Shown here: piece after piece, positions 1 through 64,000 of the stretch
Position numbering within the stretch: position 1 is the first letter of the stretch
How the letters are laid out: every line of letters starts with the position of its first letter
Assembly (NCBI GenBank): GCA_965216755.1
Contig: CBDCGL010000011.1
Location: forward strand, 704,001-768,000
Reading direction: 5' to 3'
Length of the DNA stretch: 64,000 nt
Source: Alphaproteobacteria bacterium
GTDB taxonomy: Bacteria; Pseudomonadota; Alphaproteobacteria; UBA7887
Translations under genes and position numbers: made by a program
Notes under the pieces: generated by a model
What the model saw: only the letters and a program-made list of their open reading frames with translations
The model's database searches: none
What the model was told of the DNA's origin: nothing

Positions 1-915
1 AACCAAGACCTGGTCGCCGATGGCGTGACCAAGTGTGTCATTGATCACCTTGAAGCGGTCGAGATCAATCAACATCACAGCGAATGGTTCGCCGTTTTCG
101 TTTGAAGAATCTATGGCCTGCTGGGCGCGGTCGAAAAAGACATTGCGGTTCGGTAAGTCGGTCAGGGGGTCATGTTCGGCCAAATAGCGCGTTCGGCGTT
201 CGGTCTGCGTCGCGTTGCGCTCAGCCCTGTAGGCGTTGATGGTCTCGGTGGTGAGCAGCGCAATGAAAATCGCAACGGCAACCAGAAATCCCGCCAACAT
301 CCATTTGTTCATGCCGATCAGCCAACGAACGTTTCTCAGATCGCCGTCCTGCAATTGTTGACGCACCGATGCGATGTCAAGAGCAAGCTGACGCAGTGCA
401 TTGGTTGGTTCGATGAGAATGTTTTCGACGCGTTCAAGGTGCTCAAGGTTGCCGCGTAAATCTTGAGAACTGTTGATGATCGGTTCGATGCGGTCCAAAG
501 CGCCTGTCAGTATGTCCGATGCGTTTTCAATGCTAATGGCAGAACCGAGCGGAGATTGCTGGTGGTTGTGCAGCATGATTGCGTTTGCGGACCGCACACT
601 GGCCAATCGGCGTCGGACAATTTCAATCTTCGTATCATCTCGACCGGCAACGTGACGCGTCAAGTGTGACCTGAACTCTTGCAGCTCATGGTCCATTTCC
701 TGAATCGCCCACGCATCGACACGAATGTAGCGCGTTAGGCCGTTCGTCTGGCGTTCCAAGATGCTGGTTACCTGCCACGCCGCAATGGCAGCGAGAATGA
801 GAATGGCGGCAAAGAACGCGAAACGCGCGAGCCGCAAGCGTGCGCTGCGGGATTGAGGTAATGCGTCCAAACCTGGTAAGCGCAATCGACGAAATATTGT
901 AGGTGCGATGTTCAC
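1..915 (-). CDS. Membrane-anchored diguanylate cyclase (GGDEF domain), truncated by the window start
   Basis: Not in the ORF track because it has no stop in the window. Manual translation from GTG at 915 gives two hydrophobic segments, then [21 protein letters not shown]...[28 protein letters not shown], the canonical GGDEF N-terminal signature. The frame runs off position 1. Confidence 0.9.
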
Positions 916-929
916 GTTTACCGTCCAGA

Positions 930-2255
930 TTATTGAAGAAGCGTAATGCCGCGCTTGTAGGGTCCCGGTAGCGCGTTGCGGCAATTTGCGCTCGTTACGT
1001 CAATCGAAAGGCCGCTGTTTCCCGCAAACGTCATGTCGTTTGCGATCAAAACAGTACAGGCGTTTTCGGGTGTAATGCTATTGGTACTTTTCGATGCAAG
1101 GCTAGCGGTTGGCAGATAGATGACACCGCGCAAGAAGGCTGACGAGTTGCCGTGCCATTCGTGGAGACCAGTGTAGCGCGGGTCTTGAAAAATCAATATG
1201 CCTTCAAGGTCGCCAGATTCCGGCGCACCTAGCGAGATCGTCGAGTTCGCACCAAAATAAATAAGGCTCGTTTCACCGGTCAAAAATATGGTCACGCCAT
1301 TACCGCGAAGACCCGCGTTGTCGAGAACGTGCAAGGGACCGTCGCGGATGATATAGAGACCCGCACTCAACGTGATCTCAGATTCGCCTGCAATCTCGAG
1401 GCCCCCGCAATAGACTCCTGGCGATAATGTATCGCGCACGTCAACATAGCTGGCATTGTTCTCCAGACAGCCGCCGTATATTGGCGTTTCCAGTCCCGCC
1501 AATGGATCGTTGTGCGCGACGCAATACTCCGTCGGCTCGACAGATAAGAGCGATGCTCTGCCAACATCTGCGGTGCCGGCGACGCATATATCGTTTGTTT
1601 GAAGCTCGGTGCTGCTGGTGGCACTAAAGGCGCCAACCGCCGTTGAGTTCGCCTGCACACCGCAGCCGATGGTCTCCACGAACACATTTCCGCTGAGCGA
1701 CAAGGACGGTGCGAGAACAGGATCCAGGGCCAACACACAAGGGGGGCCACCCCGGCCAGCCACTGCGCTGATTGAAACGTCGACACCTTCTGTGCCGACG
1801 ACGGATGCGAAAAATGTCGAGGCCTGATTTCCGTTAGCACTAGCCGCGCGCGTCGTCACACGCACTGCGGTACCGTCAAAGACGCGTTCTTGGTCGCCTG
1901 CCGGCGTAAAAGTTCGCGTGTCTGAATCCCAACTGCCGATTTCGATATCGGCGGCCGTAAGCACGTTGCCGTACTTCGAGCTCGGCATGTTCTTTTCAGC
2001 GTATTCCAAGGCAATGGACCTAGCCGCATCGGCATTAGGAAGCGCTGACGCCGCCGCGAGGGCTGCCGCATCTGCGGTCATCGACAAAGACCGCTGCAAT
2101 GCCGTTGCCCTGACATAATCGACGCCGAGGGCACCGGCTGCGAAGATGACAATGAGCCCAACGGCCGAAATGGGTGCCAAGCTGCCACGCGTATCGTACG
2201 CGAAGGTGCGCAAGATATTTTGGCACCGATTGATGATGCGGCGGCGGAACGACAC
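930..2255 (-). CDS. TadG-like Flp/Tad pilus-associated protein
   Basis: N-terminal [12 protein letters not shown]...GVDY...[13 protein letters not shown] Tad motif, a DIEIGSWD segment, and a Cys-containing beta-rich C-terminal domain ([16 protein letters not shown]). Confidence 0.85.
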
Positions 2256-2262
2256 GGCGGTA

Positions 2263-2715
2263 CTATTCCTTCACCATGGTGCCGGATGCGGCCAAGACCA
2301 GCGTGTCGTCGTCGAGGATCCCTTTCATATTGAACAAGGTGACCTCGCTCACCGGGACCCGCAGATCGACCGTTATGTCAAATCGGCCGGAACGCAGCTC
2401 GATCTCTTCGATGTTAACCTTTAGCGACGTTTCGCTGAGGCTCGGGAGCTGCTCGAATATGAACTCTTTGGTTTCGCCTTCGGTCATGGCGTCCATGGCC
2501 AGCCGACGCACAGCCGTTTGGGCAGTGGACGCCATTTGCGCCTGAATCTGAAAGGCGTGGGCGAACTCGACAATGCCGCCCAAGAGCGTAATCAAAATCG
2601 GCGCGATGACAGCAAATTCGACCGCGCTTGTGCCGCGCTGATCCGCCGCGAAAACGCGCGTTAATTTGCGCCCAAAGTTAGGCAAGCATCTAAGGATTTG
2701 GGTCGTCGCCGACAT
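2263..2715 (-). CDS. TadE-family pseudopilin
   Basis: Prepilin motif RGTSAVEFAVIAPILITLLGGIVEF. Start could be ATG 2715 or 2748. Confidence 0.85.
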   Translation of the reverse strand: MSATTQILRCLPNFGRKLTRVFAADQRGTSAVEFAVIAPILITLLGGIVEFAHAFQIQAQMASTAQTAVRRLAMDAMTEGETKEFIFEQLPSLSETSLKVNIEEIELRSGRFDITVDLRVPVSEVTLFNMKGILDDDTLVLAASGTMVKE

Positions 2716-2832
2716 GTGCGTTGTTCTGCCTCTTGCGTTCGCTCCCAACGCTCACTTCCCTGGCAGAATCTTTGTCGTTATTTGCGGGAAATTATCAGGA
2801 CTCGGCCGAACCGCCATGGTTCGATCGGCCTA

Positions 2833-2906
2833 TGTGACGTTGAACACGCCACATGCGTGACGGCTGTCACCTGAATGAGGCAAACCGCATGTGACGGCCG
2901 TCACAT
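2833..2906. promoter_or_regulatory. Three tandem CRP-type boxes (TGTGA-N6-TCACA)
   Basis: Perfect 18-bp palindrome ATGTGACGGCCGTCACAT at 2889-2906; CGTGA-cggctg-TCACC at 2856-2871; TGTGA-cgttga-ACACG at 2833-2848. Confidence 0.6.
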
Positions 2907-3130
2907 TTCTTGCCATTTGCCCAACAAAATCCACAACCTAGGGCAGAATTGGGAAGTTGCCGGCAACCCAAAATCGATTGTGCCTGTGGGGTCTGAGCCC
3001 AAACACGTCACAGCGGCAAATCCTGATGTCACATATGTACTTATGTGGTTCATGTTCTTGATCGAGATTATCGATCGGCGCTGCCGACCTCTGCACCCTT
3101 GAGGCCGAAAGAAGAGGCAAGGGGAGAGCA

Positions 3131-3715
3131 ATGGCGCGAAATGTGACAATCATCGACGGGCATCCAGATACCGATCAACATCGACTATGCCATGCCCTCG
3201 CGGCCGCCTATGAAGAGGGGGCCCGTGCTGGTGCTCATGCCGTCAGACGGATCGACATTGCCACACTCGAGTTCTCAATCCTGCGATCCCAGTCAGAGTT
3301 TGAAGGCAAGCCAGTTGCGCCGGATATCGCCCGGGCCCAAGACGCGATCCGTTGGGCCGACCATGTCGTGATTATCTACCCCCTGTGGCTCGGCACGATG
3401 CCGGCCTTGCTGAAGGCGTTTATCGAGCAGACCTTTCGTCCGAATTTCGGATTTGATTACGGCAGTGGCAAGTGGCCCAAGCCTGGTCTCAAGGGGCGGT
3501 CGGCGCATGTGGTGATCACTATGGGCATGCCGGCCTTTGCGTATCGCTGGTTCTTCGGCGCGCATAGCTTGAAAAGCCTTGAGCGAAATATCCTCAGGTT
3601 TTGTGGCTTCAAGCCTGTCCGCGATACGATCTTTGGCATGGTCGAGGGGGGCAGCAATGCCAAACGGGCTGGTTGGTTGGACCGCATGCGTGGCTATGGA
3701 CGGATGGCGAAATAG
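3131..3715 (+). CDS. Flavodoxin-fold NAD(P)H dehydrogenase (quinone), MdaB/KefF family
   Basis: IIDGHP, WADHVVIIYPLWLGTMPALLKAFIEQTF and ITMG motifs; GGAGAG RBS. Confidence 0.9.
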   Translation: MARNVTIIDGHPDTDQHRLCHALAAAYEEGARAGAHAVRRIDIATLEFSILRSQSEFEGKPVAPDIARAQDAIRWADHVVIIYPLWLGTMPALLKAFIEQTFRPNFGFDYGSGKWPKPGLKGRSAHVVITMGMPAFAYRWFFGAHSLKSLERNILRFCGFKPVRDTIFGMVEGGSNAKRAGWLDRMRGYGRMAK

Positions 3716-3793
3716 AGGTGACTTCGCGGGACCGTCGCAATCTGAAATAATGGGCCGGACGGTTTCGGTTTGGGCAACGCGGAGGACGCGGAA

Positions 3794-4516
3794 ATGAGTC
3801 TCAACGGCATCAAGGCGCTGACATTCGATACCGGTGGCACGATCCTGGATTGGCATACCGGTTTTCGCAAAGCCCTGGCTCAAACAGGTGCAAAATACGG
3901 CCTCGATAAGGATTGGGCCGGGCTGACCAACGAAGTACGTCGGCGCGCCCTGAAGCGGATGCTCAATCTCGGCGAGCACGAACCGCCCGCGTACAATTTC
4001 GACGGTGCGCACAGGGCCGCACTCGACGAAGTGATCTCCGAGAATGGCTTGGGCCAATTCACCGATGCTGATCGTCGCGAGATTTGGTGGGACACCGCAC
4101 ACAATTTCCAATGTTGGGCGGATTTCCCTGCGGTGCTGCCACGTCTGCGTGACCAGTATATTTGCGCATCGTTCACACTTCTCAGTTTTCGCCTGATCAT
4201 CGATACGGCCCGGCGCAATGGCCTCAGTTGGGATGCGGTTATTTCATGTGAGGCTATCGGCAAATACAAACTGCTGCCCGAGGCCTATGAAACCGCAGCC
4301 AGATTCCTGCAGTTGGAGCCTGGAGAATGCTGCATGGTCGCGTGCCACAATTTTGACCTGGATGCCGCCAAGAAGGTCGGATTCAAGACCGCTTTTGTAA
4401 GCCGCCCGGATGAATGGGGTGCCGAAGGACCGCCTGACCCGGAACCCAATCCAGAACACGACATTATCGTCGACACCTTCCCCGAACTCGCAAGGGCCCT
4501 GGGTGTGCTAGTCTAG
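3794..4516 (+). CDS. Haloacid dehalogenase type II-like HAD hydrolase
   Basis: KALTFDTGGTILDW motif I, YK, MVACHNFDL, FVSRPDEWG; GGAGG upstream of ATG 3794. Confidence 0.85.
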   Translation: MSLNGIKALTFDTGGTILDWHTGFRKALAQTGAKYGLDKDWAGLTNEVRRRALKRMLNLGEHEPPAYNFDGAHRAALDEVISENGLGQFTDADRREIWWDTAHNFQCWADFPAVLPRLRDQYICASFTLLSFRLIIDTARRNGLSWDAVISCEAIGKYKLLPEAYETAARFLQLEPGECCMVACHNFDLDAAKKVGFKTAFVSRPDEWGAEGPPDPEPNPEHDIIVDTFPELARALGVLV

Positions 4517-4615
4517 AGTGTCTGAAGTGCGTCCGAACCTGCGCGTTTCATTACCTCGCCAACTATCTATAACCTATCTCAAACCTGATCGGACCATGAA
4601 CAATTTCGGATCACC

Positions 4616-6910
4616 TTAGGAGTCCGAAATCGTGAAAACGGTATCGTTGAGGACCGGATCATGGGCAACGGCGACCTCGTTGTCGATCAGCGTGCCACAA
4701 CCAGGGCAGAAAAACTGGCGGAACAGCACCGCGTCGTCGATAAAAAGTGCAGGATCGCCGACCAAGGAATTGGCGCAATCGACGGGGTTGTCCTCGCGCG
4801 CGCAGCCGAGCTTGTAGCTTGCCGTGATCGGCCCCAAATCGGTGTTGCACTTGGCGCAGCACCAATAGGTCGATGATTCGTCGCGTCTTATAGAAAGGTA
4901 TGGACTTGCCTCGATTAGCAGGTCGCCCTCGCGTTGGCGCGCGTCTCCACCGTGCCCAGCCACACGTTTGGCGCGGATCGCCGCACGATTCTCTGCCGTG
5001 GCGGCCGGATCGACACAGCCCGTTTCCGAATCGACGATTGCGCCATAAATCGCGCGGGCGGCCTCCACCGTTATGGCATGTTCGTTAAGATCATGTTGGA
5101 TGTCCGCCGGTGCTCGATCCATGGGGTCGCCGAATCCGCCGCCGCCAGTCCAGCGCACAGCATAAACGTCGGACGCAGTTTGTCGGAAATTCTCTTGGCG
5201 CGGCTGTAATGTTACGAAATCGCCATCTATTTCGCTACAGTCATTAGGCATGCGACTATTTGCAATTCGTGTTTGAATGTCGCTGCGGTGGATAAACGTG
5301 TACGCGTTTGTCGTCGATGGATAGCCACCCATCATTCCCGTCGAGGTTGGTATCGCGTTTCCTGACGACAATGTGTCGTGCGTCACGGTCTCCGTATTGT
5401 GGGCAATGAAGCAGCTCTCCGCCGAAAGTCCGCCGCGATATTTTCCGGCCCCGCCGGAGTCGGGCAATTCCTTGCGGTATAAGAACAAGATCGGGAAGTT
5501 TTGCTCAGTATGTTCCACATTCGGTAGCTGGCAAATGGGTGTGCGTGCTTGTCCCCCGGTGTTGATCCCATCCGCCTGAGAAAACGCGCCGATCGCCCCA
5601 CCAATGGGATCGATCAGCAAATAACCGTAGCGATCGCCCCATTGATCGATGCCGCGGAAAATTGTTGCCGGCCATTGGCTGGTGCCACCAATGCACATGA
5701 TATCCTTGCGCATGGTCTTGTCCGGATAGATCATTTTGGAGATCACGTTGTAGGCCGGATACAACGAAATTTCCATGGCTTGGGTCGGGGCCGTCGACAC
5801 CGACGCTGGGAAATTGGCACAATTAAATGTGCCGGGCGAGGGATCGAACACGATGTGCCGGAGCGCGCCACCAACCGCGAAATATTGATCCCAGCACAAC
5901 AATTCATTGATCGCAACGAGGACCGAACCGCGCCAGCCGGAATAGGTGGCGTTCATGGCCCCATCTTGATCCGCCGTGCCTTCATTCTCGAACACCAAAG
6001 TTCGACCGGACTTTCGCAGGCCGATCATAACTCTGTGGGTACGGCGGTCGCCTGGCCGGCACGCCTCGACATACGTGCGATCCAGCCAATAGCCATCCGG
6101 CAGCGTGTCCATTTTTCTCAAGAATGCGGCTTCGGCGTTGTCGATAATGCGTTTCATGACGCCTTTGACCGTCGCCGGGCCATAGCGTCGTATAAGATCA
6201 AGAATCCGGTCCCGCGCAGTCACATTGCCGGCCATCTGGGCACGGAAATCCAAGGCCACCATGTCCGGCTTGCGCGATGATCGCAAATAGACGTCTTCGA
6301 TATCGCGGCGGATTTCATTGCCTTCGATGATCTTGATAGGTGGGATCAAGATCCCCTCATCGAACGCGTCTTCGGCGGCGGGGCAGAAACTACCGGGCGT
6401 TATGCCGCCAATGTCATATTGGTGCAAACAATTCGTTACCCAACAGAACAATTCGTCTTGCCAAAACACTGGGCACAGCAGCATCACATCCATTTGATGT
6501 GCCGCACCGACCCAAGGGTCGTTCGCCAGAAACATGTCGCCGTCGCGTATACCGGGATTTTCGCTCCGGTTTTCGAGGGTCCATTTGACCTGAGTATCGG
6601 TGACACCGGACATGTACTGCATGTACGGGCCGAAATAGACAAACTCCGCATCTTCGGTCAGGATCGAGGGATTGAGGTCAAGCGCATACATCGCCACCGG
6701 CGACCCCGATATGCGTTGGATTGTTGCGCCATGTTCTTCGTTGACGTGCCAGAGATTGTGGCGAATTACTTCATAGGTGATTGGGTCCACATCCGTGTCC
6801 CATGACTTGTGCAGCATGAGGGACTCTGAAACGCGGAGTTTCCCAGATGGCACATAGGGAAAATTCACACCGTCGAACGTTGTGCCCGACATTTCACTGA
6901 TGCGAGTCAT
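4616..6910 (-). CDS. Hydantoinase B/oxoprolinase family protein with C-terminal acetone-carboxylase-gamma-like Zn ribbon
   Basis: DPITYEVIRHNL, GDMFLANDPW, HQYDIGG, DSGGAGKYRGG, GGGGFGDP; C-terminal CCAKC...CPGC. Start placed at ATG 6910, next to the upstream gene's stop. Confidence 0.9.
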   Translation of the reverse strand: MTRISEMSGTTFDGVNFPYVPSGKLRVSESLMLHKSWDTDVDPITYEVIRHNLWHVNEEHGATIQRISGSPVAMYALDLNPSILTEDAEFVYFGPYMQYMSGVTDTQVKWTLENRSENPGIRDGDMFLANDPWVGAAHQMDVMLLCPVFWQDELFCWVTNCLHQYDIGGITPGSFCPAAEDAFDEGILIPPIKIIEGNEIRRDIEDVYLRSSRKPDMVALDFRAQMAGNVTARDRILDLIRRYGPATVKGVMKRIIDNAEAAFLRKMDTLPDGYWLDRTYVEACRPGDRRTHRVMIGLRKSGRTLVFENEGTADQDGAMNATYSGWRGSVLVAINELLCWDQYFAVGGALRHIVFDPSPGTFNCANFPASVSTAPTQAMEISLYPAYNVISKMIYPDKTMRKDIMCIGGTSQWPATIFRGIDQWGDRYGYLLIDPIGGAIGAFSQADGINTGGQARTPICQLPNVEHTEQNFPILFLYRKELPDSGGAGKYRGGLSAESCFIAHNTETVTHDTLSSGNAIPTSTGMMGGYPSTTNAYTFIHRSDIQTRIANSRMPNDCSEIDGDFVTLQPRQENFRQTASDVYAVRWTGGGGFGDPMDRAPADIQHDLNEHAITVEAARAIYGAIVDSETGCVDPAATAENRAAIRAKRVAGHGGDARQREGDLLIEASPYLSIRRDESSTYWCCAKCNTDLGPITASYKLGCAREDNPVDCANSLVGDPALFIDDAVLFRQFFCPGCGTLIDNEVAVAHDPVLNDTVFTISDS

Positions 6911-6911
6911 A

Positions 6912-9059
6912 TCAAGCCACTCCGGCGACGTGGTGTCGGTTGGGCTCGCCGACATCCGTGTACGCGACGACTTCGAAGTTTCCATAGGCGTCGACGCGAA
7001 AAGACTGACCGGGGTGCACAACGACAGAGGTTGCTTTCGTCTCCACCACGGCCGGGCCGTCGAGCGTATTGCCCGGCAGCAAACGATGACCGTCATAGAT
7101 GGCTGTTGACTGGCGCGTGGCGATTTCGGCCCAATAGACGAGACGAGGCGATCTAAGGGCCGCAGCCGGGATCTCTTTTGTCAGATCGCCACTGGCCTTC
7201 AGTTGTGGTTTTGTTGTCGCTGCGGACGCCCGACAACGAAACGTGACGATTTCTAGATCGGCACCAGGCAACGCGGCACCGCGACCGTAGAGCCTCTCAT
7301 ACTGTGAAACGAATGCCGTGCGCAGCGGTTCCAGATCCGTCGGCGACAGCGTCTCGCCAACCATTTCCACTTCGACTTCGTTAATTTGGCCCTTGTGGCG
7401 CATATCAAGGGAAAAACGAAAGCGCTGGTGTGACGCCGCAATGCCCTCTTCATCGAGACGGGCGCCTGTGCGTACCTTAAGTTGGCTGAGTATGTCGTTG
7501 ATGCGCGCCGGTTCAAACGGCGATGCCATGATTTCGACCTGCTCGTCGACATGAAGGATATCCGCGGCAGCGGCACCGAATGCGCACCACACGGATGCCA
7601 TCTCACGCTGCGGAATAATGACTTTGCGCACGCCCAACTCGCGGGCCGATACGCCAACATGCACCGGTCCCGCGCCGCCAAACGCAAACAGCACGAAATC
7701 CCGCGGGTCAAAACCCTTTTGGATTGTGACTTTTCGGATTAAGTCGGCCATTTGGAATTCAGCAATTTTGGCAATACCGCTGGCACAAGCGTCGAGATCC
7801 ATGCCAACCCGATCGGCGATATCCGCAATCGCGGCTTCGGCCGCCGACCGATCCAACGACATCGCGCCACCCGCGAAGTTGTCCGGATCCAAATAGCCAA
7901 GCACCAAATCCGCGTCCGTGACGGTCGGCGCGGTGCCGCCGCGGCCATAACAGACGGGTCCCGGATCCGCACCCGCGCTTTCCGGACCGACGCGCAGGGT
8001 GCCCGTGGACTCATCGATCCAAACCATGCTGCCGCCACCGCTGCCGATGGTTTGAATATCAACCTTTGGCAAGTAATACTCGTATTGATTGACCAAGCTT
8101 CGATACGAGGCAGCGGGCCTACCGTCGGCGATGATGCCGACATCGAACGACGTTCCGCCCATATCGGTGGTGATGATATTTTCGTAGCCCATGACGTGGC
8201 CGGCAAACTGCGAACCTGTGACTCCCGATACGGGACCGGAATCCAAAGTCAGTAATGGTGCTGCCATGGCACGCGCGACGGAGATCGTACCACCGGCGCA
8301 TTGTGTGATCTGCAACGGCCGGCCATAGCCGCGCTCCTTCAACAAGGTGTCAAGCGATGCCAGGTAGTGCGTTGTGGTTGGTCCGATATAGGCGTTTAGC
8401 GCAACCGCCGTGGTACGTTCGTATTCGCCCCACTTCGGCACGAGTTCGCTGGAACAGGTGACAAAAAGCGCCGGATCAATCTCCGCCACCAGGTCGCGTA
8501 TGCGCTGTTCGTTTCGCGAATCTAGGAACGACCAGAGAAAGCAGACGGCCAGCGCTTCAACCCCTTTGTCCAGCAAGCTACGAATGGCGTCCCGTGCCTC
8601 TGCTTCATTGAGATGAACGACTGTATTGCCGAAGCAATCGACTCGCTCTGAAACACCCTCGACAAAACGTTTGGGGATAATCGGGTCAGGCTTGCGGCTC
8701 TCTGGAATGTGTACAACGAGCCGGATGTCGCGCCCCGTCAGCCCCCGCGATCCACGCATGATGTGAATGACGTCATTGTGGCCTTTGGTCGTAATCAACC
8801 CGACCTTGGCACCACGCTTCTGAATGATGGCGTTGGTGCCGACAGTGGTTCCGTGGCCGAGAACTCGGATTGCACCCAACAGTTCCGACAAAGTGAGATC
8901 CAAGTCTTCTGCCGCCAATTCAAGCGCCGCGATCATGCCGTCGGCGAAGTCGGGCGGTGTCGATGGCGCCTTTGTCGTCACGGTCATGCCGTCGTCGCGG
9001 ACGACAACACAATCGGTGAAAGTCCCGCCAATATCGACCCCACACAAATAGGTGGTCAT
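6912..9059 (-). CDS. Hydantoinase A/oxoprolinase family protein (ATP-binding subunit)
   Basis: GVDIGGTFTD, HGTTVGTNA, DMGGTSFD, GPESAGADPGPVCYGRGG, AFGGAGP. Confidence 0.95.
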   Translation of the reverse strand: MTTYLCGVDIGGTFTDCVVVRDDGMTVTTKAPSTPPDFADGMIAALELAAEDLDLTLSELLGAIRVLGHGTTVGTNAIIQKRGAKVGLITTKGHNDVIHIMRGSRGLTGRDIRLVVHIPESRKPDPIIPKRFVEGVSERVDCFGNTVVHLNEAEARDAIRSLLDKGVEALAVCFLWSFLDSRNEQRIRDLVAEIDPALFVTCSSELVPKWGEYERTTAVALNAYIGPTTTHYLASLDTLLKERGYGRPLQITQCAGGTISVARAMAAPLLTLDSGPVSGVTGSQFAGHVMGYENIITTDMGGTSFDVGIIADGRPAASYRSLVNQYEYYLPKVDIQTIGSGGGSMVWIDESTGTLRVGPESAGADPGPVCYGRGGTAPTVTDADLVLGYLDPDNFAGGAMSLDRSAAEAAIADIADRVGMDLDACASGIAKIAEFQMADLIRKVTIQKGFDPRDFVLFAFGGAGPVHVGVSARELGVRKVIIPQREMASVWCAFGAAAADILHVDEQVEIMASPFEPARINDILSQLKVRTGARLDEEGIAASHQRFRFSLDMRHKGQINEVEVEMVGETLSPTDLEPLRTAFVSQYERLYGRGAALPGADLEIVTFRCRASAATTKPQLKASGDLTKEIPAAALRSPRLVYWAEIATRQSTAIYDGHRLLPGNTLDGPAVVETKATSVVVHPGQSFRVDAYGNFEVVAYTDVGEPNRHHVAGVA

Positions 9060-9159
9060 TGCACTGCTCAAGCCTCAGGCGATGGCCGCGCGAAATTTGC
9101 CCGTACAACGACACGACAACAGCTCACTGACGGCATCGATTTCCGTTTCAACTGTTATT

Positions 9160-9177
9160 ATTTATCGTTCGATAAAT
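9160..9177. promoter_or_regulatory. Putative TetR operator ATTTATC-N4-GATAAAT upstream of hydantoinase A
   Basis: Palindrome ATTTATCgttcGATAAAT with a near-identical second copy at 9983-10000; minus-strand TTGACA at 9207-9202. Confidence 0.65.
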
Positions 9178-9234
9178 TAATAGAGCAGTCTCTCAAAGTG
9201 GTGTCAAGGCCGACGGCCTTGGTCAGGGAACCGC

Positions 9235-9882
9235 TTACTTTGAACTGTTGCCAAATGTCTGCACGGTCTGTGGCAAGCCGTCGAGCATCGTGTCGACGAA
9301 TTCCTCGATCACCAAATCCAAGCGGCTTGGGACCTTCAATTGATAGATATATTTGCGAATGCCGTAATAGATGATGCCCCCGTGCAAGTTCCAAACAAGC
9401 TCAAGCTCGCGTTGGCTGATCGATGTCCGGTCCGGATCATCAACACCGTAGGCGGCGCGGGTCTCGCGGTAGATCGTCTTCAGGAGCTGGTTCTCGACGC
9501 GCTTGATGTACTTCTGGTTCGGCACGGCACCCGCGAGTCCGGAAAACATATAGATGCGCATCCATTCATAGGTAAAGATGGTCGCGGTGTAGTCCGTATA
9601 AAACTCGATCAAACGTTGCCGCAGCGGTCGCGATCGATCCTGCAGCTGCTCTTGCCATTCCTTCTTCCATGGTTTCTCAAACAACTCGTGGTAGATGCGG
9701 TCGAGCAAATGCTGCTTCGACGGAAAGTATTGGTACAAGAGCGGTTGCGTTATGCCGAGTTGTTCCGCAAGCGCGCGCGTTTGGCCGTTCAGGCCGACTT
9801 CGGCAAAAAAACGGATGGCACCCGCGATGATCTGCGCTTCACGATCATCGGGTGACAGTCGGCGGCGTCGCGATGTGCTCAC
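9235..9882 (-). CDS. TetR/AcrR family transcriptional regulator
   Basis: N-terminal HTH: IIAGAIRFFAEVG...TRALAEQLGITQPLLYQYFPSK. Confidence 0.93.
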   Translation of the reverse strand: MSTSRRRRLSPDDREAQIIAGAIRFFAEVGLNGQTRALAEQLGITQPLLYQYFPSKQHLLDRIYHELFEKPWKKEWQEQLQDRSRPLRQRLIEFYTDYTATIFTYEWMRIYMFSGLAGAVPNQKYIKRVENQLLKTIYRETRAAYGVDDPDRTSISQRELELVWNLHGGIIYYGIRKYIYQLKVPSRLDLVIEEFVDTMLDGLPQTVQTFGNSSK

Positions 9883-9956
9883 GTATCGAACTCTTCGTCA
9901 TGATGGCCGGACCAGCGGCCGGTTCCTTGGACGTCAAGACAATCCATTGAATCGTG

Positions 9957-10000
9957 TTGACCATAGGTTGGCGCCAGGTATAATTTATCAGACGATAAAT
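9957..10000 (+). promoter_or_regulatory. Sigma70-type promoter of the coxMSL-like operon overlapped by the second operator
   Basis: TTGACC (9957-9962), 16-bp spacer, TATAAT (9979-9984); operator ATTTATCagacGATAAAT at 9983-10000. Confidence 0.65.
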
Positions 10001-10271
10001 AAATGGCGCGGAATTTCGTCAACCCGATACAACAGATAGCGAACTTGAGATTGCGAAAGAAGCGCCATTCAATCGGGTGACATGTCGCCCTGGGGAGGGA
10101 AGATTGCCGCTTCGCGGTCGCAAAGCTTGCGGATTCTGAGGCGACCGTTGCCATACTGAAAGCAAGCCGCTCTCAATGAGTTGGTTTGTCACGAGACGAT
10201 CTACTGAGGCGTCTTTCCACTGACCGGTGCTGCATCGTCGCTTCGGACGACTCCACAATATAGGGAGATGC

Positions 10272-11147
10272 ATGCCGATGAAACCGCCCGTTTTTAATTA
10301 CGAAAAACCGGAGACTGTCGACGGCCTCATTGCGGCGCTCGCGCGGTATGGCGATGCGGCCAAGATATTGGCCGGCGGTCAAAGCCTGGTGCCGATGATG
10401 AACTTTCGGCTAACAGCCCCGAGCGTGTTGATTGATATCAATGGTTTGGAAGATCTGGACTACGTTCGGATTGCGAACGGAAAACTTCAGATCGGGGCGC
10501 TAGCCCGGCATACGACCTTGTGCCAATCGGCCGAAGTCGCCGAAAACTGCCCGTTGATGGCCGAAGCCTACGCCTTTGTGGGCCACAAACCGATCCGCAA
10601 TCGGGGCACGCTCGGCGGCAATCTGAGCCATGCCGACCCCTCGTCCGAGATGCCCGCCGTTATGGTGTGTCTGGAGGCCACATTCGCTCTGTGCGGGCAA
10701 GATGGGACGCGCCGCGTTCCTGCCAGCGAATTCTTCCAAGGTCCACTTGAAACCGCTCTGGATCCGTCGGAATTTCTTGCCGAGATAGAGCTGGATTGTC
10801 ACGACGGCAAAGAAGGTTGGTCGTTCCAGGAAGTCAGTCCGCGCAAAGGCGATTTCGCCACCGCCGCGGTCGCCGCCACCATGACCATGGATAGTGGTGT
10901 AAGTCGGACAGTTCGCATCGCTCATGCTGGTGTCGCCGGACACGCATCGCGTGCGCCGGCCGCCGAAGCCATGTTGGCTGACAAACAGCTTGACGACGGG
11001 TTGATTGCCGAAGCGGCCGAAATGATCGCGTCCAGTGCCGAACCGGCCGTTCTTAACTATCACGGTGACGACGCCTACAAGCGCGACTTGTTGCGGGCGT
11101 TATCCCAACGGGCGCTGAAGCAAGCACGTGAGCGGTGTGCCCGCTGA
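10272..11147 (+). CDS. Molybdenum hydroxylase FAD-binding (medium, CoxM-like) subunit
   Basis: MKPPVFNYEKP, ILAGGQSLVPMMNFRL, IRNRGTLGGNLSHADP, GDFA. Confidence 0.95.
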   Translation: MPMKPPVFNYEKPETVDGLIAALARYGDAAKILAGGQSLVPMMNFRLTAPSVLIDINGLEDLDYVRIANGKLQIGALARHTTLCQSAEVAENCPLMAEAYAFVGHKPIRNRGTLGGNLSHADPSSEMPAVMVCLEATFALCGQDGTRRVPASEFFQGPLETALDPSEFLAEIELDCHDGKEGWSFQEVSPRKGDFATAAVAATMTMDSGVSRTVRIAHAGVAGHASRAPAAEAMLADKQLDDGLIAEAAEMIASSAEPAVLNYHGDDAYKRDLLRALSQRALKQARERCAR

Positions 11148-11168
11148 CGCATCGCGCCGGGTAGGAGA

Positions 11169-11681
11169 GTGATCATGACAATGACAGAATCGACGGGGAA
11201 CCGCGAACAAGTTCGCGTATCACTAGATGTTAATGGCGTCCATTACGAACGCGACATTGAACCGCGCAAACTGCTTTCAGACTTCTTGCGCGAAGATCTT
11301 GGTTTGACCGGTACGCATGTTGGGTGCGAGCAAGGGATATGTGGCACCTGCAATGTGCTTGTCGACAGCCAATCAGCGCGCGCCTGCCTGTTGTTCGCGG
11401 TCCAGTGCGATGGTGCCCAGTTACGTACGATCGAAGGGCTGGGAACCGTCGACAACATGCATCCCGTGCAAGAAGCCTTCTGGGAAAATCATGGGCTGCA
11501 ATGTGGGTTTTGTACGCCCGGTATGCTGATCTCGGCGGTCGAACTGCTCGAAAACAATGCGTCGCCATCAACCGAAGAAATACGCGAAGCAATATCGAGC
11601 AATTTGTGCAGATGCACGGGCTATCAAACCATCGTCGAAGCGGTGCAGGATGCGGCCCAGCGTATGGGAGGGGCAAAGTGA
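11169..11681 (+). CDS. Molybdenum hydroxylase 2x[2Fe-2S] (small, CoxS-like) subunit
   Basis: GCEQGICGTC, QCGFCTPG, NLCRCTGY. Confidence 0.96.
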   Translation: MIMTMTESTGNREQVRVSLDVNGVHYERDIEPRKLLSDFLREDLGLTGTHVGCEQGICGTCNVLVDSQSARACLLFAVQCDGAQLRTIEGLGTVDNMHPVQEAFWENHGLQCGFCTPGMLISAVELLENNASPSTEEIREAISSNLCRCTGYQTIVEAVQDAAQRMGGAK

Positions 11682-14146
11682 TGACGCGCGGACAAGAGTT
11701 GTTGAAGAAGTCGCGGCAGAAGGAGGCTCCACGCGACGAATATAAATGGATCGGCAAGGATATGAAGCGGGTCGAGGACCCCCGATTGCTGACCGGTCAG
11801 GGAAGATATATCGACGACATTCAATTGCCCAACATGGCCCACGCTGCGGTGCTCGGTAGCCCTTACGCCCATGCCAAGATCGTGTCGATTGACAAACAGC
11901 GCGCGGAGGCGCTGCCGGGTGTTGTGTGTGTACTGACTGGGGCCGATATTGCCAAAACAACCGGTCCGGTGCCGTCTTTTGGAAGCCCGCCATGCACGCA
12001 ACATTGCGTTGCAATTGATCGCGTGCGTCATGTCGGCGAGGCAGTGGTGGCTGTCGTTGCCGAAACGCGCTACATCGCCGAAGACGCGCTGGCGCTGATC
12101 GACGTCACCTACGAGGAGTTACCGGTTGTCGTGGATCCGGAGGCCGCCGTCACGTCGACGGGCGACGCCGTGCTACATCCGGAACGGGGCGACACGAATG
12201 TTGCGCTGCAAAAAAAGTTCACTTTCGGCCCCGTCGATGATGACTTCAGCAATGCCGATCGAATCGTCAAAAGAAAGCTGCGGTGGCCAAGGTCGGGCGC
12301 ACAACCCATGGAGACCGTGGGGGCGGTGGCAAACTATGATCCGGGTGCCGGGAAGTTCACGGTCCATGCCAATATCTCGATGTACAACTATGTTGGCTGG
12401 CTTATTGCTGTCTCACTTAACGTGCCGGCCACAAAATTGAATATCATTCCAACGGACGCCGGCGGCAGTTTTGGCAGCAAGCTGTTTGCGCACAAGGTGC
12501 CGACGCTGACCGCCGCGCTGGCACGCGCCGCGGGCCGGCCGGTCAAGTATTTGGAAGACCGGTCCGACAATATGGCCAATTGCGACAATCATGGGTCTGA
12601 TCGCGTCTACTATGCAGAAATGGCGCTAAAGGACGGCCTGATGACCGGCCTACGGTTCAAAGTCATCGATGACTACGGCGCCTACTTGCAGTTTGGCGTC
12701 GGCCATCACGCCAACGCGCTTTCCCAGGCATCCGGGCCCTACAAGCTCACCAGCGTTGAGATGGATTTGACCGCAGCCTTCACCAACAAGTGCCAGCAGG
12801 GCGCCTATCGCGGGTTCGGCTCGGAAGTGATGAACTTCCTACTGGAACGCATGGTCGACGCGGCGATTGACGAAGTCGGCGCGGATCCGATCGAGTTCCG
12901 CCGACAGAACTTGCTTAAGCCAGAAGATTTCCCGCATGTCATCCCGACCGGCAATCTTTACGACAGCGGCAATTATCCGGCGGTACTGGATGAAGCTGCG
13001 AACCAGCTTGACTATCAAGGTTGGCGCCAAAAACAAGCCGAGGCGCGCAAGGACGGCCGATATATCGGCATCGGCGTGGCGTCATGCCAGGAACGAAGCG
13101 TATTCAGTGCGACGGAGTTTTGGTTCCTGAACCCGACCGATACGCCGGGTTTCACGCTGACCAGTTCGCCGGAGGGCGTTTCGGTCAAGATCGATCCGAC
13201 CGGCAAAGCCTTTGTGACATTGAACGCGCCGTTTTGGGGCAATAGCCCCGAGACGGTTGTAACGCAAGTCTTGGCCGAACAACTGACCATGGATCCGGCG
13301 GATATCAGCATCGGTTATTCAGATACCGATTCGGGGTTGAGCGGCACCGGACCAGGCGGCAGTCGCTATACAGTGATGATTGCTGGCGCGCTTTCGGGGG
13401 CGGCCGAAAAGATCAAAAAGAAGCTCCTGACTGTGGCAGGACATATGCTGGAAGCCAGCCCGGGCGATCTGGAACTGGCCGATGGCCGGGTGACCGTAAA
13501 GGGCGTGCCGGAACATGGCAAAACCATCGCCGAAATCGCATTGCACGCACATTATTTTCGGTTGTCCATGCCGGATGAGCCGGAATTAACCAGCGGTATC
13601 GACGCGAGCCACACCTACGACCATCCGCTGACCACCATGCCATCGGACGACCGGACCGATCTTGGCGTCTTCTATCCGATCATGGGTCATATGTGCCACA
13701 TGCCCGTGGTTGAGGTCGACATAGAGACAGGCAAGATCTCGTTCCTCGACTATGTCGCGGTGCACGACTGCGGCACGATGGTCAACCCGATGACCCTGAA
13801 GGGCCATATCCGTGGTGGCACGGCGAGCGGCATTGGTTCTGCAGTCTATGAGCATTTCTACTATGACGAGAATGGACAGCTGTTGACGGCCAATTTCTCG
13901 GACTATCTGATCCCAACACTGCACGAACTGCCGGAGAATTTGCGCACGGGACATATCGAATCGCCATCGCCTTTTACGGAGTTTGGCATTAAGGGTGGTG
14001 GTGAGGGCGGCCGGATGGGGGCACCGCCGGCGGTGGCGGCAGCGGTCGAAGATGCGCTGAAGCCGCTTGGCGTCAAAGTCGACGCGTTGCCACTAACGCC
14101 CATTAACTTGCGTCGCCTCATTCGGTCCGCGCAGCAGAGCGCGTGA
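11681..14146 (+). CDS. Xanthine dehydrogenase family molybdopterin-binding (large, CoxL-like) subunit
   Basis: RVEDPRLLTGQGRYIDD, GGSFGSK, AYRGFG, GPGGSR, HDCGTMVNP, GIKGGGEGG. Start at ATG 11681 overlaps the coxS stop. Confidence 0.95.
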   Translation: MTRGQELLKKSRQKEAPRDEYKWIGKDMKRVEDPRLLTGQGRYIDDIQLPNMAHAAVLGSPYAHAKIVSIDKQRAEALPGVVCVLTGADIAKTTGPVPSFGSPPCTQHCVAIDRVRHVGEAVVAVVAETRYIAEDALALIDVTYEELPVVVDPEAAVTSTGDAVLHPERGDTNVALQKKFTFGPVDDDFSNADRIVKRKLRWPRSGAQPMETVGAVANYDPGAGKFTVHANISMYNYVGWLIAVSLNVPATKLNIIPTDAGGSFGSKLFAHKVPTLTAALARAAGRPVKYLEDRSDNMANCDNHGSDRVYYAEMALKDGLMTGLRFKVIDDYGAYLQFGVGHHANALSQASGPYKLTSVEMDLTAAFTNKCQQGAYRGFGSEVMNFLLERMVDAAIDEVGADPIEFRRQNLLKPEDFPHVIPTGNLYDSGNYPAVLDEAANQLDYQGWRQKQAEARKDGRYIGIGVASCQERSVFSATEFWFLNPTDTPGFTLTSSPEGVSVKIDPTGKAFVTLNAPFWGNSPETVVTQVLAEQLTMDPADISIGYSDTDSGLSGTGPGGSRYTVMIAGALSGAAEKIKKKLLTVAGHMLEASPGDLELADGRVTVKGVPEHGKTIAEIALHAHYFRLSMPDEPELTSGIDASHTYDHPLTTMPSDDRTDLGVFYPIMGHMCHMPVVEVDIETGKISFLDYVAVHDCGTMVNPMTLKGHIRGGTASGIGSAVYEHFYYDENGQLLTANFSDYLIPTLHELPENLRTGHIESPSPFTEFGIKGGGEGGRMGAPPAVAAAVEDALKPLGVKVDALPLTPINLRRLIRSAQQSA

Positions 14147-14261
14147 GGCGCAGAATCGGGCGCGCGAGTCTAGATCCAGCCACGTCGGTCGCACCTCTCC
14201 AACCCTGCGCAAGGCCCCATGGGACACGTTGACTTGTTCGCGGGAGAGGGGATGGAACCGG

Positions 14262-14295
14262 AAAAAAATAGGCGCCGGGCCAAAGGCTCGGCGCC
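14262..14295 (-). terminator. Rho-independent terminator of the DUF2852 gene
   Basis: Minus strand GGCGCCGAGCC-TTT-GGCCCGGCGCC stem (one mismatch) followed by TATTTTTTT, 25 bp past the stop. Confidence 0.7.
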
Positions 14296-14319
14296 ATTCG
14301 TTTAAGAAGGAAGATTGGC

Positions 14320-14775
14320 TCAGGCAGCCGGTTGCGGCGCCGGACCTTCGGGCTTGTCGCCATCCCCGCCGGCATCTGGCCGCGAGGCCTGTCGGCGGCG
14401 TTCGTCCATGAACTGGTCGAACTCCATCTTATCCTTGGCATGGCGCAGGCGATCGAGGAACGTCATGAACTCCTCTTGTTCGTCTTCAAGCCGGCGCAGA
14501 GTCTCCTCGCGATATTCGTCAAAAGCGCGGTTGCCGCTCGAAGGAGGGCTTCTGCGACCGCGCCGTCGCTTGCGGCGCCGACCTTCGTCGCCGTCCGCGT
14601 TTTCACTGAAGTGCCAGCGGCCCGGGCCGCGATGTTTCCAGCATCCCATGCGTCCACTCCATAGCAAATAGGCCAAGATCGCGAGGCCAATGGGCCAGAC
14701 AAAGACAAAGCCGAGGACCATCAGCACGATCCAACCTGCCTTGCCGTAGTCGTCGATTCTTGCTGCGAGATCCAT
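14320..14775 (-). CDS. DUF2852 family membrane protein
   Basis: WIVLMVLGFVFVWPIGLAILAYLLWSGRM and SGNRAFDEYREETLRRLEDEQEEF...LRHAKDKMEFDQFM signature. Confidence 0.9.
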   Translation of the reverse strand: MDLAARIDDYGKAGWIVLMVLGFVFVWPIGLAILAYLLWSGRMGCWKHRGPGRWHFSENADGDEGRRRKRRRGRRSPPSSGNRAFDEYREETLRRLEDEQEEFMTFLDRLRHAKDKMEFDQFMDERRRQASRPDAGGDGDKPEGPAPQPAA

Positions 14776-14784
14776 TGTGTCCCC

Positions 14785-14803
14785 ATGTTAATGTATTTTA
14801 CAT
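14785..14803. promoter_or_regulatory. Palindromic operator upstream of DUF2852 (ATGTAAA-N5-TTTACAT type)
   Basis: Minus strand ATGTAAAATACATTAACAT, 10 bp upstream of the ATG; resembles the site at 35126-35144. Confidence 0.55.
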
Positions 14804-15374
14804 TCACAGAAGTGGCGATAGGTCGCCAATCTGTCAAGGGATGCGCGGTACGATATTTTCGCCTTCTAGCGTGCCGTTGACTTCGGCGAAGGGATACTCT
14901 CGCGATAACGCATCGACCGCACCTCTTGATCCCGCGTATCGCACTAAATGCACGCAACGCTGGCGGCCAAGGCAAGTCCTCCACCGGCGTCCAAGATACC
15001 GGCAAACGCCAGAACCGCGGCGATGCCATAAACATTTGCAAGTGATTCGCTGACAACGTGACTGGACATGAATGCCTCCGTTACCCCATTTGGGGCGCAC
15101 AGTCTCTCCAGTCATCTCGATCCGTCGCGGTCATGGCCGGTCATCTCGGACGCGGCAAGGTTCGTCTTGTTTGAACGTAAGCTACCAAAACCGCGCATGG
15201 TTCGCTGTGAACAGGTTCACGGACACTGGCGAGAAAGTCGTGAAATTGGCTGTGATAGGGTGACGGCCACTAACCGCGGACCACAACAGCGACTCTTGTT
15301 GCGTGTCTCGCCGTGTGCCGCAATGCTAAGTAATCGCGTGCTTTCGATCCTGACAACGGGGGCGGGTAAACGCA

Positions 15375-15917
15375 ATGAGTGAAGCGCGGCCGCTTGGACC
15401 CACCGCGCCGCGGAAGAACATCTGCCTCTTTATCGCCGTCAGCGTCGCAATGGCGATCTTGATGTGGCCAGTGGCCGTGCGCGCTGATGACGTGGCGCAT
15501 GAACGCAAACAACGGAAACACAACCCCATAAAAATTGAAGCTATCCGCGGGCTCCATTTTGGCGACATGGTGCCTAGCCAATTTGGCACCGGTACGGTCA
15601 GCATCAATGTGGCCAATGGGCGCAAAACAGTGGGCGGCGGCGTCATCGACCTGGGCGGTCGCCATAGTCGCGCGCAATATCGGATCAAAGGCAAACCAAA
15701 AGCGCGATTTATCATCGAGCCCATGGAGCGGACGACCTTATATATGGCCGGTGCCGAGTTGCCGGTCGTTGACATCGTGACCATTCCGGAGCGTGAGGGC
15801 CGATTCGGACCGGACGGGCGGGCAATTGTTGTGGTCGGCGGAACCTTGCTTGTCGACCCGCGCCAGGACCCCGGCTCCTATCGTGGGCACCTTCTCGTAA
15901 CCGTGGTATATCAATAA
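15375..15917 (+). CDS. DUF4402-like secreted pilin-type subunit 1
   Basis: Signal peptide; LHFGD; C-terminal VGGTLLVDPRQDPGSYRGHLLVTVVYQ. Confidence 0.75.
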   Translation: MSEARPLGPTAPRKNICLFIAVSVAMAILMWPVAVRADDVAHERKQRKHNPIKIEAIRGLHFGDMVPSQFGTGTVSINVANGRKTVGGGVIDLGGRHSRAQYRIKGKPKARFIIEPMERTTLYMAGAELPVVDIVTIPEREGRFGPDGRAIVVVGGTLLVDPRQDPGSYRGHLLVTVVYQ

Positions 15918-15991
15918 GTTACCGGATATTTATCGATCTTTAAAAGATCTCGAGCAGGCTTCCAGCAAGTACGTCAGCCGGGTCGAGATCT

Positions 15992-16435
15992 ATGGCAATT
16001 TCCTGCCGCGTGTGCGCGGCGTTTCTTTTGTCTGTACAGGCACCATTGTCGGCGTGGGCGCAGGCGACGGTCAACACCGACATATCTGCGACAGTCGTAG
16101 CACCAACACCAAGCGTGTTCGCTCTGCGGCCTTTGACCTTTGTTCGTACAGCGCAGGCGCATGGTCACGAAGATCTGGGTGGGGCCCAGAGCATCCCGGC
16201 GATAGTGGTGATTCGCGACACGGCGCAGTTGCAATATCAGATTGAAACGTCCGCTTCGGCAATCGTTGTGGGGGGACACAGGCCGTGTGAATGGGACTTC
16301 GTGACGGCTGCCAGCTTGTCCAATCTCGGTAATCCAGTCGATATTGTGGAATTGAGCGGTCCACTATCCGCGGTTGATTTGGACCGATCTTATATGGAAC
16401 CAGGATTCTTACCGCTAATTCTACACTATGAATAG
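15992..16435 (+). CDS. Divergent DUF4402-like secreted subunit 2
   Basis: Signal peptide ending AWA, N-terminal QATVNTDISATVVAP and LTF like the neighbours, penultimate Tyr (LILHYE); the middle is poorly conserved. Confidence 0.55.
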   Translation: MAISCRVCAAFLLSVQAPLSAWAQATVNTDISATVVAPTPSVFALRPLTFVRTAQAHGHEDLGGAQSIPAIVVIRDTAQLQYQIETSASAIVVGGHRPCEWDFVTAASLSNLGNPVDIVELSGPLSAVDLDRSYMEPGFLPLILHYE

Positions 16436-16680
16436 TTGTGTGACGAGCACACCCAGCACGGTGTTTTTGGCTCACTACGCGCCAATGCGAAGACTCATAT
16501 GGACATATTATCCACTTGCTTCCGCCGCGCGCGTGCGTATGATTTGCCTCACTCGGTTCGGCTTACAAATCGCATTGCCATGGTCTGCTGGACAACGTTT
16601 CCGACGTGCAATGAATGCGTGCGAAATCCCCACGGCGCCATCCGACGATTCTATCGAGCAGAGACGGTAGCCATGACAGG

Positions 16681-17217
16681 ATGCCCTCGGGTACTTCTGT
16701 TCGGCTGATAATTATCGCTGGAGCCGCCTTGGCGTTCACTGTCGCCAACCAAGTCCAAGCCGGCGTGGGTGGCGGCGTCGGCGCGTCGGCAAGTCAAACC
16801 ACGAGCGCAAGTGCCAATGTCGTTTCGCCAATCACGCTGACCAACAACGTTGGTCTGTCCTTCGGCACATTTGCACCGTCGACCAATCCGGGCACGGTTA
16901 CTGTTGACGTTGCGGGCGGAAGATCCGTTGTCAATGTCGGTGCGGCCGGTGGCACGGTGACAGCCGCAATTTTCTCAGTGGGTGGCGAGACAGGCAACAT
17001 CTTCGACATTACTTTGCCATCCAGTACAAGTATCGATCTGGTTTCAGGCGGCGGTGACCCGATGACGGTTGATAGTTTTGTCAGTGTTCCGGCGACGTCC
17101 GGGACTTTGTTCGGCGGCGCGTCGAGTCTATTTGTCGGCGCCACCCTCAATGTCAATGCCAATCAAACGGCCGGTTCCTACGAAGGCAATTTTGATGTCA
17201 CGGTGGCCTATCAATGA
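16681..17217 (+). CDS. DUF4402-like secreted pilin-type subunit 3
   Basis: Signal peptide; TSASANVVSPITL, LSFG, VGATLNVNANQTAGSYEGNFDVTVAYQ. Confidence 0.85.
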   Translation: MPSGTSVRLIIIAGAALAFTVANQVQAGVGGGVGASASQTTSASANVVSPITLTNNVGLSFGTFAPSTNPGTVTVDVAGGRSVVNVGAAGGTVTAAIFSVGGETGNIFDITLPSSTSIDLVSGGGDPMTVDSFVSVPATSGTLFGGASSLFVGATLNVNANQTAGSYEGNFDVTVAYQ

Positions 17218-17353
17218 CGTGCAAATGCGATGAATTGTCATGCAAAGTGCATAATCCCATGATAGCATCGCTAATAATGTCCGCGCTATTAGTGAAAACG
17301 ATGACGGCCGCGCAAGCGATTTATTTTGGGATATTGGGGCCAATTCATCAACG

Positions 17354-17899
17354 ATGACATCGGAGGGAAGAGTGCACACACCGTTGAGATTGATCGCTGC
17401 CGCGACAACACTGTTCATCGCGGGAACCCTGAGCCAGCACGCGTTCGCGCAGGCAAGCGCGACCGAATCGGCCGATGCGACTGCCAACGTCATTGCGCCG
17501 ATCGGTCTATCGCATATTGGCGACTTGGGTTTCGCGGATTTCATAGTTACAGGAGCTGGGACAGTTGTGGTTGACGCCTCGGCGTCGCGGTCGGCCACCG
17601 GATCTGTGACTTTGGCCGGCGGGACACCAACCGTGCCAACTTACACCGTCACCGGTGAAAGCGGTCGAACGTACCAAGTTGATTTGCCGGCAGACAGCGC
17701 CCATTCGGTCACGAACGGCGTCGATACGATCGATCTCATCAGTTTTGTCGACAGTTTCGGTGGTACAGATGCCGCGCCGCTTGGGGGCACGATTGGCACC
17801 TCTGACGTATTCACTGTCGGCGCGACCCTAAACATCCTCGGTGCCGTATCGTCGGGGCCGTATTCGGGATCTTTCGACGTTATCGTCGCATACAACTAG
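17354..17899 (+). CDS. DUF4402-like secreted pilin-type subunit 4
   Basis: Signal peptide (AFA); ADATANVIAPIGL, LGFAD, VGATLNI...GPYSGSFDVIVAYN. Confidence 0.85.
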   Translation: MTSEGRVHTPLRLIAAATTLFIAGTLSQHAFAQASATESADATANVIAPIGLSHIGDLGFADFIVTGAGTVVVDASASRSATGSVTLAGGTPTVPTYTVTGESGRTYQVDLPADSAHSVTNGVDTIDLISFVDSFGGTDAAPLGGTIGTSDVFTVGATLNILGAVSSGPYSGSFDVIVAYN

Positions 17900-17973
17900 T
17901 CGAACGCTAATGCTGTTCGCGGCGGATTATTGCGCGCAGTATCTCACCGCTATTTGCTGAATTCTGGCAACAC

Positions 17974-18825
17974 GTGAATTTTCATCACCTCAGCGGACTT
18001 CGTGTTTGGCTTTGTTTGCTTCACGTCTTTGTGGGCAGCGGAGCGAACCTCGCGTACGCCCAAGGCATCGGCAACGTCAGTGTCAATCCGACGCGGGTCG
18101 TGCTGGAAGGGCGTGCGCGGAGCGGTGAGGCGACTGTATACAATCGCGGTAATGAGCCGGCCACCTATCGGATATTCTTTCGTGAGATGGCCATGACCGC
18201 CGAGGGTGGTTTGCAGACCTTGGAAGAGGTGCCAGCGAATTACCCTTCGGCCTCGTCGATCATTCGCTACTCACCGCGCCAAGTGACACTTGGGCCTGGC
18301 GAAAGCCAAACCATACGATTGCTCGCGCGTAAACCGGCGGATTTGCCGCCCGGCGAGTATCGTTCGCATTTGGTCGTGCAGGCTGTGCCCCCACCCGATG
18401 CAGGGCAAACCATCGAATCGTTGGCGCTGGAGGAAAACCAAATTCAGATCCAACTGATTCCGGTGTTCGGGATCTCGATACCGATCATCGTCCGCCACGG
18501 CGAATTGGCTGCAACCGCTGCCTTGTCCGACCTGGCGATCGAAAACACGGCGAACGGCCCGCAGCTCAACTTGCGCATTCAACGCGACGGCAACAAATCC
18601 CTCTATGGCGATATCGCGGTGACCTACACCAACAGTGGCTCAAGCGAATTTCAGGTCGGTCTGATTCGCGGCGTCGGTGTCTACACGACAACCGACAGCC
18701 GAAACGTTCGTCTATCATTGCAGACGCCGAGCGGTGTATCCCTAGCTGCTGGCGGAAAAATCAGCGTCACGTATCAAACTGACAACGGGCAGCTTCTCGC
18801 TCAGGCGAGTCTTGCTCTGCGCTAA
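17974..18825 (+). CDS. Fimbrial periplasmic chaperone (PapD_N-like)
   Basis: Signal peptide; VSVNPTRVVL, YSPRQVTLGPGESQTIRL, GEYRSHL, GISIPIIVR. Confidence 0.88.
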   Translation: MNFHHLSGLRVWLCLLHVFVGSGANLAYAQGIGNVSVNPTRVVLEGRARSGEATVYNRGNEPATYRIFFREMAMTAEGGLQTLEEVPANYPSASSIIRYSPRQVTLGPGESQTIRLLARKPADLPPGEYRSHLVVQAVPPPDAGQTIESLALEENQIQIQLIPVFGISIPIIVRHGELAATAALSDLAIENTANGPQLNLRIQRDGNKSLYGDIAVTYTNSGSSEFQVGLIRGVGVYTTTDSRNVRLSLQTPSGVSLAAGGKISVTYQTDNGQLLAQASLALR

Positions 18826-18834
18826 GGCGACGAC

Positions 18835-21800
18835 GTGAATCGGCCCGCGCCCTTTTGGCGAGTCGCCAATTGGGCAACGGCGATTCTGATTCTGTTGAAC
18901 GCTCTTCCGCAGTTGGTCATGCCGGCTGACAGCGCTTTGGCGGCGTTGTCACCGCAACGGCCAGACGACGAGAGCTTGCTCATATTTGAGATCCATCTGC
19001 GGCCGTATTTGTTGAGCGACGGCGTGTTCGCCTATCCGGCAGCGGACGACGTCCTGTTGCCACTCGAGACGCTGTCGTTCTTGTTCGAGTTCCCAATTAC
19101 CATCGACCTGGCGAAGGGACGCGCTGAAGGCTGGTTCCTCAGCGAGGATCGAACGTTCTTGCTCGACCTCGTGGCAGAACAGGTGCTGATTGCGGGCGCG
19201 GCGGCCCGCTTCGAGCCTGATCTTGTCGCTTGGTACGACGACGATATCTACGTGGCGGCGCGATTGTTCACCGAGTGGTTTCCGATAGATCTTGTTGTGC
19301 AGGCCGCGCGCCTGGTCATCGACGTGGAACCCAGAACGCCACTTCCGTTGCAGGAACGTATGGGGCGCGAACAGCGCGCCGCACGTTTGGCCTCGGCCTC
19401 CGAAGCGCCAAAACTACCACGCCGCGAAACGCCATACCGCGCCCTCGATTGGCCTTATATCGATGCCTCCTTGCGGACCGGCTACGATACGGTGCGCGCC
19501 GACACGGGCTGGGGCTTCGAAGGCAGTTATGGGTTTCGTTTAGCCGGTGATCTCGCCTACATGACGGCGGACAGTTTCTTTGGCGGCAATCAAGATGATC
19601 GCCTGTCCCAGGCGCGGTTGACCCTGGGGCGCCGTGATCCTGACGCAGATCTTCTTGGTCCTGTCGGCGCAACACAATTCAGTCTCGCCGACGTGTTCAC
19701 GCCCCAGCATCCATTGATCGCGCGTCAAACCGAAGGGCGCGGGGTGAGCGTGTCGAATATGCCGCTGACCCGCGCAAGCGAATTCGACCGCACGACGTTG
19801 CGCGGCCCGCTTTTGCCAGGCTGGGAAGTTGAGCTCTACAGAAATGACGCGTTGATCGCGTTTCAGCGGGCCGGCGACGATGGCCGCTATGAGTTCCAAG
19901 ACGTGCCGCTTATCTTCGGCAACAATCGATTGACTCTCAGATTCTATGGGCCCCAAGGCCAACGCCGCGAAGAAACGGAATCACTGGTTATCGGTGCGGA
20001 CATGGTGCCGCGTGGAGATCACCGTTACGCGGTTGCCGTCAATCAGCAAGACGAAGCCACACTGCCGTTTGGCGATGAACCACGTCGTGCCGGGCAACCA
20101 GACGCGAGCCGAGGTCAGGCGCGCGCGGTCGCCATTTATGAAGCCGGCGTTCACGAGCGCGCGTCCGTCGGCGCCGCAGTGGCGAGTTACGTTCTTGACG
20201 ATGGCCGGCATACCTACCTGACAACAGGTGTTCGCGGGACGGTTTTTGGCAGTTTCGTTCGCGCCGACATTGCGCGAGATTCAAAGGGTGGTACAGCCGC
20301 GCAGCTGGCTATGCAAACGAGAATTGCCAATCAAAGCCTCGCCGCCGAGCATGCCCAGTTCTTCGATTTCATAAGTGAGCGTGAGACGCAAACCGGCGAC
20401 CTCTTGCGCAGTGAAAGTGCCCTGCGCCTGAACGGGACTTTGCCGCGGTTTGGCGGATGGCAAATTCCGTATGCCTTGCGTCTTGGTGTCGAGCGTCGCG
20501 AGTCGGGGCTCACAGAGTTCGACGTGTCAAACCGCCTGTCCGTTCATATCCGCGCGTTGTCGTCGTCAAACCAACTGAATGCCCGCGCCAGGCGCGGTGG
20601 CGGTGTGGCGAGCACCGAAACCCTCGATGGCTCATGGTTAATCAGCTATCGCATGAAAAGTGTATCGATGCGCGGCGAACTCAGTTATCGCGTGCATCCG
20701 TCGCCGGATTTTTTGTCGGTCGCATTGACCGGTGACTATCGGATCGAGCCGGATATCACGGCACGGGCCGGCATCACGCGACAATTGTCGAACGACCGCC
20801 ACACGACTATTACCGCGGGACTGTCTCAGAGATTCGAACATGTGGCGATGGGTCTCGACGGGCGTGTGGCCGACGATGGTGATAAGTTTGTCGGGCTATC
20901 GCTGTCCTTCGCCATGGGGCGCGAACCACGGGGCGGCGGCTTAACCATGCAGCCACGCCATTTCGCCGAGAATGGCGGTGTTTCGGCGCGCGTTTTCCTG
21001 GATCGGGATTTGGATGGGCGTTTCAGCCCTGGCGACGAACCGCTGGAAGGCGTCGCCCTTAAGGGCACCGCAAATGATACGCCGACCACAGACTCCAATG
21101 GCATTCTGATGTTGGTCGGATTGCCAGACGCGCGTCCCACCGATGTGGCCGTCGATATGACCACCTTGGAAGATCCGTATCTGATTCCGCTTGACGACGG
21201 CTGGGAAATCGTGCCGCGCGCGGGCCGCACGGCGGTATTGGATTTCGCCGTCGTCCCAACCGGAGAGATCGACGGTTTTGTCTATTTGCGTTCAAACCAC
21301 AATGCGCAGGTTGCATCGAATGTGAGTTTGGATCTGCTCGACATGAATGGGGCCATCGTCGCCAATACCAGATCTGCTTTCGACGGTTTTTATCTGTTTG
21401 AGTTTGTAAAGCCCGGTTCATATGAAATTCGCGTGGCGCCGGGGCAATTGGATCGCCTCGGTCTGCTTCCGGCACCCGATAAAACCGTCACGATCGGGCC
21501 GGATGGCGATGTAATCAGCGGCGTCGACATATTTCTCGAGCGGGAATTTGAAGACACACGCGAAGCGTCGCTGGCTCCAGCGGGCCAGGCCGCCGATGTC
21601 AAGCCACCATCTACGTCGGAGATCGTCAGTGCTGCGGATCGGGCCGTGCCCGTGGGGACCGACACCTATGTACAATTGGCGGCCTACAGCAATGCACGCG
21701 GCGCCATGGAGGCGTGGCATCGTGTTGTCACTTCGGCTCCCGAGATGTTCAACGGCCTGAGTCCACGCATAGAACCCGCGGAATCGGTAGTTGCAACGGA

Positions 21801-21918
21801 CACACTTTATCGGCTGAGAACCGGTCCTCTGGCTGATCGCGCTGCGGCCGACAATTTCTGCCGGCAATTGCGGATCATCGGTCAGGATTGTTTTCCGGTC
21901 GTTCAGGTCGGCCGCTAA
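18835..21918 (+). CDS. Outer-membrane usher-like protein with C-terminal SPOR domain
   Basis: Directly follows the chaperone. Plug-like GWEVELYRND...YEFQDVPL..GNN....FYGPQG segment, amphipathic beta-strands, VFLDRDLDG and DGFYLFEFVKPGSY Ig-like domains, then YVQLAAY...LYRLRTGPL...FCRQL...DCFPV (SPOR). Confidence 0.8.
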   Translation: MNRPAPFWRVANWATAILILLNALPQLVMPADSALAALSPQRPDDESLLIFEIHLRPYLLSDGVFAYPAADDVLLPLETLSFLFEFPITIDLAKGRAEGWFLSEDRTFLLDLVAEQVLIAGAAARFEPDLVAWYDDDIYVAARLFTEWFPIDLVVQAARLVIDVEPRTPLPLQERMGREQRAARLASASEAPKLPRRETPYRALDWPYIDASLRTGYDTVRADTGWGFEGSYGFRLAGDLAYMTADSFFGGNQDDRLSQARLTLGRRDPDADLLGPVGATQFSLADVFTPQHPLIARQTEGRGVSVSNMPLTRASEFDRTTLRGPLLPGWEVELYRNDALIAFQRAGDDGRYEFQDVPLIFGNNRLTLRFYGPQGQRREETESLVIGADMVPRGDHRYAVAVNQQDEATLPFGDEPRRAGQPDASRGQARAVAIYEAGVHERASVGAAVASYVLDDGRHTYLTTGVRGTVFGSFVRADIARDSKGGTAAQLAMQTRIANQSLAAEHAQFFDFISERETQTGDLLRSESALRLNGTLPRFGGWQIPYALRLGVERRESGLTEFDVSNRLSVHIRALSSSNQLNARARRGGGVASTETLDGSWLISYRMKSVSMRGELSYRVHPSPDFLSVALTGDYRIEPDITARAGITRQLSNDRHTTITAGLSQRFEHVAMGLDGRVADDGDKFVGLSLSFAMGREPRGGGLTMQPRHFAENGGVSARVFLDRDLDGRFSPGDEPLEGVALKGTANDTPTTDSNGILMLVGLPDARPTDVAVDMTTLEDPYLIPLDDGWEIVPRAGRTAVLDFAVVPTGEIDGFVYLRSNHNAQVASNVSLDLLDMNGAIVANTRSAFDGFYLFEFVKPGSYEIRVAPGQLDRLGLLPAPDKTVTIGPDGDVISGVDIFLEREFEDTREASLAPAGQAADVKPPSTSEIVSAADRAVPVGTDTYVQLAAYSNARGAMEAWHRVVTSAPEMFNGLSPRIEPAESVVATDTLYRLRTGPLADRAAADNFCRQLRIIGQDCFPVVQVGR

Positions 21919-21940
21919 TGTGCCCATCTGGGTGCGACTA

Positions 21941-22474
21941 TCATTCGTACCCCACCGTCACCTGAAACGTCCCGGTATAGCTACCCGGCATTTGACCGGC
22001 CGTCGTGTTGATCACCGCACCGACCGTAAACGAATCCGTGCCGCCGGAGATGACGCCAAATGCGCCGCCCTTGCTGTCTTCAAAACCATTAACAATCATT
22101 GTCGCGCTCGCATTGGTCGTGTTCTCGACCGAAGCATTGATCGGAAGTTCTATGGAATAGGAACGATCACCGCCAATCACGACAAATGCAGCCGCGCTGA
22201 CGCTGCCACCAAGATGCTGGACGCCGCCAGACGAGTTCGGCGTCCCCGTCGAAGCCAAGATCTTGACTTGGCCAACGCCTGTGACGAAAAAATCCCCGAA
22301 CTGAAGCGGTCCTGTGTTCTGCAAGGTTATGGGTGCCAATATGGTGGCGGAGACATTCGTGGTTACGTCAGCCGCGTCGGCATGCGCGCCGACTAGGCCA
22401 CCACTCAGGATTGCAACAATGGTAACCTCAGCAACTGTGCGATATTTCATGCAAAACGCCATGTGGCAACGCAT
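21941..22474 (-). CDS. DUF4402-like secreted pilin-type subunit 5 (opposite strand)
   Basis: Signal peptide; TTNVSATILAPITL, LQFGD, VGAVIN...QMPGSYTGTFQVTVGYE. Start may be ATG 22450. Confidence 0.85.
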   Translation of the reverse strand: MRCHMAFCMKYRTVAEVTIVAILSGGLVGAHADAADVTTNVSATILAPITLQNTGPLQFGDFFVTGVGQVKILASTGTPNSSGGVQHLGGSVSAAAFVVIGGDRSYSIELPINASVENTTNASATMIVNGFEDSKGGAFGVISGGTDSFTVGAVINTTAGQMPGSYTGTFQVTVGYE

Positions 22475-22680
22475 ATAGGCCCAGGTTCGTCGAATAGCTG
22501 TTAAGCGAGAAATGGTCTGTTTATGGTCAATTGTTCAGTACCCCTTGGATATCGATAATGGACTGAGACTCGACTTGATAATTACGGTGTTACGGTGACA
22601 GTTTACTGCATACACCACAATTTGCGTGTCTATGTTTTGCGCAACAAAATTTTATATATTTACCAAAATGTCACCGCAAT

Positions 22681-22975
22681 TGGCGAAACGCCGGAGTCAG
22701 GACACGAGCCGAATATTTGGATCTCGTGTGGTTCACGGATCGGACGTTCGCTCTGGTGCTCGATGCAAGATCAAGCGAACGTCCGATCCACCGCACGCGC
22801 GCATCGGGCAAGTCGGCCGACCAATGTGGTCGTCCACATGGATTCCCATTGGGGGACGCCTGCGGGTCGCAAACCCGCAGGGCCGGGCGATTTTGTGACA
22901 ATCGCGACGACGCTGTCCGTAGCCGTATGCCCGATACGGCCTGCGGACATCGACTTGATCTTGTCACAAAGTCGC
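22681..22975 (+). ncRNA. Candidate structured non-coding RNA (family not recognised)
   Basis: At least five consecutive stems including a perfect 16-bp stem (22737-22752/22774-22789) and an 88-nt hairpin (22888-22975); 10-bp pseudoknot pairing; the four non-canonical pairs noted are G-U on the + strand; AT-rich tract just upstream. Confidence 0.45.
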
Positions 22976-23116
22976 TCCGACAGAATGGTTCAATATGGTC
23001 GGAAAGTGCTCTAGATCAACCTGCGATCAAACGGAATCGTTTGATCGAAGATAAGTTGACCGATATCAAATAGATAAAGCCTCACACGTGAACGCATGTG
23101 AGCGTGAAAGGCTTTA
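22976..23116. repeat. Short palindromic intergenic repeat, CIR/RIME/Bru-RS-like architecture
   Basis: CTAG at 23011; hairpin CGATCAAACG-gaat-CGTTTGATCG; A-rich spacer; hairpin bounded by TAAAGCCT...AGGCTTTA that supplies the soxA stop; a further half-unit TCCGAC...GTCGGAAAGTGCTCTAG at 22976-23014. Confidence 0.55.
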
Positions 23117-23911
23117 GCGGCGCACCGCCGGCGCCTCGATCGGTAAGCCCGTTGCACGCCAAGCCAGAAACAGTTCAAGATTGACATAATCCGGCGCGCC
23201 AAAGGGGAGGGGTTCGGCGCGGACCCCAGCGTTGCAGAAGCGTAGCCGGCGATGGAGCGAGCCGACGGTCTGCCATTCCAGGCGATAGGACGGGTAGCCG
23301 TTGCCATGACCTTGGCTCAGTCGATCGCCGCGTAGCATCTTATCCCAGTTGTCGTCGTGACAGTGGCTGCATGCCAAATTCAATTGGCCCCGCCGCTGAT
23401 AAAAATAGGTCCGTCCGGCCTCGAAATAGGGTCGAGCCGCGCCATTCACGCCAACATGTATTGGTATCCCATTTGATAGGTACGCAACAAAAGACGTCAG
23501 TTCGAGAAGGTCTTGGGATTCGTAAGGCAGCAATGTTGCTTGCTGGTAACGCTGACGGCAAAGGTTAATGCGCTGCTCTAAATTAACCAGATGTTGTTCT
23601 TGGTCATCGTAGATCGGGTAACGGGCGGCGACACCAGCCAAATCGTCGCCGCCGGTCCCGTGACAATCAGCGCAGGCGATTGCCGCCGATCCTTCGGCGC
23701 GGCGCCACAGATCTTCACCGGCATCAACCCAAAGGAATCCTGGATTGGCGAACGGGTCGTCCTGGAGCGCGCGCGTGTCTGGAGACTGAAACGCATAGCC
23801 GGATTGGAGCGAACCTGGTGAGAGTGGGCGATCGTCCGAGGCGAGGTCGGAAACGCGGATAAAAAGCATCGCGGCGACAACAACAAACGCTGTTATGCGC
23901 GCGGCACTCAT
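23114..23911 (-). CDS. soxA: SoxA-type diheme cytochrome c
   Basis: LQDDPFANPGFLWV, CADCH, LEQRINLC, RRGQLNLACSHCH, YPSYRLEWQ, RLRFC...VRAEP, LELFLAWR. Confidence 0.92.
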   Translation of the reverse strand: MSAARITAFVVVAAMLFIRVSDLASDDRPLSPGSLQSGYAFQSPDTRALQDDPFANPGFLWVDAGEDLWRRAEGSAAIACADCHGTGGDDLAGVAARYPIYDDQEQHLVNLEQRINLCRQRYQQATLLPYESQDLLELTSFVAYLSNGIPIHVGVNGAARPYFEAGRTYFYQRRGQLNLACSHCHDDNWDKMLRGDRLSQGHGNGYPSYRLEWQTVGSLHRRLRFCNAGVRAEPLPFGAPDYVNLELFLAWRATGLPIEAPAVRR

Positions 23912-24228
23912 GCGACCGTGATACGGGCCGTCTCGCGAAAAGTGACACCCTCTTGGTCAGTCCACAGAAATTCCATCGCCCCACTCTCGACCGCGGTCGT
24001 GAAAAACGACAGGAGCGGGTTGGCGGCCACCGCCGGGCGAAACTCCGCCCTGAAAACTTCCATGCCGTTATAAAGGCAGACAAAATCCGTCAGGATGTTG
24101 CGCGGTATCGCCTTGCCGACGGAATCCCGTCGAAAACCTGTTTCCATGGGATGGGCGATCAAGGTCTTGATTTCGATGACCTCGCCAACCTTTGCAGTCT
24201 CTGGAACGGCGATGCGAACCTTGGCCAT
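23908..24228 (-). CDS. soxZ: SoxZ sulfur-carrier subunit
   Basis: IKTLIAHPMETGFRRD..GKAIP, AANPLLSF, WTDQEG. Confidence 0.92.
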   Translation of the reverse strand: MAKVRIAVPETAKVGEVIEIKTLIAHPMETGFRRDSVGKAIPRNILTDFVCLYNGMEVFRAEFRPAVAANPLLSFFTTAVESGAMEFLWTDQEGVTFRETARITVA

Positions 24229-24238
24229 GTCCCGCGCC

Positions 24239-24703
24239 CTAGATCAAATCAACGCAGGCCGCGAGGGTCACGATGGTCTTCGCGGAACCCGACCAGAGAG
24301 TCCCATCGCTCATGGCGGCGACAGCGACAATGGACTGAGAATCCGCGAGCCTTATGCGCGTAGTCACCCGCGCTCTGCCGGATCGTGCATTGAGGTAGTA
24401 TCGTGCAACGTCCGGCAACGGGTTTTCTTCGGAGAACACATGGATCGCGCGCACATGGTCTTCTTCGGTCATGGCACATTCGACCTCCACCGACAGCGAG
24501 ACCGAGTTACCATTTTCCGTGATCTCGGGCAGCGTGACGGTAACTTTGCCGTCTCGAATAGGATTGTCGCCAAAAGCGACGCGAATGGCTTCGGCCATCG
24601 ATTGCGGCGTCGCCGCGGCCGGCACCGCGACAAGACTGACCGCCGCGCCGCCGGCACCAAGGACGAACGCTCTGCGTGTCTGAGCTGTATGCAGCGGTGT
24701 CAA
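24239..24703 (-). CDS. soxY: SoxY-like sulfur-carrier protein with atypical C-terminus
   Basis: Tat signal TRRAFV; PEITENGNSV, EENPLP, TRIRLADSQ; ends VTLAACVDLI instead of VTIGGCGG. Confidence 0.85.
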   Translation of the reverse strand: MTPLHTAQTRRAFVLGAGGAAVSLVAVPAAATPQSMAEAIRVAFGDNPIRDGKVTVTLPEITENGNSVSLSVEVECAMTEEDHVRAIHVFSEENPLPDVARYYLNARSGRARVTTRIRLADSQSIVAVAAMSDGTLWSGSAKTIVTLAACVDLI

Positions 24704-25185
24704 CGGCTTGAATCCGTGGTTCGTAATGTCTCCAAATAGGCGACCACGTCCTCAATCTCTTGTGCGCTGAGAACGGTCTTGCCGACAAAGGCGCGGCTGA
24801 CCTGGCGCAGGCCTTCAACACGGAAATAGGTTGGCATGACCGTATTGGCATTCAACCGAGTCGAATCGACCAGCCGAAGTCGAAACTGCGCCGCGTTCAA
24901 GCGATCCGCCACCATCGACAAGTCGGGGCCCAAATTGCCCTGAAAAGGCTCATCGATCGATTCCACCACGTGACACAAGAGACAATGTCCGCGATCGCGA
25001 TCAAGGAAAACGATGCGTCCGTTGCGGGCATCACCGATGCGGTCCGTGAGCGCTTCCGGGATACCATCGTCAACAACCTCGTATTCGGGCGGCACGGGCA
25101 TGGCTGTGTCGGCATCTGCAATGGCGGTTGTGATGATCGACGCCACGGCGCCGACTATCCACGCGGCCAAATTGATTGCGGGCAT
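24700..25185 (-). CDS. soxX: SoxX-type monoheme cytochrome c
   Basis: GDARNGR..F.DRDRGHCLLCH, GNLGPDL, TVMPTY, LSAQEIEDVVAYL. Confidence 0.9.
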   Translation of the reverse strand: MPAINLAAWIVGAVASIITTAIADADTAMPVPPEYEVVDDGIPEALTDRIGDARNGRIVFLDRDRGHCLLCHVVESIDEPFQGNLGPDLSMVADRLNAAQFRLRLVDSTRLNANTVMPTYFRVEGLRQVSRAFVGKTVLSAQEIEDVVAYLETLRTTDSSR

Positions 25186-25211
25186 GTACCGCGCCTCACC
25201 GACATGTCGCT

Positions 25212-27410
25212 CTAGGCGGCACTCAGATCCACATCCATCAATGGGAACTGTCGAATGCGCTTGCCCGTGGCAGCGAAAATCGCGTTGAGCACGGCCGGGG
25301 CCGCGACGGCTATCGTCGGTTCACCGACTCCGCCCCAAAAACCGCCGGATGGCATCACGATGGCCTCGACGTCAGGCATTTCCGCAATGCGCATCGACTG
25401 GTACGTGTCGAAATTCTCTTGTTCGATGCGTCCACCCTTAACGGTGCAGCCGCCGTAAAACAGAGCGGATAATCCATAGACGAAGGAGCCTTCTATCTGG
25501 GCCTCGATCTGCTGCGGATTGACCGCGTGGCCGGGATCTGTCGCGGCAACAATGCGGTGCACCTTGAGCGTGCCTTCCGCGTCAATGGAGATCTCCGCGC
25601 ACGCCGCAAGATAGCTCGCGAATGTATTGCAGGCGGCAAGGCCGCGATACACACCCTCCGGCGTCGGTGTGTCCCATCCCACGCGTTCGGCCACCGCGTT
25701 CAACACCGCAAGCGCCTGGGGGTGGTTTGCCATCAACTTTTGGCGAAACGCGAGTGGATCCTTACCAGCCGCGTGCGCCAACTCGTCCATGAAGCACTCA
25801 AGATAGATAGCGTTCTGGTTTATGTTGACCCCGCGCCAGAAACCCGGCGGCACATGCGGATTACGCATCGCGTGGTCCGCCAGCAAGTTGGGAATGGTAT
25901 AGACGATCGCGTGATCACCGCCGGGCAGAAGGCCCTGAAACGTGATCGGATCGGCACCGTCCTCGCGCAGCCGCGCCGGTCTGACCGCGGCCAGGATGGA
26001 CTGCCCTGAAATGCGGATATGCAGGCCGACCAGATCACCATTTTCGTCGAGACCGCCTTCCAATCGCGCTTGCGTGACCGGATGATAATGGCCGTGCAGC
26101 ATATCTTCTTCGCGCGACCACAGGAGCTTGACCGGGGTACCCGCCATTTGCTTCGCGATCAAAACGGCCTGGCGGACGAAGTCATGGAAGGCACCCCGCC
26201 TGCCAAAGCCGCCGCCCAAATGAATTTTGTAAACGTCGCATTGGCTCACCGGCAGTTCCGCTGCCTCGGCGGCCACGGCCAATGCGGCTTCGCCGTTTTG
26301 CGTCGGGCACCAGACCTGGCATTTTTCCGAAGTCCAAACCGCCGTCGCATTCATCGGTTCCATGGTGGCGTGGTTTTGGTACGGGTACCCATAGACCGCT
26401 TCGATCTTTTGCGAGGCCCCTGCAATTGCGGCCTTGGCGTCGCCGCTTTCGTTGCCGACAAAGGCTTCTTCTGCGGTCAAACCCTCCTTCAGGAATGCCG
26501 CAATCGATTCGTTTGAAACGTCGGCGTTGGGACCGTTATCCCACCGAATAGGCAACGCATCCAAAGCCGTTTTCGCGCGCCACCAAGTGTCCGCCACCAC
26601 CGCGACCGCGTTGTCGTCAACCCGGACAACCGCGTGCACGCCAGGCATGGACAAAACCGCACTATCGTCGAAAGACTCGACGGTTCCGCCAAAAACGGGG
26701 CACGCTTTGATGGCTGCGGTCAGCATGCCCGGCAATTTCAGATCGGCGCCGTAGACCTGTTTGCCGGTCAGCTTGTCGCGCGTGTCGAGCCGCTTCAGTG
26801 GTTTGCCTGCGATCTTCCAGTCCTTTGGATCCTTTAAGGCGACTTCAAGCGGCGGCGACAACGCGGCGGCGGCGGTTGCGACTTGGCCATAGGTCGTTGC
26901 CCTGCCGCTGGAGCTATGCGTAATCACACTTGCCGATGCGGTACATTCCGCGGCGGAGACGCCCCATTCGCTCGCGGCCGCTTCGATCAGCATCAGGCGC
27001 GCGGCCGCGCCGCCCTCGCGAACATATTGATGGCTTTGACGAATACCCCGACTGCCGCCGGTCGAGAAGCTCTGCCAAATGCGATCGCGCGCCAAGTTCT
27101 CGCCGGGCGTCGGATATTCAGTGGCCACCTTTGCCCAATCGCAATCGAGTTCCTCGGCCACCAGCTGCGCCAATCCGGTCAAGGTGCCCTGGCCCATCTC
27201 TGAACGCGCGATTCTGACGACGACCGTGTCATCTGGTTTGACCACCACCCACGCGTTGATTTCGGGTGTTTGGTCGCCGGCGATCGCGCCAGACTTCGTG
27301 CCAGGCAGCGAGAAACCGATCGATAGCCCGGCGCCCGTCGCGGCGGCACCGATGACAAATCCGCGGCGTGTCAGGGAGAGGGAGCGGTTCATTTTTTCGG
27401 CCTCCTTCAC
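25212..27410 (-). CDS. IorB-like (isoquinoline 1-oxidoreductase/aldehyde oxidoreductase) molybdopterin subunit
   Basis: Twin-arginine LTRRGFV, RSEMGQG, STGGSRG, HATMEPMN, GGGFGRR, GFWRGV, QIEGS, GGVGEP. Confidence 0.93.
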   Translation of the reverse strand: MKEAEKMNRSLSLTRRGFVIGAAATGAGLSIGFSLPGTKSGAIAGDQTPEINAWVVVKPDDTVVVRIARSEMGQGTLTGLAQLVAEELDCDWAKVATEYPTPGENLARDRIWQSFSTGGSRGIRQSHQYVREGGAAARLMLIEAAASEWGVSAAECTASASVITHSSSGRATTYGQVATAAAALSPPLEVALKDPKDWKIAGKPLKRLDTRDKLTGKQVYGADLKLPGMLTAAIKACPVFGGTVESFDDSAVLSMPGVHAVVRVDDNAVAVVADTWWRAKTALDALPIRWDNGPNADVSNESIAAFLKEGLTAEEAFVGNESGDAKAAIAGASQKIEAVYGYPYQNHATMEPMNATAVWTSEKCQVWCPTQNGEAALAVAAEAAELPVSQCDVYKIHLGGGFGRRGAFHDFVRQAVLIAKQMAGTPVKLLWSREEDMLHGHYHPVTQARLEGGLDENGDLVGLHIRISGQSILAAVRPARLREDGADPITFQGLLPGGDHAIVYTIPNLLADHAMRNPHVPPGFWRGVNINQNAIYLECFMDELAHAAGKDPLAFRQKLMANHPQALAVLNAVAERVGWDTPTPEGVYRGLAACNTFASYLAACAEISIDAEGTLKVHRIVAATDPGHAVNPQQIEAQIEGSFVYGLSALFYGGCTVKGGRIEQENFDTYQSMRIAEMPDVEAIVMPSGGFWGGVGEPTIAVAAPAVLNAIFAATGKRIRQFPLMDVDLSAA

Positions 27411-27862
27411 GTCTTGTTTCCGGCGGCCAAGTGAATCCCGCGCCGAACCCGGTTAAAAGTGCCGCAGCGGCAGATGTTGGTGATTTCCGCGTTGATATCT
27501 TCGTCAGTCGGACTTGGTGTCTTTTCCAGAAATGCCGCCACCGCCATGATCATGCCGGTTTGGCAGTATCCGCATTGGGGCACGTCCAGCTCTGCCCACG
27601 CCTGTTGGACTGGATGGTTGCCGTCCGCGGAAAGCCCCTCAATCGTGACGATTTCCTCATTTTCCGTGAGTGCGTCAGCGGGCATAACGCAAGAGCGTAC
27701 GGCTTCACCATCGATATGCACGGTGCAGGCGCCACATTGCGCGATACCGCAACCGTATTTGGCGCCTGTGAGATCCAAGTGATCCCTGAGCACCCAGAGT
27801 AGAGGGGTGCCCGCGTCCACGGTCACATCTACGATCTGTCCGTTCACCTTTAATTTGGCCAC
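27407..27862 (-). CDS. IorA-like 2x[2Fe-2S] subunit
   Basis: TPLLWVLRD, KYGCGIAQCGAC, VPQCGYCQTG, NICRCGT. Confidence 0.95.
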   Translation of the reverse strand: MAKLKVNGQIVDVTVDAGTPLLWVLRDHLDLTGAKYGCGIAQCGACTVHIDGEAVRSCVMPADALTENEEIVTIEGLSADGNHPVQQAWAELDVPQCGYCQTGMIMAVAAFLEKTPSPTDEDINAEITNICRCGTFNRVRRGIHLAAGNKT

Positions 27863-28376
27863 GTCTTAAATCTCCCTCTGCGCAACGGACCACAGCACAT
27901 GCGTTTGCCCGTTGATGCGGCGCGCGATGACAACAAGGCTCACCAGCCAATCAGGGTGCTGAGTCGCTCGATATAGCTCGGGTCCGCGCACGATCCGATT
28001 GCGAAGCTTGCTCGATACACAATACAACCTTGGCGCAAACTGGAAAATCACCGAAAAGTTGAGACCTGTATCGATTTTATATGTGCATCGGTGATGAGAT
28101 TCATTGAACGCAGTACGGTGTCAGTCCGAGTTTGGATCAATTGCATCAAGATGCGCGGACGGCCGACCGAGAAATTCAGTGGTAGATAGGGTACTGCTCC
28201 GACGAGTTCATCGGGCGGCGCATTTCTCGTTCGCGCTTTCGCATGGCCAGGTAAACATTGAGTTCCATTTCACGATGAATACGATGGGTCGCACGTTCTT
28301 TTGACCTGTTGTGGATCGCCCTAGAATTATTAAGGACGCTTCTTAATCTGCCGCACGCTCGGAAATCGGGTGAAGG

Positions 28377-29909
28377 TTGCGGCCAAACGTGGGGACCGGC
28401 GGCTTGTTTCGATACTTAATGCTATGCCTGATATTGCTTGCCGGAAGTGGGATTCATATCGCTGCGGCCGCCGATAATCTGCGGCCGTTGATACCGCTTA
28501 ATGAAAATGACGTCTGGCGCCCGGGCGAAGGCAACTACGCGGGCGAATTTAACCGTTGGCTATGGGAAAACTTTGGTGCGCCGCGGCCCATCAGCCATGC
28601 GGTGCCAGAAGCCGTGTCGGCGGACATGGCGACGACGTTCTCAAACAGCGATCAAGCTTTTTCCGCACCGCTGATCAGCCTTGGACCCAATGATCTGCGG
28701 GCTTTTGCATTCGGTCGCCATTTGTTTCGTCGCAACTGGGTCAGTGCCCCAGCGGCCCTTGAGAACCTCGATGGCCTTGGACCGACGTTCAATCGACGCT
28801 CCTGTGTTGGGTGTCATACGCGGGATGGTCGCGGTCGGCCTCCGAGCGCGGCGGATGAGCCCATGAATTCGATGTTGGTGCGGGTCAGCCTGCCAGGCAC
28901 GGATGTTCGTGGTGGCCCGGCGCCACATCCACTTTACGGCACACAATTGCAGGACAAAGCGGTTGGCGGTGTTCCCACGGAGGGACGCGTCACGATCCGG
29001 TACCGCGAGATCGCGGGAACATTCGCGGATGGAGAGCCGTATTCCCTGCGCGCGCCGATCTATACTTTTGCCGAGCTCAGATATGGGCCAATCGGTGACG
29101 ATGTGCTGTATTCGCCGCGTGTGGCGCCAGCAGTTTATGGTCTCGGGCTCCTCGAAGCGATCGATCAAGCGACGATCGAAGCGGCCGCTGATCCCGAAGA
29201 TGCCGACGGTGACGGCATATCGGGAAAAGTAAACCGAGTTTGGGATCCCGTATCAGGTAAAACCGAATTGGGTCGGTTCGGTTGGAAGGCGAATACCGCC
29301 AACCTTCGCACGCAGGTTGCCGCCGCGGCAGCTGGTGATTTGGGAATTACGACCTCTGTTTTTCCGGGGAACAACTGTCCGCCCGTGCAGAACGCTTGCG
29401 TGGATGCTCCGGCCGGAGGCGATCCGGAATTAGACGATGCCGGCCTTGAAAAGTTGGTTCTATACGCGCGCTCTCTCGGTGTGCCCGCCCGGCGCAATGT
29501 GGTCGCGCCCGAGGTACGACGTGGTGCCGAAATGTTCGAGGACGCCGGATGCACGGGTTGCCACGCGCCACAACACACGACCGGTGCCAGTCCAGCCGTC
29601 CCCGAGCTCGCCGAACTGATAATTTATCCGTACACCGACCTTCTGCTGCACGACATGGGCGAGGGGTTGGCCGATGGGCGACCCGACTTCGAGGCGTCTG
29701 GCAGCGAATGGCGCACGCCAGCACTCTGGGGCATCGGATTGGTCGAGCGTGTCAATATGCACCAGAACTTCCTGCACGACGGACGCGCGCGCGGTCTGAT
29801 GGAGGCTGTGCTTTGGCATGGAGGTGAAGCTGCGGCTGCGCGCGACGCGGTTCTGGCCATGCCCAAGACCGATCGCGACGCCTTGGTCTCTTTTCTCGAG
29901 TCGCTTTAA
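28377..29909 (+). CDS. Di-heme oxidoreductase/putative peroxidase family protein (DHOR, DUF1111)
   Basis: DGLGPTFN..SCVGCH.RDGRG, GLGLLEAI, GRFGWKA, CTGCH, YTDLLLHDMG, EWRTPALWG, LHDGRAR, WHGGEA. Confidence 0.92.
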   Translation: MRPNVGTGGLFRYLMLCLILLAGSGIHIAAAADNLRPLIPLNENDVWRPGEGNYAGEFNRWLWENFGAPRPISHAVPEAVSADMATTFSNSDQAFSAPLISLGPNDLRAFAFGRHLFRRNWVSAPAALENLDGLGPTFNRRSCVGCHTRDGRGRPPSAADEPMNSMLVRVSLPGTDVRGGPAPHPLYGTQLQDKAVGGVPTEGRVTIRYREIAGTFADGEPYSLRAPIYTFAELRYGPIGDDVLYSPRVAPAVYGLGLLEAIDQATIEAAADPEDADGDGISGKVNRVWDPVSGKTELGRFGWKANTANLRTQVAAAAAGDLGITTSVFPGNNCPPVQNACVDAPAGGDPELDDAGLEKLVLYARSLGVPARRNVVAPEVRRGAEMFEDAGCTGCHAPQHTTGASPAVPELAELIIYPYTDLLLHDMGEGLADGRPDFEASGSEWRTPALWGIGLVERVNMHQNFLHDGRARGLMEAVLWHGGEAAAARDAVLAMPKTDRDALVSFLESL

Positions 29910-29987
29910 ACAAGGCGAAGTCGAGTTTCCGGTAACTATGTGCCGCCGAGCCCATGGTCTACAGTATCGGTAAGGCGCCAAGCGCGA

Positions 29988-30608
29988 CTACGTCCTCGCC
30001 GGAATAAGTGCATCGTCGATTTCGGTGGCACGGCGATAGGCATGTCGATCGCTGACGCGCGCCCAATAGGTTTCAAAGCAGGGGCGCTTCTCGACCGATT
30101 CAAAATGCATGCCCCAACCGATGTGAAATCCCACATAGATATCGGCCGCGGAAAACTGATCTCCGGCGATATATGGCCTCCCCTCGACAGCTTGTGCCAG
30201 CGTGTCCATTACATTTTCGAATCTACCGTAACCAGCCATGCGTTCTTTTTCGGGTGGAACGTCGAAACCCAAGGCACGATTGGTAATCGCGGCCTCCAAC
30301 GGACCCGCGGCAAAAAATAGCCAGCGATAGTACGGTCCGCGGGAACCCTGCGGCGGCGCCAGCTCGGCTTCGGGAAAGGCATCGGCCAGATAGGCACAGA
30401 TCGCGGGGCATTCCGTGACGACCATATCATTGTGACGAATGGTTGGAACCTTGCCCATGGGATTGATAGCCAGATAAGGAGGAGCCTTCATTGTCGTGCC
30501 GTATTCGAGCAGCTCCGTGCGATACGAACAGCCGACTTCTTCGAGCATCCAACGAACGATGCGACCGCGTGACATGGGGTTTGTATAGAATAACAGGTCG
30601 TCTGACAT
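29988..30608 (-). CDS. Glutathione S-transferase family protein
   Basis: YTNPMSRGRIVRWMLEE, INPMGKVP, TECPAICAYLAD, FSAADIY. Confidence 0.95.
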   Translation of the reverse strand: MSDDLLFYTNPMSRGRIVRWMLEEVGCSYRTELLEYGTTMKAPPYLAINPMGKVPTIRHNDMVVTECPAICAYLADAFPEAELAPPQGSRGPYYRWLFFAAGPLEAAITNRALGFDVPPEKERMAGYGRFENVMDTLAQAVEGRPYIAGDQFSAADIYVGFHIGWGMHFESVEKRPCFETYWARVSDRHAYRRATEIDDALIPART

Positions 30609-30706
30609 TGCCGCCCAATTTCAAATATGAGTGTGGCACTTTATCGCGGATTATCTGGTATAGAGCTTTCGATAACTGTCGCGCGATCGAGATTTCTAGA
30701 CCGTGC

Positions 30707-31471
30707 TCAATGGTTCCACCATGGCAGGTCCGAAAACGAGCGCAGGTCCAATTCGTGGGTCCAGACCGAGCGATGCTGTTGGGCGATATGAAAGTATGTC
30801 TCGGCAATTTTTTCCGGCAGCAATAGCCCGTCGTGTTCCATGCCGCGTTCTTCGCGCAGCTTTTGGAATTGCTCCGGTCCGAGCATGCGCCCTAAGGTAT
30901 CCGGCGCGTCGACCGCGCCGTCGATGATGATATGCGCGATGTGAATCCCCTTCGGAGCGAATTCCGCATTGAGCGACTGGCAAAGCATGCGCCGTCCACC
31001 CATCGCTGCGGCGTGTGAATGCTGCGCCTTGTTGCCCCGGACCGCGGCGGTCGACGATGTCACCAAAATGGTTCCTCTGCCCCGCGCCTCCATGAGCGGG
31101 CAGGCCGTTGCGGCGACGCGAAACAAGGCGAATGTCGCCATGCGCCAACCCCGCTCGAATATTTTGTAGCTGGTGTCAGATAGAGCGCGGTCACCGACCT
31201 GCGCGCCGAGATTGAATACGACCACTTCGATGGGACCAATCTCCGCCTCGACCGCGGCAACGCGTTCCTCGATGCTGTTGGGTTCCACCGCATTCAGCAA
31301 GTAGCCGGACGCCGCACCGCCTTCGCTTTCGATGCCGTCTACAAGCCGTTTCAGTCCGTCTTGGTCAGTGCGGCGACAAAGAACAGCATGATAACCTTCG
31401 CGTGCGAACCGTTTTCCGACAGTGCCGCCAATGCCGGCGCCGGCGCCGATAACCAAACAAACAGGTTTCAT
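30707..31471 (-). CDS. Short-chain dehydrogenase/reductase
   Basis: VIGAGAGIG, FNLGA, IHIAHIIIDGAVD, WTHELDLR. Confidence 0.92.
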   Translation of the reverse strand: MKPVCLVIGAGAGIGGTVGKRFAREGYHAVLCRRTDQDGLKRLVDGIESEGGAASGYLLNAVEPNSIEERVAAVEAEIGPIEVVVFNLGAQVGDRALSDTSYKIFERGWRMATFALFRVAATACPLMEARGRGTILVTSSTAAVRGNKAQHSHAAAMGGRRMLCQSLNAEFAPKGIHIAHIIIDGAVDAPDTLGRMLGPEQFQKLREERGMEHDGLLLPEKIAETYFHIAQQHRSVWTHELDLRSFSDLPWWNH

Positions 31472-31478
31472 GTGTTCG

Positions 31479-32660
31479 TCAATCCTTCCCAAAGACTGTC
31501 AAACTGGTGCGGTTTGCTGCGATGAAGTCCCAATCGTAGTTAACCCCCAGGCCGGGGCCCTCTGGCACTGGCACGCACCCGTCTGATCCAATGCAATCGA
31601 GTTGGTCGGAGTAGCCGCACGCATAGACCGGCGGCACCGCATTTGGGCAATCCGGCCCGACCAGTGCAACCTCATAGAAATTTGTGTTGCGCATAGCCGC
31701 CATGACGTGGCGGTGCGCTGGGCCGCTGGCATGCACTTCGACATCGACACCAAAGGCTTCGCCGAGATGGGCGATTTTCATGCAGCCCGTGATGCCCATG
31801 TCATATTCGGGATCGGATCGGAGGAAGTCGGTTCCGCCCGCGACCAAGAAATCCGCTTTCGGTTCGACGCCCCTGACGTGTTCGGTTTGCAGCAATGGCG
31901 TCCGGATCATTTCGCGCAATTTCTTGTGTGCGAAAGCAGAAACTCCGGAATCGCGAAATGGATCCTCGTACCAGAAATATCCGCCTTCATCGCATGCACG
32001 GCCAACAAACAGTGCGTCGGCAAAGGTGCGCAAGGTACAAGCGGGATCGAGCATTAAGGTCATGCGCGAGCCGACAGCCTTCGCCACATGCAGAACGTTA
32101 TCGGCTTCCTCGCGCGCGTTGCCCTCCAGCCAGCCGTGTATCTTGAATGCGCGATAGCCCATTTCGTAGCTTTGCTCGGCGAACGCCGCATACGCTTCTT
32201 TGCTGTCCAGACCGCCATTGCGATCGCCGAGATAGGTGGATGCGTACGCGGGCAAGCGTTTCCGATAACCACCCAGCAAGGTCGATATGGAACAGTCGAG
32301 CTGGCGTCCTTGCCAGTCCCACAGCGCTATGTCCAGGGCACCGTGGCCCATATGATCAAATTGACGCACCTGCCATTTGAGGTCGTCATAAATGGCCTCA
32401 CGCTGTTCCGCATGGCAGCCAATCAGTCTGGGAGCGAGCATCTTGGTCTGCGCCAGACTTGCCGCCGACGCGACCCAATGCGTGACATATTCGCCCGGGC
32501 AGCCGTCCGTTGTCACAATCCGCACGGCGTATTTTGGCAGACGTGTGACGGCGCCTTTGACATAGGTGACGCTGCCAACGGTCTTTGCGTCTGACATTTG
32601 GCCGAGGTTGACGGCATCAAACTCGAACTCGTGGATTTCGACGCGGCTGATAAGCGTCAT
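31479..32660 (-). CDS. Mandelate racemase/muconate lactonizing enzyme (enolase superfamily) protein
   Basis: ALDIALWD, LPAYAST, AFKIH, LMLDP, WYEDP, QTEH, EVH, PEGPGLG. Confidence 0.92.
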   Translation of the reverse strand: MTLISRVEIHEFEFDAVNLGQMSDAKTVGSVTYVKGAVTRLPKYAVRIVTTDGCPGEYVTHWVASAASLAQTKMLAPRLIGCHAEQREAIYDDLKWQVRQFDHMGHGALDIALWDWQGRQLDCSISTLLGGYRKRLPAYASTYLGDRNGGLDSKEAYAAFAEQSYEMGYRAFKIHGWLEGNAREEADNVLHVAKAVGSRMTLMLDPACTLRTFADALFVGRACDEGGYFWYEDPFRDSGVSAFAHKKLREMIRTPLLQTEHVRGVEPKADFLVAGGTDFLRSDPEYDMGITGCMKIAHLGEAFGVDVEVHASGPAHRHVMAAMRNTNFYEVALVGPDCPNAVPPVYACGYSDQLDCIGSDGCVPVPEGPGLGVNYDWDFIAANRTSLTVFGKD

Positions 32661-32844
32661 TGGGGCCTTCCATTCTTGCGTTGCATGGCGTGGCGATAAG
32701 GCGCGAAACGGGGCATAAAGTCAATGTCACGCCCAGTACCCGGACCGCTCCAGCTGGATCGCGTTCCAATCGTTGTACAAGATGTTGCGCGAACTGGACG
32801 ACCAACCCGGGATTCTGAGATGATGACTTGCTACAAGCCTAGGA

Positions 32845-34158
32845 GTGATCATGCATAGGAACAAGGGGCGATCCAGGCCGGCGTCCGGGCTGTTCGAGAC
32901 GTTCGAAAAGGACGCGGCGCAAGCTGATCGGGATTTCTTCGGGCGCATTGCCCACCCGGACCGCCGCGGTTTTCTGCGCGATGCCGGATTGTTGACGATG
33001 AGTGGGCTGCTTGGCGCCACGATACCATTTCATCGCACCATGCCGGCCGGTTTTATTCCGGTAGCTTTGGCCCAAGACGCTATGTTGGAGGGCAAGGATG
33101 GTTTGACTTTGCTGAACGATCGGCCGATCAATGCCGAGACACCGCCGCACTTGCTCGACGATCCGATCACGCCGACCCACCGGCATTTCATTCGCAACAA
33201 TGGCGTCCCGCCAGAAACCGCGGACGCTGCGATGTGGACGTTGACCATTGATGGGCTGGTCGACAACCCCATGACCCTGTCGATCGCTGATTTGCGCACT
33301 GGGTTCGAAACCGTCAGCCTGGCCCTGACCATCGAGTGCGGAGGCAACGGTCGTGCCTTTTTTGATCCACCCGCGAAAGGCAACCAATGGACGTATGGTG
33401 CGGTGGCCTGTTCCATGTGGACCGGTGTGCGTCTGAAGGATGTTTTGGCGGCCGCTGGCGTAAAGGATGGTGTGGTTTATACCGCCCATTTTGGTGCCGA
33501 CGCGCACCTGTCTGGAGATCCTGACAAATTGCCAATCTCGCGCGGCGTGCCGATCGCCAAGGCAATGAGCGATACGGTGTTGATTGCGTTCGAGATGAAT
33601 GGCGGGCCGCTCCATCCAATGAACGGCGCGCCGCTGCGGCTGGTTGTGCCGGGGTGGCCGGGGTCCTGCTCACAAAAATGGCTCAGGCGTGTAACCCTGC
33701 GTGACATAGTCCATGACGGTCCGAAGATGACGGGCACGTCGTATCGTGTGCCCAATCGGCCCATTGCGCCGGGCGAGGATGTCGCCAAGGAAGACTTCGC
33801 CATTATCGAACGCATGCCTGTGAAATCCTTGATCACTAGCCCCGCGACAGGCACAGAAACAAACGGCCGGACAATTGAAGTGCGCGGCCACGCGTGGTCC
33901 GGTGATCGCGATATCAGCCAAGTCGAAGTGTCGATCGATTTCGGCGCGACCTGGACAAATGCGACGGTCGACGGACCCGTTAATGCCGGTGCCTGGCAAA
34001 ACTGGCGCATAAACGTTGAATTTCCGCAGGCGGGATACTACGAGGCTTGGGCGCGTGCAACCGATAGTCATGGTGTCGCGCAGCCCCATGCCATCGCGTG
34101 GAACCCCAAGGGATATCTCAACAACAGCATGCACCGTGTTGCGATTCATGTCGTTTGA
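32845..34158 (+). CDS. Periplasmic sulfite oxidase family molybdoenzyme (SorA/SoxC-like)
   Basis: Tat RRGFL; FIRNNG, ECGGNGR, WTGVRL, GAPLRLVVPGW.G..SQKW, ARATD, WNPKGY. Confidence 0.93.
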   Translation: MIMHRNKGRSRPASGLFETFEKDAAQADRDFFGRIAHPDRRGFLRDAGLLTMSGLLGATIPFHRTMPAGFIPVALAQDAMLEGKDGLTLLNDRPINAETPPHLLDDPITPTHRHFIRNNGVPPETADAAMWTLTIDGLVDNPMTLSIADLRTGFETVSLALTIECGGNGRAFFDPPAKGNQWTYGAVACSMWTGVRLKDVLAAAGVKDGVVYTAHFGADAHLSGDPDKLPISRGVPIAKAMSDTVLIAFEMNGGPLHPMNGAPLRLVVPGWPGSCSQKWLRRVTLRDIVHDGPKMTGTSYRVPNRPIAPGEDVAKEDFAIIERMPVKSLITSPATGTETNGRTIEVRGHAWSGDRDISQVEVSIDFGATWTNATVDGPVNAGAWQNWRINVEFPQAGYYEAWARATDSHGVAQPHAIAWNPKGYLNNSMHRVAIHVV

Positions 34159-34501
34159 ATTGCATGTTTTGCGCACGACCTGGATTGCAAAATCTTGCGT
34201 CATGCTATCCGTGGCATGGCTCAGTGTTGCGATGGGCGCAAAAGCACAGAACGACTATGGCGCTTTGTTCGATGCAGAGGGCGTTGAACAGACCTATGGC
34301 TATTGTACCGCGTGCCACTCTGAGATGATCGTGGCCCAACAAGGCTTGAGTCGCACACATTGGGACGAGTTGCTGATATGGATGGTCGACGAGCAAGGCA
34401 TGCCGGAGATCGATGAACCAGATCGCTCGATCGTGCTCGATTATCTAGCGGCACATTATGGGCAGGATCGACCGAATTTCCCCCGCCGCGTGGGCGATTA
34501 A
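34148..34501 (+). CDS. Small monoheme cytochrome c (SorB-like partner)
   Basis: Signal peptide, CTACH, WMVDEQGMP, DYLAAHYG; overlaps the sulfite oxidase stop. Confidence 0.85.
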   Translation: MSFELHVLRTTWIAKSCVMLSVAWLSVAMGAKAQNDYGALFDAEGVEQTYGYCTACHSEMIVAQQGLSRTHWDELLIWMVDEQGMPEIDEPDRSIVLDYLAAHYGQDRPNFPRRVGD

Positions 34502-35127
34502 TCTAAGCCCAGTCCCTGCAGATAAATGAGCACGCCGGCTTCCAGCAGGTCCTCGGGTCGCATCGGGACCTTGCGGCGGGCCGCGTCGCCACGCGCAAAC
34601 AGCGAGGCGATGCCATGTGACAAAGCCCAAACATGTAGGCTCATCATCAACGCCGGCGGGCGTTTGTCGGCCGGCATGGTTGTGCAAATCGCTTCGGATG
34701 CCTGCCTCACGACGGCAAACGCCTGATCGCCAGCGCGCGCCAAGGCAGGGCTGATGTCCGGCGGCAGACCGGCCTCGAACATTGCGGCGTAAAAGGATGG
34801 ATGGTTGCGCGCAAAGGTCAAATAGGCGCGGCCGACATTCTTGAACGCCGTGACCGGGTCGGGCGTGCCGCCGTCCCAAGCGTCGCTCAGGTCGCGCGTG
34901 AAACTTTCAAAGCCGCGCCGGGCGATATCGGCCATTAATGCGTCGCGGTCCCGAAAGTGGCGATAGGGCGCTGCCGCGCTGACGCCGGCCGCCCGCGCAA
35001 CTTCGGCAAACGTGAAGCCTGTCGGACCACGCTCGGCGATCAAATCCAGCGCCGCTTGCACCAGCGCCTCGCTGAGATTTCCGTGATGGTAGCTGTCCCG
35101 ACCACGGCGACGTTTCGACCATGTCAT
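34498..35127 (-). CDS. TetR family regulator with WHG-type C-terminal domain
   Basis: YHHGNL..ALV, VARAAGVSAAAPYRHF, WALSHG. Confidence 0.93.
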   Translation of the reverse strand: MTWSKRRRGRDSYHHGNLSEALVQAALDLIAERGPTGFTFAEVARAAGVSAAAPYRHFRDRDALMADIARRGFESFTRDLSDAWDGGTPDPVTAFKNVGRAYLTFARNHPSFYAAMFEAGLPPDISPALARAGDQAFAVVRQASEAICTTMPADKRPPALMMSLHVWALSHGIASLFARGDAARRKVPMRPEDLLEAGVLIYLQGLGLD

Positions 35128-35144
35128 GTAATGAGTATTTACAT
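35126..35144. promoter_or_regulatory. Palindromic operator overlapping the TetR start codon
   Basis: Minus strand ATGTAAATACTCATTACAT; resembles 14785-14803. Confidence 0.55.
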
Positions 35145-35186
35145 CAATCGGACGCTATGGGCATAGGCGACGGCCGAAAATGTCTG

Positions 35187-37079
35187 TCAAAGCGTCTGCG
35201 TATGGTAATCCCGTTGCACATCGGCACACCAATTTCCGACGTTCCATCGGCCATAGGCACCCATGCCGCCGACCGGGTGGCTGCCGCCATACACCGGCAC
35301 ATGGACGACGCTGAGGCCATCATGGGCAAGGGCCTGTTCAAGCGAGGCGCGCAGCGATTCAATGGTTCTCCCGCCTTTGAAACCGCGTACGCCTTCGACC
35401 GCGGCGGCTAACACGACATAATCGACCGCGACAAGATCGCTGGTTCGGAAACCGTGGCCATATTGCGCCACTTGCAGGCCCGTAATGGCCGCCATGCGCC
35501 GATTGTCGAAGATGACGATCATGGCGCGCAGCCCATGCGCAACGCCGTCGATTAGTATCTGCGGGTTCATCATGAACGATCCGTCACCAGTGAACGCCAC
35601 GCCGTAGCGGGCTTTGTCCGCTAGCGCGCCGGACATCAATGCACTCACGGCGAAGCCCATATAGGACGACCCCGACTCAGTAATTGTCTCGGTTGGCGCG
35701 TCGTCTTCAACGATTTGAAACCCATTGGCCTGCACGTCGCCGGCATCGAAGAATTTCAGCGCACCAATTGATTTGGCGAAATCGCTGACGACTTTTATCG
35801 CCTGGGGTTGGGTGAGGACTGTTTCGTTCCAAGCCTCATCCTTTGGCTGCGCGGCGGCATATTGTCGCGCTTTGAAAGCCACCCATGCCGCTTTTTGCGC
35901 CGCGCATTCGGCCAACCACCCGGCTTTGCCGGACGCCGCGCCGTCAAGGAAAGGCAGCAGACGTTCGATGATGGCGTCGGCGTTCCCCACAAGGGCAAGG
36001 GTATGGTTGTAATGATGGGCGTCATTGAGATCGGCGTTGATATTGATGACGTGGCGGACGCGCGGATAGCCGATTCCGGAGCAATCAGATTGGCAAACGG
36101 CGCGGCTGCCAATCGCGATCAAGAGGTCGGCATTCTCCATCGCAAAATTGCCGCTGATCGAGCCTTTCGATCCGCCAACATGCATATTCTGCGGATGCGC
36201 GTCGGGCAGGACGCCAGTCGAACCCGGCGACAGCACGACTGCTGCGCCGCTGGCTTCGGCCAGCTGGCGGACCAAATCGGCGCTGTGCCGTGCGCCGCCG
36301 CCGGCCTTGATCATCGGCCGTTTCGCCTGACGAATCAGATCCGCGGCGGCGTGATAGCACGCATCATCGGTGGGAGCTGTCGACCGGTGTTCGGTCGGTC
36401 CGGGCAATGCATCGAGTCGAACAGTCACCGGTTGCGGCTGTGTATTGATCGGCAACATGAAGGTAAACGGTCCGGCCTTTGTCGGATGGTTGACTGTGGC
36501 CAAGCCTTGACGAAGAGCTTCCCGCAGGGCGTGCGGCGTATGCAATGTGTAGGAGCGGTTCATCAGCCCAGTAATTATGCCGTACGCGCCCTGCATGGGT
36601 TTCGGCACCTGTTGCATGTTGTAGCCTTCGCCGTGCGTCGTCTCATCGCCATAGATGTGGTAGACGCCGATGCCGTTCGACGCCGCGGCCAGTGAGCCAG
36701 CCATGGATTGCAACGCGCCCGGACCAATAGACGTGACGACAGCGGCGGTTTCGCCATAGGCCCAACGCAGCGCAGTCGCCGCATGCGCCATGGCCACTTC
36801 ATTGCGAAATTGAAAAGTCTGGGTCAGGCCGGCCTGCTCATAGACTCGCAAGACTTCGCCCATATCGGTCGAGCCGTGACCGAAAATGGCCAGATATTTG
36901 GTAACCCCTTGTCGCATGAGCCCGAGCACGAGCGCCTCCGACAAGGTGAGCGTTACTGGCAGAGGGAGGACACCGGCCATCAGCGCGGCGTCCAACTTGC
37001 CCGCGTCGGCGATGGCTTGGGCCCGTGCGGCGATCGACTCGGGGCCGTCCAAGCGATGGTTGGCCGATCGACTAGACAA
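35187..37079 (-). CDS. ThDP-dependent enzyme, IolD-like
   Basis: AIFGHG, FRNEVAMAHAA, TSIGPGA, ThDP motif GDGSFMM...FDN. Start uncertain (TTG 37079 or 37136). Confidence 0.85.
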   Translation of the reverse strand: MSSRSANHRLDGPESIAARAQAIADAGKLDAALMAGVLPLPVTLTLSEALVLGLMRQGVTKYLAIFGHGSTDMGEVLRVYEQAGLTQTFQFRNEVAMAHAATALRWAYGETAAVVTSIGPGALQSMAGSLAAASNGIGVYHIYGDETTHGEGYNMQQVPKPMQGAYGIITGLMNRSYTLHTPHALREALRQGLATVNHPTKAGPFTFMLPINTQPQPVTVRLDALPGPTEHRSTAPTDDACYHAAADLIRQAKRPMIKAGGGARHSADLVRQLAEASGAAVVLSPGSTGVLPDAHPQNMHVGGSKGSISGNFAMENADLLIAIGSRAVCQSDCSGIGYPRVRHVININADLNDAHHYNHTLALVGNADAIIERLLPFLDGAASGKAGWLAECAAQKAAWVAFKARQYAAAQPKDEAWNETVLTQPQAIKVVSDFAKSIGALKFFDAGDVQANGFQIVEDDAPTETITESGSSYMGFAVSALMSGALADKARYGVAFTGDGSFMMNPQILIDGVAHGLRAMIVIFDNRRMAAITGLQVAQYGHGFRTSDLVAVDYVVLAAAVEGVRGFKGGRTIESLRASLEQALAHDGLSVVHVPVYGGSHPVGGMGAYGRWNVGNWCADVQRDYHTQTL

Positions 37080-38151
37080 TGGATTCGACCGAGACGGCTT
37101 CGCCGCGTTGGGCAGAAGCTTGCGCGGCGACGGCAAAGCGCAAGACCTCGCGACCCTGTGTGCCGGTCAAGACCAAGGGCCTGCCGTGGCGTAGAGCCTC
37201 AATCGTGTGGCGCGTCGAATGGACAAAGCTCGTTTCCCAGCCCGTCTCGACATCGGTGTACTCGGTGATGATTCCGTCTCGATAGAGGACGACCGGTGCT
37301 GGGTTGCCAATTTGTCCATGACCGCGATTGATCCAGATCACGCCTTTGGTGCCCGTGATTTCGACGCGATCATCTTGGGCATAGTGCCGCGTCTCGATCG
37401 GCATGGCCTTGGAATAGGCAATCTCCAGATTGCCGACGCGATTGCCAGGGAACCGAAATGAGATCATTGACGGCGCATCGTGCAGCAAGCCGCGATCGTC
37501 GATTGTTTCGCCAATCCAAGCGTGGACTGTTTCAGCCTGTCCCATGAAATGCCAAGCCAACGCGAATTTGTGGTGGCCGTCGTCAAATGTCAGTGGGCCG
37601 CCGCCCGACTGGCCGACGTCCTGCCGCCATGCGCGCGCGGAATTCGGAACGTGCCACGCACTGTCGCTGACGCCTTGATGGCTCTTCAACCGTATAGTCA
37701 GCGGATCGCCGATGGCGCCATCGTCGATGAGTGCTTTCGCCTTGCTCACCGGCGGGTAAAAAATGAAGTTTTCGAAGACCTTGAACGGCACCTTCGCGTC
37801 TGCCGCTGCGTCGATCAATTGATCGGCTTCCGCGACTGTCAGGCACATGGGCTTTTGAAGCGACACCGCTTTGCCGGCGCCGAATGCTGCCAAGGCGATC
37901 GGCGCATGAAGATGGTGCGGCACCAACACCTCGACCAAATTGATTCGCTCATCGGCGAGCAATTCATGGTAGTCAGCGGTAACCCGCGCGTCCGGCAGGC
38001 CCCACGCGGCGGCACGGTCGTGTGCTTTAGCGATATCGGGGTCACACAAACCGACGATGGTCGCGTATCGGTTGTTGCAATATTCGATGGCGTGCAGATC
38101 TGAAATCCGACCGGTGCCGATCATGCCCACCCGAATTTGGTCATAAGCCAT
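37072..38151 (-). CDS. Gfo/Idh/MocA family oxidoreductase
   Basis: VGMIGTGRI, PHHLH, LQKPM, SGGGPLTFDDGHH. Confidence 0.92.
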   Translation of the reverse strand: MAYDQIRVGMIGTGRISDLHAIEYCNNRYATIVGLCDPDIAKAHDRAAAWGLPDARVTADYHELLADERINLVEVLVPHHLHAPIALAAFGAGKAVSLQKPMCLTVAEADQLIDAAADAKVPFKVFENFIFYPPVSKAKALIDDGAIGDPLTIRLKSHQGVSDSAWHVPNSARAWRQDVGQSGGGPLTFDDGHHKFALAWHFMGQAETVHAWIGETIDDRGLLHDAPSMISFRFPGNRVGNLEIAYSKAMPIETRHYAQDDRVEITGTKGVIWINRGHGQIGNPAPVVLYRDGIITEYTDVETGWETSFVHSTRHTIEALRHGRPLVLTGTQGREVLRFAVAAQASAQRGEAVSVESIV

Positions 38152-38277
38152 GGTGTCGACTCCGCGACGGGTTCACTCGACGTCCGCGTTCACGCGGTAC
38201 GCATCGAAGCATAGCGTCGGATTGTTCCTGGCGGATACCGATTGTTTGTTGCGCTTGCACGTGACGCAAGGACGCTC

Positions 38278-39018
38278 ATGACCCGGCATGTTATCGGCCA
38301 CCGTGGTTTGGCTGCGGCGATGCCGGAAAACACGCTTGAAGGTATTGAATTTGCTGCGCAATTGGGGTTGCGTTGGGTGGAATTCGATGTCCGACTTACG
38401 CGCGACGGCCACCTGATCCTGATGCATGACGCGACATTGAACCGCACGACCAACGGCCGTGGTCGGGTGATCGAAACGCCATTTGACGAGATGCGCAAAC
38501 TAGATGCCGGTGCCTGGTTCTATGATCAGCCGCAGGCCAAGAGCATTCGCATACCGACCATGCACGAGGCTCTTTGTCTCGCCCGCGAGCACGGCATATG
38601 CGCCAACGTTGAATTGAAGCCCGATCGCGGCCGCGAAGCGGAGCTGGGCACGGCCGTCGGCACGGCTTTGCGGCTCGATTGGTCCACATCCTCGCCGTCG
38701 ATCGTCGTGTCGAGCTTTTCCGCAGCCTGTCTGCGCGCTTTTCGTGAAACCAATGACCAAGTCGCGCTTGCGCTATTGGTCAGAGCCGTACCTCGGAATT
38801 GGCGAAAGCGGTTGAGCGATTTGGGCGCCGTTGCGCTACACGTTGAGGACACAAAGCTAACCGAAGCACAGGCTGCCGCCGTCAAGGCCGCCAACTATGA
38901 TCTTCGCGTTTTCACGGTCAATGAACCGGCGCGCGCGCGCCTGCTATTCGGCTGGGGCGTCGACGGTGTCGTTACCGACCGCGCGGAGGTTTATCGCGCC
39001 GTGACGTGGGCGCCCTGA
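38278..39018 (+). CDS. ugpQ: Glycerophosphodiester phosphodiesterase
   Basis: IGHRG, PENT, VEFDV.LTRDG....HD..L.RTT, NVELK, VFTVN, GVDGVVTD. Confidence 0.9.
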   Translation: MTRHVIGHRGLAAAMPENTLEGIEFAAQLGLRWVEFDVRLTRDGHLILMHDATLNRTTNGRGRVIETPFDEMRKLDAGAWFYDQPQAKSIRIPTMHEALCLAREHGICANVELKPDRGREAELGTAVGTALRLDWSTSSPSIVVSSFSAACLRAFRETNDQVALALLVRAVPRNWRKRLSDLGAVALHVEDTKLTEAQAAAVKAANYDLRVFTVNEPARARLLFGWGVDGVVTDRAEVYRAVTWAP

Positions 39019-39021
39019 GCC

Positions 39022-39774
39022 TTATTTTCGAAAGCGCGCCATGGCTTCATGGGGTTCGCCCGACCGGTAGGCGTCAACTTGGAGCGGTGCCGCTGCGGCC
39101 AAAGTGGCATCGAATCCGGCCTGCGTGGCATCACGGAATCGTTTCTTGGTCAGGCGCATCGCGTTGACCGGCTTGGACGCGAGTTCATTTGCGCAGGCCA
39201 GCGCTTCATCGAGGACTTGCCCCACCGGTACAAGCTTGTTGACGAGACCGATGCGGTGGCACTCCTCGGCATCCATCAAACGCCCCGTCAACGCCAGATC
39301 AACGGCGCGGGCATGCCCCAATGAAAGGGTCAACAAATGAACACCGATGACGCTTGCCAACCCGACATTGATTTCCGGTTGGCCCATTCGGAGTCCGGAA
39401 TGCCCGATGCGCATGTCGGCCAGGAGAGCGATCTGTATTCCGGCGCCGGCCGCGACGCCGTTCAGAGCCGCGACACATGGCTTGTCGAGGCCACGTATGG
39501 TTTCGTAGCAGGTGCGCAGATCTTCGACCCAGGCATCTGCCAGCGCCGGATCGAAGTTGCTTGCCTCGACCAGGTCTTGGCCGGCACAAAATGCTTTTTC
39601 GCCGGCGCCAGTGATCACGACTGCGCGCGTCGCAGAGTCCTCGTTAACACGGCCGAGCACATGGCGGAGCTCGTCGCGCATTTTCGCATTAAATGCGTTA
39701 AGGGCTCTTGGGCGATTTAGTGTAACGACGCGAATCCCGTCATGTTCGTCGACCACAAGCGTATCGAAGCTCAT
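39022..39774 (-). CDS. Enoyl-CoA hydratase/isomerase family protein
   Basis: LNRPRALNA, AFCAGQDL, NGVAAGAG, QPEINVG. Confidence 0.93.
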   Translation of the reverse strand: MSFDTLVVDEHDGIRVVTLNRPRALNAFNAKMRDELRHVLGRVNEDSATRAVVITGAGEKAFCAGQDLVEASNFDPALADAWVEDLRTCYETIRGLDKPCVAALNGVAAGAGIQIALLADMRIGHSGLRMGQPEINVGLASVIGVHLLTLSLGHARAVDLALTGRLMDAEECHRIGLVNKLVPVGQVLDEALACANELASKPVNAMRLTKKRFRDATQAGFDATLAAAAPLQVDAYRSGEPHEAMARFRK

Positions 39775-41672
39775 CCCTTATTTTCTTCCCGTTTTTCAAT
39801 CGCCAATGCGGTCATCGATTCGACAAATGACGTTACGGCATCATTGTCGTCGAACAATCCAGGTACGGTCGCGCGGATCTGATCCCGGACCTGCCGTCCA
39901 AGATCACGGTCGCTGGCCAGCTGGACCGCCCGTTGTGCGTAATTCTCCGCCGACGTCGCGATCGCGTCCATGACCCCCATACGCGCATAAAAACCATAGG
40001 TCAAACGGCCGCGCAAATAGCGGCCGGGCAGGGTGACGGTCGGTGTTCCGGCGGCCAGACATTCCAGACTGGTCTTGCCGCCACAGAAATGTGGTGTGTC
40101 CAATACGACATCGGCCGCGGCCTGCGCGCGAACAAAGTCATCGCGACTAAGGTTGGGGGCAAACACGATGCGGTCGGCAACATCACCATGAGACTTGTTT
40201 ATGCGCGCCGTCAGCAATGTTTGCCAGTGGGCGCGGTGGCCCTTCAATAAACAAATGCGGGCGGCCGGATCGCGCCGCAGAATGTCGGCCAAGATCGCGT
40301 CAAAAGAGGGGTGCAATTTGAACAGGCTTTGCGGGCAGAGATAAAGTCGACCATTGGTCGGTAAGCCGAGGTCCGCGCGGGATTTCGCATCACGTGCGAC
40401 CTCTGGGTACGGAAATTTGAGAAACAGCCAGGGTAGGCGGATCAGGTGTTCGGAATAGTCTTTGTCCGCATCCGCGCGCTCGAAAATCGGCGCCGAAATC
40501 ATCACGTCGATGTTCGGAATTCCTGATGTCACCGGGTGGCCCCAGCCCATGACCTGAACGGGCGCCAAGCGGGCATAGGCGAGGAAATAGGTCGCCGGAT
40601 CCATGCCGATTTCGGGAAAAAACAGCACATCAAGATGGGCGTCACTGACAATATCTCGCATGCGCGCCAGGTTACGCGGTAGCACCGTGTAATGTTCGGC
40701 GCTTCGCGCGATCTCGTTGGCGACTGGGTCGTCGGCCGCGCCGATTTGAAACAAGAAAAGCTCGATTGGTTCGTGTCTCAGGGCCTTGATCGCGTCCTTG
40801 AACAAAGCCCCAATGGTATGGTCATAAAAATAGGCCGAGATCATGCCCAATCGAAGTCGTCGACCTTGCAACGGCCGCCGGTTGCGAACCCGGTTTTCGG
40901 TCAGACTCGGACATGCGCTGATAAAGAAACGCGCCACCTGTTCTTGGATGGGCCGATCGTCCAAGCCGTGATAGGCGAGATAGAAATTGGTCCAATCACA
41001 ATCGTGCAGCGGATCTTCGATGACCGGTGCGTCATCGATTAAAGCGCCCAAATTCCCTCGCATTCGCGTCCGCAAGTCATCAATCGTAGCTGCCGCTTCG
41101 ACAATCGGCGGCAGCATCATGGCGCGACGGAAGCGGAGCGCGGGATTCGGATCCAGCTTCAGCGCCGTTGCATAGGCCCGATCGGCGTTGTCCAGCTTGC
41201 CTTGCGCTTGGGCCGCAACTGCCAGGTTAACGTGGGACTCAACCGATGTCGGCATCGCCTTGGTCGCACGCGTAAACATAGCCTCCGCATCCGCCCACTG
41301 ATCTTGCCCGCGCAGCAAGGCCCCAAGGTTGTTCAGTGCACCCACATGATTGGGTCGTATCGATAGGACATTTTGATAGTGCGCGACCGCTTCCGTCAAT
41401 CTGCCCGCCCGGCGCAGCAGATTGGCCAAGTTGAAATGTGCCTCGGGCAGATGTGGGTCGAGCTCCAAGGCAGCACGAAACGAGTCGATGGCGTGCTCTT
41501 CATTTCCGGCCCGAGCTTGAAGGATGCCGAGGGCGACCCGGGCACCAAGATCGTAAGGTTTGATTTTCAGCCGTGCTTCGAGCTGTGCCTGCTCGGAACT
41601 CGGTCTCGCGCCATCCGTCAACTGGTCATGCAATCTGATGGACCCGGTATAGTCGCTTCGCGAAGGCCGCAT
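39771..41672 (-). CDS. TPR-containing O-GlcNAc transferase/SPINDLY-like glycosyltransferase (GT41)
   Basis: N-terminal TPRs (AHFNLANLL, ALNNLGALL); HTIG, RLAPVQ..GWGHPVTSG, CPQSLFKLHP, DVVLDTPHFCGG. Confidence 0.9.
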   Translation of the reverse strand: MRPSRSDYTGSIRLHDQLTDGARPSSEQAQLEARLKIKPYDLGARVALGILQARAGNEEHAIDSFRAALELDPHLPEAHFNLANLLRRAGRLTEAVAHYQNVLSIRPNHVGALNNLGALLRGQDQWADAEAMFTRATKAMPTSVESHVNLAVAAQAQGKLDNADRAYATALKLDPNPALRFRRAMMLPPIVEAAATIDDLRTRMRGNLGALIDDAPVIEDPLHDCDWTNFYLAYHGLDDRPIQEQVARFFISACPSLTENRVRNRRPLQGRRLRLGMISAYFYDHTIGALFKDAIKALRHEPIELFLFQIGAADDPVANEIARSAEHYTVLPRNLARMRDIVSDAHLDVLFFPEIGMDPATYFLAYARLAPVQVMGWGHPVTSGIPNIDVMISAPIFERADADKDYSEHLIRLPWLFLKFPYPEVARDAKSRADLGLPTNGRLYLCPQSLFKLHPSFDAILADILRRDPAARICLLKGHRAHWQTLLTARINKSHGDVADRIVFAPNLSRDDFVRAQAAADVVLDTPHFCGGKTSLECLAAGTPTVTLPGRYLRGRLTYGFYARMGVMDAIATSAENYAQRAVQLASDRDLGRQVRDQIRATVPGLFDDNDAVTSFVESMTALAIEKREENKG

Positions 41673-41740
41673 CGGATCGTGAGGTGAAAATCTCCGGTGC
41701 AGCCCGTATGTTTAGAAATATAGTCCGGGCGTAATGTAAA

Positions 41741-42571
41741 ATGTCTCGTTGTCAACATGTAAGCGCGATAATCCTGCTCCTGGTTACAACACTCTTGGCA
41801 AGTGTTGCGCCATCGCACGGCCAAGAACCAGACGGGCGGTTCGCGGATGCTGAAGTCGCCTATGACCGTGGCGACTTTGACCTGGCATTGTCCATCTGGA
41901 TCGTGGCGGCAGAGAACGGCGATGCCACGGCGCAATACAACGCGGCGACGCTCTATCGCTTGGGCAAGGGCGTACCCAGGAACATACCGCGCGCCATGGA
42001 GTTGTATCGGTCGGCGGCGGATCAAGGCCATACGCGCGCGCAAGTGAACCTGGGTCGGCTATTCTTGCAGCCGACCCGTGGCGGGCGCGACCCGGCGCGG
42101 GCGGCTTATTGGTTTCGACTCGCCGCCGATAAAGAAAACTCCCTCGGCCAATATTTCTTGGGCCGTCTATATCGGTCCGGCGAGGGCGTCCCCCCCGATG
42201 CCGCCCAAGCAGCAACACTCTTTCACAAAGCGGCGGAACAGGGTCTGTCCGACGCCGCGTTCGCCTATGCCGAGATGGTGTCGCGTGGCGAGGGCGTGGA
42301 TAGCGACCGGGCCAAAGCCGCGCGTTGGTATACCGTTGCGGCGGCCAGTGGACACGCGGAATCACAGCTGCGGCTCGGCGACATTTACGAGCGTGGCGAT
42401 GGTGTCACAGTGTCTTTCGAACGGGCCTATTTCTGGTACAGCCTTGCGCGTACGACCGGCATCGGCGCGGCGCTGGACGGTCGCGATCGGGTCGCACCTT
42501 TGGTCAGCGATGAAGTGCGTGCCGATCTGGATCGGCGCGTCCAAATGTGGCGGTCTAACGCGGAGAGATAG
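41741..42571 (+). CDS. Secreted Sel1-repeat protein
   Basis: Signal peptide; repeated AQYN.A.LY..GKGV / AA.W...AA..G units. Confidence 0.9.
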   Translation: MSRCQHVSAIILLLVTTLLASVAPSHGQEPDGRFADAEVAYDRGDFDLALSIWIVAAENGDATAQYNAATLYRLGKGVPRNIPRAMELYRSAADQGHTRAQVNLGRLFLQPTRGGRDPARAAYWFRLAADKENSLGQYFLGRLYRSGEGVPPDAAQAATLFHKAAEQGLSDAAFAYAEMVSRGEGVDSDRAKAARWYTVAAASGHAESQLRLGDIYERGDGVTVSFERAYFWYSLARTTGIGAALDGRDRVAPLVSDEVRADLDRRVQMWRSNAER

Positions 42572-42645
42572 GAACCCTTGGCGCCATGGGGTGCTGGGCG
42601 TGATAGTCTGGCCTGTCAATACGTCGCCAACACCAAGATGTGACG

Positions 42646-43335
42646 ATGGACTTCATTTTCATGGTGACCCAGAATGACCGGACGGTGCCCGATGCTGTCG
42701 GCGTTATCGAGTCAGTCGCGCACCTTGGCTTGGCACATATTGGCTTCAAGGATATCGGCGCCGATCGTGACCGATTGCTCGAAATTCACAGCGCGATTCG
42801 CACAATCGGTGCGCAAAGCTATATGGAGCTTGTTGACACCGACGCGGCAAACTCTCGCGAGTCGGTGATTTTTGCTGCGGCGGCGGGGGTGGATCATGTG
42901 TTGGGCGGCCGCGACCCCGCCATGATTCAAGATCTACTGATCGACACGCCCGTCAATTACTACGCTTTCGCGGGAATACCAGAGGGACATCCAACACGCC
43001 TGCGTGGAGGGACTTCAGAGATCTCTGAGAGCTGTCGTTCGGCCGTCGATTTGGGCTGTGCCGGGGTGGACCTACTGGCTTATCGCGCCGTCGACGCCGC
43101 ACCGCTCGATTTACTGCGGGCGGCACGGGCAGCATGCACTTCGCGCCTTATCGTCGCGGGCAGTATCACGTCCGCAGCCCAATTGGACGAGCTTAATGAG
43201 ACCGGCGCGGATGCCTTTACCATTGGTTCCGCGCTGTTCGCCGAGACCTTCGAACCCGAGTCGAACGGATTGGCAGCGCAGATTCGAGCGGTTCTCGCAG
43301 CTTGTGGTCCGAATCAGGTGTCGCGATTAGCTTGA
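42646..43335 (+). CDS. Uncharacterised TIM-barrel protein (ribulose-phosphate-binding-barrel-like)
   Basis: MDFIFM..ND.TV, HIGFKDIG, GVDLLAYR, IVAGSI, FTIGSALF phosphate-binding-like end. Confidence 0.65.
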   Translation: MDFIFMVTQNDRTVPDAVGVIESVAHLGLAHIGFKDIGADRDRLLEIHSAIRTIGAQSYMELVDTDAANSRESVIFAAAAGVDHVLGGRDPAMIQDLLIDTPVNYYAFAGIPEGHPTRLRGGTSEISESCRSAVDLGCAGVDLLAYRAVDAAPLDLLRAARAACTSRLIVAGSITSAAQLDELNETGADAFTIGSALFAETFEPESNGLAAQIRAVLAACGPNQVSRLA

Positions 43336-43392
43336 ACCATCTCTATCTGGAGCTTCGTTCAATCATACTCGGTTTGAATGCGCTTAGGCGAA

Positions 43393-44745
43393 TTAGTGAA
43401 TGTCTGAAGAAAAGTATTCGTACTTACCATTTGGCATACGATGAATCCTGTCTTTGTACTCGAAATCGTATGAGTAAACGTCTCCAAAACAATCATTAAA
43501 ATAGTTTTCTAAGCGACTCTCCTGATCTTTGCTCAGCACATGATCGACGACAAGGCGCACGAGAATTTGGTCTAATAGACCCTGATGTAATTGGAATTGT
43601 TGCACAGGCGCGATAGCGCTTATTTCACTGGCATCGATCTCGGGCAGCGCGCGGTCGCCGTTTCGGTGGGCCACCAAGTTGCGCGTACGCCCATATACCG
43701 CATTCAACACAGCCAAGCCTCGTCCACAAGGGCAGGACTCACCGCGCTCCGCGATGTCGCCTGTGTCATATCGGATGATCGGAGACGCGAAATTGTGCAA
43801 GTCTGTTACCACAACGCGGCCCGGTTGACCAATTGCACAATCTTGGTCGGTGCCGTCAAGGATTTCTACGAAGACGGACTCGCTTTGGATATGGAGGTTC
43901 TCGCTCTGTGGACATTGGTGCGCGATCACACCCACTTCAGCGGCACTGTACGTTTCGACAACCGGCGTGTTCCATATGTCGGCACAAACGCGGCGGACGT
44001 TGGGGGTGAGAGGCTCACCAAACGTCCGGACTTCCCTCAGTTTCTGCGGATAGTAGCCGGTTTCCTCGGACAGCTTGGCTAGTTCTAGCAGCGTGTACGG
44101 AAGGGTCTGAAGATAGTCGGGATCTTCTGCGATCAAGACGTCCAGCAATGTCCGTGGCGGGCGCACGATTGATGCTTGCACGGACGGGCCCGTTCGAAAA
44201 CCTCTCGCCCAGCCGTCACTTCGCCGCAGGCCAGAGGCCGAAGAGAACGCGCGGAAAGTCAGGTTTTTCGCGGATAGGTCGCGGCCGTGCCAAACATGGA
44301 ACCTTAGGTCGAGAGCGTCCTGGATCACCGCATTGACATTGGTCTGCAGCACCTCCACAGGAGCGCCGCAAGATCCGGCAGTGTACACAGATTTTGGCGC
44401 CCCATGACCGGGCGGGATCTGGCCGCTTTGCAGGGCGCGCTTGCGTCGGTGCAAATCGTCGCGTGTGAGCAACGGTAGAGACCGAAAATCGTGGGATGTC
44501 AACGATTTAGGGTTGTTCTTGCCATAGTCGGCCAGGCGCCGTCTGTAAAACGGCGTGGTTCGCGCCGCATGTTGCATCAACCGCTGCAATTGCCGCATTT
44601 GCATCTCTAGAAGTCGTTCCGGAGGCCACCATTGCGATTGATCCAATTGGAATTGAATGGCTAATTCGCGCGCTTCATCACCATCGGCTAGGGCGGGCCA
44701 AAGAATTCCAGAAACGCGCGATTTTGGAACGGAATCGAACACCAA
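43393..44745 (-). CDS. Phenylacetate-CoA ligase (PaaK/CapK)-like adenylate-forming protein
   Basis: TPFYR, LPLLTR, TAGSCG.P, TYSAAEVG, TDLHNFASPIIRYDTGD, CPCGRGL, NGKY. Start uncertain; the longer ORF to 44982 overlaps the divergent gene. Confidence 0.85.
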   Translation of the reverse strand: MVFDSVPKSRVSGILWPALADGDEARELAIQFQLDQSQWWPPERLLEMQMRQLQRLMQHAARTTPFYRRRLADYGKNNPKSLTSHDFRSLPLLTRDDLHRRKRALQSGQIPPGHGAPKSVYTAGSCGAPVEVLQTNVNAVIQDALDLRFHVWHGRDLSAKNLTFRAFSSASGLRRSDGWARGFRTGPSVQASIVRPPRTLLDVLIAEDPDYLQTLPYTLLELAKLSEETGYYPQKLREVRTFGEPLTPNVRRVCADIWNTPVVETYSAAEVGVIAHQCPQSENLHIQSESVFVEILDGTDQDCAIGQPGRVVVTDLHNFASPIIRYDTGDIAERGESCPCGRGLAVLNAVYGRTRNLVAHRNGDRALPEIDASEISAIAPVQQFQLHQGLLDQILVRLVVDHVLSKDQESRLENYFNDCFGDVYSYDFEYKDRIHRMPNGKYEYFSSDIH

Positions 44746-44926
44746 TTTGCCGTCGGATATTATCAGGTTAGGCCATGTGCTTGATTCACAGAGAAGGTGT
44801 GATAGACGCGCCTGCCTGTGATCGCAATTACTTTTCGCGTCGGACACCTGTCCTATATCGAACCGTGACGCGGTATCTCGACGAACCCACAATTCAAGAC
44901 CTCTTTCGTTAAAAAGGAATAGAGTT

Positions 44927-45397
44927 TTGAAAATTAAATACTTTATGGTTTTCGCTTTGGTTTGTGCAGGTGTATCGACCATGCCTGCTGAGGCGGCACA
45001 AGAAGTGAACGAAAGCGAGCGTGCTTGCCTGGCCGAGAATGTATATTGGGAAGGTCGCTCCGAGCCGATCGAAGGCCAACAGGCGATCGCTCACGTGACG
45101 CTCAATCGTGTTTCAGACCCCGCGTTCCCCAACAATATCTGCCAAGTCGTGCGCCAAGGTGGCGAGAAACCACGCGGGCGATGCCAGTTCTCGTGGTGGT
45201 GTGATGGCAAGTCAGATCGGGTGACCGACGCAGATGCGTGGGCGTTGGCCGTTCATATTGCCGACTATGCCATTCGTGGCAAAAGCAGTGATCCGACGGA
45301 CGGCGCCCTGTATTTCCACAATGGCAAAGTTCGTCCAGCGTGGAGTCATATCAAGCAGCAAACGGCGGAAATCGGCCAACACACCTATTACAGGTAG
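44927..45397 (+). CDS. Cell wall hydrolase, SleB/Hydrolase_2 family
   Basis: CLAENVYWEGRSE, VTLNRV, CQFSWWCDG, DPTDGALYFH, IGQHTYY. Confidence 0.93.
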   Translation: MKIKYFMVFALVCAGVSTMPAEAAQEVNESERACLAENVYWEGRSEPIEGQQAIAHVTLNRVSDPAFPNNICQVVRQGGEKPRGRCQFSWWCDGKSDRVTDADAWALAVHIADYAIRGKSSDPTDGALYFHNGKVRPAWSHIKQQTAEIGQHTYYR

Positions 45398-45452
45398 CGC
45401 GTTACCAGAGGCGCGGCCAAACTCGTCGCCGGCCACTTAGCGGTCACGCGTA

Positions 45453-46223
45453 TCAACTTAGTGGCCGACCGCCATCAACGGGCAATACGCAGCCCGTGCT
45501 GCTCTTCATCTGGGCGACCGCCGCGTACGCGACTCTGGCTACATCTTCGGGGCTGGCGAGTTTACCCAGCGGAGTTAGACGTTCCTGCGCGTTGCGCCAT
45601 TCGGGATCCAGCCCCTGAACGAATTCCGTATCGACCAGACCCGGCGCGATGGCGACCACGCGAATATCCGGCGCCAGCGCGCGCGCAAGTGATATCGTCA
45701 TGGTGTTGACTGCCGCTTTTGACGCGCAATAGGCAACATTGCTTCCCATCCCCGTGGTGCCGGCGATCGACGAAATGTTGATGATCGTGCCGCCGCCTGT
45801 CTCTGCGATCAGTGGTTTCAGTGCGCGAATGGCTGCAAACGTACCACGCCAATTGACGCGGAAAATCTCGTCGATCAGGTTGTCGTCCAGTGATTCGAGG
45901 TCGTCATGGGCGACAAATCGCGTCGTGCCGGCACAGTTGACCAATACGTCGAGCCGGCCTTCGTGCTGACGGAGATCTTCGCGCAGGTCTTGGAGGTTAG
46001 CCGAGTCTTCGACATCAATAGCAATATGTCGGTGTTCGTCGCCTGGTAGAGTCGTGACGAGTTCCGTGGCCGCATTGGCACGCCTGCGATATCCAACCAC
46101 CACGCGCATGCCGCCGGCAGCAAGCGCCCGACAAATGGCGCCGCCGATGCCGCCAGCGCCGCCGACGACCAATGCGACCTTATCCCGCATGTCCGCTGTA
46201 AGTTGAAAATCGCTGTTCGACAT
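45453..46223 (-). CDS. Short-chain dehydrogenase/reductase
   Basis: GGAGGIG, LVNCAG, NISS, YCASK, PG, VDGG. Confidence 0.93.
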   Translation of the reverse strand: MSNSDFQLTADMRDKVALVVGGAGGIGGAICRALAAGGMRVVVGYRRRANAATELVTTLPGDEHRHIAIDVEDSANLQDLREDLRQHEGRLDVLVNCAGTTRFVAHDDLESLDDNLIDEIFRVNWRGTFAAIRALKPLIAETGGGTIINISSIAGTTGMGSNVAYCASKAAVNTMTISLARALAPDIRVVAIAPGLVDTEFVQGLDPEWRNAQERLTPLGKLASPEDVARVAYAAVAQMKSSTGCVLPVDGGRPLS

Positions 46224-46408
46224 GTGGTTACCTTTCTCATGTCACGAAGTCATCAATCGCATTTGGCGTGGCAATTGCGATGGCGACTTTTGGATATTGG
46301 ACGCGTCGCGCTAAGCTTTGTTCGGCCAGTCGGGATTTTTGCAGGATACGGCCCCCATATGATCGTGTCGCGCGTCATTTCGGCTAAGTCAACTATCGGA
46401 GACAACGC

Positions 46409-48074
46409 GGTGTCGCAAGTTATCAAGCAGCCAAGGCAACCATCTTCGCTACAGGCGACGGCGGCACTGCTGGCGGCTGCTGCCGTGCTCAACACCACAT
46501 TGACCTTTCATAATATCTGGCCAACGCCGTGGATTCGTCCGTCGGCGGAGGTTTCCGTAGAGATCGTGTCTTTGGTGCTGGCGCTGGCGCTGGCGATGGC
46601 GATCGGGTTCCGGCCCGGCGCGACCACCCGTTGGCTGCTTACCATCGTCGTTATGTTCTTGGCTGCCGCGCGCTATGCCGAAGTTACAGCACCAGCCTTA
46701 TTTGGCCGGGCGATCAATGTTTATTGGGATCTGCCCCATGTGCCCAACGTTATACGGATGATGACCGAAGCGCTGCCGGCTGCGTTTTTGGTGGTGGGCC
46801 TTGGCTGTCTTGTTATTGGCTTGTTTTTGCTGGCGAGCGCAATCAACGCTGCCTTGCGTTGGCTTTCGATTGCGCTTGCCGTCGTGCCGTTGCGACGAAT
46901 GGCGATAATTGCGTCCGTTTGTTTGATCGCCTTGTTTCACCTTTCGTACGGCGGTTTCGGCATCGCGCCTTTGATCCGTTTCTCGATCCCGGTTACGCGC
47001 ACATATGCACAGCAAGCCGAATTCTTGATCGATGTCGCGCAAAGCGCTGATCAGCTCGAACGAACCTGGCCGACCGCCCCTGTTAATCCCGATATCGCGC
47101 GCCTCAGGCATACCGACCTGGATTTGCTCTTTTTTGAGTCTTATGGCGCGACGGCCTTAGACGAACCACGGCATGCCGGTTCGTTGTCGGCCGCATTTGC
47201 CGCCCTTGAAGTTGGCTTGAAGGGATCGCCTTGGCAGGTTGTCTCAGGTTATTTGCGTGCGCCGACATTTGGGGGCGCTTCGTGGCTGACGCACGCCAGT
47301 GTTTTGTCCGGTCTGCACATCACCGACCAGCAAGACTACCATATGCTTCTGACCACCGACCGCGCCACGCTCGTCCAGCATTTCGACGCGTTGGGGCACC
47401 GCACGGTGGCCGTCTTTCCAGGCTTTCGCAAAGCATGGCCGGAGGGCCAATACTACAGGTTCGACCAGCTCTACGATGCACAGATGCTTGACTATCCGGG
47501 CCCGGCGTTCGGTTGGTGGACCATCCCCGATCAGTTCAGCTTGGCCAAGGCACGCTCGCAAGAATTGCGTATCGCCGACACCGCACCCCGTTTCACGGTT
47601 TTCGCATCGATAACAAGTCACGCGCCATTCGCGCCAACTCCGCCCTACATCGACGACTGGTCGCAGATGACGCGCCCGCACCCCTATCGCGACGCCGCGG
47701 TCCCGGTTGACGTTGAAGAGCGGAACAGATGGACGGATATGAGCCCATCCTATGTGCGCACGATACGCTATAACTTGAATGTGTTAGCCGGCTGGTTAAA
47801 TCTGCGATCGGCCGACGATGCGATTGTGATCGCCATGGGTGACCATCAGCCGCCAGCCGCGGTCAGTGGCGAGAGTGCGCGGTGGGACGTGCCCGTGCAT
47901 GTTTTTGCTCAGTTCGATGGATTTCTAAGACCCTTCGTGGCCGCGGGTTTTACGCCGGGCCTTGTTCCACGAGGGCCGACCCTGGGCGGAGTCGAGCTGA
48001 TCCATGATGTGGTCGTCCATAGCTTTGGCAAATTGGGCACCGCGCAAGTTCGTGCGTACAACAAAAGCGATTAG
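46409..48074 (+). CDS. Membrane-bound sulfatase-like (LtaS/OpgB/alkaline phosphatase superfamily) protein
   Basis: About five N-terminal TM segments, then FFESYG, PTFGGASW, SHAPF, GDHQP metal-site motifs. Start uncertain (ORF open from 46203). Confidence 0.8.
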
Positions 48075-48077
48075 ACC

Positions 48078-50681
48078 TTGACCGCGCGCAATCTGCTCAT
48101 TGTGTCTTGGGTCGCGGCACTGACTGTCACGATTTGGTGGGCGGCTCATTCGCCCCACAGCCCACCATCTTGGGATGGCGGTCTGGTCGGTGGCCTGACC
48201 TATGCGCCATATCAACGGCACGACGACCCCGCACGCCGGGACGTGCCTTCGCGAGAGGATGTTTACCGCGACGTCGACCTCATTGCTGGCCGCGCCGGCG
48301 CAATACGGACCTACGCGATGGACGCCGCAGGCGCACGTGCCGTCGCCGCGGCAGCAGCGTACAATTTGCGCATCACTGCCGGGGCATGGCTGCGTGGGGC
48401 CCGTGACGCCGACCGCGCTGAGATCGAGCACTTGATCGCGGTGGCCAATCGTACGTCGGCGATCGAGCGTCTCTTGATCGGCAACGAAACGGTTTTGCAT
48501 GAGCGACTTGCGCCGCGAGAGCTCGCGGCGCTGATCGGCAATGTGCGCCAAACAGCGTCTGTGCCTGTCGGCACGGCGGAGCCATGGCACATATGGCTGG
48601 CCCATCCCGAGCTTGCCGCGGCAAGCGACTTCGTCGGTGTTCACATCCTGCCCTATTGGGAGGGTATTTCACGCACCGCCGCCATCGACTATGTCTTTCG
48701 GCGCCTCGCGGCGCTGCGGACGGCGTTTCCAGGCAAACCGATCGTTTTGGCAGAGGTTGGCTGGCCGAGTGACGGACCAAGAATGGGTGCGGCCGTTCCA
48801 TCGATCGCCAACCAGGCGTGGTTTAGCCGCGCTTTCGCTACCCGCGCGGAAAAGGAAGGTTTCAGCGACTATTTCTTCATCGAGGCATTTGACCAACCTT
48901 GGAAATCGGCGAGCGAGGGACAAGTCGGGCCGTATTGGGGCCTGTGGAACGCCAATCGGCAGCCCAAATTCCCCTGGGTCGGTTCGGTCACGCCGCGTCC
49001 TTCTTGGTGGTTGCCAACGATGGTGGTGGTTTTGGGGCTGCTTATCGTCGCCGGTGTCTATTTACGCGCCAGGCCGCAGATTTCGTCGACGGGCACAGCG
49101 GCAATGTCGTTTTTTGTTGTGGGCAGTTTTTCGCTTTACGCATTGACCGCGTCGGCGCCGCTTGTTCGGTACTACACAGGGGCTGAGATTGCGGTATGGA
49201 GTGTGCTTCTGGCCGCCCAATTGCTATTGATCGCGACGGCACTTGTAGAGGCCATTGAAGCGCTAGACGTAACGTGTACGGGGCCGCGACGACGCATTTT
49301 TGCGGCGAACCCTGGCGTTGTCGCCCGGCACCCAATGGTGTCGATCCATGTCCCATGCTGCGACGAGCCGCCGGACATGGTCGCGCAAACTTTGCGGGCG
49401 CTCGGGCGACTGGACTACCCCGCCTACGAGGTCTTGGTTATCGTCAACAATACGCCGGATCCGGAAAACAGACGGGCAATCTCCGATCTGTGCCGGCGCT
49501 TTGGTCCGAAGTTCCGCTTCATCTGTTTGCCGGATTGTCCTGGCTACAAGGCTGGCGCATTGAACGTCGCCCTGTCACGAAGTCACGCAGCGGCGGAAAT
49601 CGTGGCCGTCGTCGACAGCGACTATACGGTCGACCCGCATTGGCTGAGTGCGGCGGTTCCGCATTTCACCGCGCCCGACGTGGCCATTGTTCAGGCACCG
49701 CAGGACTATAGAGATCGCTTGCGAAGCGTCTTCAAGCGCCTTTGCTTTTGGGAATATGCAGCGTTTTTCAAAATCGGCATGGTGCAACGGAATGAGGCCA
49801 ACGCCATCATTCAACATGGCACAATGACTCTCATTCGGCGGCGGGCGCTGCAGGACGTCGGCGGCTGGAACGGATGGTGCATTACTGAAGATGCGGAACT
49901 GGGGCTGCGTCTTATGGCCGCCGGATGGCGTTCGGCCTTTATCACCCGGTCCCTGGGGCGCGGCCTGACACCCGATCGATTTGAGTCCTACAAGGCCCAG
50001 CGATTTCGCTGGGTCTACGGGGCCATGCAAGTCTTGAAGCATCACGCAGGGGCTCTGTTTCTGGGGCGCGAAACGCAACTTTCGGTCTCGCAGCGCTACC
50101 ATTTTGTCGCCGGTTGGTTGCCTTGGTTGGCCGATGGCTGCGGATTGCTGTTCACGGTTGGCGCCATCGCGTGGTCGGCCGCGCTGGCATTGTGGCCTGA
50201 CGCGATCATGGCGCCAGCCGCTGTGTTTCTGCTGCCCACCGTTGCGGTGTTCTTATTTCGGCAGGCGCGGGTCTTGTGGCTCTATCGCCGCACGATGGGC
50301 TGTCGTTTCGTGCAAGCAGCCGGAGCATCGATTGCCGGCTTGGGCCTGAGCCACACTGTCGGCAAGGGGGTGTTGTGGGGTCTATTCACACGACAGCGGC
50401 CGTTTCTTCGCACCCCCAAATGCGAAGACAGGCCCGGATTGCTCAATTTGGTGGCCGGCGTGGGCGAAGAAGCCGTCATTTTCCTGGCGCTGGCCGGGTC
50501 GATAGCGGCTGTCGCGCTGCAACAGGGATTGGATAACATAGATGTCCGATTGTGGCTGCTGGTACTGACGATACAGACGATTCCCTATGCTGCGGCGATC
50601 GCACTTGCGGTCCTTAGTGGTCGACCTATCCAGGTCGGCCAACAGATGGCTGCGCCTATTGTTGTCGAACCGGCTGAATAA
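48078..50681 (+). CDS. GH17-GT2 fusion, NdvB-like beta-1,3-glucan synthase
   Basis: GH17 motifs IRTY, IGNE, AEVGWPS, EAFDQPWK; TM block; GT2 motifs KAGALN, VDSD, TEDAELG, QRFRW. Confidence 0.9.
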   Translation: MTARNLLIVSWVAALTVTIWWAAHSPHSPPSWDGGLVGGLTYAPYQRHDDPARRDVPSREDVYRDVDLIAGRAGAIRTYAMDAAGARAVAAAAAYNLRITAGAWLRGARDADRAEIEHLIAVANRTSAIERLLIGNETVLHERLAPRELAALIGNVRQTASVPVGTAEPWHIWLAHPELAAASDFVGVHILPYWEGISRTAAIDYVFRRLAALRTAFPGKPIVLAEVGWPSDGPRMGAAVPSIANQAWFSRAFATRAEKEGFSDYFFIEAFDQPWKSASEGQVGPYWGLWNANRQPKFPWVGSVTPRPSWWLPTMVVVLGLLIVAGVYLRARPQISSTGTAAMSFFVVGSFSLYALTASAPLVRYYTGAEIAVWSVLLAAQLLLIATALVEAIEALDVTCTGPRRRIFAANPGVVARHPMVSIHVPCCDEPPDMVAQTLRALGRLDYPAYEVLVIVNNTPDPENRRAISDLCRRFGPKFRFICLPDCPGYKAGALNVALSRSHAAAEIVAVVDSDYTVDPHWLSAAVPHFTAPDVAIVQAPQDYRDRLRSVFKRLCFWEYAAFFKIGMVQRNEANAIIQHGTMTLIRRRALQDVGGWNGWCITEDAELGLRLMAAGWRSAFITRSLGRGLTPDRFESYKAQRFRWVYGAMQVLKHHAGALFLGRETQLSVSQRYHFVAGWLPWLADGCGLLFTVGAIAWSAALALWPDAIMAPAAVFLLPTVAVFLFRQARVLWLYRRTMGCRFVQAAGASIAGLGLSHTVGKGVLWGLFTRQRPFLRTPKCEDRPGLLNLVAGVGEEAVIFLALAGSIAAVALQQGLDNIDVRLWLLVLTIQTIPYAAAIALAVLSGRPIQVGQQMAAPIVVEPAE

Positions 50682-50685
50682 GCCG

Positions 50686-51492
50686 ATGGCCCACGTCACG
50701 CACGCATATTGGCAAGATCTGAAAACCACGGATTTCGATGCAATGGATCGGGAGACCACGGTCGTGCTGCTGCCGGTGTCCGCGATCGAACAGCACGGGC
50801 CGCATCTACCGCTCGGCACCGATTGGTTCATTAACGAGGCGATTTTGCAGCGCGCGATCGACCACATATCCGTGCCAGCGAGAGTATTGATTTTGCCAAG
50901 CCAGGCCGTCGGGCATAGCGGCGAACATATTGCCTTCGCGGGCACACTCAGCCATGAGGCTGAAACCCTGATCGCGGCGTGGACGGAAATCGGCGCCGAC
51001 GTGGCGCGTACCGGATTGCGGAAGTTGGTTATTTTCAACAGCCATGGTGGGCAATCACATGTCGTGGACATTGTTGCGGGGCGGCTGCGCCGCGCGCACG
51101 GCATGCTGGTTATTCGCACCAACAGCTTCCGGTTGGGCCCGCCGCCAGGATTGTTTGATGAATGGGAGGCCGCCCACGGCATCCATGGCGGGGCGATTGA
51201 AACATCGATGATGCTCCACTTGCGACCGGAGCTCGTTGAAATGGAAAAGGCGGCCCGCTTTGTCCCATACTCCGAGCACATGGAACGCCAGATGGCGATT
51301 GTACGCGCAGACCGCCCAGTCGGTTTCGGCTGGCAAAGTGAGGATTTGCATGCCGCGGGCGCCGCCGGTGACGCGGCCGCGGCCGACGCTGAAAAAGGCC
51401 GCATAGCCATCCACGACATGGCCAAGAAGCTCGCTTTGGTCATCGACGATGCAGCCCGATTTCCTTTGGCGAAGCTGGGCAATGCGCCGTGA
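50686..51492 (+). CDS. Creatininase family amidohydrolase
   Basis: EQHGPHLPLGTD, SGEH..FAGT, NSHGGQ, HGGAIETS. Confidence 0.93.
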   Translation: MAHVTHAYWQDLKTTDFDAMDRETTVVLLPVSAIEQHGPHLPLGTDWFINEAILQRAIDHISVPARVLILPSQAVGHSGEHIAFAGTLSHEAETLIAAWTEIGADVARTGLRKLVIFNSHGGQSHVVDIVAGRLRRAHGMLVIRTNSFRLGPPPGLFDEWEAAHGIHGGAIETSMMLHLRPELVEMEKAARFVPYSEHMERQMAIVRADRPVGFGWQSEDLHAAGAAGDAAAADAEKGRIAIHDMAKKLALVIDDAARFPLAKLGNAP

Positions 51493-52334
51493 AAATTGGT
51501 ATCGACGACGCCTGGGCAATGTTGCTTGCCGCACGCCATGCGCATCACGGCGTCGAGAACGGAGCGCTGAGGGTTGCTGACGACGGCACGTGGCAATGCG
51601 ACGTTTCGGTGAGTGACGCGGCCGCCGAGCTGCTTGATCTATATGCGCCGGTCGCCGCGGCTGGTCCGGAAAGCCCGCTGATTGTCGGTCATCTGGGGCA
51701 AAGCCTTGATGGCCGCATCGCGACGCATAATGGCGATTCAGACTATGTGACTGGCGCGGACAACCTCGACCACTTGCACCGCATGCGCGCGTTGAGTGAC
51801 GCCGTGATTGTGGGCGCCGGGACCGTAAAGAGCGACAACCCACGGCTCACGACACGGCGAGTCGCCGGACCTTCGCCTCTGCGCGTCATTGTTGGCGACG
51901 TCCCGGTTGATTGTGGCGGCGACCGTGTTGCCCCGGCAATTTCATTTGTCTCGAACGCAGGACGCGCGGCGGACAACGGGATCGGTGAGATCATTGTCGT
52001 GCCACCGAACGGCAACGGCCTTGACCTGTCGGCCGTGGTCTCGATCTTGCGGGACCGAGGTGCCCATGTTCTGTTCGTCGAAGGGGGGGGGATTACGGTT
52101 TCCCGATTTCTGGAACTGGGTCTTATTGATCGTCTGCAGATCACCGTGGCGCCAATCATCATCGGATCCGGGCGCGATGGCATCAGGTTGCCGAAGATTG
52201 ATTGTTTGACGAACTGTATCAGGGCGCCAAGTCGCCGTTACATGATGGGCCAAGATGTCATGTTTGAATTGGACCTTGTGTCGCAAAGAAATCTGTATGG
52301 CCGACAAGGAGATGCGAGTCGCCCGCCACGATGA
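51489..52334 (+). CDS. RibD C-terminal (pyrimidine reductase) domain protein without deaminase domain
   Basis: GQSLDGRIA, HRMRALSDAVIVGAGTV..DNPRLTTR, VEGGG, APIIIGSG. Confidence 0.9.
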   Translation: MKIGIDDAWAMLLAARHAHHGVENGALRVADDGTWQCDVSVSDAAAELLDLYAPVAAAGPESPLIVGHLGQSLDGRIATHNGDSDYVTGADNLDHLHRMRALSDAVIVGAGTVKSDNPRLTTRRVAGPSPLRVIVGDVPVDCGGDRVAPAISFVSNAGRAADNGIGEIIVVPPNGNGLDLSAVVSILRDRGAHVLFVEGGGITVSRFLELGLIDRLQITVAPIIIGSGRDGIRLPKIDCLTNCIRAPSRRYMMGQDVMFELDLVSQRNLYGRQGDASRPPR

Positions 52335-53085
52335 GTCTTCTGCGGCGGTTCGCCCAGGCCCGGATTTGTGCTGCGTTGCCAGGTGCCATTGAAGCGGCCG
52401 CGCCAGACCAGTCAGCCAACAATGCCTTTTGCATGGCGACGTCATCGGTGCCGAGCTGCCAGTCGCTGCAGGCACTGATCAGGTCATATCCATGCGCCTT
52501 CAATAGTTTTTGCGCCGTTTCGGCGGCTTGGGGACCCAACGCCGGGCCAAAGCCTTTGTCTGTCTTCTGGTGGCGATTGATCAGGCCGGCCACCATGTCG
52601 TCGTCGCGGTCGCTCGGCGCCCAGCGGATCAGGCCCTGATAGCTCAGTCGAAACAAGATCGCCGGCGTTGTGCTGACAATTGCGCTGATCGCATCGGTGA
52701 GCCACGATTCCGAAACCAAATCCAGGAACGCCGAGGCCGTGACCAAATCAAAGCGTTGTTCTGTCAACACCGGCAGACCTTGCACCATATCCGAGACTTG
52801 CGTGGTAACGGCGATGCTACCGCGACCGCCCGCCAAGGCCCTCAAGCGCGGATTAACGAGGTCGATCAGGGCCGGATCGTTGTCGATAAGATGCCAGGCT
52901 TGCCGTGAACTTAAGTGCGGCGCGATGGCGCGCAGGTTGGCGCCCGTGCCGGCAGCCAGGTCGAGGATCCGCAACGTTTCCTGTAGGCTCGACCAAGCGC
53001 GTAGCGGCTTGGTGATTTGAGCACCCAACGTGCTCCGATCGTAGGGCTCGCGCAGGTCAAGCCAAGCGCTTTCGAACATGGTCAT
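52258..53085 (-). CDS. Class I SAM-dependent methyltransferase
   Basis: WLDLREPYD, ILDLAAGTGAN, LVTASAFLDLVS, HQKTDKGFGPALGP. Confidence 0.88.
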   Translation of the reverse strand: MTMFESAWLDLREPYDRSTLGAQITKPLRAWSSLQETLRILDLAAGTGANLRAIAPHLSSRQAWHLIDNDPALIDLVNPRLRALAGGRGSIAVTTQVSDMVQGLPVLTEQRFDLVTASAFLDLVSESWLTDAISAIVSTTPAILFRLSYQGLIRWAPSDRDDDMVAGLINRHQKTDKGFGPALGPQAAETAQKLLKAHGYDLISACSDWQLGTDDVAMQKALLADWSGAAASMAPGNAAQIRAWANRRRRLIVAGDSHLLVGHTDFFATQGPIQT

Positions 53086-54143
53086 GGGCGCAAAAAGCGT
53101 TCAATTTCGGCGCCAAAATCGCGGGCGGCCTCGGCCCAATTCGGCAGGCTTGCGCCGGCAACCCGTGCGCGGTCAGCCATCTGCTGGCGAAGCGGCGGCG
53201 AATTGATCAGCCGCCCAAGTGCGTGCGCCAAACCGCCAACATCGCCGGGCGGCACCAATAGGCCCGCCTCGGTTGGCACCGTTTCAGGTATTGCACCGGC
53301 GTTCGTGCTAACGATTGGCAGTCCGCGCGCCAAGGCTTCCGCGAGCACCATGCCGTAGCCCTCGTAATACGATGCGAGCACGAACATATCGGACGCACGG
53401 AAATACTCTTCGAGCGTCGGTCCGACCGCTTCGCCAACCAATGAGACCTTTTCTTGCAATCCCGCGTCGTCGATTGCCGTGCGGACAGCCTTGGTCGTGC
53501 TTGGGTCTAGATCCTGCGGTCCGACACACACCAACCGCCACTGCCTATACGCGGCGCCCGAAAGACACGACAAGGCACGAATCAATACCACGTGCCCCTT
53601 GCGTGGCGTCAACGACGCAACGCACAGCAGGGTGACGATGCCATCCGTCGATCCTGTCACTTGTGTTGCCGGGTCGGTGCCCGGCCGAACCACACTTATC
53701 TTCTCGATTTCAACATCATAGGAGGCCAAGGCGTCGGCGGTCGTCTTGCTGGGCACGATCACATGTGTGGCCGCCGCAAGCGCATGCCGCTCACTCGCGA
53801 AAAACCCTGCTTTTTCGCGTGCGTCGAGACCTGTTTCCGCCGCGAGTGGGTGGTGTACCAACGCGACAAGACACAGGCGCTGGGCCTGAGCGTACGCAAG
53901 TTCGGATAGTACGCCCAACGCCAGGCCGTCGACCACGACCGTGGCGCCGTCGGGAATGTCGCCAAATACTGCCTCGGCATGTGCAACAGCCGCGCGGCTG
54001 GGTTGGGGAAAACCGTTCTTTAGTGCCAGCGCGACAACGTCCCAACTCTCGTGGCGCAGTCCGGCGATGATGCGACGGTCATAAATGAAGCCGCCGGTCT
54101 TGGTCTCCGGATCGCCCGGCACGATGAAATAAAGCCGCGCCAT
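53082..54143 (-). CDS. GT4 family glycosyltransferase
   Basis: TGGFIYDRR, VVDGL, LVHHPL, RKGH, EGYGMVLAEALARGLP. Confidence 0.93.
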   Translation of the reverse strand: MARLYFIVPGDPETKTGGFIYDRRIIAGLRHESWDVVALALKNGFPQPSRAAVAHAEAVFGDIPDGATVVVDGLALGVLSELAYAQAQRLCLVALVHHPLAAETGLDAREKAGFFASERHALAAATHVIVPSKTTADALASYDVEIEKISVVRPGTDPATQVTGSTDGIVTLLCVASLTPRKGHVVLIRALSCLSGAAYRQWRLVCVGPQDLDPSTTKAVRTAIDDAGLQEKVSLVGEAVGPTLEEYFRASDMFVLASYYEGYGMVLAEALARGLPIVSTNAGAIPETVPTEAGLLVPPGDVGGLAHALGRLINSPPLRQQMADRARVAGASLPNWAEAARDFGAEIERFLRP

Positions 54144-54554
54144 TCAACCCTTCGCCGGCAGGGCGCCTTCATAGGCCGCCCACGCAATGTGTGATTCATG
54201 CAAAGTCACCCGCAGGCCGGTCAGGCCGGTCGCGCTGGCGCCCAGTTCGCCGGCCGAGACCCGTGCGCCCAATTGTTCGAAAATCCAGCCCGCCAGCCAT
54301 TCGGTGGTTGTGTTTTGCCCGGTAAACGCAGGTAGAGTGTCCAAGTTCTGATAGTTGACCTCTGCCAGAACGGCGCCGAGCGTTTGACTGGCCAAGCCAA
54401 TGTCGACGACCAGACCGTCATCGTCCAAGGCCGGTCGTCGGAAGGTGGCGTCGACCACAAAGGTGGCGCCGTGTAGCTGTTGTGCCGGACCAAATACGGC
54501 GCCGCGAAAGCTATGCGCGATCATCAAATGGTCGCGGACGGTCAGGCTATACAT
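54144..54554 (-). CDS. 6-pyruvoyl-tetrahydropterin synthase family protein (COG0720, PTPS-IV type)
   Basis: T-fold AHSF...[20 protein letters not shown]; lacks the Cys of the QueD C-x3-HGH motif. Confidence 0.88.
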
Positions 54555-54566
54555 GGTGGCGGCTCC

Positions 54567-55547
54567 TTAGCGATCGGGATAACGAACCCGGTGGCATATC
54601 GTGCCCGCGCCATCAACGGCAAGGTCGGCGATCGTTTTTGGAAGATCATGGAAGTTACTCTCTCCGGTGATCAGCACGTCCAAGACCGGATCCGCAAGAA
54701 GGGACAATGCCAGGCGAAGCCGCTGGCGGCGGTTCCAGCGGCCGCGGCGGTGCGGAGGAATGCGGCCCACTTGTGACGAGATGATCCTAAGGCGCTCTGG
54801 ATGAAACCGTTCGCCCAGCGGTAGTGTCACGTGCCGGTCGCCATACCAACTCATTTCGATGATTGCCGCTTCCGGTGCCGCCAGGCCAAGTGCGTGCACC
54901 AACCCATCCGGGTGACCAGAACTGTGGAAGATTAAGTCCGCCTGATCCTTCGCCGCGTCAGGCCGCGCGAAGTCGACACCGAGTCGCCGAGTGACCGCGC
55001 GTTTGCTCGGGTCGACATCGATCAGTTGCACCGATACGCCCGGAATCTGTGCCGCCAAGTACGCTGTTAGGCAGCCGACGCAACCGGCGCCGATCACGAC
55101 CACGCGATCACCAAGACATGGCGGTGCATCCCAAAGCGCGGTCACCGCCGTTTCCATATTGGCCGCCAGTACGGCCCGTGATGCCGGGACGTCGCTTGGC
55201 AGCGGCACCGCGTCGACGCCGGGGACGACAAATCGGGTCTGGTGGGGGTACAGACAGAATACGGTCTGTCCGATCCTATCGCGCGGGCCCTGTTCGATGA
55301 TCCCGACATTCACATAGCCGTATTTGACGGGCGCCGGAAAAGAGCCGCTTTGGAACGGCGCGCGCATAGGCTCATACAGTGATTCAGGTACACGGCCCGA
55401 CCATACCAGGGTCTCGGTGCCGCGACTGATCGCGCCGAAAAGGGCGCGTACCCGTACATCTCCCGCGCTAGCAGACGACAGAGCCTCCGGGCGAATCTCA
55501 CCCCGGCGTGGCGCGGCGACCCAAAATGCTTCCGCCTTTTCTGTCAT
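54567..55547 (-). CDS. MDR (zinc-binding alcohol dehydrogenase-like) oxidoreductase
   Basis: ISRGTE, PVKYGY, FCLYPHQ, ANMETA, VIGAGCVG, SWYG, SSQVG. Confidence 0.9.
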   Translation of the reverse strand: MTEKAEAFWVAAPRRGEIRPEALSSASAGDVRVRALFGAISRGTETLVWSGRVPESLYEPMRAPFQSGSFPAPVKYGYVNVGIIEQGPRDRIGQTVFCLYPHQTRFVVPGVDAVPLPSDVPASRAVLAANMETAVTALWDAPPCLGDRVVVIGAGCVGCLTAYLAAQIPGVSVQLIDVDPSKRAVTRRLGVDFARPDAAKDQADLIFHSSGHPDGLVHALGLAAPEAAIIEMSWYGDRHVTLPLGERFHPERLRIISSQVGRIPPHRRGRWNRRQRLRLALSLLADPVLDVLITGESNFHDLPKTIADLAVDGAGTICHRVRYPDR

Positions 55548-55598
55548 ATCAAAGCGCCGATTTTGTGCATTTCCAGGATGTGACCGTATGATGGCAAA

Positions 55599-56390
55599 AT
55601 GGTTTCACGCATTCGCGCCATTGCTGTCAATGTTCCATCTGTTCAGCGCGGGCACGCCACCTCGAAGCGCTTGTCGCGCGTTTCTGGGCAGGTTCTGCCG
55701 CTCGCCATGGCGAACTCCGTGACTGTGGCCGGGTTGGGGCTATTTCTGTTTGGGGTGCCCGCTGACGTGATCGCCCGTGGCCTGCTTGCGGCGGGCGCTA
55801 TTGCGATGGTCGTGGTATGGGCTTTTTGTGCCCGCTGCCAATTGGACCGGTTCGAGATTGCCAATCAGATTACGCTTGGGCGCGCCGTTTTGGCAGGCTT
55901 CTGTGTTGGGTTTGTGGGTCAACCTGACACGGCCGCGTACCACGGATGGTTGCTTTTTGGCACGGTCGTGTTGGCCGCTCTCCTCGACGGCGTCGACGGT
56001 TGGGTGGCGCGGCGCACGCGCAGCGAAAGTGCCTTCGGCGCGCGCTTCGATATGGAAATCGATGCCGCGTTTGTGCTGGTCCTCTCTATCCTCGTCTATC
56101 AACTTGACAAGGCTGGCGCGTGGGTCCTGCTATCCGGACTGCTTCGATACTTGTTCATCGCCGCCGGCTTTGTCGTGCCACGATTGCGCGCGACGTTGCC
56201 GCCCAGCATCCGCAGACGGGTGATCTGCGCAATTCAAGTGGCTGCCTTGGTGGTGTGTTTGGCGCCGGCCATGCCAAGCAAGGCCGGCTTATTTGCGGCC
56301 GCGGGCGCTCTCGTTTTGCTGACTTTATCTTTCGGCCGCGATGTGGCTTGGTTACTCCAGGCAGAACCAAATAGGGAGGTAACCAGATGA
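55599..56390 (+). CDS. CDP-alcohol phosphatidyltransferase family protein
   Basis: ANQITLGR and signature DGVDGWVARRTRSESAFGARFDMEID. Confidence 0.93.
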   Translation: MVSRIRAIAVNVPSVQRGHATSKRLSRVSGQVLPLAMANSVTVAGLGLFLFGVPADVIARGLLAAGAIAMVVVWAFCARCQLDRFEIANQITLGRAVLAGFCVGFVGQPDTAAYHGWLLFGTVVLAALLDGVDGWVARRTRSESAFGARFDMEIDAAFVLVLSILVYQLDKAGAWVLLSGLLRYLFIAAGFVVPRLRATLPPSIRRRVICAIQVAALVVCLAPAMPSKAGLFAAAGALVLLTLSFGRDVAWLLQAEPNREVTR

Positions 56391-56989
56391 ACATGTCCGG
56401 TTTGCGTGCGATCCGAACCGCAGTCGCAACTGGCGCCCTTGTGACGATGGCCAATATCGCTGTTGCGGCGCCGGCGAACTACACCATCGACGCTGAACAT
56501 TTCAGTTTTGGCTTCTTAGTGCGTCATATTGGGTTTGCCGACATTCTCGGTATGTTTCTCGAGATGCAGGGCTCGTATACGTTCGATGAAGAGACCATGG
56601 AACTGTCGGATGTGCGTGTCGTCGTCAAGACAGAAAGTGTATTTACAAATCACGAGGCGCGGGACGAACATTTGCGAAGCGCGGATTTCTTCAATAGCGG
56701 CGAATTTCCCGAGATGGTTTTTGTCGGTCAAGGCGCCGAAAAGATCGGCGATCGGTCGGGGAAAGTGGTTGGTGAACTGACTTTGCTTGGTGTCACGCAA
56801 CCGCTGACCTTAGATGTGACATGGAACAAGAGTGGCAATTATCCGTTTGGAGATGGCCACTTTGCCATGGGCATGTCGGCGCGTGGCAAGCTAAGTCGCA
56901 GTGACTTCGGAATGACTTACGCGGTGCAAGGCGATATTGTTGGCGATGAAGTTGAACTGATCTTAGAATTTGAAGGGATCCGCCAATAG
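56387..56989 (+). CDS. YceI family periplasmic lipid/polyisoprenoid-binding protein
   Basis: Signal peptide; YTIDAEH, RDEHLRSADFF, GELTLLGVT, RSDFGM; ATGA overlap with the upstream gene. Confidence 0.93.
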   Translation: MNMSGLRAIRTAVATGALVTMANIAVAAPANYTIDAEHFSFGFLVRHIGFADILGMFLEMQGSYTFDEETMELSDVRVVVKTESVFTNHEARDEHLRSADFFNSGEFPEMVFVGQGAEKIGDRSGKVVGELTLLGVTQPLTLDVTWNKSGNYPFGDGHFAMGMSARGKLSRSDFGMTYAVQGDIVGDEVELILEFEGIRQ

Positions 56990-57034
56990 TGCCTTTCAGA
57001 CCGTAAACCTGGGTATTAAGAGTCGACGCAGGCC

Positions 57035-57922
57035 ATGGATGCATTGGCGCAGTTTGCGCAACAAGTTGTCAGCGGAACTGCCATTGGATGCGTTTATGGC
57101 CTGGTCGCGCTCGGCTTCGTTCTGATCTATAAGGCGACCGAGGTCGTCAATTTCGCCCAAGGCGAATTGATGATGCTGGGTGCCTTTCTGGCTTTTACAT
57201 TCATCGTCATTTTCGGTCTGAATTTCTGGGTCGGCGCGCTGCTGGCAATCATCTTGTGCGCCGGCTTTGGCGGATTACTTGATCGAGTCGTCATGCGGCC
57301 GATGGTTGGCCAACCGGTATTCGCGATCGTCATGGTGACTATTGGCATCGGTTTTCTGATGCGCAGCGTCGCCAGTATGATTCCGGGGTGGGGAGTCGAC
57401 ACGCATCTGATCGAAACACCCTTTTACAACAAGGTCGTCAATTTTGGTGCGTTGGTGATCAGCCAAGACCACATGGCCGTGATCATCATGACCGCGGTTC
57501 TGTCGTTGGTTTTATTCGGGTTCTTCCGCTATACGCGCTTGGGCGTTGCCATGCAGGCATCGTCGCAAAACCAATTAGCTGCCTATTATATGGGTATACC
57601 TGTAAAATCGGTCTTTTCTATGATCTGGGCGATTAGCGCAGGCGTCGCAGCATTTGCCGGGCTTTTGCTGGCGCCAATCGCGTTTGTTCACGTGAACATG
57701 GGATTCATTGGCATCAAGGCGTTCCCTGCGGCTGTACTAGGGGGCTTCGGGAGCATTCCGGGTGCGCTGATTGGCGGTTTGATCATTGGGATTGTTGAGG
57801 CTTTGGCCGGATTCTACTTGCCCGAGGGATTCAAAGATGTTGCGGCGTACGTGGTTCTGCTTGCGGTTTTGGTAATTCGCCCCGAGGGATTGTTTGGCGA
57901 ATCGATGCGCAAGAAGGTTTGA
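57035..57922 (+). CDS. livH: Branched-chain amino acid-type ABC transporter permease
   Basis: YGLVALGFVLIYKATEVVNFAQGE, KAFPAAVLGGFGS, RPEGLFG. Confidence 0.9.
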   Translation: MDALAQFAQQVVSGTAIGCVYGLVALGFVLIYKATEVVNFAQGELMMLGAFLAFTFIVIFGLNFWVGALLAIILCAGFGGLLDRVVMRPMVGQPVFAIVMVTIGIGFLMRSVASMIPGWGVDTHLIETPFYNKVVNFGALVISQDHMAVIIMTAVLSLVLFGFFRYTRLGVAMQASSQNQLAAYYMGIPVKSVFSMIWAISAGVAAFAGLLLAPIAFVHVNMGFIGIKAFPAAVLGGFGSIPGALIGGLIIGIVEALAGFYLPEGFKDVAAYVVLLAVLVIRPEGLFGESMRKKV

Positions 57923-57923
57923 C

Positions 57924-59000
57924 ATGCGCTTTATCTTCAAGACCGACTATGACCAGGACATTCGGATATTCAAGGATACCCGCGCTGTGTTGTGGTATGG
58001 GTTATTGATTGTTTTCCTTTTGTTGGCGCCCTGGGTCATGGACGAATATTTTTTGTCTCAGCTGACCTTTGTGTGCATCTATGCTATTGCCGGCATCGGT
58101 TTGATGTTGCTGTCCGGCTTTACCGGTCAAATTTCTCTTGGCCATGCAGCGTTTCTTGCCACTGGCGCATATACAGAAGCCATTTTGCTTTCCCACGGCG
58201 TGCCGTTCTTGCTGTCTCTTCCGGCATCCGCGGTGGTGGCCGCGCTATTGGGCATTGTAATTGGCCTACCGGCGTTGCGACTTGCCGGCATTTATTTGGC
58301 CATGGCGACGCTGGCCTTTGCCTTCATCGTCGAAGAAGTTCTCGCCCGGTGGGAATCACTGACAGGTGGCAATGTTGGTTTGTTGGTGGACTCAGTTGCG
58401 ATCGGCCCGGTGACGTTCGATGAGGAATGGCGGCTCTACTATTTGTGCCTATTTCTTGTGGCGCTGGTCCTGCTGGCGGCAATCAACATCTTGCGTTCGT
58501 CGACCGGCCGCGCGATGACGGCAATTCGCGACAGCGAAATTGCTGCCCAGAGTATGGGTGTGAACCTTGCCAAGTATAAGACGATCGCCTTCGCGCTCAG
58601 TGCGGCGTTCACCGGCGTTGCTGGCGCGCTGTATGCGCATCGCCTGCAATATATCAGCCCAGAGCAGTTTACGATTCTGGTGTCCATCGAACTGCTCTTA
58701 CTTGTCGTTGTCGGCGGCCTTGGTTCACTGCACGGTGCGATTTTTGGCGCCATATTCATCATCGTTTTGCCACAAGCCATCGTTGTGGTTAAAGCGTGGT
58801 TGCCAACCGCCGTCGCGGAGCAGACAGGGCTTGATGCGGGGCTTTTCGGCTTGATTATCATCCTCTTTATGCTTTACGAGCCGCTTGGTCTGTACGGCCG
58901 TTGGGTGAAGATCAAGAGCTATTTTGATCGGTTCCCCCTCTACAAAAAGGACACATTCAAGCGGCAGAAATCCTATCTGCGGACCGAGCGGCTACGATGA
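57924..59000 (+). CDS. livM: Branched-chain amino acid-type ABC transporter permease
   Basis: GQISLGHAAF, YLAMATLAF, GRAMTAIRDSEIAA, VGGLGSLHG. Confidence 0.9.
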   Translation: MRFIFKTDYDQDIRIFKDTRAVLWYGLLIVFLLLAPWVMDEYFLSQLTFVCIYAIAGIGLMLLSGFTGQISLGHAAFLATGAYTEAILLSHGVPFLLSLPASAVVAALLGIVIGLPALRLAGIYLAMATLAFAFIVEEVLARWESLTGGNVGLLVDSVAIGPVTFDEEWRLYYLCLFLVALVLLAAINILRSSTGRAMTAIRDSEIAAQSMGVNLAKYKTIAFALSAAFTGVAGALYAHRLQYISPEQFTILVSIELLLLVVVGGLGSLHGAIFGAIFIIVLPQAIVVVKAWLPTAVAEQTGLDAGLFGLIIILFMLYEPLGLYGRWVKIKSYFDRFPLYKKDTFKRQKSYLRTERLR

Positions 59001-59758
59001 GCCTGCTACAGGTTGACGGGTTGTCGATGCATTTCGGCGGCGTGCGCGCGGTCGACGATGTGAGTTTTCACGTCGATGCCGGCGAAATTTTCACAATCAT
59101 TGGGCCCAACGGAGCCGGCAAAACAACGATTTTCAATCTGATCAGCCGCATCTATGACCCGACCGCGGGCATTCTACGGTTCGATGGACAAGAATTCACG
59201 CATGTCCCTCCGGCCGATATCGCGGCGATGGGGATCGCGCGAACGTTCCAGAATATTGAGCTATTTGAAAACGGCTCGGTGCTTGGGAACTTGCTGTTGG
59301 GGCGCCATGCTCAAGCGACCAAGAACGTATTTGCCGAAATGTTGTTCTTGCCCACGGTACGGGCCCGCGAACATGCCCACCGCCACAAGGTTGAAGAGAT
59401 CATCGATTTCCTGGATTTGGAACCCTATCGCGATGGCCGCATTGGTGGGCTCGCCTATGGGATTCGCAAGGTCGTCGAGCTGGGGCGCGCGCTGGCAACC
59501 GAGCCGCGCCTGTTGTTGCTCGATGAACCATCTTCGGGACTCAATGTCGAAGAGACCGACGACATGGCGTTTTGGATTCGCGATATCAAAGAAGATCTGG
59601 GCATTACCGTGTTGATGGTGGAGCACGATATGAACTTGGTCGGCCGCGTGTCCGACCGCGTCTTGGCGCTAAATTACGGTCGCCTGATTGCGCAGGGCAC
59701 GCCGGACGAAGTTCAGGCACATCCCGAAGTCATTGAAGCGTATCTGGGCGCGGAATAA
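58997..59758 (+). CDS. livG: ABC transporter ATP-binding protein
   Basis: GPNGAGKTT, ARTFQN, LLLDEP, VEHDM, AYLG. Confidence 0.92.
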   Translation: MSLLQVDGLSMHFGGVRAVDDVSFHVDAGEIFTIIGPNGAGKTTIFNLISRIYDPTAGILRFDGQEFTHVPPADIAAMGIARTFQNIELFENGSVLGNLLLGRHAQATKNVFAEMLFLPTVRAREHAHRHKVEEIIDFLDLEPYRDGRIGGLAYGIRKVVELGRALATEPRLLLLDEPSSGLNVEETDDMAFWIRDIKEDLGITVLMVEHDMNLVGRVSDRVLALNYGRLIAQGTPDEVQAHPEVIEAYLGAE

Positions 59759-60528
59759 TGGCAAGCCAGCTGTCCGTCCGGAATCTTGAAACCTTTTACG
59801 GGCCGATTATGGCGATACGGGGCGTGAGCCTGGACGTGACGCAAGGTGCCATCGTGACGGTTTTGGGCGCGAACGGGGCCGGCAAATCAACATTGCTGCG
59901 CACGATTTCGGGTGTTGTCGATCCGCAAAAAGGCACAGTAAGTTTCGAAGGGCAAGACATCCACGGAGTCAATCCCGATCGCATTGTCGCGTCGGGAATC
60001 GGGCACGTGCCCGAGGGGAGAGAGGTTTTTCCTTACTTGACGGTCAGAGAGAACCTTATCATGGGCGCATATCTGCGCCGCGATCGCGCCGCCATTGATC
60101 AAGATCTCGACCGGGTGTTCGGCTACTTCCCGGTATTGCGGGAACGCGCGCGCCAGCAGGCCGGGCAATTGTCCGGCGGCGAGCAACAAATGTTGGCGAT
60201 CAGCCGGGCCTTGATGGGGCGGCCGAAAATGCTTCTGCTCGACGAACCGTCGCTCGGCTTGAGCCCGCGCCTGGTTAAAGAAATATTCGACATTGTGCGG
60301 CGCATCAATCAAGAACAAGACATTACGATCCTGTTGGTCGAACAAAATGCGCACATGGCTTTGAATGTTGCGGATTATGGCTATGTGCTTGAAGTTGGAC
60401 GGATCGTTATGGAGGATAGCTGCGATCGACTACGCGAGAAGGAAGACATTAAGGAGTTTTACTTAGGCATGAAGGACAGCGGTGTGCGTGGCGAGCGTCG
60501 ATGGAAAAAGAAAAAGCTTTGGCGCTGA
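59758..60528 (+). CDS. livF: ABC transporter ATP-binding protein
   Basis: GANGAGKST, VPEGR, LSGGEQQMLA, LLDEPSLGL, VEQN. Confidence 0.92.
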   Translation: MASQLSVRNLETFYGPIMAIRGVSLDVTQGAIVTVLGANGAGKSTLLRTISGVVDPQKGTVSFEGQDIHGVNPDRIVASGIGHVPEGREVFPYLTVRENLIMGAYLRRDRAAIDQDLDRVFGYFPVLRERARQQAGQLSGGEQQMLAISRALMGRPKMLLLDEPSLGLSPRLVKEIFDIVRRINQEQDITILLVEQNAHMALNVADYGYVLEVGRIVMEDSCDRLREKEDIKEFYLGMKDSGVRGERRWKKKKLWR

Positions 60529-62342
60529 CTGATTTGCCCCGTCAAGACACGATACCGACGCTGTTTTGGACATTGGTCCACGAACGCGGCGGAAAGGTGG
60601 CGCTGCGCGAGAAGGATCTTGGGATATGGCGCGCCATTTCCTGGACCGCGTTTGGCGACGCGGTGCGCAAGGTTGCCATGGGGCTGGTGTCACTCGACCT
60701 AGCGCCCGGCGACATGACCTGCATCTTGAGCAACAATCTGCCGGAGTGGGTCTATGCCGATCTTGGAGCATTGTGTGCGGGTGCCGTATCGGTTGGCATT
60801 TATCCGACCGACTCGACTGATCAGGTCGAATACATCCTCAATGATTGTCATGCGAAAGTTTTGTTCGTTGAGGACGAAGAGCAACTTGACAAAGCCCTGG
60901 CGGTCAGGGACAGCACGCCCGGCATGCGTCACATCGTCGTCTTCGACATGGAAGGATTGCGCGGTTTCAGCGATCCGATGGTGATGAGCTTCGAGGAACT
61001 GTGCGAACGGGGGCAGGTCTATGACCGCGACCACCCGGGTGTTTTCGAACAGCGTGTGGTCGGGCCCAACAAGGACGACTTGGCGGTTCTGGTCTATACG
61101 TCAGGCACGACCGGGCCGCCAAAAGGGGCCATGTTAAGCCACGATAACATCGTGTTTTCAGTCACAGAATGTCAGAAGTTCATGCCCTTCTCAGAAGATG
61201 ATGAGCGATTGTCATTTTTGCCGTTGTGCCACGTTGCCGAACGTGTCATCGGCCTTTATTGGTCACTTGCCAGCGGTGCGGTCTGCAACTTCGCGGAGAG
61301 CGTGGAGACGGTTGCGGAAAACGTGTGTGAAGTTCAACCTACGGTCATGCTGGCGGTGCCGCGCATTTGGGAGAAGTTCTACTCGGCGATCACCATTACG
61401 ATGTCTGAGGCAACACCACTTGCCCGTTGGGCCTATGGCAAAGCCATGAGTCTAGGCGAGCAAATGGTTGCCTATAAATTGGACCAAAGGCCGGCACCGC
61501 TAGCGTTGCGTTTTCGCTATTGGCTGGCGTCTCAATTGGTTCTGGGCAACATTCGGCGGGCGATGGGACTTGATCGGGCACGTTGGTTGATCTCGGGTGC
61601 CGCGCCGATCTCGCCAGATCTGATTCGCTGGTACCTGGCGCTCGGCCTCGACATGGGCGAGGGGTACGGGCAGACGGAGAGCTCTGGCTTCGCGACGTTG
61701 ATGCCATGGGACAATTTGAAACCCGGTACGATCGGACAGCCGGCACCGTTCAACGACATCAAGATCTCGCCGGAGAATGAGATCCTGATACGGGGCAGGA
61801 ATGTCTTTATGGGCTACTACAACAATTCCGAGAAGACCGCCGAAACTATACGTGATGGATGGTTGCATACGGGCGATATTGGTTCGATCGACAATGAAGG
61901 CTTCGTGCGCATCACCGATCGTATGAAGGACATTATCATCACCGCGGGCGGCAAGAATGTCACGCCATCGGAAATCGAGAACCAGCTGAAATTTAGCCCC
62001 TACATCTCGGATGCGGTTGTTATCGGGGATCGGCGCAAATACTTGACCTGTCTAGTTATGATCGATCACGACAATGTCGTGAAGTTTGCGCAGGACCATA
62101 ATGTGCCCTTTACCAATTTCGCCAGTCTCACCAGGGCGACAGCGGTGATTGACTTGATCGGACAGGAAGTCGAGGCGGTAAACGCAAAGTTCGCGCGTGT
62201 CGAGACGATCAAGCAGTTTCGGCTGATCGGCCAGATGCTGGATCCGGAAGATGACGAATTGACGCCAACGATGAAACTGAAGCGGAAATTCGTGAATGAA
62301 AAATATGGCACCTTGATTGATGGCATGTACGCCGGCGCATAA
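60519..62342 (+). CDS. Long-chain fatty acid-CoA ligase (AMP-forming)
   Basis: YTSGTTGPPKG, FLPLCH, EGYGQTE, GWLHTGD, DRMKDIIITAGGKN, LTPTMKLKR. Start TTG 60519 or ATG 60501. Confidence 0.93.
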   Translation: MALTDLPRQDTIPTLFWTLVHERGGKVALREKDLGIWRAISWTAFGDAVRKVAMGLVSLDLAPGDMTCILSNNLPEWVYADLGALCAGAVSVGIYPTDSTDQVEYILNDCHAKVLFVEDEEQLDKALAVRDSTPGMRHIVVFDMEGLRGFSDPMVMSFEELCERGQVYDRDHPGVFEQRVVGPNKDDLAVLVYTSGTTGPPKGAMLSHDNIVFSVTECQKFMPFSEDDERLSFLPLCHVAERVIGLYWSLASGAVCNFAESVETVAENVCEVQPTVMLAVPRIWEKFYSAITITMSEATPLARWAYGKAMSLGEQMVAYKLDQRPAPLALRFRYWLASQLVLGNIRRAMGLDRARWLISGAAPISPDLIRWYLALGLDMGEGYGQTESSGFATLMPWDNLKPGTIGQPAPFNDIKISPENEILIRGRNVFMGYYNNSEKTAETIRDGWLHTGDIGSIDNEGFVRITDRMKDIIITAGGKNVTPSEIENQLKFSPYISDAVVIGDRRKYLTCLVMIDHDNVVKFAQDHNVPFTNFASLTRATAVIDLIGQEVEAVNAKFARVETIKQFRLIGQMLDPEDDELTPTMKLKRKFVNEKYGTLIDGMYAGA

Positions 62343-62362
62343 GACGTACGAGGGAGTAGGAG

Positions 62363-63544
62363 ATGGTAACCAATATGTTCAAATACATTGCGCCGGTGGT
62401 GGCCGCCGCTCTGGTTGCGACATCGACCAGCGGACTTGCCGACGATCCGCAGGGTGTGACCGGCACCGAGGTGGTCATTGGATCTCACCAAGACCTAAGT
62501 GGGCCCATCACATTTTGGGGTGTGCCCGTCAAGAACGGCATGATGATGGCGGCGGAAGAGATCAATGCGGCTGGAGGGGTCCACGGCCGCACCCTCAAAC
62601 TGCTCATTGAGGATTCGGGTTACGACCCGAAGAAAGCCGTCCTAGCGACTCAGAAGTTGCTGACCCGCGATGAAATATTTGTCATGGCCGGCGCCATGGG
62701 GACGCCAACCGTGCTCGCGTCCATGCCGTTGGTACTCAAGAAAGGCCTGCCACACATTTTCCCTTTGACCGCCGCTGAGCAAACCTACGAGCCCTTCAAT
62801 CCGCTGACGTTCGCCATGTTCACGCCCTATTACCATTCGATGCGCGCGGGAACGAAATACATGATTGAAACGTTCGACAAAAAGCGCCCGTGCGCGATGC
62901 ATCAAGACGACGAGTTTGGCTTGAACAACTTGCGCGGTGTCGAGCAGCAGCTGGACGAAATGGGCATGGAACTGGTCTCCGTGACCAGCTACAAGCGCGG
63001 CGCGACCGACTTTTCCAGCCAGATTGCGCGCATGCGTGGCGACGATTGTGACGTTGTCTTTCTGGCGACCATAATCCGTGAAACCGTCGGCGCCATGGCG
63101 GAAGCACGCAAACTGGGCTGGAATGTCGATTTCCTTACCGGACAAGCCGGTTTTGCACCCGAGGTCGCGCTTCTTGGCAAAGACGTCGTCGAAGGGTTGT
63201 ACGGGGTCGGACAAACCCCGATCCCATATCGTGACACGGCGGATGAGGCGGTTGGCACTTGGATGGATCGCTACAAGGACATGTTTGGCAGCGAGGCCAA
63301 TATTCAAGCTGTTGCCGGTTACAATGTTGTGATGCTAACCGCCGAGGGGTTACAGAATGCGGGCCCCGCTCTGACAGTCGAGGCATTTGTTGCCGGGCTC
63401 GAACAGATCAATGGCTACGAAGATATTTTCGGCAGTGCACCGGTGACCTTCAGCAGCGACAACCATCTTGGCAATACACGCGTATTCGTGAGCCAGATAC
63501 GGGATGGCCGTTGGGAACGCCTTACCGAGCCTCTGCTATTCTGA
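62363..63544 (+). CDS. ABC transporter substrate-binding protein (LivJ/LivK-like)
   Basis: Signal peptide; QGVT, DLSGP, INAAGGVHGR, EDSGYDP, DFSSQ. Confidence 0.92.
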   Translation: MVTNMFKYIAPVVAAALVATSTSGLADDPQGVTGTEVVIGSHQDLSGPITFWGVPVKNGMMMAAEEINAAGGVHGRTLKLLIEDSGYDPKKAVLATQKLLTRDEIFVMAGAMGTPTVLASMPLVLKKGLPHIFPLTAAEQTYEPFNPLTFAMFTPYYHSMRAGTKYMIETFDKKRPCAMHQDDEFGLNNLRGVEQQLDEMGMELVSVTSYKRGATDFSSQIARMRGDDCDVVFLATIIRETVGAMAEARKLGWNVDFLTGQAGFAPEVALLGKDVVEGLYGVGQTPIPYRDTADEAVGTWMDRYKDMFGSEANIQAVAGYNVVMLTAEGLQNAGPALTVEAFVAGLEQINGYEDIFGSAPVTFSSDNHLGNTRVFVSQIRDGRWERLTEPLLF

Positions 63545-63577
63545 GGGACCTGGGTTCTATTCTGAGGGACCAGGGTT
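63536..63577 (+). repeat. 21-bp tandem duplication spanning the substrate-binding gene stop
   Basis: CTATTCTGAGGGACCTGGGTT followed directly by CTATTCTGAGGGACCAGGGTT (20/21 identical). Confidence 0.85.
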
Positions 63578-63624
63578 CGCGGAAAACGCGATTCAGGCTA
63601 AAACGGAAGCGGGAACGATGCAGG

Positions 63625-64000
63625 TTAATAGCTAACCCGCTTCCAAGCGCCGGTGCCGTAACGGCCGCTCATCACAAGGGTCTTGGAATCGGGCACCGTG
63701 TATGTGCCCTCGTCTTGCCAGTTCGGCCCGCGCATCGACCACGTGCCACCAATGGTCGTGAACTTGCCACTATGTGGGCCGAAGATTGGGTTATCGCTAG
63801 TGAAATTGTAGGTGCTATCCTGGTTGACGACCAGTTGAAATCGGGCCCGTACGTCTTCGAACGGCACGTACATCTCCCACACGCCAACCACATCCGGGTC
63901 GATCGCGGCGGCCGGCGGATCGTTCTTGATCGCGACTTTGTCCACGGTGTCCGTTACGTTTGCTGAGCCGGATTTTTTCAGCTGCTCAACCTTGATTTGT
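63625..64000 (-). CDS. Hypothetical protein, C-terminal part (small beta-rich domain)
   Basis: Frame is open from the window end (QIKVEQLKKS...) through DVVGVWEM...GTYT...GTGAWKRVSY; the 5' end lies outside the window. Confidence 0.65.
   Translation of the reverse strand, partial: QIKVEQLKKSGSANVTDTVDKVAIKNDPPAAAIDPDVVGVWEMYVPFEDVRARFQLVVNQDSTYNFTSDNPIFGPHSGKFTTIGGTWSMRGPNWQDEGTYTVPDSKTLVMSGRYGTGAWKRVSY

What the first reader, a model, noticed from the sequence alone, without database searches (positions are those of the whole stretch)
22681..22975. Candidate novel ~300-nt structured RNA with pseudoknot and alternative pairings
Seen: stems ACACGAG/CTCGTGT (22702-22729); a perfect 16-bp GGATCGGACGTTCGCT/AGCGAACGTCCGATCC; ATGTGG/CCACAT; a 9-bp CCTGCGGGT/ACCCGCAGG (22859-22881); and an 88-nt hairpin (22888-22975). 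The loop of the 16-bp stem (TGCTCGATGC, 22757-22766) pairs over 10 bp with GCATCGGGCA (22801-22810), an H-type pseudoknot. The same segment can instead pair with TGCCCGAT (22928-22935), and CAAGATCAAG (22766-22775) is complementary to CTTGATCTTG (22954-22963). The four non-canonical pairs are G-U on the + strand and A-C on the minus strand. I did not see RNase P, tmRNA, SRP or common riboswitch signatures. Inference: a + strand ncRNA or switch divergent from the pilin gene, or a non-autonomous mobile RNA element.
Basis: partly seen in the sequence, partly recalled or inferred. Interest (0 to 1): 0.75.

Follow-up and report, generated by a model that had tools for sequence, protein, structure and literature searches.

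The report
Truncated IS630-type miniature transposon copy
The proposed 300-base structured RNA is a left-truncated copy of a hairpin-rich, gene-less miniature transposon present at about 65 places in this genome, so it is ordinary selfish DNA and not a locus-specific RNA gene.

Summary
The cause is repetition. Window 22696-23014 is the right-hand 319 nt of a ~462-nt MITE with ~34-nt terminal inverted repeats and TA flanks. The genome holds 65 loci of this family: 10 full copies plus many deletion forms. The window copy lacks its left end, so it cannot move.

It lies between two other small repeat families (22593-22676 and 23012-23116).

The MITE termini match both ends of ~1051-bp IS630-family insertion sequences of other Alphaproteobacteria at 19-24 of 32 positions, always flanked by YTA. 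The host genome keeps only two tiny IS630 relics.

The pseudoknot and alternative pairings are at chance level and show no compensatory change. The perfect 9-bp stem is private to this copy. Only the 88-nt hairpin covaries, within this genome and in related MITEs of other genomes, with no strand preference, which points to a DNA-level constraint.

There was no Rfam match and no RNA data. The scan has met structured MITEs read as RNA before (e1-2134647), but not this sequence.

The parts
22696..23011 (+). Left-truncated copy of the ~462-nt MITE (family model positions 145-460). It lacks the left 144 positions, including the left terminal inverted repeat.
   Evidence: blastn and nhmmer against the own genome. 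Alignment with 10 full copies shows homology starting at 22696. It is 98.4% identical to the copy at C11:437804-438265. Contigs of 4 runs cross the 22696 junction with 0 differences.
22696..22709 (+). Remnant right arm of hairpin module P1 (model 145-158).
Evidence: Consensus fold of the full element pairs model 84-107 with 130-156.
22723..22799 (.). P1 and P2 together are absent from the 273/299-nt short forms.
   Evidence: In the 16-bp stem, 13 of 16 pairs never vary, 3 vary only by breaking, and none is compensated.
22825..22851 (.). 27-nt indel module carrying the ATGTGG/CCACAT mini-hairpin.
   Evidence: Absent from the copy at C11:3747441-3747878 and from the 273-nt short forms.
22885..22977 (.). 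It is the only part with compensatory changes.
   Evidence: 5 of 15 basal pairs changed on both sides among 11 copies. 6 of 26 pairs did so among 27 own-genome copies. 25 of 26 pairs did so among 83 distinct matches in other genomes, on a model-fitted alignment. There is no strand preference among the non-Watson-Crick cells.
22978..23011 (+). Right terminal inverted repeat of the MITE, ending ...GGAAAGTGCTC.
   Evidence: The left and right ends of the consensus align over 34 nt, z 16.5 against shuffles. They share 19-24 of 32 positions with the ends of ~1051-bp IS630-family elements.
23012..23013 (.). TA flank, the presumed target duplication, within CTAG. It is shared with the next repeat.
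   Evidence: TA lies on both sides in 15 of 16 two-ended copies examined, 10 full and 6 short; one has AA on the left. The outer bases are mostly C...G.
23014..23114 (.). Copy of a second, ~100-nt repeat family (repeat B), inserted at the same TA. Its far TA (23115-23116) lies in the soxA stop codon.
   Evidence: 33 blast hits, 28 of them near-full copies, most flanked by CTAG. The soxA ORF ends at 23114.
22593..22676 (.). Copy of a third small repeat family (repeat C), with inverted ends GGTGACAGTTTACT.../...GTCACC, 19 nt left of the truncated MITE.
   Evidence: Dozens of matches across the chromosome; alignment with 3 other copies.
21941..22474 (-). Flanking gene: DUF4402 fimbria-like protein. 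Its start codon is 222 nt from the MITE.
   Evidence: Pfam PF14352, E 9.6e-21.
23114..23911 (-). Flanking gene: soxA, last gene of soxXYZA on the minus strand.
   Evidence: Pfam PF21342, E 4.5e-35; SoxZ, SoxY and a cytochrome c lie upstream of it.

Best explanation
Window 22696-23014 is a dead, left-truncated copy of a non-autonomous DNA transposon (MITE) of about 462 bp. Intact copies have ~34-bp terminal inverted repeats beginning GAGCGCTTTCCGACCATATTGAATC and sit between TA dinucleotides, usually inside CTAG. They carry no gene. They are built from nested palindromic modules: P1, P2, a 27-nt mini-hairpin and P3.

Inferred mechanism: an IS630-family (Tc1/mariner-type DDE) transposase supplied in trans binds both inverted repeats, cuts the element out and pastes it into a TA, which is duplicated. 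The family grew by adding hairpin modules (273 nt, then 299 nt, then 462 nt) and decays by internal deletion.

The window copy has only one end, so it can no longer be mobilised. The pseudoknot and alternative pairings are incidental short matches between modules.

Shown: repetition, inverted repeats, TA flanks, modular variants, similarity of the ends to IS630 ends, and absence of an intact IS630 transposase gene in this genome.

Inferred: TA duplication (no empty site was found), mobilisation in trans, and the order in which modules were added.
For: - **Copies.** 69 matches in the own genome, 9 of them covering query 16-283/295 at 88-99% identity. Homology runs to 23014 in 10 other copies. 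nhmmer hits collapse into 65 loci: 10 are full length and 22 keep both termini.
- **Ends.** Alignment of 10 full copies shows the inverted repeats and TA on both sides; the window copy diverges left of 22696. The left and right ends align over 34 nt.
- **Variants.** Six short forms (273-299 nt) lack P1 and P2.
- **IS630 link.** ~1051-bp elements encoding DDE_3 transposases have ends cTA|GAGCGnnTTCCGAyCnGATTGAATCG. All 23 ends inspected in 12 loci are preceded by TA, and they share 19-24 of 32 positions with the MITE end, against about 8 expected at random.
- **Placement.** 54 of 65 loci lie between my crude gene calls. 25 of 65 are in convergent gaps, against 721 of 4091 gaps genome-wide. In tandem gaps the orientation is 17 the same as the genes and 14 opposite.
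- **Neutral decay.** At consensus Watson-Crick pairs the derived changes are 81 G-T, 74 A-C and 124 mismatch events, against 23 compensated.
- **Read depth.** Contig depth in 4 runs rises from about 5 in the flanks to about 200 inside the repeat.
- **No RNA family or protein.** No Rfam family at gathering score in 64 kb. No Pfam family for the internal ORFs.
Against: - No empty site was found: there was no paralogous one and no same-genus genome is held. TA could therefore formally be the element's own terminal dinucleotide and not a duplication.
- No intact IS630 transposase is in this genome. PF13358 gave 0 matches, and there are only two relics of 26-33 aa. No IS-length pair of these exact ends was found in 94 loci of other genomes. 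The cognate partner is therefore unidentified.
- The MITE interior has no homology to IS630 DNA.
- The P3 hairpin is kept by compensatory changes, and the ancestral consensus folds better on the + strand (-281.5 vs -260.4 kcal/mol; 13 of 15 copies). Some structural constraint therefore exists that pure junk would not predict.
Confidence: 0.93

Rival explanations
1. A locus-specific + strand non-coding RNA or riboswitch-like switch, divergent from the DUF4402 fimbrial gene, with an H-type pseudoknot and alternative pairings.
For: The fold z-score is -7.25. The window row has four G-U pairs on the + strand. The + strand is more stable than the minus strand by 11 kcal/mol in this copy.
Against: The same sequence occurs at 65 loci in both orientations. 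The minus strand folds as well, z -7.40. The pseudoknot helix has an uncompensated A>C in 5 of 11 copies and no double change. The long-range pairings are at chance level. The 9-bp stem is private to this copy. There were 0 promoter-like sites in 22300-23300. No Rfam family matched, apart from sub-threshold miRNA-hairpin matches at 20-25 bits against cut-offs of 90-268. Both flanking genes are transcribed on the minus strand.
Confidence: 0.03
2. The element is a MITE, but its hairpins have been taken over for a host function at the RNA level when co-transcribed, for example terminator, RNase III site, mRNA stabiliser or sRNA source, as reported for Correia, ERIC and Coxiella QMITE elements.
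For: The family is enriched in convergent gaps, 25 of 65. The P3 hairpin is kept by compensatory changes. The ancestral consensus has 11 G-T against 3 A-C pairs and folds 21 kcal/mol better on the + strand. A review reports such roles for other MITEs (PMC10969869, passages read).
Against: There is no orientation bias relative to genes, 17:14. Derived changes are strand-symmetric, 81 G-T against 74 A-C events. In other genomes the non-Watson-Crick cells of P3 are 91 G-T against 67 A-C, and 27 against 67 once the two fixed G-T pairs are left out. That means no single functional strand. Enrichment in convergent gaps is also what tolerance of harmless insertions predicts.
Confidence: 0.12
3. A MITE derived from an IS5-family (IS427/IS1031 group) or IS1380-family element that duplicates 3-4 bp (CTAG/YTAR), not from IS630.
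For: The flanks read CTAG...CTAG in 9 of 16 two-ended copies. An active 841-bp IS5/IS427-like element with CTAG flanks is in the genome in 8 copies and often abuts MITE ends. Eleven IS1380-type (PF13701) fragments are present. IS5-derived MITEPsy1 duplicates CTAG/YTAA (PMC3189936, passages read). Earlier notes of this scan re-assigned similar cases to IS5 or IS1380.
Against: The four-base flanks differ in 7 of 16 copies; in 6 of these the difference lies only at the outer bases, and one has AA for TA on the left. TA is kept in 15 of 16. The ends of the IS427-like element (GGGCTTGTTGAGA...) do not resemble the MITE ends. No match to the MITE ends beyond noise was found in the IS1380 relic regions. 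The MITE ends do match IS630 ends.
Confidence: 0.04

Closest known systems
IS630-family insertion sequences of Alphaproteobacteria (~1051 bp, DDE_3 transposase), for example loci L215, L227 (Bradyrhizobium MAG), L229 (Afipia MAG) and L197/L198/L203 (Acidocella)
   Same: The terminal sequence is TA|GAGCGnnTTCCGAyCnnATTGAATC, with 19-24 of 32 positions identical. TA flanks are preceded by C or T. IS630 is reported to use TA in 5'-CTAG-3': these are titles of Tenzen & Ohtsubo 1990/1991 seen in the reference list of PMC2170065, whose text states TA duplication for the family.
   Different: The MITE has no transposase gene, is 462 bp instead of ~1051 bp, and its interior is unrelated to IS630 DNA. 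No IS with exactly these ends was found.
Nezha (cyanobacterial MITE)
   Same: It is a MITE whose inverted repeats match an IS that is absent from the host genome and found only in another species, with a very stable predicted fold (PMC3184786, passages read).
   Different: Nezha is 130-170 bp and had empty and filled sites documented. Here the element is 462 bp and modular, and no empty site is available.
Correia elements (CREE/NEMIS) of Neisseria, and ERIC
   Same: These are dispersed intergenic inverted-repeat elements that fold into long hairpins when transcribed. Correia transcripts are cut by RNase III at the inverted repeats (PMC10969869, passages read). TA duplication by Correia is recalled, not seen in a call.
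   Different: The sequences are unrelated, and those elements are much shorter (about 100-200 bp). A regulatory role is shown for them and untested here.
Clusters of BOX, RUP and SPRITE repeats in Streptococcus pneumoniae
   Same: Different small repeat families lie bunched together and insert into one another (PMC10969869, passage read), like the C-MITE-B nest at 22593-23116.
   Different: The families and the host phylum are different.
Structured MITE of Verrucomicrobiota noted earlier by this scan (e1-2134647)
   Same: A multi-helix element first read as an RNA gene turned out to be a MITE whose arms carry a conserved, covarying hairpin (an AI note that I did not check).
   Different: That one was assigned to the PIF/Harbinger-IS5 superfamily. 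No sequence look-alike of the present element is in the scan's index.

Membership tests
Bacterial MITE | Terminal inverted repeats | tested here: met
   The consensus left and right ends align over 34 nt, z 16.5, and the repeats are visible in 10 full copies. The window copy keeps only the right one.
Bacterial MITE | Small size and no transposase gene | tested here: met
   The element is 462 nt. ORFs across it have no Pfam family at E <= 0.1.
Bacterial MITE | Many dispersed copies with deletion variants | tested here: met
   There are 65 loci on the chromosome: 10 full copies, 6 short forms of 273-299 nt, and many one-ended fragments.
Bacterial MITE | Target-site duplication shown by filled versus empty sites | tested here: inconclusive
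   TA lies on both sides in 15 of 16 two-ended copies. No paralogous empty site was found, and no same-genus genome is held.
IS630/Tc1-mariner-derived MITE | Insertion at TA (IS630: TA within CTAG) with TA duplication | tested here: met
   For the 10 full copies the flanks are C 7/10, T 2/10 or A 1/10, then TA ... TA, then G 9/10 or A 1/10. The short forms give C-TA ... TA-G/A. That TA is a duplication is inferred.
IS630/Tc1-mariner-derived MITE | Ends similar to those of an autonomous IS630-family element | tested here: met
   19-24 of 32 positions are identical to 23 ends of 12 IS630 loci, each preceded by TA. 19 of 80 IS630 loci have 5 or fewer mismatches to the 19-nt core. DDE_3 was confirmed for L227 and L174.
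IS630/Tc1-mariner-derived MITE | Cognate transposase present in the same genome | tested here: not met
   PF13358 gave 0 matches in G000. tblastn finds only relics at C11:1688965-1689066 and C11:4397305-4397393. Among 8 other MITE-bearing MAGs tested, 3 have DDE_3 genes, and none of those carries exactly these ends. This feature is not required for membership; Nezha also lacks a resident partner.
Known structured RNA family (Rfam) | Match at the family's gathering score | tested here: not met
   There were 0 matches in the 64-kb window. At E <= 1 the only matches were miRNA-precursor-like hairpins and RT-15, at 16-25 bits against cut-offs of 82-268.
Structured ncRNA in general | Covariation supporting the proposed helices, on one strand | tested here: not met
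   Helices 1-5, including the pseudoknot, have 0-1 pairs with double changes among 11 copies; only the P3 base has 5 of 15. P3 covariation across genomes shows no strand preference.
IS5 (IS427/IS1031) or IS1380-derived MITE | 3-4-bp duplication and ends matching such an IS | tested here: not met
   The four-base flanks are identical in only 9 of 16 copies. There is no similarity to the resident IS427-like ends, to a G041 IS427-like end, or within the IS1380 relic regions.
REP/REPIN (RAYT-mobilised palindromes) | 20-40-bp palindromes with GTAG/CGTC heads and an associated RAYT gene | not tested
   This was not pursued. The long inverted repeats, TA flanks and IS630-type ends already explain the element.

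The most novel reading that the evidence does not exclude
The ~90-nt hairpin next to the terminal repeat (P3, window 22885-22977) may be a selected cis-acting structural module of an alphaproteobacterial IS630-type MITE superfamily. It is kept by compensatory changes in several genomes and on both strands. This suggests a DNA-level signal, such as cruciform or hairpin extrusion or a symmetric protein site, that helps transposase recruitment or end pairing. I know of no such requirement described for IS630/Tc1-mariner elements (recalled, not searched).
Probability: 0.2. Interest if true: 0.5.

Novelty: new member of a known kind. Interest (0 to 1): 0.2.

Why it matters
The main value is as a correction. 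A very stable multi-hairpin fold in an intergenic region looked like a new RNA gene but is one copy of selfish DNA, and such elements will keep producing false 'structured RNA' candidates unless copy number is checked first.

Beyond that, the work defines an undescribed MITE family that is unusually large (462 bp) and modular. It ties the family by its ends to a widespread clade of ~1051-bp alphaproteobacterial IS630 elements. It also shows that related MITEs with the same ends and the same subterminal hairpin occur in several uncultured Alphaproteobacteria.

The hairpin's strand-neutral covariation gives a small, testable question about what IS630-type MITEs need in cis.

Tried and rejected
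- **RNA evidence.** No RNA holder is listed for 21941-23911. The four DNA runs (two samples, one study) are contigs and show only repeat-type depth and contig breaks. One X3 contig joint, 22639>23013 (depth 4.4, side 46), is unexplained and may come from another locus where repeats adjoin.
- **Partner transposase.**
  - An exact scan for the ends in genome contigs found nothing with a strict 34-nt pattern.
  - A 20-nt pattern gave 20 stretches, and a relaxed pattern gave 113 or more.
  - Pairs of ends were 200-520 nt apart, with one 1723-nt pair that encloses ordinary genes.
  - Contig-end copies in G041 were MITEs as well.
  - In the class-wide pattern search, only a few of 401 genomes (G000 28 matches, G266 43, G200 3, G124 3) hold more than two matches; single hits are at the level of the reversed-pattern control.
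  - The plasmid collection gave no match.
- **Other IS families.** The ends of the resident IS481-, IS3-, IS21- and IS5-type elements do not match. The IS427-like element and the IS1380 relics were rejected as partners.
- **Relatives.** A DNA search of 40 relatives gave only short matches at E about 1e-4 in 3 genomes.
- **Paralogous empty sites.** None was found. The single spanning hit is an artefact of an adjacent IS copy.
- **Common origin of P1, P2 and P3.** No similarity was found among the modules.
- **An apparent solo P1-P2 unit** at C11:4360462-4360635 runs on into the following MITE segment, so it is a fragment and not an independent element.
- **Coding potential of the internal ORFs.** None.
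- **Literature.** A search for the end motifs gave no relevant paper. A search for IS630-derived MITEs of Alphaproteobacteria returned only eukaryotic or unrelated work. Supplementary files of papers were not consulted.

Full report
**Observation.** As RNA, the 295-nt stretch folds to -148.9 kcal/mol, z -7.25, and none of 200 dinucleotide shuffles does as well. The reverse complement does the same: -146.8 kcal/mol, z -7.40. The signal is therefore palindromic DNA, not a strand-specific fold. The pseudoknot and the two alternative pairings together make 6 ten-mer windows, against 2.5 +/- 2.6 in shuffles, so they carry no weight.

**It is a repeat.** A search of the window's own genome (5.0 Mb, 11 contigs, 99.8% complete) with the 295 nt gave 69 matches. 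Nine cover query positions 16-283/295 at 88-99% identity. With wider flanks, the shared segment is window 22696-23014. Aligning ten other copies with their flanks shows the whole element:
- It is about 462 nt long and begins TA|GAGCGCTTTCCGACCATATTGAATCAATTCTG.
- It ends with the reverse complement of that sequence followed by TA.
- The window copy loses homology left of 22696, so it lacks 144 positions, including the left inverted repeat.

Contigs from four public runs (two samples, one study, possibly the source of the assembly) cross that junction without a difference. Their summed depth rises from about 5 in the flanks to about 200 inside the repeat.

**Census and anatomy.** A profile built from the ten full copies finds 133 hits that collapse into 65 loci on the chromosome. 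Ten loci are full length and 22 keep both termini. The recurrent breakpoints define these modules:
- left end: model positions 1-84
- hairpin P1: 82-158
- a middle part with a 27-nt mini-hairpin
- right repeat: 427-462

Window position equals model position plus 22551. Six short forms of 273-299 nt lack P1 and P2, which sit in the loop of a central hairpin. The 273-nt forms also lack the 27-nt module. The consensus folds as one giant foldback in which the two ends pair and the modules branch off. P1, P2 and P3 are not similar to each other.

**The neighbourhood is a nest of repeats.**
- Window 23012-23116 is a copy of a second family of about 100 nt. It has 28 near-full copies, mostly CTAG-flanked, and was inserted at the same TA.
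- Window 22593-22676 is a copy of a third family with its own inverted ends and dozens of copies.

The whole gap between soxA (23114-23911, minus strand) and the DUF4402 fimbria-like gene (21941-22474, minus strand) is thus mostly mobile debris.

**Which transposon family.** TA lies on both sides in 15 of 16 two-ended copies examined. For the ten full copies the outer bases are C (7 of 10) on the left and G (9 of 10) on the right. The four-base flanks are identical in only 9 of 16, and nearly all the differences lie at the outer bases. This fits a TA duplication at a CTAG-like target, as stated for IS630 elements. PMC2170065 gives TA duplication in passages I read, and the CTAG preference appears in titles in its reference list.

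The genome has no PF13358 (DDE_3) gene. Neither do the three MITE-bearing MAGs I tested first. Following notes from earlier findings of this scan, I tested IS5/IS427 and IS1380 as alternatives:
- The resident 841-bp IS427-like element (8 copies at 99.6-100% identity, also CTAG-flanked) has unrelated ends.
- The 11 IS1380-type fragments show nothing like the MITE ends.

Five further MITE-bearing MAGs settled the question, because three of them hold DDE_3 genes whose elements end in CTA|GAGCG.TTT. Using one of these transposases as a query returned 80 loci. In 12 loci inspected, ~1051-bp elements have both ends of the form cTA|GAGCGnnTTCCGAyCnGATTGAATCG. All 23 ends are preceded by TA, and they match the MITE end at 19-24 of 32 positions, against about 8 expected at random. 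Pfam confirms DDE_3 for two of them.

The MITE is therefore an IS630-type derivative. Its interior is unrelated to IS630 DNA, and the host retains only two relics of 26-33 residues. It is an orphan, as described for Nezha (PMC3184786, passages read). The best pair of full copies is 97.4% identical, and the window copy is 98.4% identical to its nearest relative.

Their variation is only disruptive: the pseudoknot has an uncompensated A>C in 5 of 11 copies, and the perfect 9-bp stem exists in 1 of 29 copies.

Across the whole element, derived changes at consensus Watson-Crick pairs are 81 G-T, 74 A-C and 124 mismatch events against 23 compensated. This is neutral, strand-symmetric decay.

Copies sit mostly between genes: 54 of 65 lie outside my crude gene calls. 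They are over-represented in convergent gaps, 25 of 65 against 721 of 4091. In tandem gaps, 17 point with the genes and 14 against. No sigma-70-like site was found in 22300-23300, and there was no Rfam match.

Two observations point the other way:
- The ancestral consensus has 11 G-T against 3 A-C pairs and folds 21 kcal/mol better on the + strand, as do 13 of 15 copies.
- The base of P3 shows compensatory changes: 5 of 15 pairs among 11 copies, and 6 of 26 pairs among 27 copies.

**The P3 hairpin beyond this genome.** A covariance model of P3 plus the right repeat finds 87 matches in 81 loci from other genomes. Most of these loci come from alphaproteobacterial MAGs that were picked up by the end motif. 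Many matches are full length at 90-105 bits, often with one at each end of a ~270-nt MITE.

On that alignment, which is model-fitted and therefore biased towards pairing:
- 85.9% of cells pair, against 56.7% in shuffles and 26-50% when partners are slid.
- 25 of 26 pairs show changes on both sides.

The non-Watson-Crick cells show no strand preference. They are 91 G-T against 67 A-C, and 27 against 67 once two fixed G-T pairs are left out. The palindrome itself is therefore kept, on both strands. That fits a DNA-level constraint, or a templated repair mechanism, better than an RNA gene. This is the one part of the finding with some residual interest.

**Verdict.** The feature is a new family within a known kind: a large, modular, orphan IS630-type MITE. 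The window copy is a truncated relic of it.

Noticed in passing
window 23012-23116: Repeat B is a ~100-nt family with 28 near-full copies, mostly flanked by CTAG. One end (GAGCATTTCAC...) resembles IS630-type ends. In the window its far TA lies within the soxA stop codon (TAA, 23114-23116 on the minus strand). It also carries a terminator-like hairpin on the minus strand at 23102-23081.
   Followed up: partly
window 22593-22676: Repeat C is a ~84-100-nt family with inverted ends GGTGACAGTTTACTAAATA.../...TATTTAGTAAACTGTCACC. It has dozens of copies in the genome, and the three copies whose context I checked lie between convergent genes.
   Followed up: partly
G000:C11:172029-172869 and 7 other copies: An 841-bp IS5/IS427-like insertion sequence (two frames, DUF4096-type N-terminus by eye) is present in 8 copies at 99.6-100% identity, flanked by CTAG. 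Three copies abut an intact MITE terminus exactly at its TA, and two more abut remnants that look like the MITE end. MITE ends therefore seem to be preferred targets.
   Followed up: partly
G000:C11:1688965-1689066 and C11:4397305-4397393: These are the only traces of IS630-type transposase in the genome: 26-33 residues at 55-71% identity, the second with 52 nt that is 90% identical to the right end of the L206 element.
   Followed up: partly
G000:C11:4801978-4812457, 200735-201692, 49226-49573, 441970-442824: Eleven fragmentary matches to the IS1380-type transposase domain PF13701, with stops and frame breaks. They are decayed copies.
   Followed up: no
G000:C11:288417-289935: A 1519-bp IS with a 457-aa IS5-type ORF is inserted inside the left inverted repeat of a MITE copy.
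   Followed up: no
window 15483-22474: A fimbria-like cluster: three further DUF4402 paralogs (window about 15483-15914, 16798-17214 and 17369-17896), a PapD-type chaperone (17974-18825), a 1027-aa protein with a C-terminal SPOR domain and no usher family hit (18835-21918), and the convergent DUF4402 gene next to the MITE.
   Followed up: partly
window 22639/23013: One contig of run X3 joins 22639 to 23013, skipping 373 nt (depth 4.4, 46 nt on the shorter side). This is not explained; it could be another locus where repeat C-like and repeat B-like copies adjoin.
   Followed up: no

What the first reader, a model, noticed from the sequence alone, without database searches (positions are those of the whole stretch)
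23114..27862. IorAB-like molybdoenzyme in one operon with soxXYZA lacking soxB and soxCD
Seen: iorA-iorB-soxX-soxY-soxZ-soxA on one strand with 4-bp overlaps or gaps of at most 26 bp; IorB and SoxY both carry twin-arginine leaders. Known: thiosulfate oxidation needs SoxB to release sulfate, and xanthine oxidase family enzymes need a terminal sulfido ligand and an electron acceptor. Inference: a repurposed Sox module that (a) resulfurates the periplasmic Mo enzyme, (b) takes its electrons, or (c) tethers an organosulfur substrate on SoxY for oxidation.
Basis: partly seen in the sequence, partly recalled or inferred. Interest (0 to 1): 0.7.

Follow-up and report, generated by a model that had tools for sequence, protein, structure and literature searches.

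The report
Molybdenum enzyme joined to variant Sox carrier
Six tightly packed genes join a periplasmic molybdenum enzyme to a non-standard set of sulfur-carrier (Sox) proteins; the same cassette recurs in many soil and freshwater bacteria, was noticed once in print, and still has no known function.

Summary
On the minus strand, 27862-23114 encodes iorA, iorB, soxX, soxY, soxZ and soxA, with 4-bp overlaps or gaps of 10 and 26 bp. IorB and SoxY have twin-arginine leaders. The genome (99.8% complete) has no soxB.

It is not a one-off. This scan met the same cassette six times before on other DNA. Kappler & Nouwens (2013) noted it in Starkeya novella, without a function.

- SoxY is a named paralogue, TIGR04487, with arm ...LAACVDLI instead of GGCGG.
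- 55 of 56 related SoxY loci with enough upstream sequence have iorB upstream.
- 19 of 23 assessable orthologous IorB loci carry soxYZ.
- SoxA, SoxYZ and IorB each form their own clade, apart from canonical or paralogous copies.
- 35 of 50 cassette genomes have soxB elsewhere, next to a canonical SoxY; 15 do not.
- Minimal units are iorAB-soxYZ alone.

New here:
- This genome has a second, unrelated IorAB-SoxYZ locus with arm ...VGACA.
- None of the 22 genomes searched in its family has soxB.

My best reading, inferred at about 0.4, is that IorAB oxidises a sulfur adduct held on the SoxY cysteine and so replaces SoxB/SoxCD. The chemistry is untested. Interest is moderate: a widespread known unknown.

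The parts
27407..27862 (-). iorA: small subunit of a xanthine-oxidase-family enzyme, with two [2Fe-2S] clusters and no signal peptide
   Evidence: Pfam Fer2 and Fer2_2. All 8 Cys are invariant in 57 of 57 orthologues.
25212..27410 (-). iorB: molybdopterin-binding large subunit with a twin-arginine leader (periplasmic)
   Evidence: Pfam MoCoBD_1 and MoCoBD_2. It falls below every NCBIfam equivalog cut-off. The best solved relative is 8gy3_C, the large subunit of an aldehyde dehydrogenase, E 1.4e-80 over the full length. Orthologues are 59-81% identical to the window's IorB, while own-genome paralogues are at most 38% identical.
24700..25185 (-). soxX paralogue: mono-haem cytochrome c
   Evidence: TIGR04485 73.5 bits against a cut-off of 61. 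CxxCH and Met117 are invariant in 72 of 72.
24239..24703 (-). soxY paralogue: carrier protein with a Tat leader and C-terminal arm ...TLAACVDLI (Cys150)
   Evidence: TIGR04487 176.3 against 172; true SoxY TIGR04488 96.1 against 125. The tail is read. Cys150 is invariant in 56 of 56.
23908..24228 (-). soxZ: partner of SoxY
   Evidence: Pfam SoxZ; TIGR04490 86.9 against 76.
23114..23911 (-). soxA paralogue: di-haem cytochrome c with two further conserved Cys
   Evidence: TIGR04484 234 against 110. Two CxxCH motifs plus C118 and C226 are invariant in 70 of 70. It lies in the Ior-linked SoxA clade, SH-aLRT 98.
23081..23102 (-). terminator-like hairpin 12 nt after the soxA stop; likely end of the operon
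   Evidence: It is a consensus match only: 8 such sites were found in the region against 7.0 expected.
27863..28376 (.). 514-bp intergenic region between iorA and the divergent di-haem oxidoreductase gene; presumed promoter region
   Evidence: ORF map. The scan found no sigma-70-like match on the minus strand, so the promoter is not located.

Best explanation
The six genes form one operon encoding a self-contained periplasmic module.

- A Tat-exported xanthine-oxidase-family molybdenum hydroxylase (IorAB type). It has two [2Fe-2S] clusters, no FAD subunit and no cytochrome subunit of its own.
- A paralogous SoxXA cytochrome pair.
- A paralogous SoxYZ carrier whose swinging arm reads AAC[V/I/L][D/E] instead of GGCGG.

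This is one copy of a widespread, horizontally spread cassette. Its invariable core is IorAB plus SoxYZ.

Most likely mechanism, which is inferred and not shown:
1. SoxXA oxidatively attaches sulfide or sulfane sulfur to Cys150 of SoxY. In the eight-gene versions of the cassette, a flavocytochrome c sulfide dehydrogenase does this as well.
2. The altered arm delivers the adduct into IorB.
3. IorB oxidises the carrier-bound sulfur with water-derived oxygen. This takes the place of SoxCD and SoxB.
4. Sulfite or thiosulfate leaves without a hydrolase, and the carrier thiol is regenerated. The overall reaction is like that of persulfide dioxygenase, but with cytochromes as the electron acceptor.
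5. Electrons pass through the IorA clusters to SoxX, SoxA or another c-type cytochrome.
For: Shown:
- The operon is intact and tightly packed.
- All cofactor ligands are invariant across orthologues. These are 8 Cys in IorA (57 of 57), the haem motifs and extra Cys in SoxA (70 of 70), and CxxCH plus Met in SoxX (72 of 72).
- SoxY Cys150 is invariant in 56 of 56.
- In IorB, E697 (within a GGxGEPT motif) and Q74 (within EMGQG) are invariant in 56 of 56. Their catalytic role is recalled family knowledge.
- Linkage from the SoxY side: iorB lies upstream in 55 of 56 loci with at least 4.5 kb upstream, and 79 of 80 arms are non-GGCGG.
- Linkage from the IorB side: in an even sample of 401 genomes of the class, 27 hold an IorB at least 60% identical. 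Of the 23 assessable, 19 carry soxYZ in the unit.
- Units with only iorA-iorB-soxY-soxZ exist, with no haem ORF in 13-20 kb (L084, L101). Tandem iorAB-soxYZ units also exist (L072, L085). The carrier plus the Mo enzyme is therefore the core.
- Independence from SoxB: there is none in this genome and none in 15 of 50 cassette genomes. Where SoxB exists, it sits beside a canonical GGCGG SoxY with no ior genes.
- SoxA, SoxYZ and IorB each form a separate clade: SH-aLRT 98, 96 and 100.
- A sulfide-dehydrogenase-like flavoprotein gene sits inside the unit in 38 of 80 loci, which points to reduced inorganic sulfur as the input.
- This genome holds a second, independent IorAB-SoxYZ pairing. It has a different IorB clade, a different SoxYZ clade with arm ...VGACA, a mono-haem cytochrome instead of SoxXA, and an FCSD-like gene alongside.

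Inferred: every chemical step.
Against: - No xanthine-oxidase-family enzyme is known to oxidise sulfur or a protein-tethered substrate. This is from my own knowledge, and the searches found none.
- The family normally hydroxylates carbon centres. The closest solved relative is an aldehyde dehydrogenase.
- In Starkeya novella the second sox cluster was barely expressed on thiosulfate, methanol or glucose (PMC3797975, passages read). Thiosulfate is therefore probably not the inducer.
- Three orthologous iorAB loci have no sox genes within 7 kb, and one has soxXA without soxYZ.
- The genome carries a SoxC-family gene elsewhere that could in principle act on a SoxY-bound sulfane.
- No binding, activity or expression evidence was obtained.
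Confidence: 0.4

Rival explanations
1. Electron sink only. IorAB oxidises a free small molecule (an aldehyde or N-heterocycle), and SoxX/SoxA merely replace the cytochrome c subunit that related membrane-bound aldehyde dehydrogenases carry. SoxYZ has no direct role with the Mo enzyme.
For: - The closest solved relative, 8gy3_C, is the large subunit of an aldehyde dehydrogenase. That this enzyme works with a cytochrome subunit is recalled, not tested.
- The operon's IorAB has no cytochrome of its own, and soxX follows iorB after 26 bp.
- The second locus has a mono-haem cytochrome directly after iorB2.
- One orthologous locus has iorAB-soxX-soxA without soxYZ (L185).
Against: - SoxYZ, which has no redox cofactor, is the most constant companion.
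- iorAB-soxYZ units without any haem ORF exist (L084, L101).
- soxX is missing in 8 of 80 loci. soxZ recurs in 80 of 81 (soxY was the search query, so its own presence says nothing).
- The SoxY Cys is invariant.
- The SoxA active-site Cys residues are conserved, as in catalytic SoxXA.
Confidence: 0.15
2. Organic or C1 adduct. The SoxY cysteine carries an organosulfur or carbon adduct, such as a thiohemiacetal of an aldehyde or a mixed disulfide with methanethiol. IorAB hydroxylates the carbon of that adduct, as the family usually does.
For: - The xanthine-oxidase family acts on carbon centres (family knowledge).
- The closest structure is an aldehyde dehydrogenase.
- The Starkeya cluster was silent on thiosulfate.
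- An FGE-sulfatase-like gene sits beside the second SoxYZ-IorAB locus.
Against: - A sulfide-dehydrogenase-like flavoprotein lies inside 38 of 80 units.
- A full catalytic-looking SoxXA points to inorganic sulfur.
- No gene for organosulfur uptake or cleavage is conserved beside the cassette.
Confidence: 0.15
3. Maintenance. Persulfide-loaded SoxYZ re-inserts the terminal sulfido ligand into periplasmic IorAB that has lost it. SoxXA, or FccAB in the larger cassettes, charges the carrier from ambient sulfide.
For: - Xanthine-oxidase-family enzymes need a cyanolysable Mo=S and lose it on damage. No cytoplasmic sulfurase can reach the periplasm (family knowledge).
- No XdhC-like chaperone gene lies in the operon.
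- SoxYZ pairs with two different IorB clades in this genome.
Against: - Four to six genes held in fixed order for the repair of a single enzyme is costly.
- Four other IorB paralogues of this genome have no SoxYZ beside them.
- The arm differs between the two IorB clades, as expected for a substrate-like fit.
- No precedent is known.
Confidence: 0.1
4. Spare parts. The module is a redundant isoenzyme set of SoxXA and SoxYZ that feeds the ordinary SoxB/SoxCD pathway in trans, and the ior genes are neighbours by accident. This follows the view raised for Starkeya that the second cluster may lack functional significance.
For: - 35 of 50 cassette genomes also have SoxB.
- SoxX, SoxZ and SoxA pass the curated 'true' Sox models.
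- The Starkeya second cluster had low expression.
- A SoxC-family gene exists in this genome.
Against: - There is no SoxB in this 99.8%-complete genome, nor in any of the 22 genomes searched in its family.
- 15 of 50 cassette genomes show no SoxB.
- The arm is not GGCGG in 79 of 80 loci.
- The clades are separate.
- Linkage to iorAB is 55 of 56.
Confidence: 0.05

Closest known systems
'Second sox gene cluster' of Starkeya novella: soxX2Y2Z2A2F2 (Snov_1982-1977) plus a xanthine-oxidase-family Mo enzyme (Snov_1975/1976). Source: Kappler & Nouwens 2013, Front Microbiol 4:304, PMC3797975 (passages read).
   Same: Both have duplicate SoxXA and SoxYZ without SoxB or SoxCD, in one operon with a xanthine-oxidase-family molybdoenzyme. 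The function is unknown in both.
   Different: The Starkeya cluster includes a SoxF-like flavocytochrome c, which the window's six-gene form lacks. Starkeya also has a complete canonical sox cluster, whereas this genome has no soxB at all. I did not compare the sequences directly, because no Starkeya locus was among those fetched.
NCBIfam TIGR04487, 'SoxY-related AACIE arm protein' (SoxY_para_1)
   Same: The window's SoxY scores 176.3 bits against the cut-off of 172 and has the AAC arm with an acidic residue two places after the Cys.
   Different: The arm reads AACVD rather than AACIE. The family has a name but no described function (name; no paper was found).
Canonical Sox thiosulfate-oxidising system (SoxXA, SoxYZ, SoxB, SoxCD), as in Paracoccus pantotrophus
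   Same: Both are periplasmic. Both have a SoxXA cytochrome pair with conserved haem and Cys ligands, and a SoxYZ carrier with a C-terminal Cys on a flexible arm.
   Different: The arm is not GGCGG. SoxB is absent from the genome. No SoxCD lies in the operon. The SoxA and SoxYZ clades are separate. A Mo hydroxylase of another enzyme family sits where SoxB/SoxCD would be.
Aldehyde dehydrogenase whose large subunit is PDB 8gy3 chain C; more broadly, IorAB-type two-subunit xanthine-oxidase-family enzymes
   Same: Full-length similarity of the large subunit (E 1.4e-80). Both have a small 2x[2Fe-2S] subunit, no FAD subunit and a Tat leader.
   Different: There is no dedicated cytochrome subunit gene. 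The operon partners are Sox proteins. The substrate is unknown. IorB falls below every NCBIfam equivalog cut-off.
NCBIfam TIGR04557, 'quinoprotein dehydrogenase-associated SoxYZ-like carrier'
   Same: It is another named case of a SoxYZ-type carrier tied to a periplasmic dehydrogenase outside the Sox pathway (name).
   Different: That carrier is a fused SoxYZ partnered with a PQQ enzyme. The window's SoxY and SoxZ score far below its cut-off (55 and 44 bits against 140).

Membership tests
TIGR04487 SoxY-related AACIE arm protein | Score at or above the curated cut-off of the model | tested here: met
   176.3 bits against 172; 175.7 in the six-frame genome search.
TIGR04487 SoxY-related AACIE arm protein | C-terminal arm AAC-[aliphatic]-[acidic] with an invariant Cys, instead of GGCGG | tested here: met
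   The tail is ...TLAACVDLI. Cys is invariant in 56 of 56. Arm spectrum over 80 loci: AACLE 23, AACIE 15, SACLE 8 and others.
Canonical Sox thiosulfate oxidation system | SoxY with a GGCGG arm (TIGR04488) | tested here: not met
   96.1 bits against the cut-off of 125. The arm is AACVD.
Canonical Sox thiosulfate oxidation system | SoxB sulfate thiohydrolase present in the genome | tested here: not met
   No match to TIGR04486 in the 99.82%-complete genome. tblastn best E is 0.42.
Canonical Sox thiosulfate oxidation system | SoxXA with haem c motifs and Cys ligands | tested here: met
   SoxA TIGR04484 234 bits against 110; SoxX TIGR04485 73.5 against 61. The motifs are invariant. Which Cys ligates which haem is recalled, not tested.
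Canonical Sox thiosulfate oxidation system | SoxA and SoxYZ group with SoxB-linked copies in trees | tested here: not met
   Ior-linked SoxA forms its own clade at SH-aLRT 98 (27 of 28 Ior-linked rows plus L061). AAC-type SoxYZ forms a clade at SH-aLRT 96 (33 rows). Both are quick trees with SH-aLRT support only.
Canonical Sox thiosulfate oxidation system | Thiosulfate-dependent cytochrome c reduction | not testable with these tools
   This needs biochemistry.
Xanthine-oxidase family, IorAB-type two-subunit Mo hydroxylase | Small subunit with two [2Fe-2S] domains and 8 ligand Cys | tested here: met
   Fer2 and Fer2_2. All 8 Cys are invariant in 57 of 57.
Xanthine-oxidase family, IorAB-type two-subunit Mo hydroxylase | Large subunit with molybdopterin-binding domains and full-length likeness to a solved member | tested here: met
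   MoCoBD_1 at 2.5e-32 and MoCoBD_2 at 7.2e-32. 8gy3_C aligns over residues 6-729, E 1.4e-80.
Xanthine-oxidase family, IorAB-type two-subunit Mo hydroxylase | Catalytic Glu and active-site Gln conserved | tested here: inconclusive
   E697 (in GGxGEPT) and Q74 (in EMGQG) are invariant in 56 of 56. That these match the catalytic residues of xanthine oxidase is recalled, not shown by superposition.
Isoquinoline 1-oxidoreductase (the enzyme behind the name Ior) | Activity on isoquinoline, or orthology to the characterised enzyme | not tested
   No characterised IorAB sequence was at hand. IorB reaches no NCBIfam equivalog cut-off. 'Ior' is used here only as an architecture label.
Starkeya-type Mo-enzyme-linked second sox cluster | soxX-Y-Z-A in one operon with xanthine-oxidase-family Mo enzyme genes and without soxB/soxCD | tested here: met
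   for the window. The description of the Starkeya cluster comes from PMC3797975.
Starkeya-type Mo-enzyme-linked second sox cluster | SoxF or flavocytochrome c gene in the cluster | tested here: not met
   The window operon has no FCSD-like gene. It is present in 38 of 80 related loci, so it is an optional part.

The most novel reading that the evidence does not exclude
A SoxB- and SoxCD-independent route of periplasmic sulfur oxidation, in which a xanthine-oxidase-family molybdenum hydroxylase works on sulfur tethered to a protein carrier. This would be the first enzyme of that family shown to act on a sulfur centre and on a protein-bound substrate. The cassette is present in about 7% of a class-wide sample of Alphaproteobacteria, and also in Beta- and Gammaproteobacteria and Methylomirabilota. 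This genome's family, in which no soxB was found, appears to rely on such carrier modules in two independent versions.
Probability: 0.3. Interest if true: 0.8.

Novelty: new variant of a known kind. Interest (0 to 1): 0.55.

Why it matters
Sox proteins are used as markers of thiosulfate oxidation in genome and metagenome surveys. This cassette passes the curated SoxX, SoxZ and SoxA models, yet it sits in genomes without SoxB. Such surveys may therefore miscount it.

If the molybdenum enzyme really processes carrier-bound sulfur, two things would follow. A new reaction type would be added to the xanthine-oxidase family. A new branch would also be added to the oxidative sulfur cycle in soils and fresh waters, where the carriers (Reyranella, Roseomonas relatives, Burkholderiales, Methylomirabilota) are common.

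The question can be tested directly, because several cultured strains carry the cassette.

Tried and rejected
- **Complex prediction** of SoxY (32-154) + SoxZ + IorB (28-732), each with a 56-row alignment. The verdict was 'no answer'. The scores were 0.81, 0.82 and 0.80, but the control with SoxY replaced scored 0.67. This counts neither for nor against binding. The single job is spent.
- **Sequencing runs**: no RNA holder was listed. The four holders come from one study and may be the source sample.
- **Conserved neighbours beyond the cassette.** None of the window's flanking genes recurs in more than 6 of 81 loci. Clustering of flanking ORFs gave only generic families, in 14 and 9 loci. The nearby di-haem oxidoreductase (28377-29909) and the SorA-like gene (32845-34158) are therefore not part of the conserved unit.
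- **Literature.** Searches for soxXYZA with isoquinoline 1-oxidoreductase, soxY/soxZ with 'xanthine dehydrogenase family', soxYZ/isoquinoline/Rokubacteria, iorB with soxY, and SoxYZ/aldehyde oxidase/molybdopterin/soxXA found no functional study. The SoxY-expansion paper PMC11237559 discarded sequences without a 'GGC' motif (passages), so it does not cover this family. PMC13500833 has no relevant passage.
- **Other sulfur-oxidation routes in the genome.** No dsrA and no HdrB-type match were found. This is weak context only.
- **Promoter scan**: nothing on the operon's strand.
- **Rejected: 'the module works with a distant soxB'.** There is none in the genome.
- **Rejected: 'IorB2 of the second locus is a widespread second cassette'.** It was found in only 3 of 401 sampled genomes of the class, all in the window's own family.

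Full report
**1. What is in the window**

Six ORFs lie head to tail on the minus strand:

| Gene | Coordinates | Length |
|---|---|---|
| iorA | 27862-27407 | 151 aa |
| iorB | 27410-25212 | 732 aa |
| soxX | 25185-24700 | 161 aa |
| soxY | 24703-24239 | 154 aa |
| soxZ | 24228-23908 | 106 aa |
| soxA | 23911-23114 | 265 aa |

- A hairpin followed by a T-rich tail lies 12 nt after the soxA stop. Such sites are no more frequent in the region than chance.
- IorA has the two [2Fe-2S] domains of the xanthine-oxidase family. IorB has both molybdopterin-binding domains.
- IorB reaches no NCBIfam equivalog cut-off.
- IorB's best solved relative is 8gy3 chain C, the large subunit of an aldehyde dehydrogenase, aligned over residues 6-729 with E 1.4e-80.
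- IorB (...LTRRGFVIG...) and SoxY (...QTRRAFVLG...) carry twin-arginine leaders. IorA has none.
- SoxX, SoxZ and SoxA pass the curated 'true Sox' models.
- SoxY does not. It scores 96.1 against a cut-off of 125 for true SoxY, and 176.3 against 172 for TIGR04487, 'SoxY-related AACIE arm protein'.
- SoxY's tail is ...TLAACVDLI instead of ...GGCGG.

**2. The rest of the genome**

- The genome is 5.0 Mb and 99.82% complete.
- It has no SoxB by family search or by tblastn with an alphaproteobacterial SoxB (best E 0.42).
- It does have a SoxC-family gene over its cut-off (564.7 against 420), with a one-haem ORF behind it, 3.3 Mb away.
- No dsrA or HdrB-type gene was found.
- tblastn with the six proteins found a second SoxYZ pair directly upstream of a second IorAB pair.
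- That second locus (L001) reads: FCSD-like flavoprotein (divergent), FGE-sulfatase-like protein, SoxY (tail ...VTVGACA), SoxZ, a 161-aa protein of no family, IorA2, IorB2 (38% identical to IorB), and a mono-haem cytochrome c.

**3. Is the linkage conserved?**

From the SoxY side:
- An alignment of six AAC-arm SoxY proteins pulled 80 loci from species-representative genomes.
- By the record titles, 67 are Pseudomonadota (41 Alpha-, 14 Beta-, 5 Gammaproteobacteria). Ten are Methylomirabilota or Rokuibacteriota, 2 are bins labelled Actinomycetota, and 1 is unlabelled.
- 79 of 80 have a non-GGCGG arm. The commonest are AACLE (23), AACIE (15) and SACLE (8).
- 55 of the 56 loci with at least 4.5 kb upstream of soxY have iorB upstream on the same strand. 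The exception is L061.
- 18 of the 24 shorter loci still show part of iorB.
- soxX is present in 72 of 80 loci.
- soxA is present in 65 of the 71 loci with enough downstream sequence.
- An FCSD-like flavoprotein gene sits inside the unit in 38 of 80 loci.

From the IorB side:
- An even sample of 401 genomes of the class was searched. 27 genomes hold an IorB at least 60% identical, and other hits are 53% identical or less.
- Of the 27, four are cut by contig ends.
- Of the remaining 23, 19 carry soxYZ in the unit, one has soxX-soxA only, and three have no sox gene within 7 kb.

No flanking gene is conserved beyond the cassette. Together with trees that mix phyla, this points to a self-contained, horizontally moving unit.

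**4. What is the core of the unit?**

- Five loci have iorA-iorB-soxY-soxZ without soxX or soxA.
- Two of these (L084, L101) have 13-20 kb of sequence around the unit and not one CxxCH-bearing ORF in it.
- Two loci have tandem units.
- Carrier plus Mo enzyme is therefore the constant pair. SoxXA and the flavocytochrome are add-ons.
- All cofactor ligands are invariant: 8 Cys of IorA (57 of 57); two CxxCH plus C118 and C226 of SoxA (70 of 70); CxxCH plus Met117 of SoxX (72 of 72).
- SoxY Cys150 is invariant in 56 of 56.
- IorB E697 (in GGxGEPT) and Q74 (in EMGQG) are invariant in 56 of 56.
- IorB orthologues are 59-81% identical to the window's IorB. They are much more conserved than SoxY, at 42-76%.

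**5. Relation to the canonical system**

- Among the 41 genomes searched (G000, 22 of its own family and 18 others of the class), the SoxB model scored above its cut-off in three. None of the 22 own-family genomes has a match.
- Of 50 cassette genomes, 35 have a SoxB match (32 over the cut-off) and 15 have none. Many are incomplete bins. The other 30 cassette genomes were not searched.
- Around 15 of those SoxB genes, 11 loci show a SoxY with a GGCGG or GGCG tail. Their SoxA is only about 30% identical to the window's. No ior gene was found in any of the 15.
- Trees are quick searches with SH-aLRT support only.
  - Ior-linked SoxA: 27 of 28 rows plus L061 form one clade, support 98.
  - AAC-type SoxYZ, with the arm columns left out: one clade of 33 rows, support 96. 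A separate clade of 12 rows ends ...GAC[S/A/N], support 100. That clade holds this genome's second SoxYZ and the family's soxXYZA clusters.
  - Cassette IorB: one clade of 20 rows, support 100, which includes the few stand-alone copies. IorB2 forms another clade together with an own-genome paralogue that has no SoxYZ beside it.
- IorB2-type genes were found in only 3 of the 401 sampled genomes, all in the window's family.

**6. What is in print**

- Kappler & Nouwens (Front Microbiol 2013, PMC3797975; passages read) describe a second sox cluster in Starkeya novella, soxX2Y2Z2A2F2. It has no SoxB or SoxCD, and its operon also encodes a xanthine-oxidase-family Mo enzyme.
- They found very low expression on glucose, methanol and thiosulfate, and left the function open.
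- Five further searches found no functional study.
- A large SoxY survey removed sequences without 'GGC' (PMC11237559, passages read).
- Supplements could not be opened.
- Earlier notes of this scan describe the same cassette in six other genomes. One of them gave me the Starkeya lead, which I then checked in the paper.

**7. Mechanism**

Shown: an intact, conserved, periplasmic set of a Mo hydroxylase, a Cys-bearing carrier with an altered arm, and (here) a catalytic-looking SoxXA. It is independent of SoxB.

Inferred:
- SoxXA, or FccAB in the larger cassettes, loads reduced sulfur onto SoxY Cys150.
- IorB accepts the altered arm and oxidises the bound sulfur with oxygen from water.
- Sulfite or thiosulfate leaves without a hydrolase.
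- Electrons go through IorA to c-type cytochromes.

I give this about 0.4.

The rivals are an electron-sink role for SoxXA only (0.15), a carbon or organosulfur adduct on SoxY (0.15), resulfuration of the Mo centre (0.1), and spare parts for the canonical pathway (0.05). That last rival is largely excluded for this genome.

Points against my reading:
- No member of this enzyme family is known to act on sulfur or on a protein-bound substrate.
- The nearest structure is an aldehyde dehydrogenase.
- The Starkeya cluster did not respond to thiosulfate.
- Four orthologous iorAB loci lack soxYZ.

**8. Verdict**

It is undecided among the proposed mechanisms.
- The feature is a real, widespread cassette that has been noted before but never characterised. 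I class it as a new variant of a known kind.
- New to this window are a family in which no soxB was found and a second, independent IorAB-SoxYZ pairing in the same genome.

Noticed in passing
G000:C11:1276332-1284857 (locus L001 4333-12857), outside the window: A second IorAB-SoxYZ locus. It reads: FCSD-like flavoprotein (divergent), FGE-sulfatase/PvdO-like protein, SoxY with tail ...VTVGACA (below both SoxY model cut-offs), SoxZ, a 161-aa protein of no family, IorA2, IorB2, and a mono-haem cytochrome c. The same order is seen in G002 and G013 (L051, L050), and soxY lies upstream of iorB2 in G009.
   Followed up: partly
Loci L040, L043-L047, L049 (genomes of the window's family): These are soxX-soxY-soxZ-soxA clusters whose SoxY ends ...VTLGACS, with no ior gene within 10 kb. 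None of the 22 genomes of this family, six of them complete, has a SoxB match. What replaces SoxB there is unexplained.
   Followed up: partly
L001 12933-15777 (minus strand), next to the second locus: A haoB-like gene (TIGR04392, 285.6 bits against a cut-off of 200) lies next to a 604-aa ORF with eight CxxCH motifs. This looks like a hydroxylamine-oxidoreductase-type pair, which is unexpected in a Rhodospirillaceae-like alphaproteobacterium.
   Followed up: no
G000:C11:4034644-4036525, outside the window: A stand-alone SoxC-family gene (564.7 bits against a cut-off of 420) is followed by a one-haem ORF. It has no SoxYZ, SoxXA or SoxB nearby.
   Followed up: partly
window 32845-34501 (+): A sulfite-oxidase-family Mo enzyme, closest to SorA/SorT but below all cut-offs, is followed by a small c-type cytochrome. 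It lies 5 kb from the operon. It is not a conserved neighbour of the cassette.
   Followed up: partly
window 28377-29909 (+): A di-haem oxidoreductase (Pfam DHOR, 2.2e-95) is transcribed divergently from iorA across a 514-bp gap. It is not conserved beside the cassette elsewhere.
   Followed up: partly
window 16615-21918 (+): A DUF4402 protein, a PapD-like chaperone and a 1027-aa protein with a C-terminal SPOR domain lie in a row. This is possibly a chaperone-usher-type surface fibre cluster.
   Followed up: no
L072 and L085: Two IorAB-SoxYZ units lie in tandem on one contig, with different arms (...SACLEEGLI and ...ESACLD..). The bins are labelled Streptomycetaceae, but the genes group with proteobacterial ones, so the label is probably a binning error.
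   Followed up: no
L042 (G001): A third arrangement: iorB-iorA of yet another IorB clade is transcribed divergently from soxX-soxY(...LGACN)-soxZ.
   Followed up: no

Follow-up and report, generated by a model that had tools for sequence, protein, structure and literature searches.

A PTPS-IV gene cluster joined to envelope genes in an alphaproteobacterium, and a proposed route from GTP to a lipid-linked head group

The ten genes and their layout

The window, i.e., the whole 64,000-nucleotide stretch of alphaproteobacterial DNA that was analyzed, holds a run of ten closely set genes (Table 1). At the core, a CDP-alcohol phosphatidyltransferase-family gene (CDPOH) lies against an MDR dehydrogenase–PTPS-IV–GT4–methyltransferase row on the other strand, joined by a RibD_C reductase and a creatininase-family protein. 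An earlier note on this DNA had named all ten genes with their strands and families, and an ORF check combined with Pfam recovers every one of them.

Table 1. Genes of the stretch, with positions in the window and the matches behind each family name
Gene product	Position	Strand	Match
Sulfatase-like membrane-anchored alkaline-phosphatase (AP)-superfamily enzyme	46203..48074	+	Pfam Sulfatase (PF00884) 22.7 bits, cut-off 25
GH17-GT2 fusion, NdvB/'Orphan'-type putative cyclic beta-1,3-glucan synthase	48078..50681	+	GT2 112 bits; GH17 24 bits, cut-off 28.2
Creatininase-family amidohydrolase	50686..51492 (longest ORF from 50587)	+	Pfam 228 bits (PF02633)
Stand-alone RibD_C reductase, without deaminase domain	51489..52334	+	Pfam 111 bits; sole domain PF01872
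SAM-dependent methyltransferase	52258..53085	-	Pfam Methyltransf_25/12/31
GT4 glycosyltransferase	53082..54143	-	Pfam
PTPS-IV T-fold protein	54144..54554	-	Pfam PTPS (PF01242) 79.1 bits, cut-off 22.4
MDR-type dehydrogenase, polyol-phosphate-dehydrogenase-like	54567..55547	-	Weak Pfam and NCBIfam matches only
CDP-alcohol phosphatidyltransferase-family membrane enzyme (CDPOH)	55599..56390	+	PF01066 63.8 bits
YceI-family periplasmic lipid-binding protein	56387..56989	+	PF04264 137 bits

The tight packing described in that note also holds: with the spacings recomputed, all listed gaps are 12 bp or less, or are overlaps. The sulfatase-like gene is followed after 3 bp by the GH17-GT2 gene and this, after 4 bp, by the creatininase gene (counted from its ATG at 50686), which overlaps the RibD_C gene by 4 bp, i.e., the two are translationally coupled. 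On the other strand, 12 bp separate the MDR dehydrogenase and PTPS genes, the PTPS and GT4 genes abut, and GT4 and methyltransferase overlap by 4 bp; back on the forward strand, CDPOH and YceI also share 4 bp. The RibD_C and methyltransferase genes converge, their 3' ends overlapping by 77 bp. One start had to be corrected: position 46409, given for the sulfatase-like gene, is out of frame. The in-frame starts are TTG 46203, ATG 46359, and GTG 46410, of which one of the latter two is likely the true one. For CDPOH, homology begins near residue 50, and an alternative ATG lies at 55707.

An orphan cluster and its predicted cytoplasmic enzymes

The PTPS protein is the sole PTPS-family member encoded in the genome. 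At residue 21 it carries a ten-residue signature of the FGPAQ type, invariant in 12 homologues, which replaces the Cys-containing CxxxHGH motif. Its residues 1–132 match SCO6650 of Streptomyces coelicolor (PDB 3d7j_A, E 1.8e-54), a full-length match with the same FGPAQ-LHGA signature. Is it a QueD? That candidate, i.e., PTPS-I or 6-carboxytetrahydropterin synthase, was rejected, because the CxxxHGH motif and the preQ0 partner QueC are both missing: Ala stands in place of both the Cys and the third His, as befits the earlier separation of PTPS-IV from QueD, and QueC (PF06508) has no match in the 99.8% complete genome. TIGR03367 gives 35 bits where 89 would be required, and the equivalog scores from NCBIfam all lie far under their cut-offs.

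These same features weigh against the notion of housekeeping paralogues, serving riboflavin, folate, or queuosine synthesis, that came to lie beside envelope genes by chance. Family names alone speak for it (RibD_C, PTPS/QueD, creatininase/ArfB). Set against them are the altered PTPS residues and low equivalog scores, the missing QueC, a housekeeping ribD-ribBA locus separate from the cluster and a further RibA elsewhere in the genome, the movement of the gene set as a unit across phyla, and its presence in just 9 of 41 relatives, which is ill-suited to a housekeeping role. We regard this explanation as very improbable.

The cluster is instead an orphan "SCO6650-type" cluster. SCO6655, the GCH II paralogue neighboring SCO6650, reportedly yields a formylated product by virtue of a Met switch residue, and SCO6650 itself is said to have neither zinc nor PTPS activity (both from work attributed to Spoonamore and Bandarian, 2006 and 2008). 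In the window, RibD_C lies 1.8 kb from PTPS, and GCH II (PF00925) is found outside it. Passages of PMC5445326 already describe the FGPAQ signature together with the GCH II/RibD_C neighborhood of PTPS-IV, and one member has been solved (3D7J); the pathway is thus less "undescribed" than first supposed, although the literature searched reports no product for it.

How constant is this gene set? The PTPS-centered survey covered the best 80 of 558 confirmed PTPS-IV loci, 49 from Streptomyces and 31 from others. Among these best 80, GT4 is present in 80, the MDR dehydrogenase in 79, the methyltransferase in 76–78, the CDP-alcohol transferase in 73–74, an MprF-type flippase-like gene (LPG_synthase_TM) in 68, GCH II in 63, creatininase in 60, and RibD_C in 24–51, depending on the choice of queries. 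The 49 Streptomyces loci share the MDR-PTPS-GT4-methyltransferase order facing the CDP-alcohol transferase. Coincidence cannot account for the arrangement, given how many distant genomes share it. All ten genes occur together in six relatives from the same family, so that the three units delineated earlier are indeed co-conserved; together with the frequencies of the CDP-alcohol transferase and the flippase-like gene, this co-conservation supports the idea of a lipid-linked, envelope-directed product on a GCH II branch. The window differs from the SCO6650 region in three respects: it has neither a cluster-linked GCH II nor a cluster-type flippase-like gene (the best match in the genome is 26% identical and away from the window), and it adds YceI, the AP-superfamily enzyme, and the glucan synthase.

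As for the supply of GTP-derived precursors, the window has no GTP cyclohydrolase, in line with the earlier note: the three GCH II-like matches and one GCH I match of the genome lie elsewhere on contig C11. The RibBA copy is without zinc cysteines, and the only catalytic-looking GCH II keeps Tyr at the switch position, a residue that leads to an already deformylated product. GCH III (PF05165, the arfA type) and FolE2 (PF02649) have no match in the genome, and Met-type GCH II occurs nowhere in it.

This bears directly on the creatininase, the sole member of its family in the genome, which matches the creatininase 1q3k (E 5e-16). Its coupling to RibD_C recalls the ArfA-ArfB-ArfC entry into archaeal riboflavin synthesis, and an ArfB-type deformylase role had been suggested. 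That role is doubtful because, unlike in the archaeal route, there is no GCH III, FolE2, or Met-type GCH II to feed it a formylated substrate. Cluster-linked GCH II copies outside actinomycetes also keep Tyr (13 in one set; 18 of 18 and 2 of 2 in another), so that the creatininase probably acts on another substrate here.

The RibD_C protein finds its best solved matches in 6p8c (3e-20) and the archaeal 2azn (5e-19), both 2,5-diamino-6-ribosylamino-pyrimidinone 5'-phosphate reductases. By sequence it is closest to the archaeal/fungal reductases that act on the ribosylaminopyrimidine before deamination, and its TIGR01508 score of 87 bits against a cut-off of 186 makes it a relative and not an equivalog. 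The best PDB matches of GT4 are the sucrose-phosphate-synthase-like Tll1590 (3e-19) and MshA (7e-17), and that of the MDR dehydrogenase is galactitol-1-phosphate 5-dehydrogenase (4a2c, E 2.4e-7). The substrate class suggested by these matches, i.e., a ribosylaminopyrimidine before deamination, a polyol phosphate, and sugar or inositol phosphates as glycosylated by the kin of GT4, would fit the pathway proposed below.

The sulfatase-like enzyme and its link to PTPS-IV

Searched by sequence, the sulfatase-like protein has no PDB hit at E <= 1 and no NCBIfam hit. Its AlphaFold2 model (pLDDT 81.7) combines N-terminal helices (residues 13–211) with an AP-superfamily domain. Searched with Foldseek, this model is best matched by LtaP/LtaS (LtaP at 2e-9), full-length MCR-1 and EptA (over 602–624 columns), GacH, and EptC. 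In 13 homologues, the candidate metal-ligand and nucleophile positions E243, S291, D478, and H479 do not vary and T286 hardly does, their equivalence to LtaS/EptA residues being judged from motif position. On the strength of the model, we propose that this is an LtaS/EptA/MCR-1-like membrane phospho-head-group transferase; the AP-superfamily domain could equally be that of a phosphatase or phosphodiesterase acting on a lipid.

OpgB (MdoB), BcsG, EptA/MCR-1, and LtaS share with it the multihelix membrane part, the periplasmic AP-superfamily domain, and, as far as motif position tells, the conserved Glu, Ser/Thr, and Asp-His. OpgB uses phosphatidylglycerol as donor and BcsG phosphatidylethanolamine. 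In contrast with these systems, the window enzyme matches none of the solved members at the level of sequence, and its family tracks PTPS-IV and a dedicated CDP-alcohol transferase instead of phosphatidylglycerol and phosphatidylethanolamine metabolism; because of this phyletic pattern, its donor lipid would be new.

The coupling itself is tight. Among 41 relatives, the sulfatase-like family occurs in exactly the nine genomes that hold PTPS-IV. Across 401 genomes of the class, both families are present in 21, PTPS-IV only in 19, the sulfatase-like family only in 2, and neither in 359; hence, PTPS-IV is found in 21 of 23 sulfatase-like holders, with the caveat that the genomes counted include relatives that are not independent, so that Fisher values overstate the coupling. 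Often a great distance separates the two genes (e.g., in G379, G132, and G249). Since 19 of the 40 PTPS-IV genomes have no sulfatase-like gene, the step it performs would be optional.

Natural fusions point in the same direction: among the best 120 sulfatase-like homologues, six join a CDP-OH_P_transf domain to the Sulfatase domain, and in the two of them that were compared the N-terminal domain is 44% identical to the window CDP-alcohol transferase. A survey of 80 metagenome loci centered on the sulfatase-like gene found the CDP-alcohol transferase in 47 and a Tyr-type GCH II nearby in 18; of the 17 loci that extend 5 kb or more in each direction, 12 contain the PTPS-IV core. The sulfatase-like gene is thus no bystander among envelope genes but the best-linked partner of PTPS-IV. 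The earlier interpretation is supported in part: its co-conservation, envelope direction, and separation from QueD hold up, while the cluster is not entirely undescribed and the deformylase role is doubtful. What is new here is the phyletic link, the natural fusions, and the glucan-synthase neighbor of the sulfatase-like gene.

A proposed route from GTP to the periplasm

The reading that we favor, if tentatively and at somewhat less than an even chance, is that a GTP-derived, glycosylated, and methylated head group is built onto a phospholipid, and that the phospho-head group is then moved in the periplasm, probably onto a cyclic beta-1,3-glucan. The ten genes would form one system with a cytoplasmic and a periplasmic part. 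The gene families, their co-conservation and phyletic coupling, the fusions, and the fold of the transferase are what the analysis shows; all of the chemistry, including which lipid donates and which molecule accepts the head group, is inferred. Housekeeping RibA would convert GTP to 2,5-diamino-6-ribosylamino-pyrimidinone 5'-phosphate, which the stand-alone RibD_C would divert to the ribityl form without deamination. The MDR dehydrogenase, the zinc-less PTPS-IV, GT4, the methyltransferase, and the creatininase may then remodel it to a pyrimidine- or pterin-like polyol bearing a sugar and a methyl group; where GCH II is of the Tyr type or missing from the locus, the favored reading leaves the creatininase role unaccounted for. 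The CDP-alcohol transferase, judging by its family and context, would join this polyol to CDP-diacylglycerol to give the new phospholipid. Finally, the sulfatase-like enzyme would move the phospho-head group from this lipid to an acceptor, and YceI may assist by holding the lipid.

For the building and glycosylation of a polyol head group, the logic of phosphatidylinositol phosphate/PIM and mycothiol synthesis (CDP-diacylglycerol plus a polyol phosphate) offers an analogy. CDPOH has the full motif D(x)2DG(x)2AR(x)7-9G(x)3D(x)3D at residue 130, invariant in 13 homologues, and GT4, closest to MshA and sucrose-phosphate synthase, is also related to PimB'. In contrast with that logic, no inositol-phosphate synthase is found here, so the polyol would derive from GTP, and the window proteins fall far short of the NCBIfam equivalog cut-offs. 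YceI begins with a hydrophobic signal-like segment ending AVA-AP, judged by eye from the translation, and its gene lies between CDPOH and the sulfatase-like gene in seven relatives.

Does the product need to be a lipid at all? CDP-alcohol transferases can also yield soluble phosphodiesters, as di-myo-inositol-phosphate synthases do, and AF2299 is the nearest solved relative of CDPOH, at a weak E 0.013. The product might then be a soluble pterin or ribityl-pyrimidine glycoside, a cofactor, or a pigment, perhaps with ties to F420: a CofE homologue is encoded in the genome, ∼8 kb separates the PTPS-IV match from the CofE match in G219, and a passage of PMC5041015, citing unpublished work, states that PTPS-IV takes part in F420 synthesis. 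However, CofE occurs in 10 of 40 PTPS-IV genomes and in 59 of 361 others (p 0.19), and the frequent flippase-like gene, the periplasmic YceI lipid-binding protein within the operon, and the tight coupling to, and fusion with, an enzyme resembling periplasm-facing head-group transferases all argue for a membrane product. A soluble end product is, in our view, unlikely.

Which molecule would receive the head group? For this genome and others of the family, the most likely acceptor would be the cyclic beta-1,3-glucan that the neighboring GH17-GT2 enzyme is predicted to make, in parallel with OpgB, which transfers phosphoglycerol to periplasmic glucans, and BcsG, which transfers phosphoethanolamine to cellulose. 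A further likeness to such systems is that the sulfatase-like gene of the window immediately precedes the gene for a processive GT2 glucan synthase. The putative synthase has GNETV, AEVGWPS, DSDY, TEDAEL, and QRFRW, which we take to be the catalytic motifs of GH17-GT2 enzymes. It shares with NdvB/'Orphan' of pseudomonads the N-terminal GH17-like domain, membrane region, and GT2 domain with DxD, TED, and QxxRW, and it differs in a GH17 score under the Pfam cut-off. The architecture and proposed function of these synthases are described in passages of PMC10237404, where an MdoB-like membrane enzyme is proposed to decorate NdvB-type glucans, and where these glucans are given a role in the biofilm antibiotic tolerance of pseudomonads.

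The neighborhood speaks for this acceptor in part. In the six same-family relatives (37–48% protein identity), the order CDPOH, YceI, sulfatase-like, GH17-GT2 adjoins the core; in the window, the sulfatase-like and GH17-GT2 genes are still adjacent though relocated, and the pair recurs in another family (G094) and in 6 of the 42 metagenome loci that extend far enough downstream, besides two loci cut within the gene. GH17-GT2 is also enriched, being found in 13 of 23 genomes with the sulfatase-like gene against 66 of 378 without; it is present in 12 of the 21 genomes holding both families and in 3 of the 19 with PTPS-IV only. However, it appears in none of the best 80 of 558 PTPS-centered loci, 64 genomes that have no PTPS-IV carry it, and 9 of the 21 genomes holding both families do without it. 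For these reasons a glucan is not a general acceptor, and GH17-GT2 is an optional partner, separable from the cluster. Nor is it a specialized subtype, because the window copy is about equally similar (41–48%) to those from PTPS-positive and PTPS-negative genomes.

Such data lend weight to another possibility, somewhat less likely in our view than the favored reading, in which the GTP-derived head group is lipid-linked and GH17-GT2 is just a frequent neighbor. The head group would then pass to LPS, to a different glycan, to a protein, or to water; alternatively, the sulfatase-like enzyme would be a phosphatase that strips the terminal phosphate from a phosphatidyl-X-phosphate, as in PGP/PIP processing; a synthase–phosphatase pairing would equally account for the fusions. 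Against it stand the adjacency of the pair, which survives rearrangement, the enrichment just given, and the best structural matches, all of which are transferases or their kin and not phosphatases.

The PTPS-IV cluster is found in hundreds of species, most of the Streptomyces sampled among them, and from it one protein has been crystallized and one neighboring enzyme characterized. What the window and related genomes contribute is the later half of a proposed pathway. It consists of a putative dedicated head-group transferase, whose occurrence is tied to that of the cluster and which is in some cases fused to the lipid synthase, a periplasmic lipid-binding protein, and a candidate acceptor polymer, so that a vague orphan becomes a testable scheme. 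If true, it would mean a new class of phospholipid head groups and a new kind of glucan decoration. In its full extent, i.e., a new phospholipid class in several phyla together with a nucleobase-derived decoration of beta-1,3-glucan in the family of this genome, the scheme is possible and yet clearly short of probable.

The cluster and its orphan core

The ten open reading frames are confirmed, as the earlier note had it, in three closely packed units within 46.2-57.0 kb of the window, and they are set apart by gaps of 0-12 bp or joined by 4-bp overlaps, given an ATG start at 50686 for the creatininase (start and stop codons were checked). The start previously assigned to the sulfatase-like gene, 46409, was one base off a GTG at 46410, and the alignment of its homologues begins ~20-30 residues past that codon. 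The RibD_C and methyltransferase genes are convergent, sharing 77 bp at the 3' ends. None of the ten proteins reaches an NCBIfam equivalog cut-off. The flanks are unrelated to the cluster: upstream there is a divergent SDR gene, downstream a branched-chain amino-acid ABC transporter. Three further reading frames at lower coordinates, two of them adjacent, are included in the table.

Features of the cluster, its surroundings and related genes. Positions are in the window unless a genome is named (G000, own genome; C11, its contig); the last two columns count loci, among the best 80 PTPS-centred ones, found by tblastn with the window proteins and then with extra queries.
Feature	Position (strand)	Assignment	Window proteins	Extra queries
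Sulfatase-like enzyme	GTG 46410 (candidate start)	Pfam, weak, 22.7 bits	8	11
GH17-GT2 protein		Pfam, GH17 + GT2	0	
Creatininase	ATG 50686 (assumed start)	Pfam, 228 bits	60	60
RibD_C	52258-52334 (+), 3' overlap	Pfam	24	51
SAM methyltransferase	52258-52334 (-), 3' overlap	Pfam	76	78
GT4		Pfam	80	
PTPS		Pfam		
MDR-like dehydrogenase		Pfam, weak matches only	79	
CDP-alcohol phosphatidyltransferase		Pfam	73	74
YceI		Pfam	9	9
GCH II			63	63
LPG_synthase_TM (MprF flippase-like)		Pfam-confirmed on one example		68
TPR-repeat protein	39771-41672 (-)	C-terminal GT41 (O-GlcNAc-transferase-like) domain		
Sel1-repeat protein, next after TPR-GT41	41741-42571			
529-residue ORF	43393-44982 (-)	No Pfam match at E 0.001		
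RibBA beside ribD	G000:C11:155266-157676, outside window			
Separate RibA	G000:C11:3289341-3289919, outside window			
CofE (F420 ligase) homologue	G000:C11:4138789-4139448, outside window	E 2.5e-74		
PTPS-IV match in a relative (L099)	G001:C10:38551-38949	53% identity		

The core, i.e., the CDP-alcohol transferase together with the MDR, PTPS, GT4 and methyltransferase genes, plus RibD_C and creatininase, is a known orphan cluster. Its PTPS matches SCO6650 of Streptomyces coelicolor (PDB 3D7J; E 1.8e-54) and carries an Ala at the position of the catalytic Cys of QueD/PTPS, and another at that of the third zinc His; the signature itself is a stretch of 10 residues, not shown here. Conserved in the alignment is the Glu of TLHESH, which, from the QueD/PTPS structures, we take to bind the 2-amino-4-oxo-pyrimidine edge. 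The PTPS belongs to a large family with strong conservation, in which at least 8000 candidates (all of those scored) pass E 0.001 and the top 119 matches listed, named actinomycete and proteobacterial proteins among them, share 68-75% identity. PMC5445326 names FGPAQ as the PTPS-IV signature and places GCH II (PF00925) and RibD_C (PF01872) in the gene neighborhoods. No product of the cluster is reported in the literature searched, subscription journals and supplements lying outside the search.

For the neighborhood survey, the best 80 were taken from 558 PTPS-IV loci confirmed in species genomes: 49 belong to Streptomyces, and Halomonadaceae, Burkholderiales, Chromatiales, Gemmatimonadota and further actinomycetes are among the sources of the remaining 31. 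Ten loci span less than 17 kb. GCH II and creatininase co-occur, with both in 59 loci, GCH II only in 4, creatininase only in 1 and neither in 16. At the switch position of the GCH II, 46 loci have Met, four have His and 13 have Tyr, the last in proteobacterial, Gemmatimonadota and Micromonosporaceae loci. Met-type GCH II is said, after work by Spoonamore et al. in 2006, to give a formylated product.

Supply from the genome and possible class of substrate

What does the organism itself provide? The cluster's PTPS is the only PTPS-family gene in its genome, and neither QueC nor a QueD-type PTPS was found there (99.8% complete), so that a role in queuosine synthesis is ruled out; the organism is probably unable to make queuosine precursors de novo. 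Riboflavin has its own ribD-ribBA locus at 155-158 kb of contig C11. A housekeeping role in either pathway was accordingly rejected, on account of that separate locus and the missing QueC, and housekeeping roles in general are given hardly any credence.

The GCH II-like half of the RibBA encoded beside ribD lacks the zinc-binding cysteines. They are kept in a separate RibA, which has a long N-terminal extension and a Tyr switch residue; judged from its cysteines, this RibA is apparently the sole active GCH II of the genome. A URC-type paralogue and one GCH I are also present; GCH III and FolE2 were not found in this genome. The expectation that a GTP cyclohydrolase would be supplied in trans was right, RibA being the only candidate. 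For the creatininase, the ArfB-like deformylation that was proposed is doubtful here: the gene is translationally coupled to RibD_C in the window and in relatives, but no known source of a formylated substrate was found in the genome.

The closest solved relatives of RibD_C (6p8c and 2azn) are reductases of undeaminated ribosylaminopyrimidine phosphate, that of the MDR protein is galactitol-1-phosphate 5-dehydrogenase, and GT4 has its nearest relatives in a sucrose-phosphate-synthase-like protein and MshA; the methyltransferase has no informative solved relative. Together with the Glu of TLHESH, these hints would be compatible with a substrate that is a ribityl- or ribulosyl-aminopyrimidine phosphate, or else a pterin derived from it.

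A soluble, cofactor-like product is another possibility. PMC5041015 states a role of PTPS-IV in F420 synthesis on the basis of unpublished work; the co-occurrence of CofE, present in 10 of 40 PTPS-IV genomes vs 59 of 361 others, does not support this link, and a product of this kind is considered improbable. CofE, of which the organism itself has a strong homologue, occurs in 69 of 401 genomes sampled from the class, and in one genome (G219) a CofE match lies ~8 kb from the PTPS-IV match.

The sulfatase-like gene as part of the PTPS-IV system

The new part of the picture is that the sulfatase-like gene belongs to the PTPS-IV system. Among 41 relatives, PTPS-IV occurs in nine genomes and the sulfatase-like family in exactly the same nine. 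Across the 401 genomes sampled from the class, 40 hold PTPS-IV and 23 the sulfatase-like family: 21 have both, 19 PTPS-IV only and two the sulfatase-like family only (one of these is 74% complete). The association (Fisher p 6e-22) is overstated by kinship, since the genomes are related and not independent, as holds for all samples counted here. Linkage alone is insufficient to explain it, because in several genomes the two genes are megabases apart.

The layout agrees among close relatives. In six members of the same family, creatininase and RibD_C run forward, the methyltransferase, GT4, PTPS and MDR genes follow on the opposite strand, and the CDP-alcohol transferase, YceI, sulfatase-like and GH17-GT2 genes run forward again; the contig of a seventh ends at the sulfatase-like gene. 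The window holds the same ten genes, with the sulfatase-like and GH17-GT2 pair relocated in front of the creatininase. Some matches carry stops. The PTPS-IV match of G001, with one in-frame TGA, could reflect a damaged gene or a mistake in sequencing; the sulfatase-like matches of G015, G018 and G022 extend further N-terminally than stop-free ones, and their stops may precede the true start codon.

A sequence search of the PDB gave no match to the sulfatase-like protein. An AlphaFold2 model built from 13 homologues (pLDDT 81.7) finds its best structural matches in LtaP/LtaS, full-length MCR-1 and EptA, GacH, EptC and PbgA. These matches are membrane enzymes that take the phospho-head group off a lipid, or kin of such enzymes. 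E243, S291, D478 and H479 are invariant and T286 nearly so. In six of the best 120 of 495 homologues (P0181, P0210, P0216, P0223, P0228 and P0235, all from metagenomes), Pfam confirms a CDP-alcohol transferase and the sulfatase-like domain on a single chain of 679-748 residues; the N-terminal domains of two of them are both 44% identical to the window's CDP-alcohol transferase (E 2e-38 and 3e-44). Such fusions tie the enzyme that would make a lipid to the one that would use it. Two extended reading frames, one in G081 and one in G251, proved not to be fusions.

Eighty metagenome loci around sulfatase-like homologues, many of them short, contain the CDP-alcohol transferase in 47 cases, MDR in 40 and PTPS in 31; where at least 5 kb is available on both sides, the PTPS-IV core is present in 12 of 17. 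GCH II lies near the sulfatase-like gene in 18 of the 80, always of the Tyr type, and directly beside it in twelve (L137, L142, L144, L145, L154, L159, L161, L177, L180, L184, L186 and L194), divergent in all except L142, where both are on the same strand. The arrangement in the window is different. We take it as somewhat more likely than not that the sulfatase-like enzyme acts on the cluster's lipid.

The putative glucan synthase and a proposed two-stage system

The GH17-GT2 protein has the architecture of the NdvB and "Orphan" proteins of PMC10237404, for which synthesis of cyclic beta-1,3-glucan is proposed in that paper. The cyclic beta-1,3-glucan of P. aeruginosa is described there as glycerol-phosphorylated, and its authors suggest that the substituent comes from a membrane MdoB-like enzyme.

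The synthase can occur apart from the cluster. Of the 401 class genomes, 79 carry it (a tally that includes the unpublished G062), 64 of these holders lack PTPS-IV, and none of the best 80 PTPS-centred loci contains it. The sulfatase-like enzyme may instead serve another acceptor or act as a phosphatase, readings that together are given somewhat less weight than glucan as the acceptor. The synthase is nevertheless linked to the sulfatase-like gene, lying immediately downstream of it in the window, in six relatives and in G094, a member of another family, as well as in six of the 42 metagenome loci that extend far enough downstream (two more are cut within the gene). It is found in 13 of 23 genomes with the sulfatase-like family vs 66 of 378 without and, among PTPS-IV holders, in 12 of 21 vs 3 of 19.

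The simplest model has two stages. In the cytoplasm, a GTP-derived, glycosylated and methylated alcohol would be built, and the dedicated CDP-alcohol transferase would fix it to a phospholipid. In the periplasm, where YceI probably handles the lipid, the LtaS/EptA-like enzyme would transfer the phospho-head group to an acceptor; in actinomycetes and Halomonadaceae, an MprF-like flippase gene stands in place of the YceI and sulfatase-like genes. The acceptor in the window's family would most likely be the NdvB-type glucan, and the full model, with glucan in this role, is put forward tentatively, at somewhat less than even confidence.
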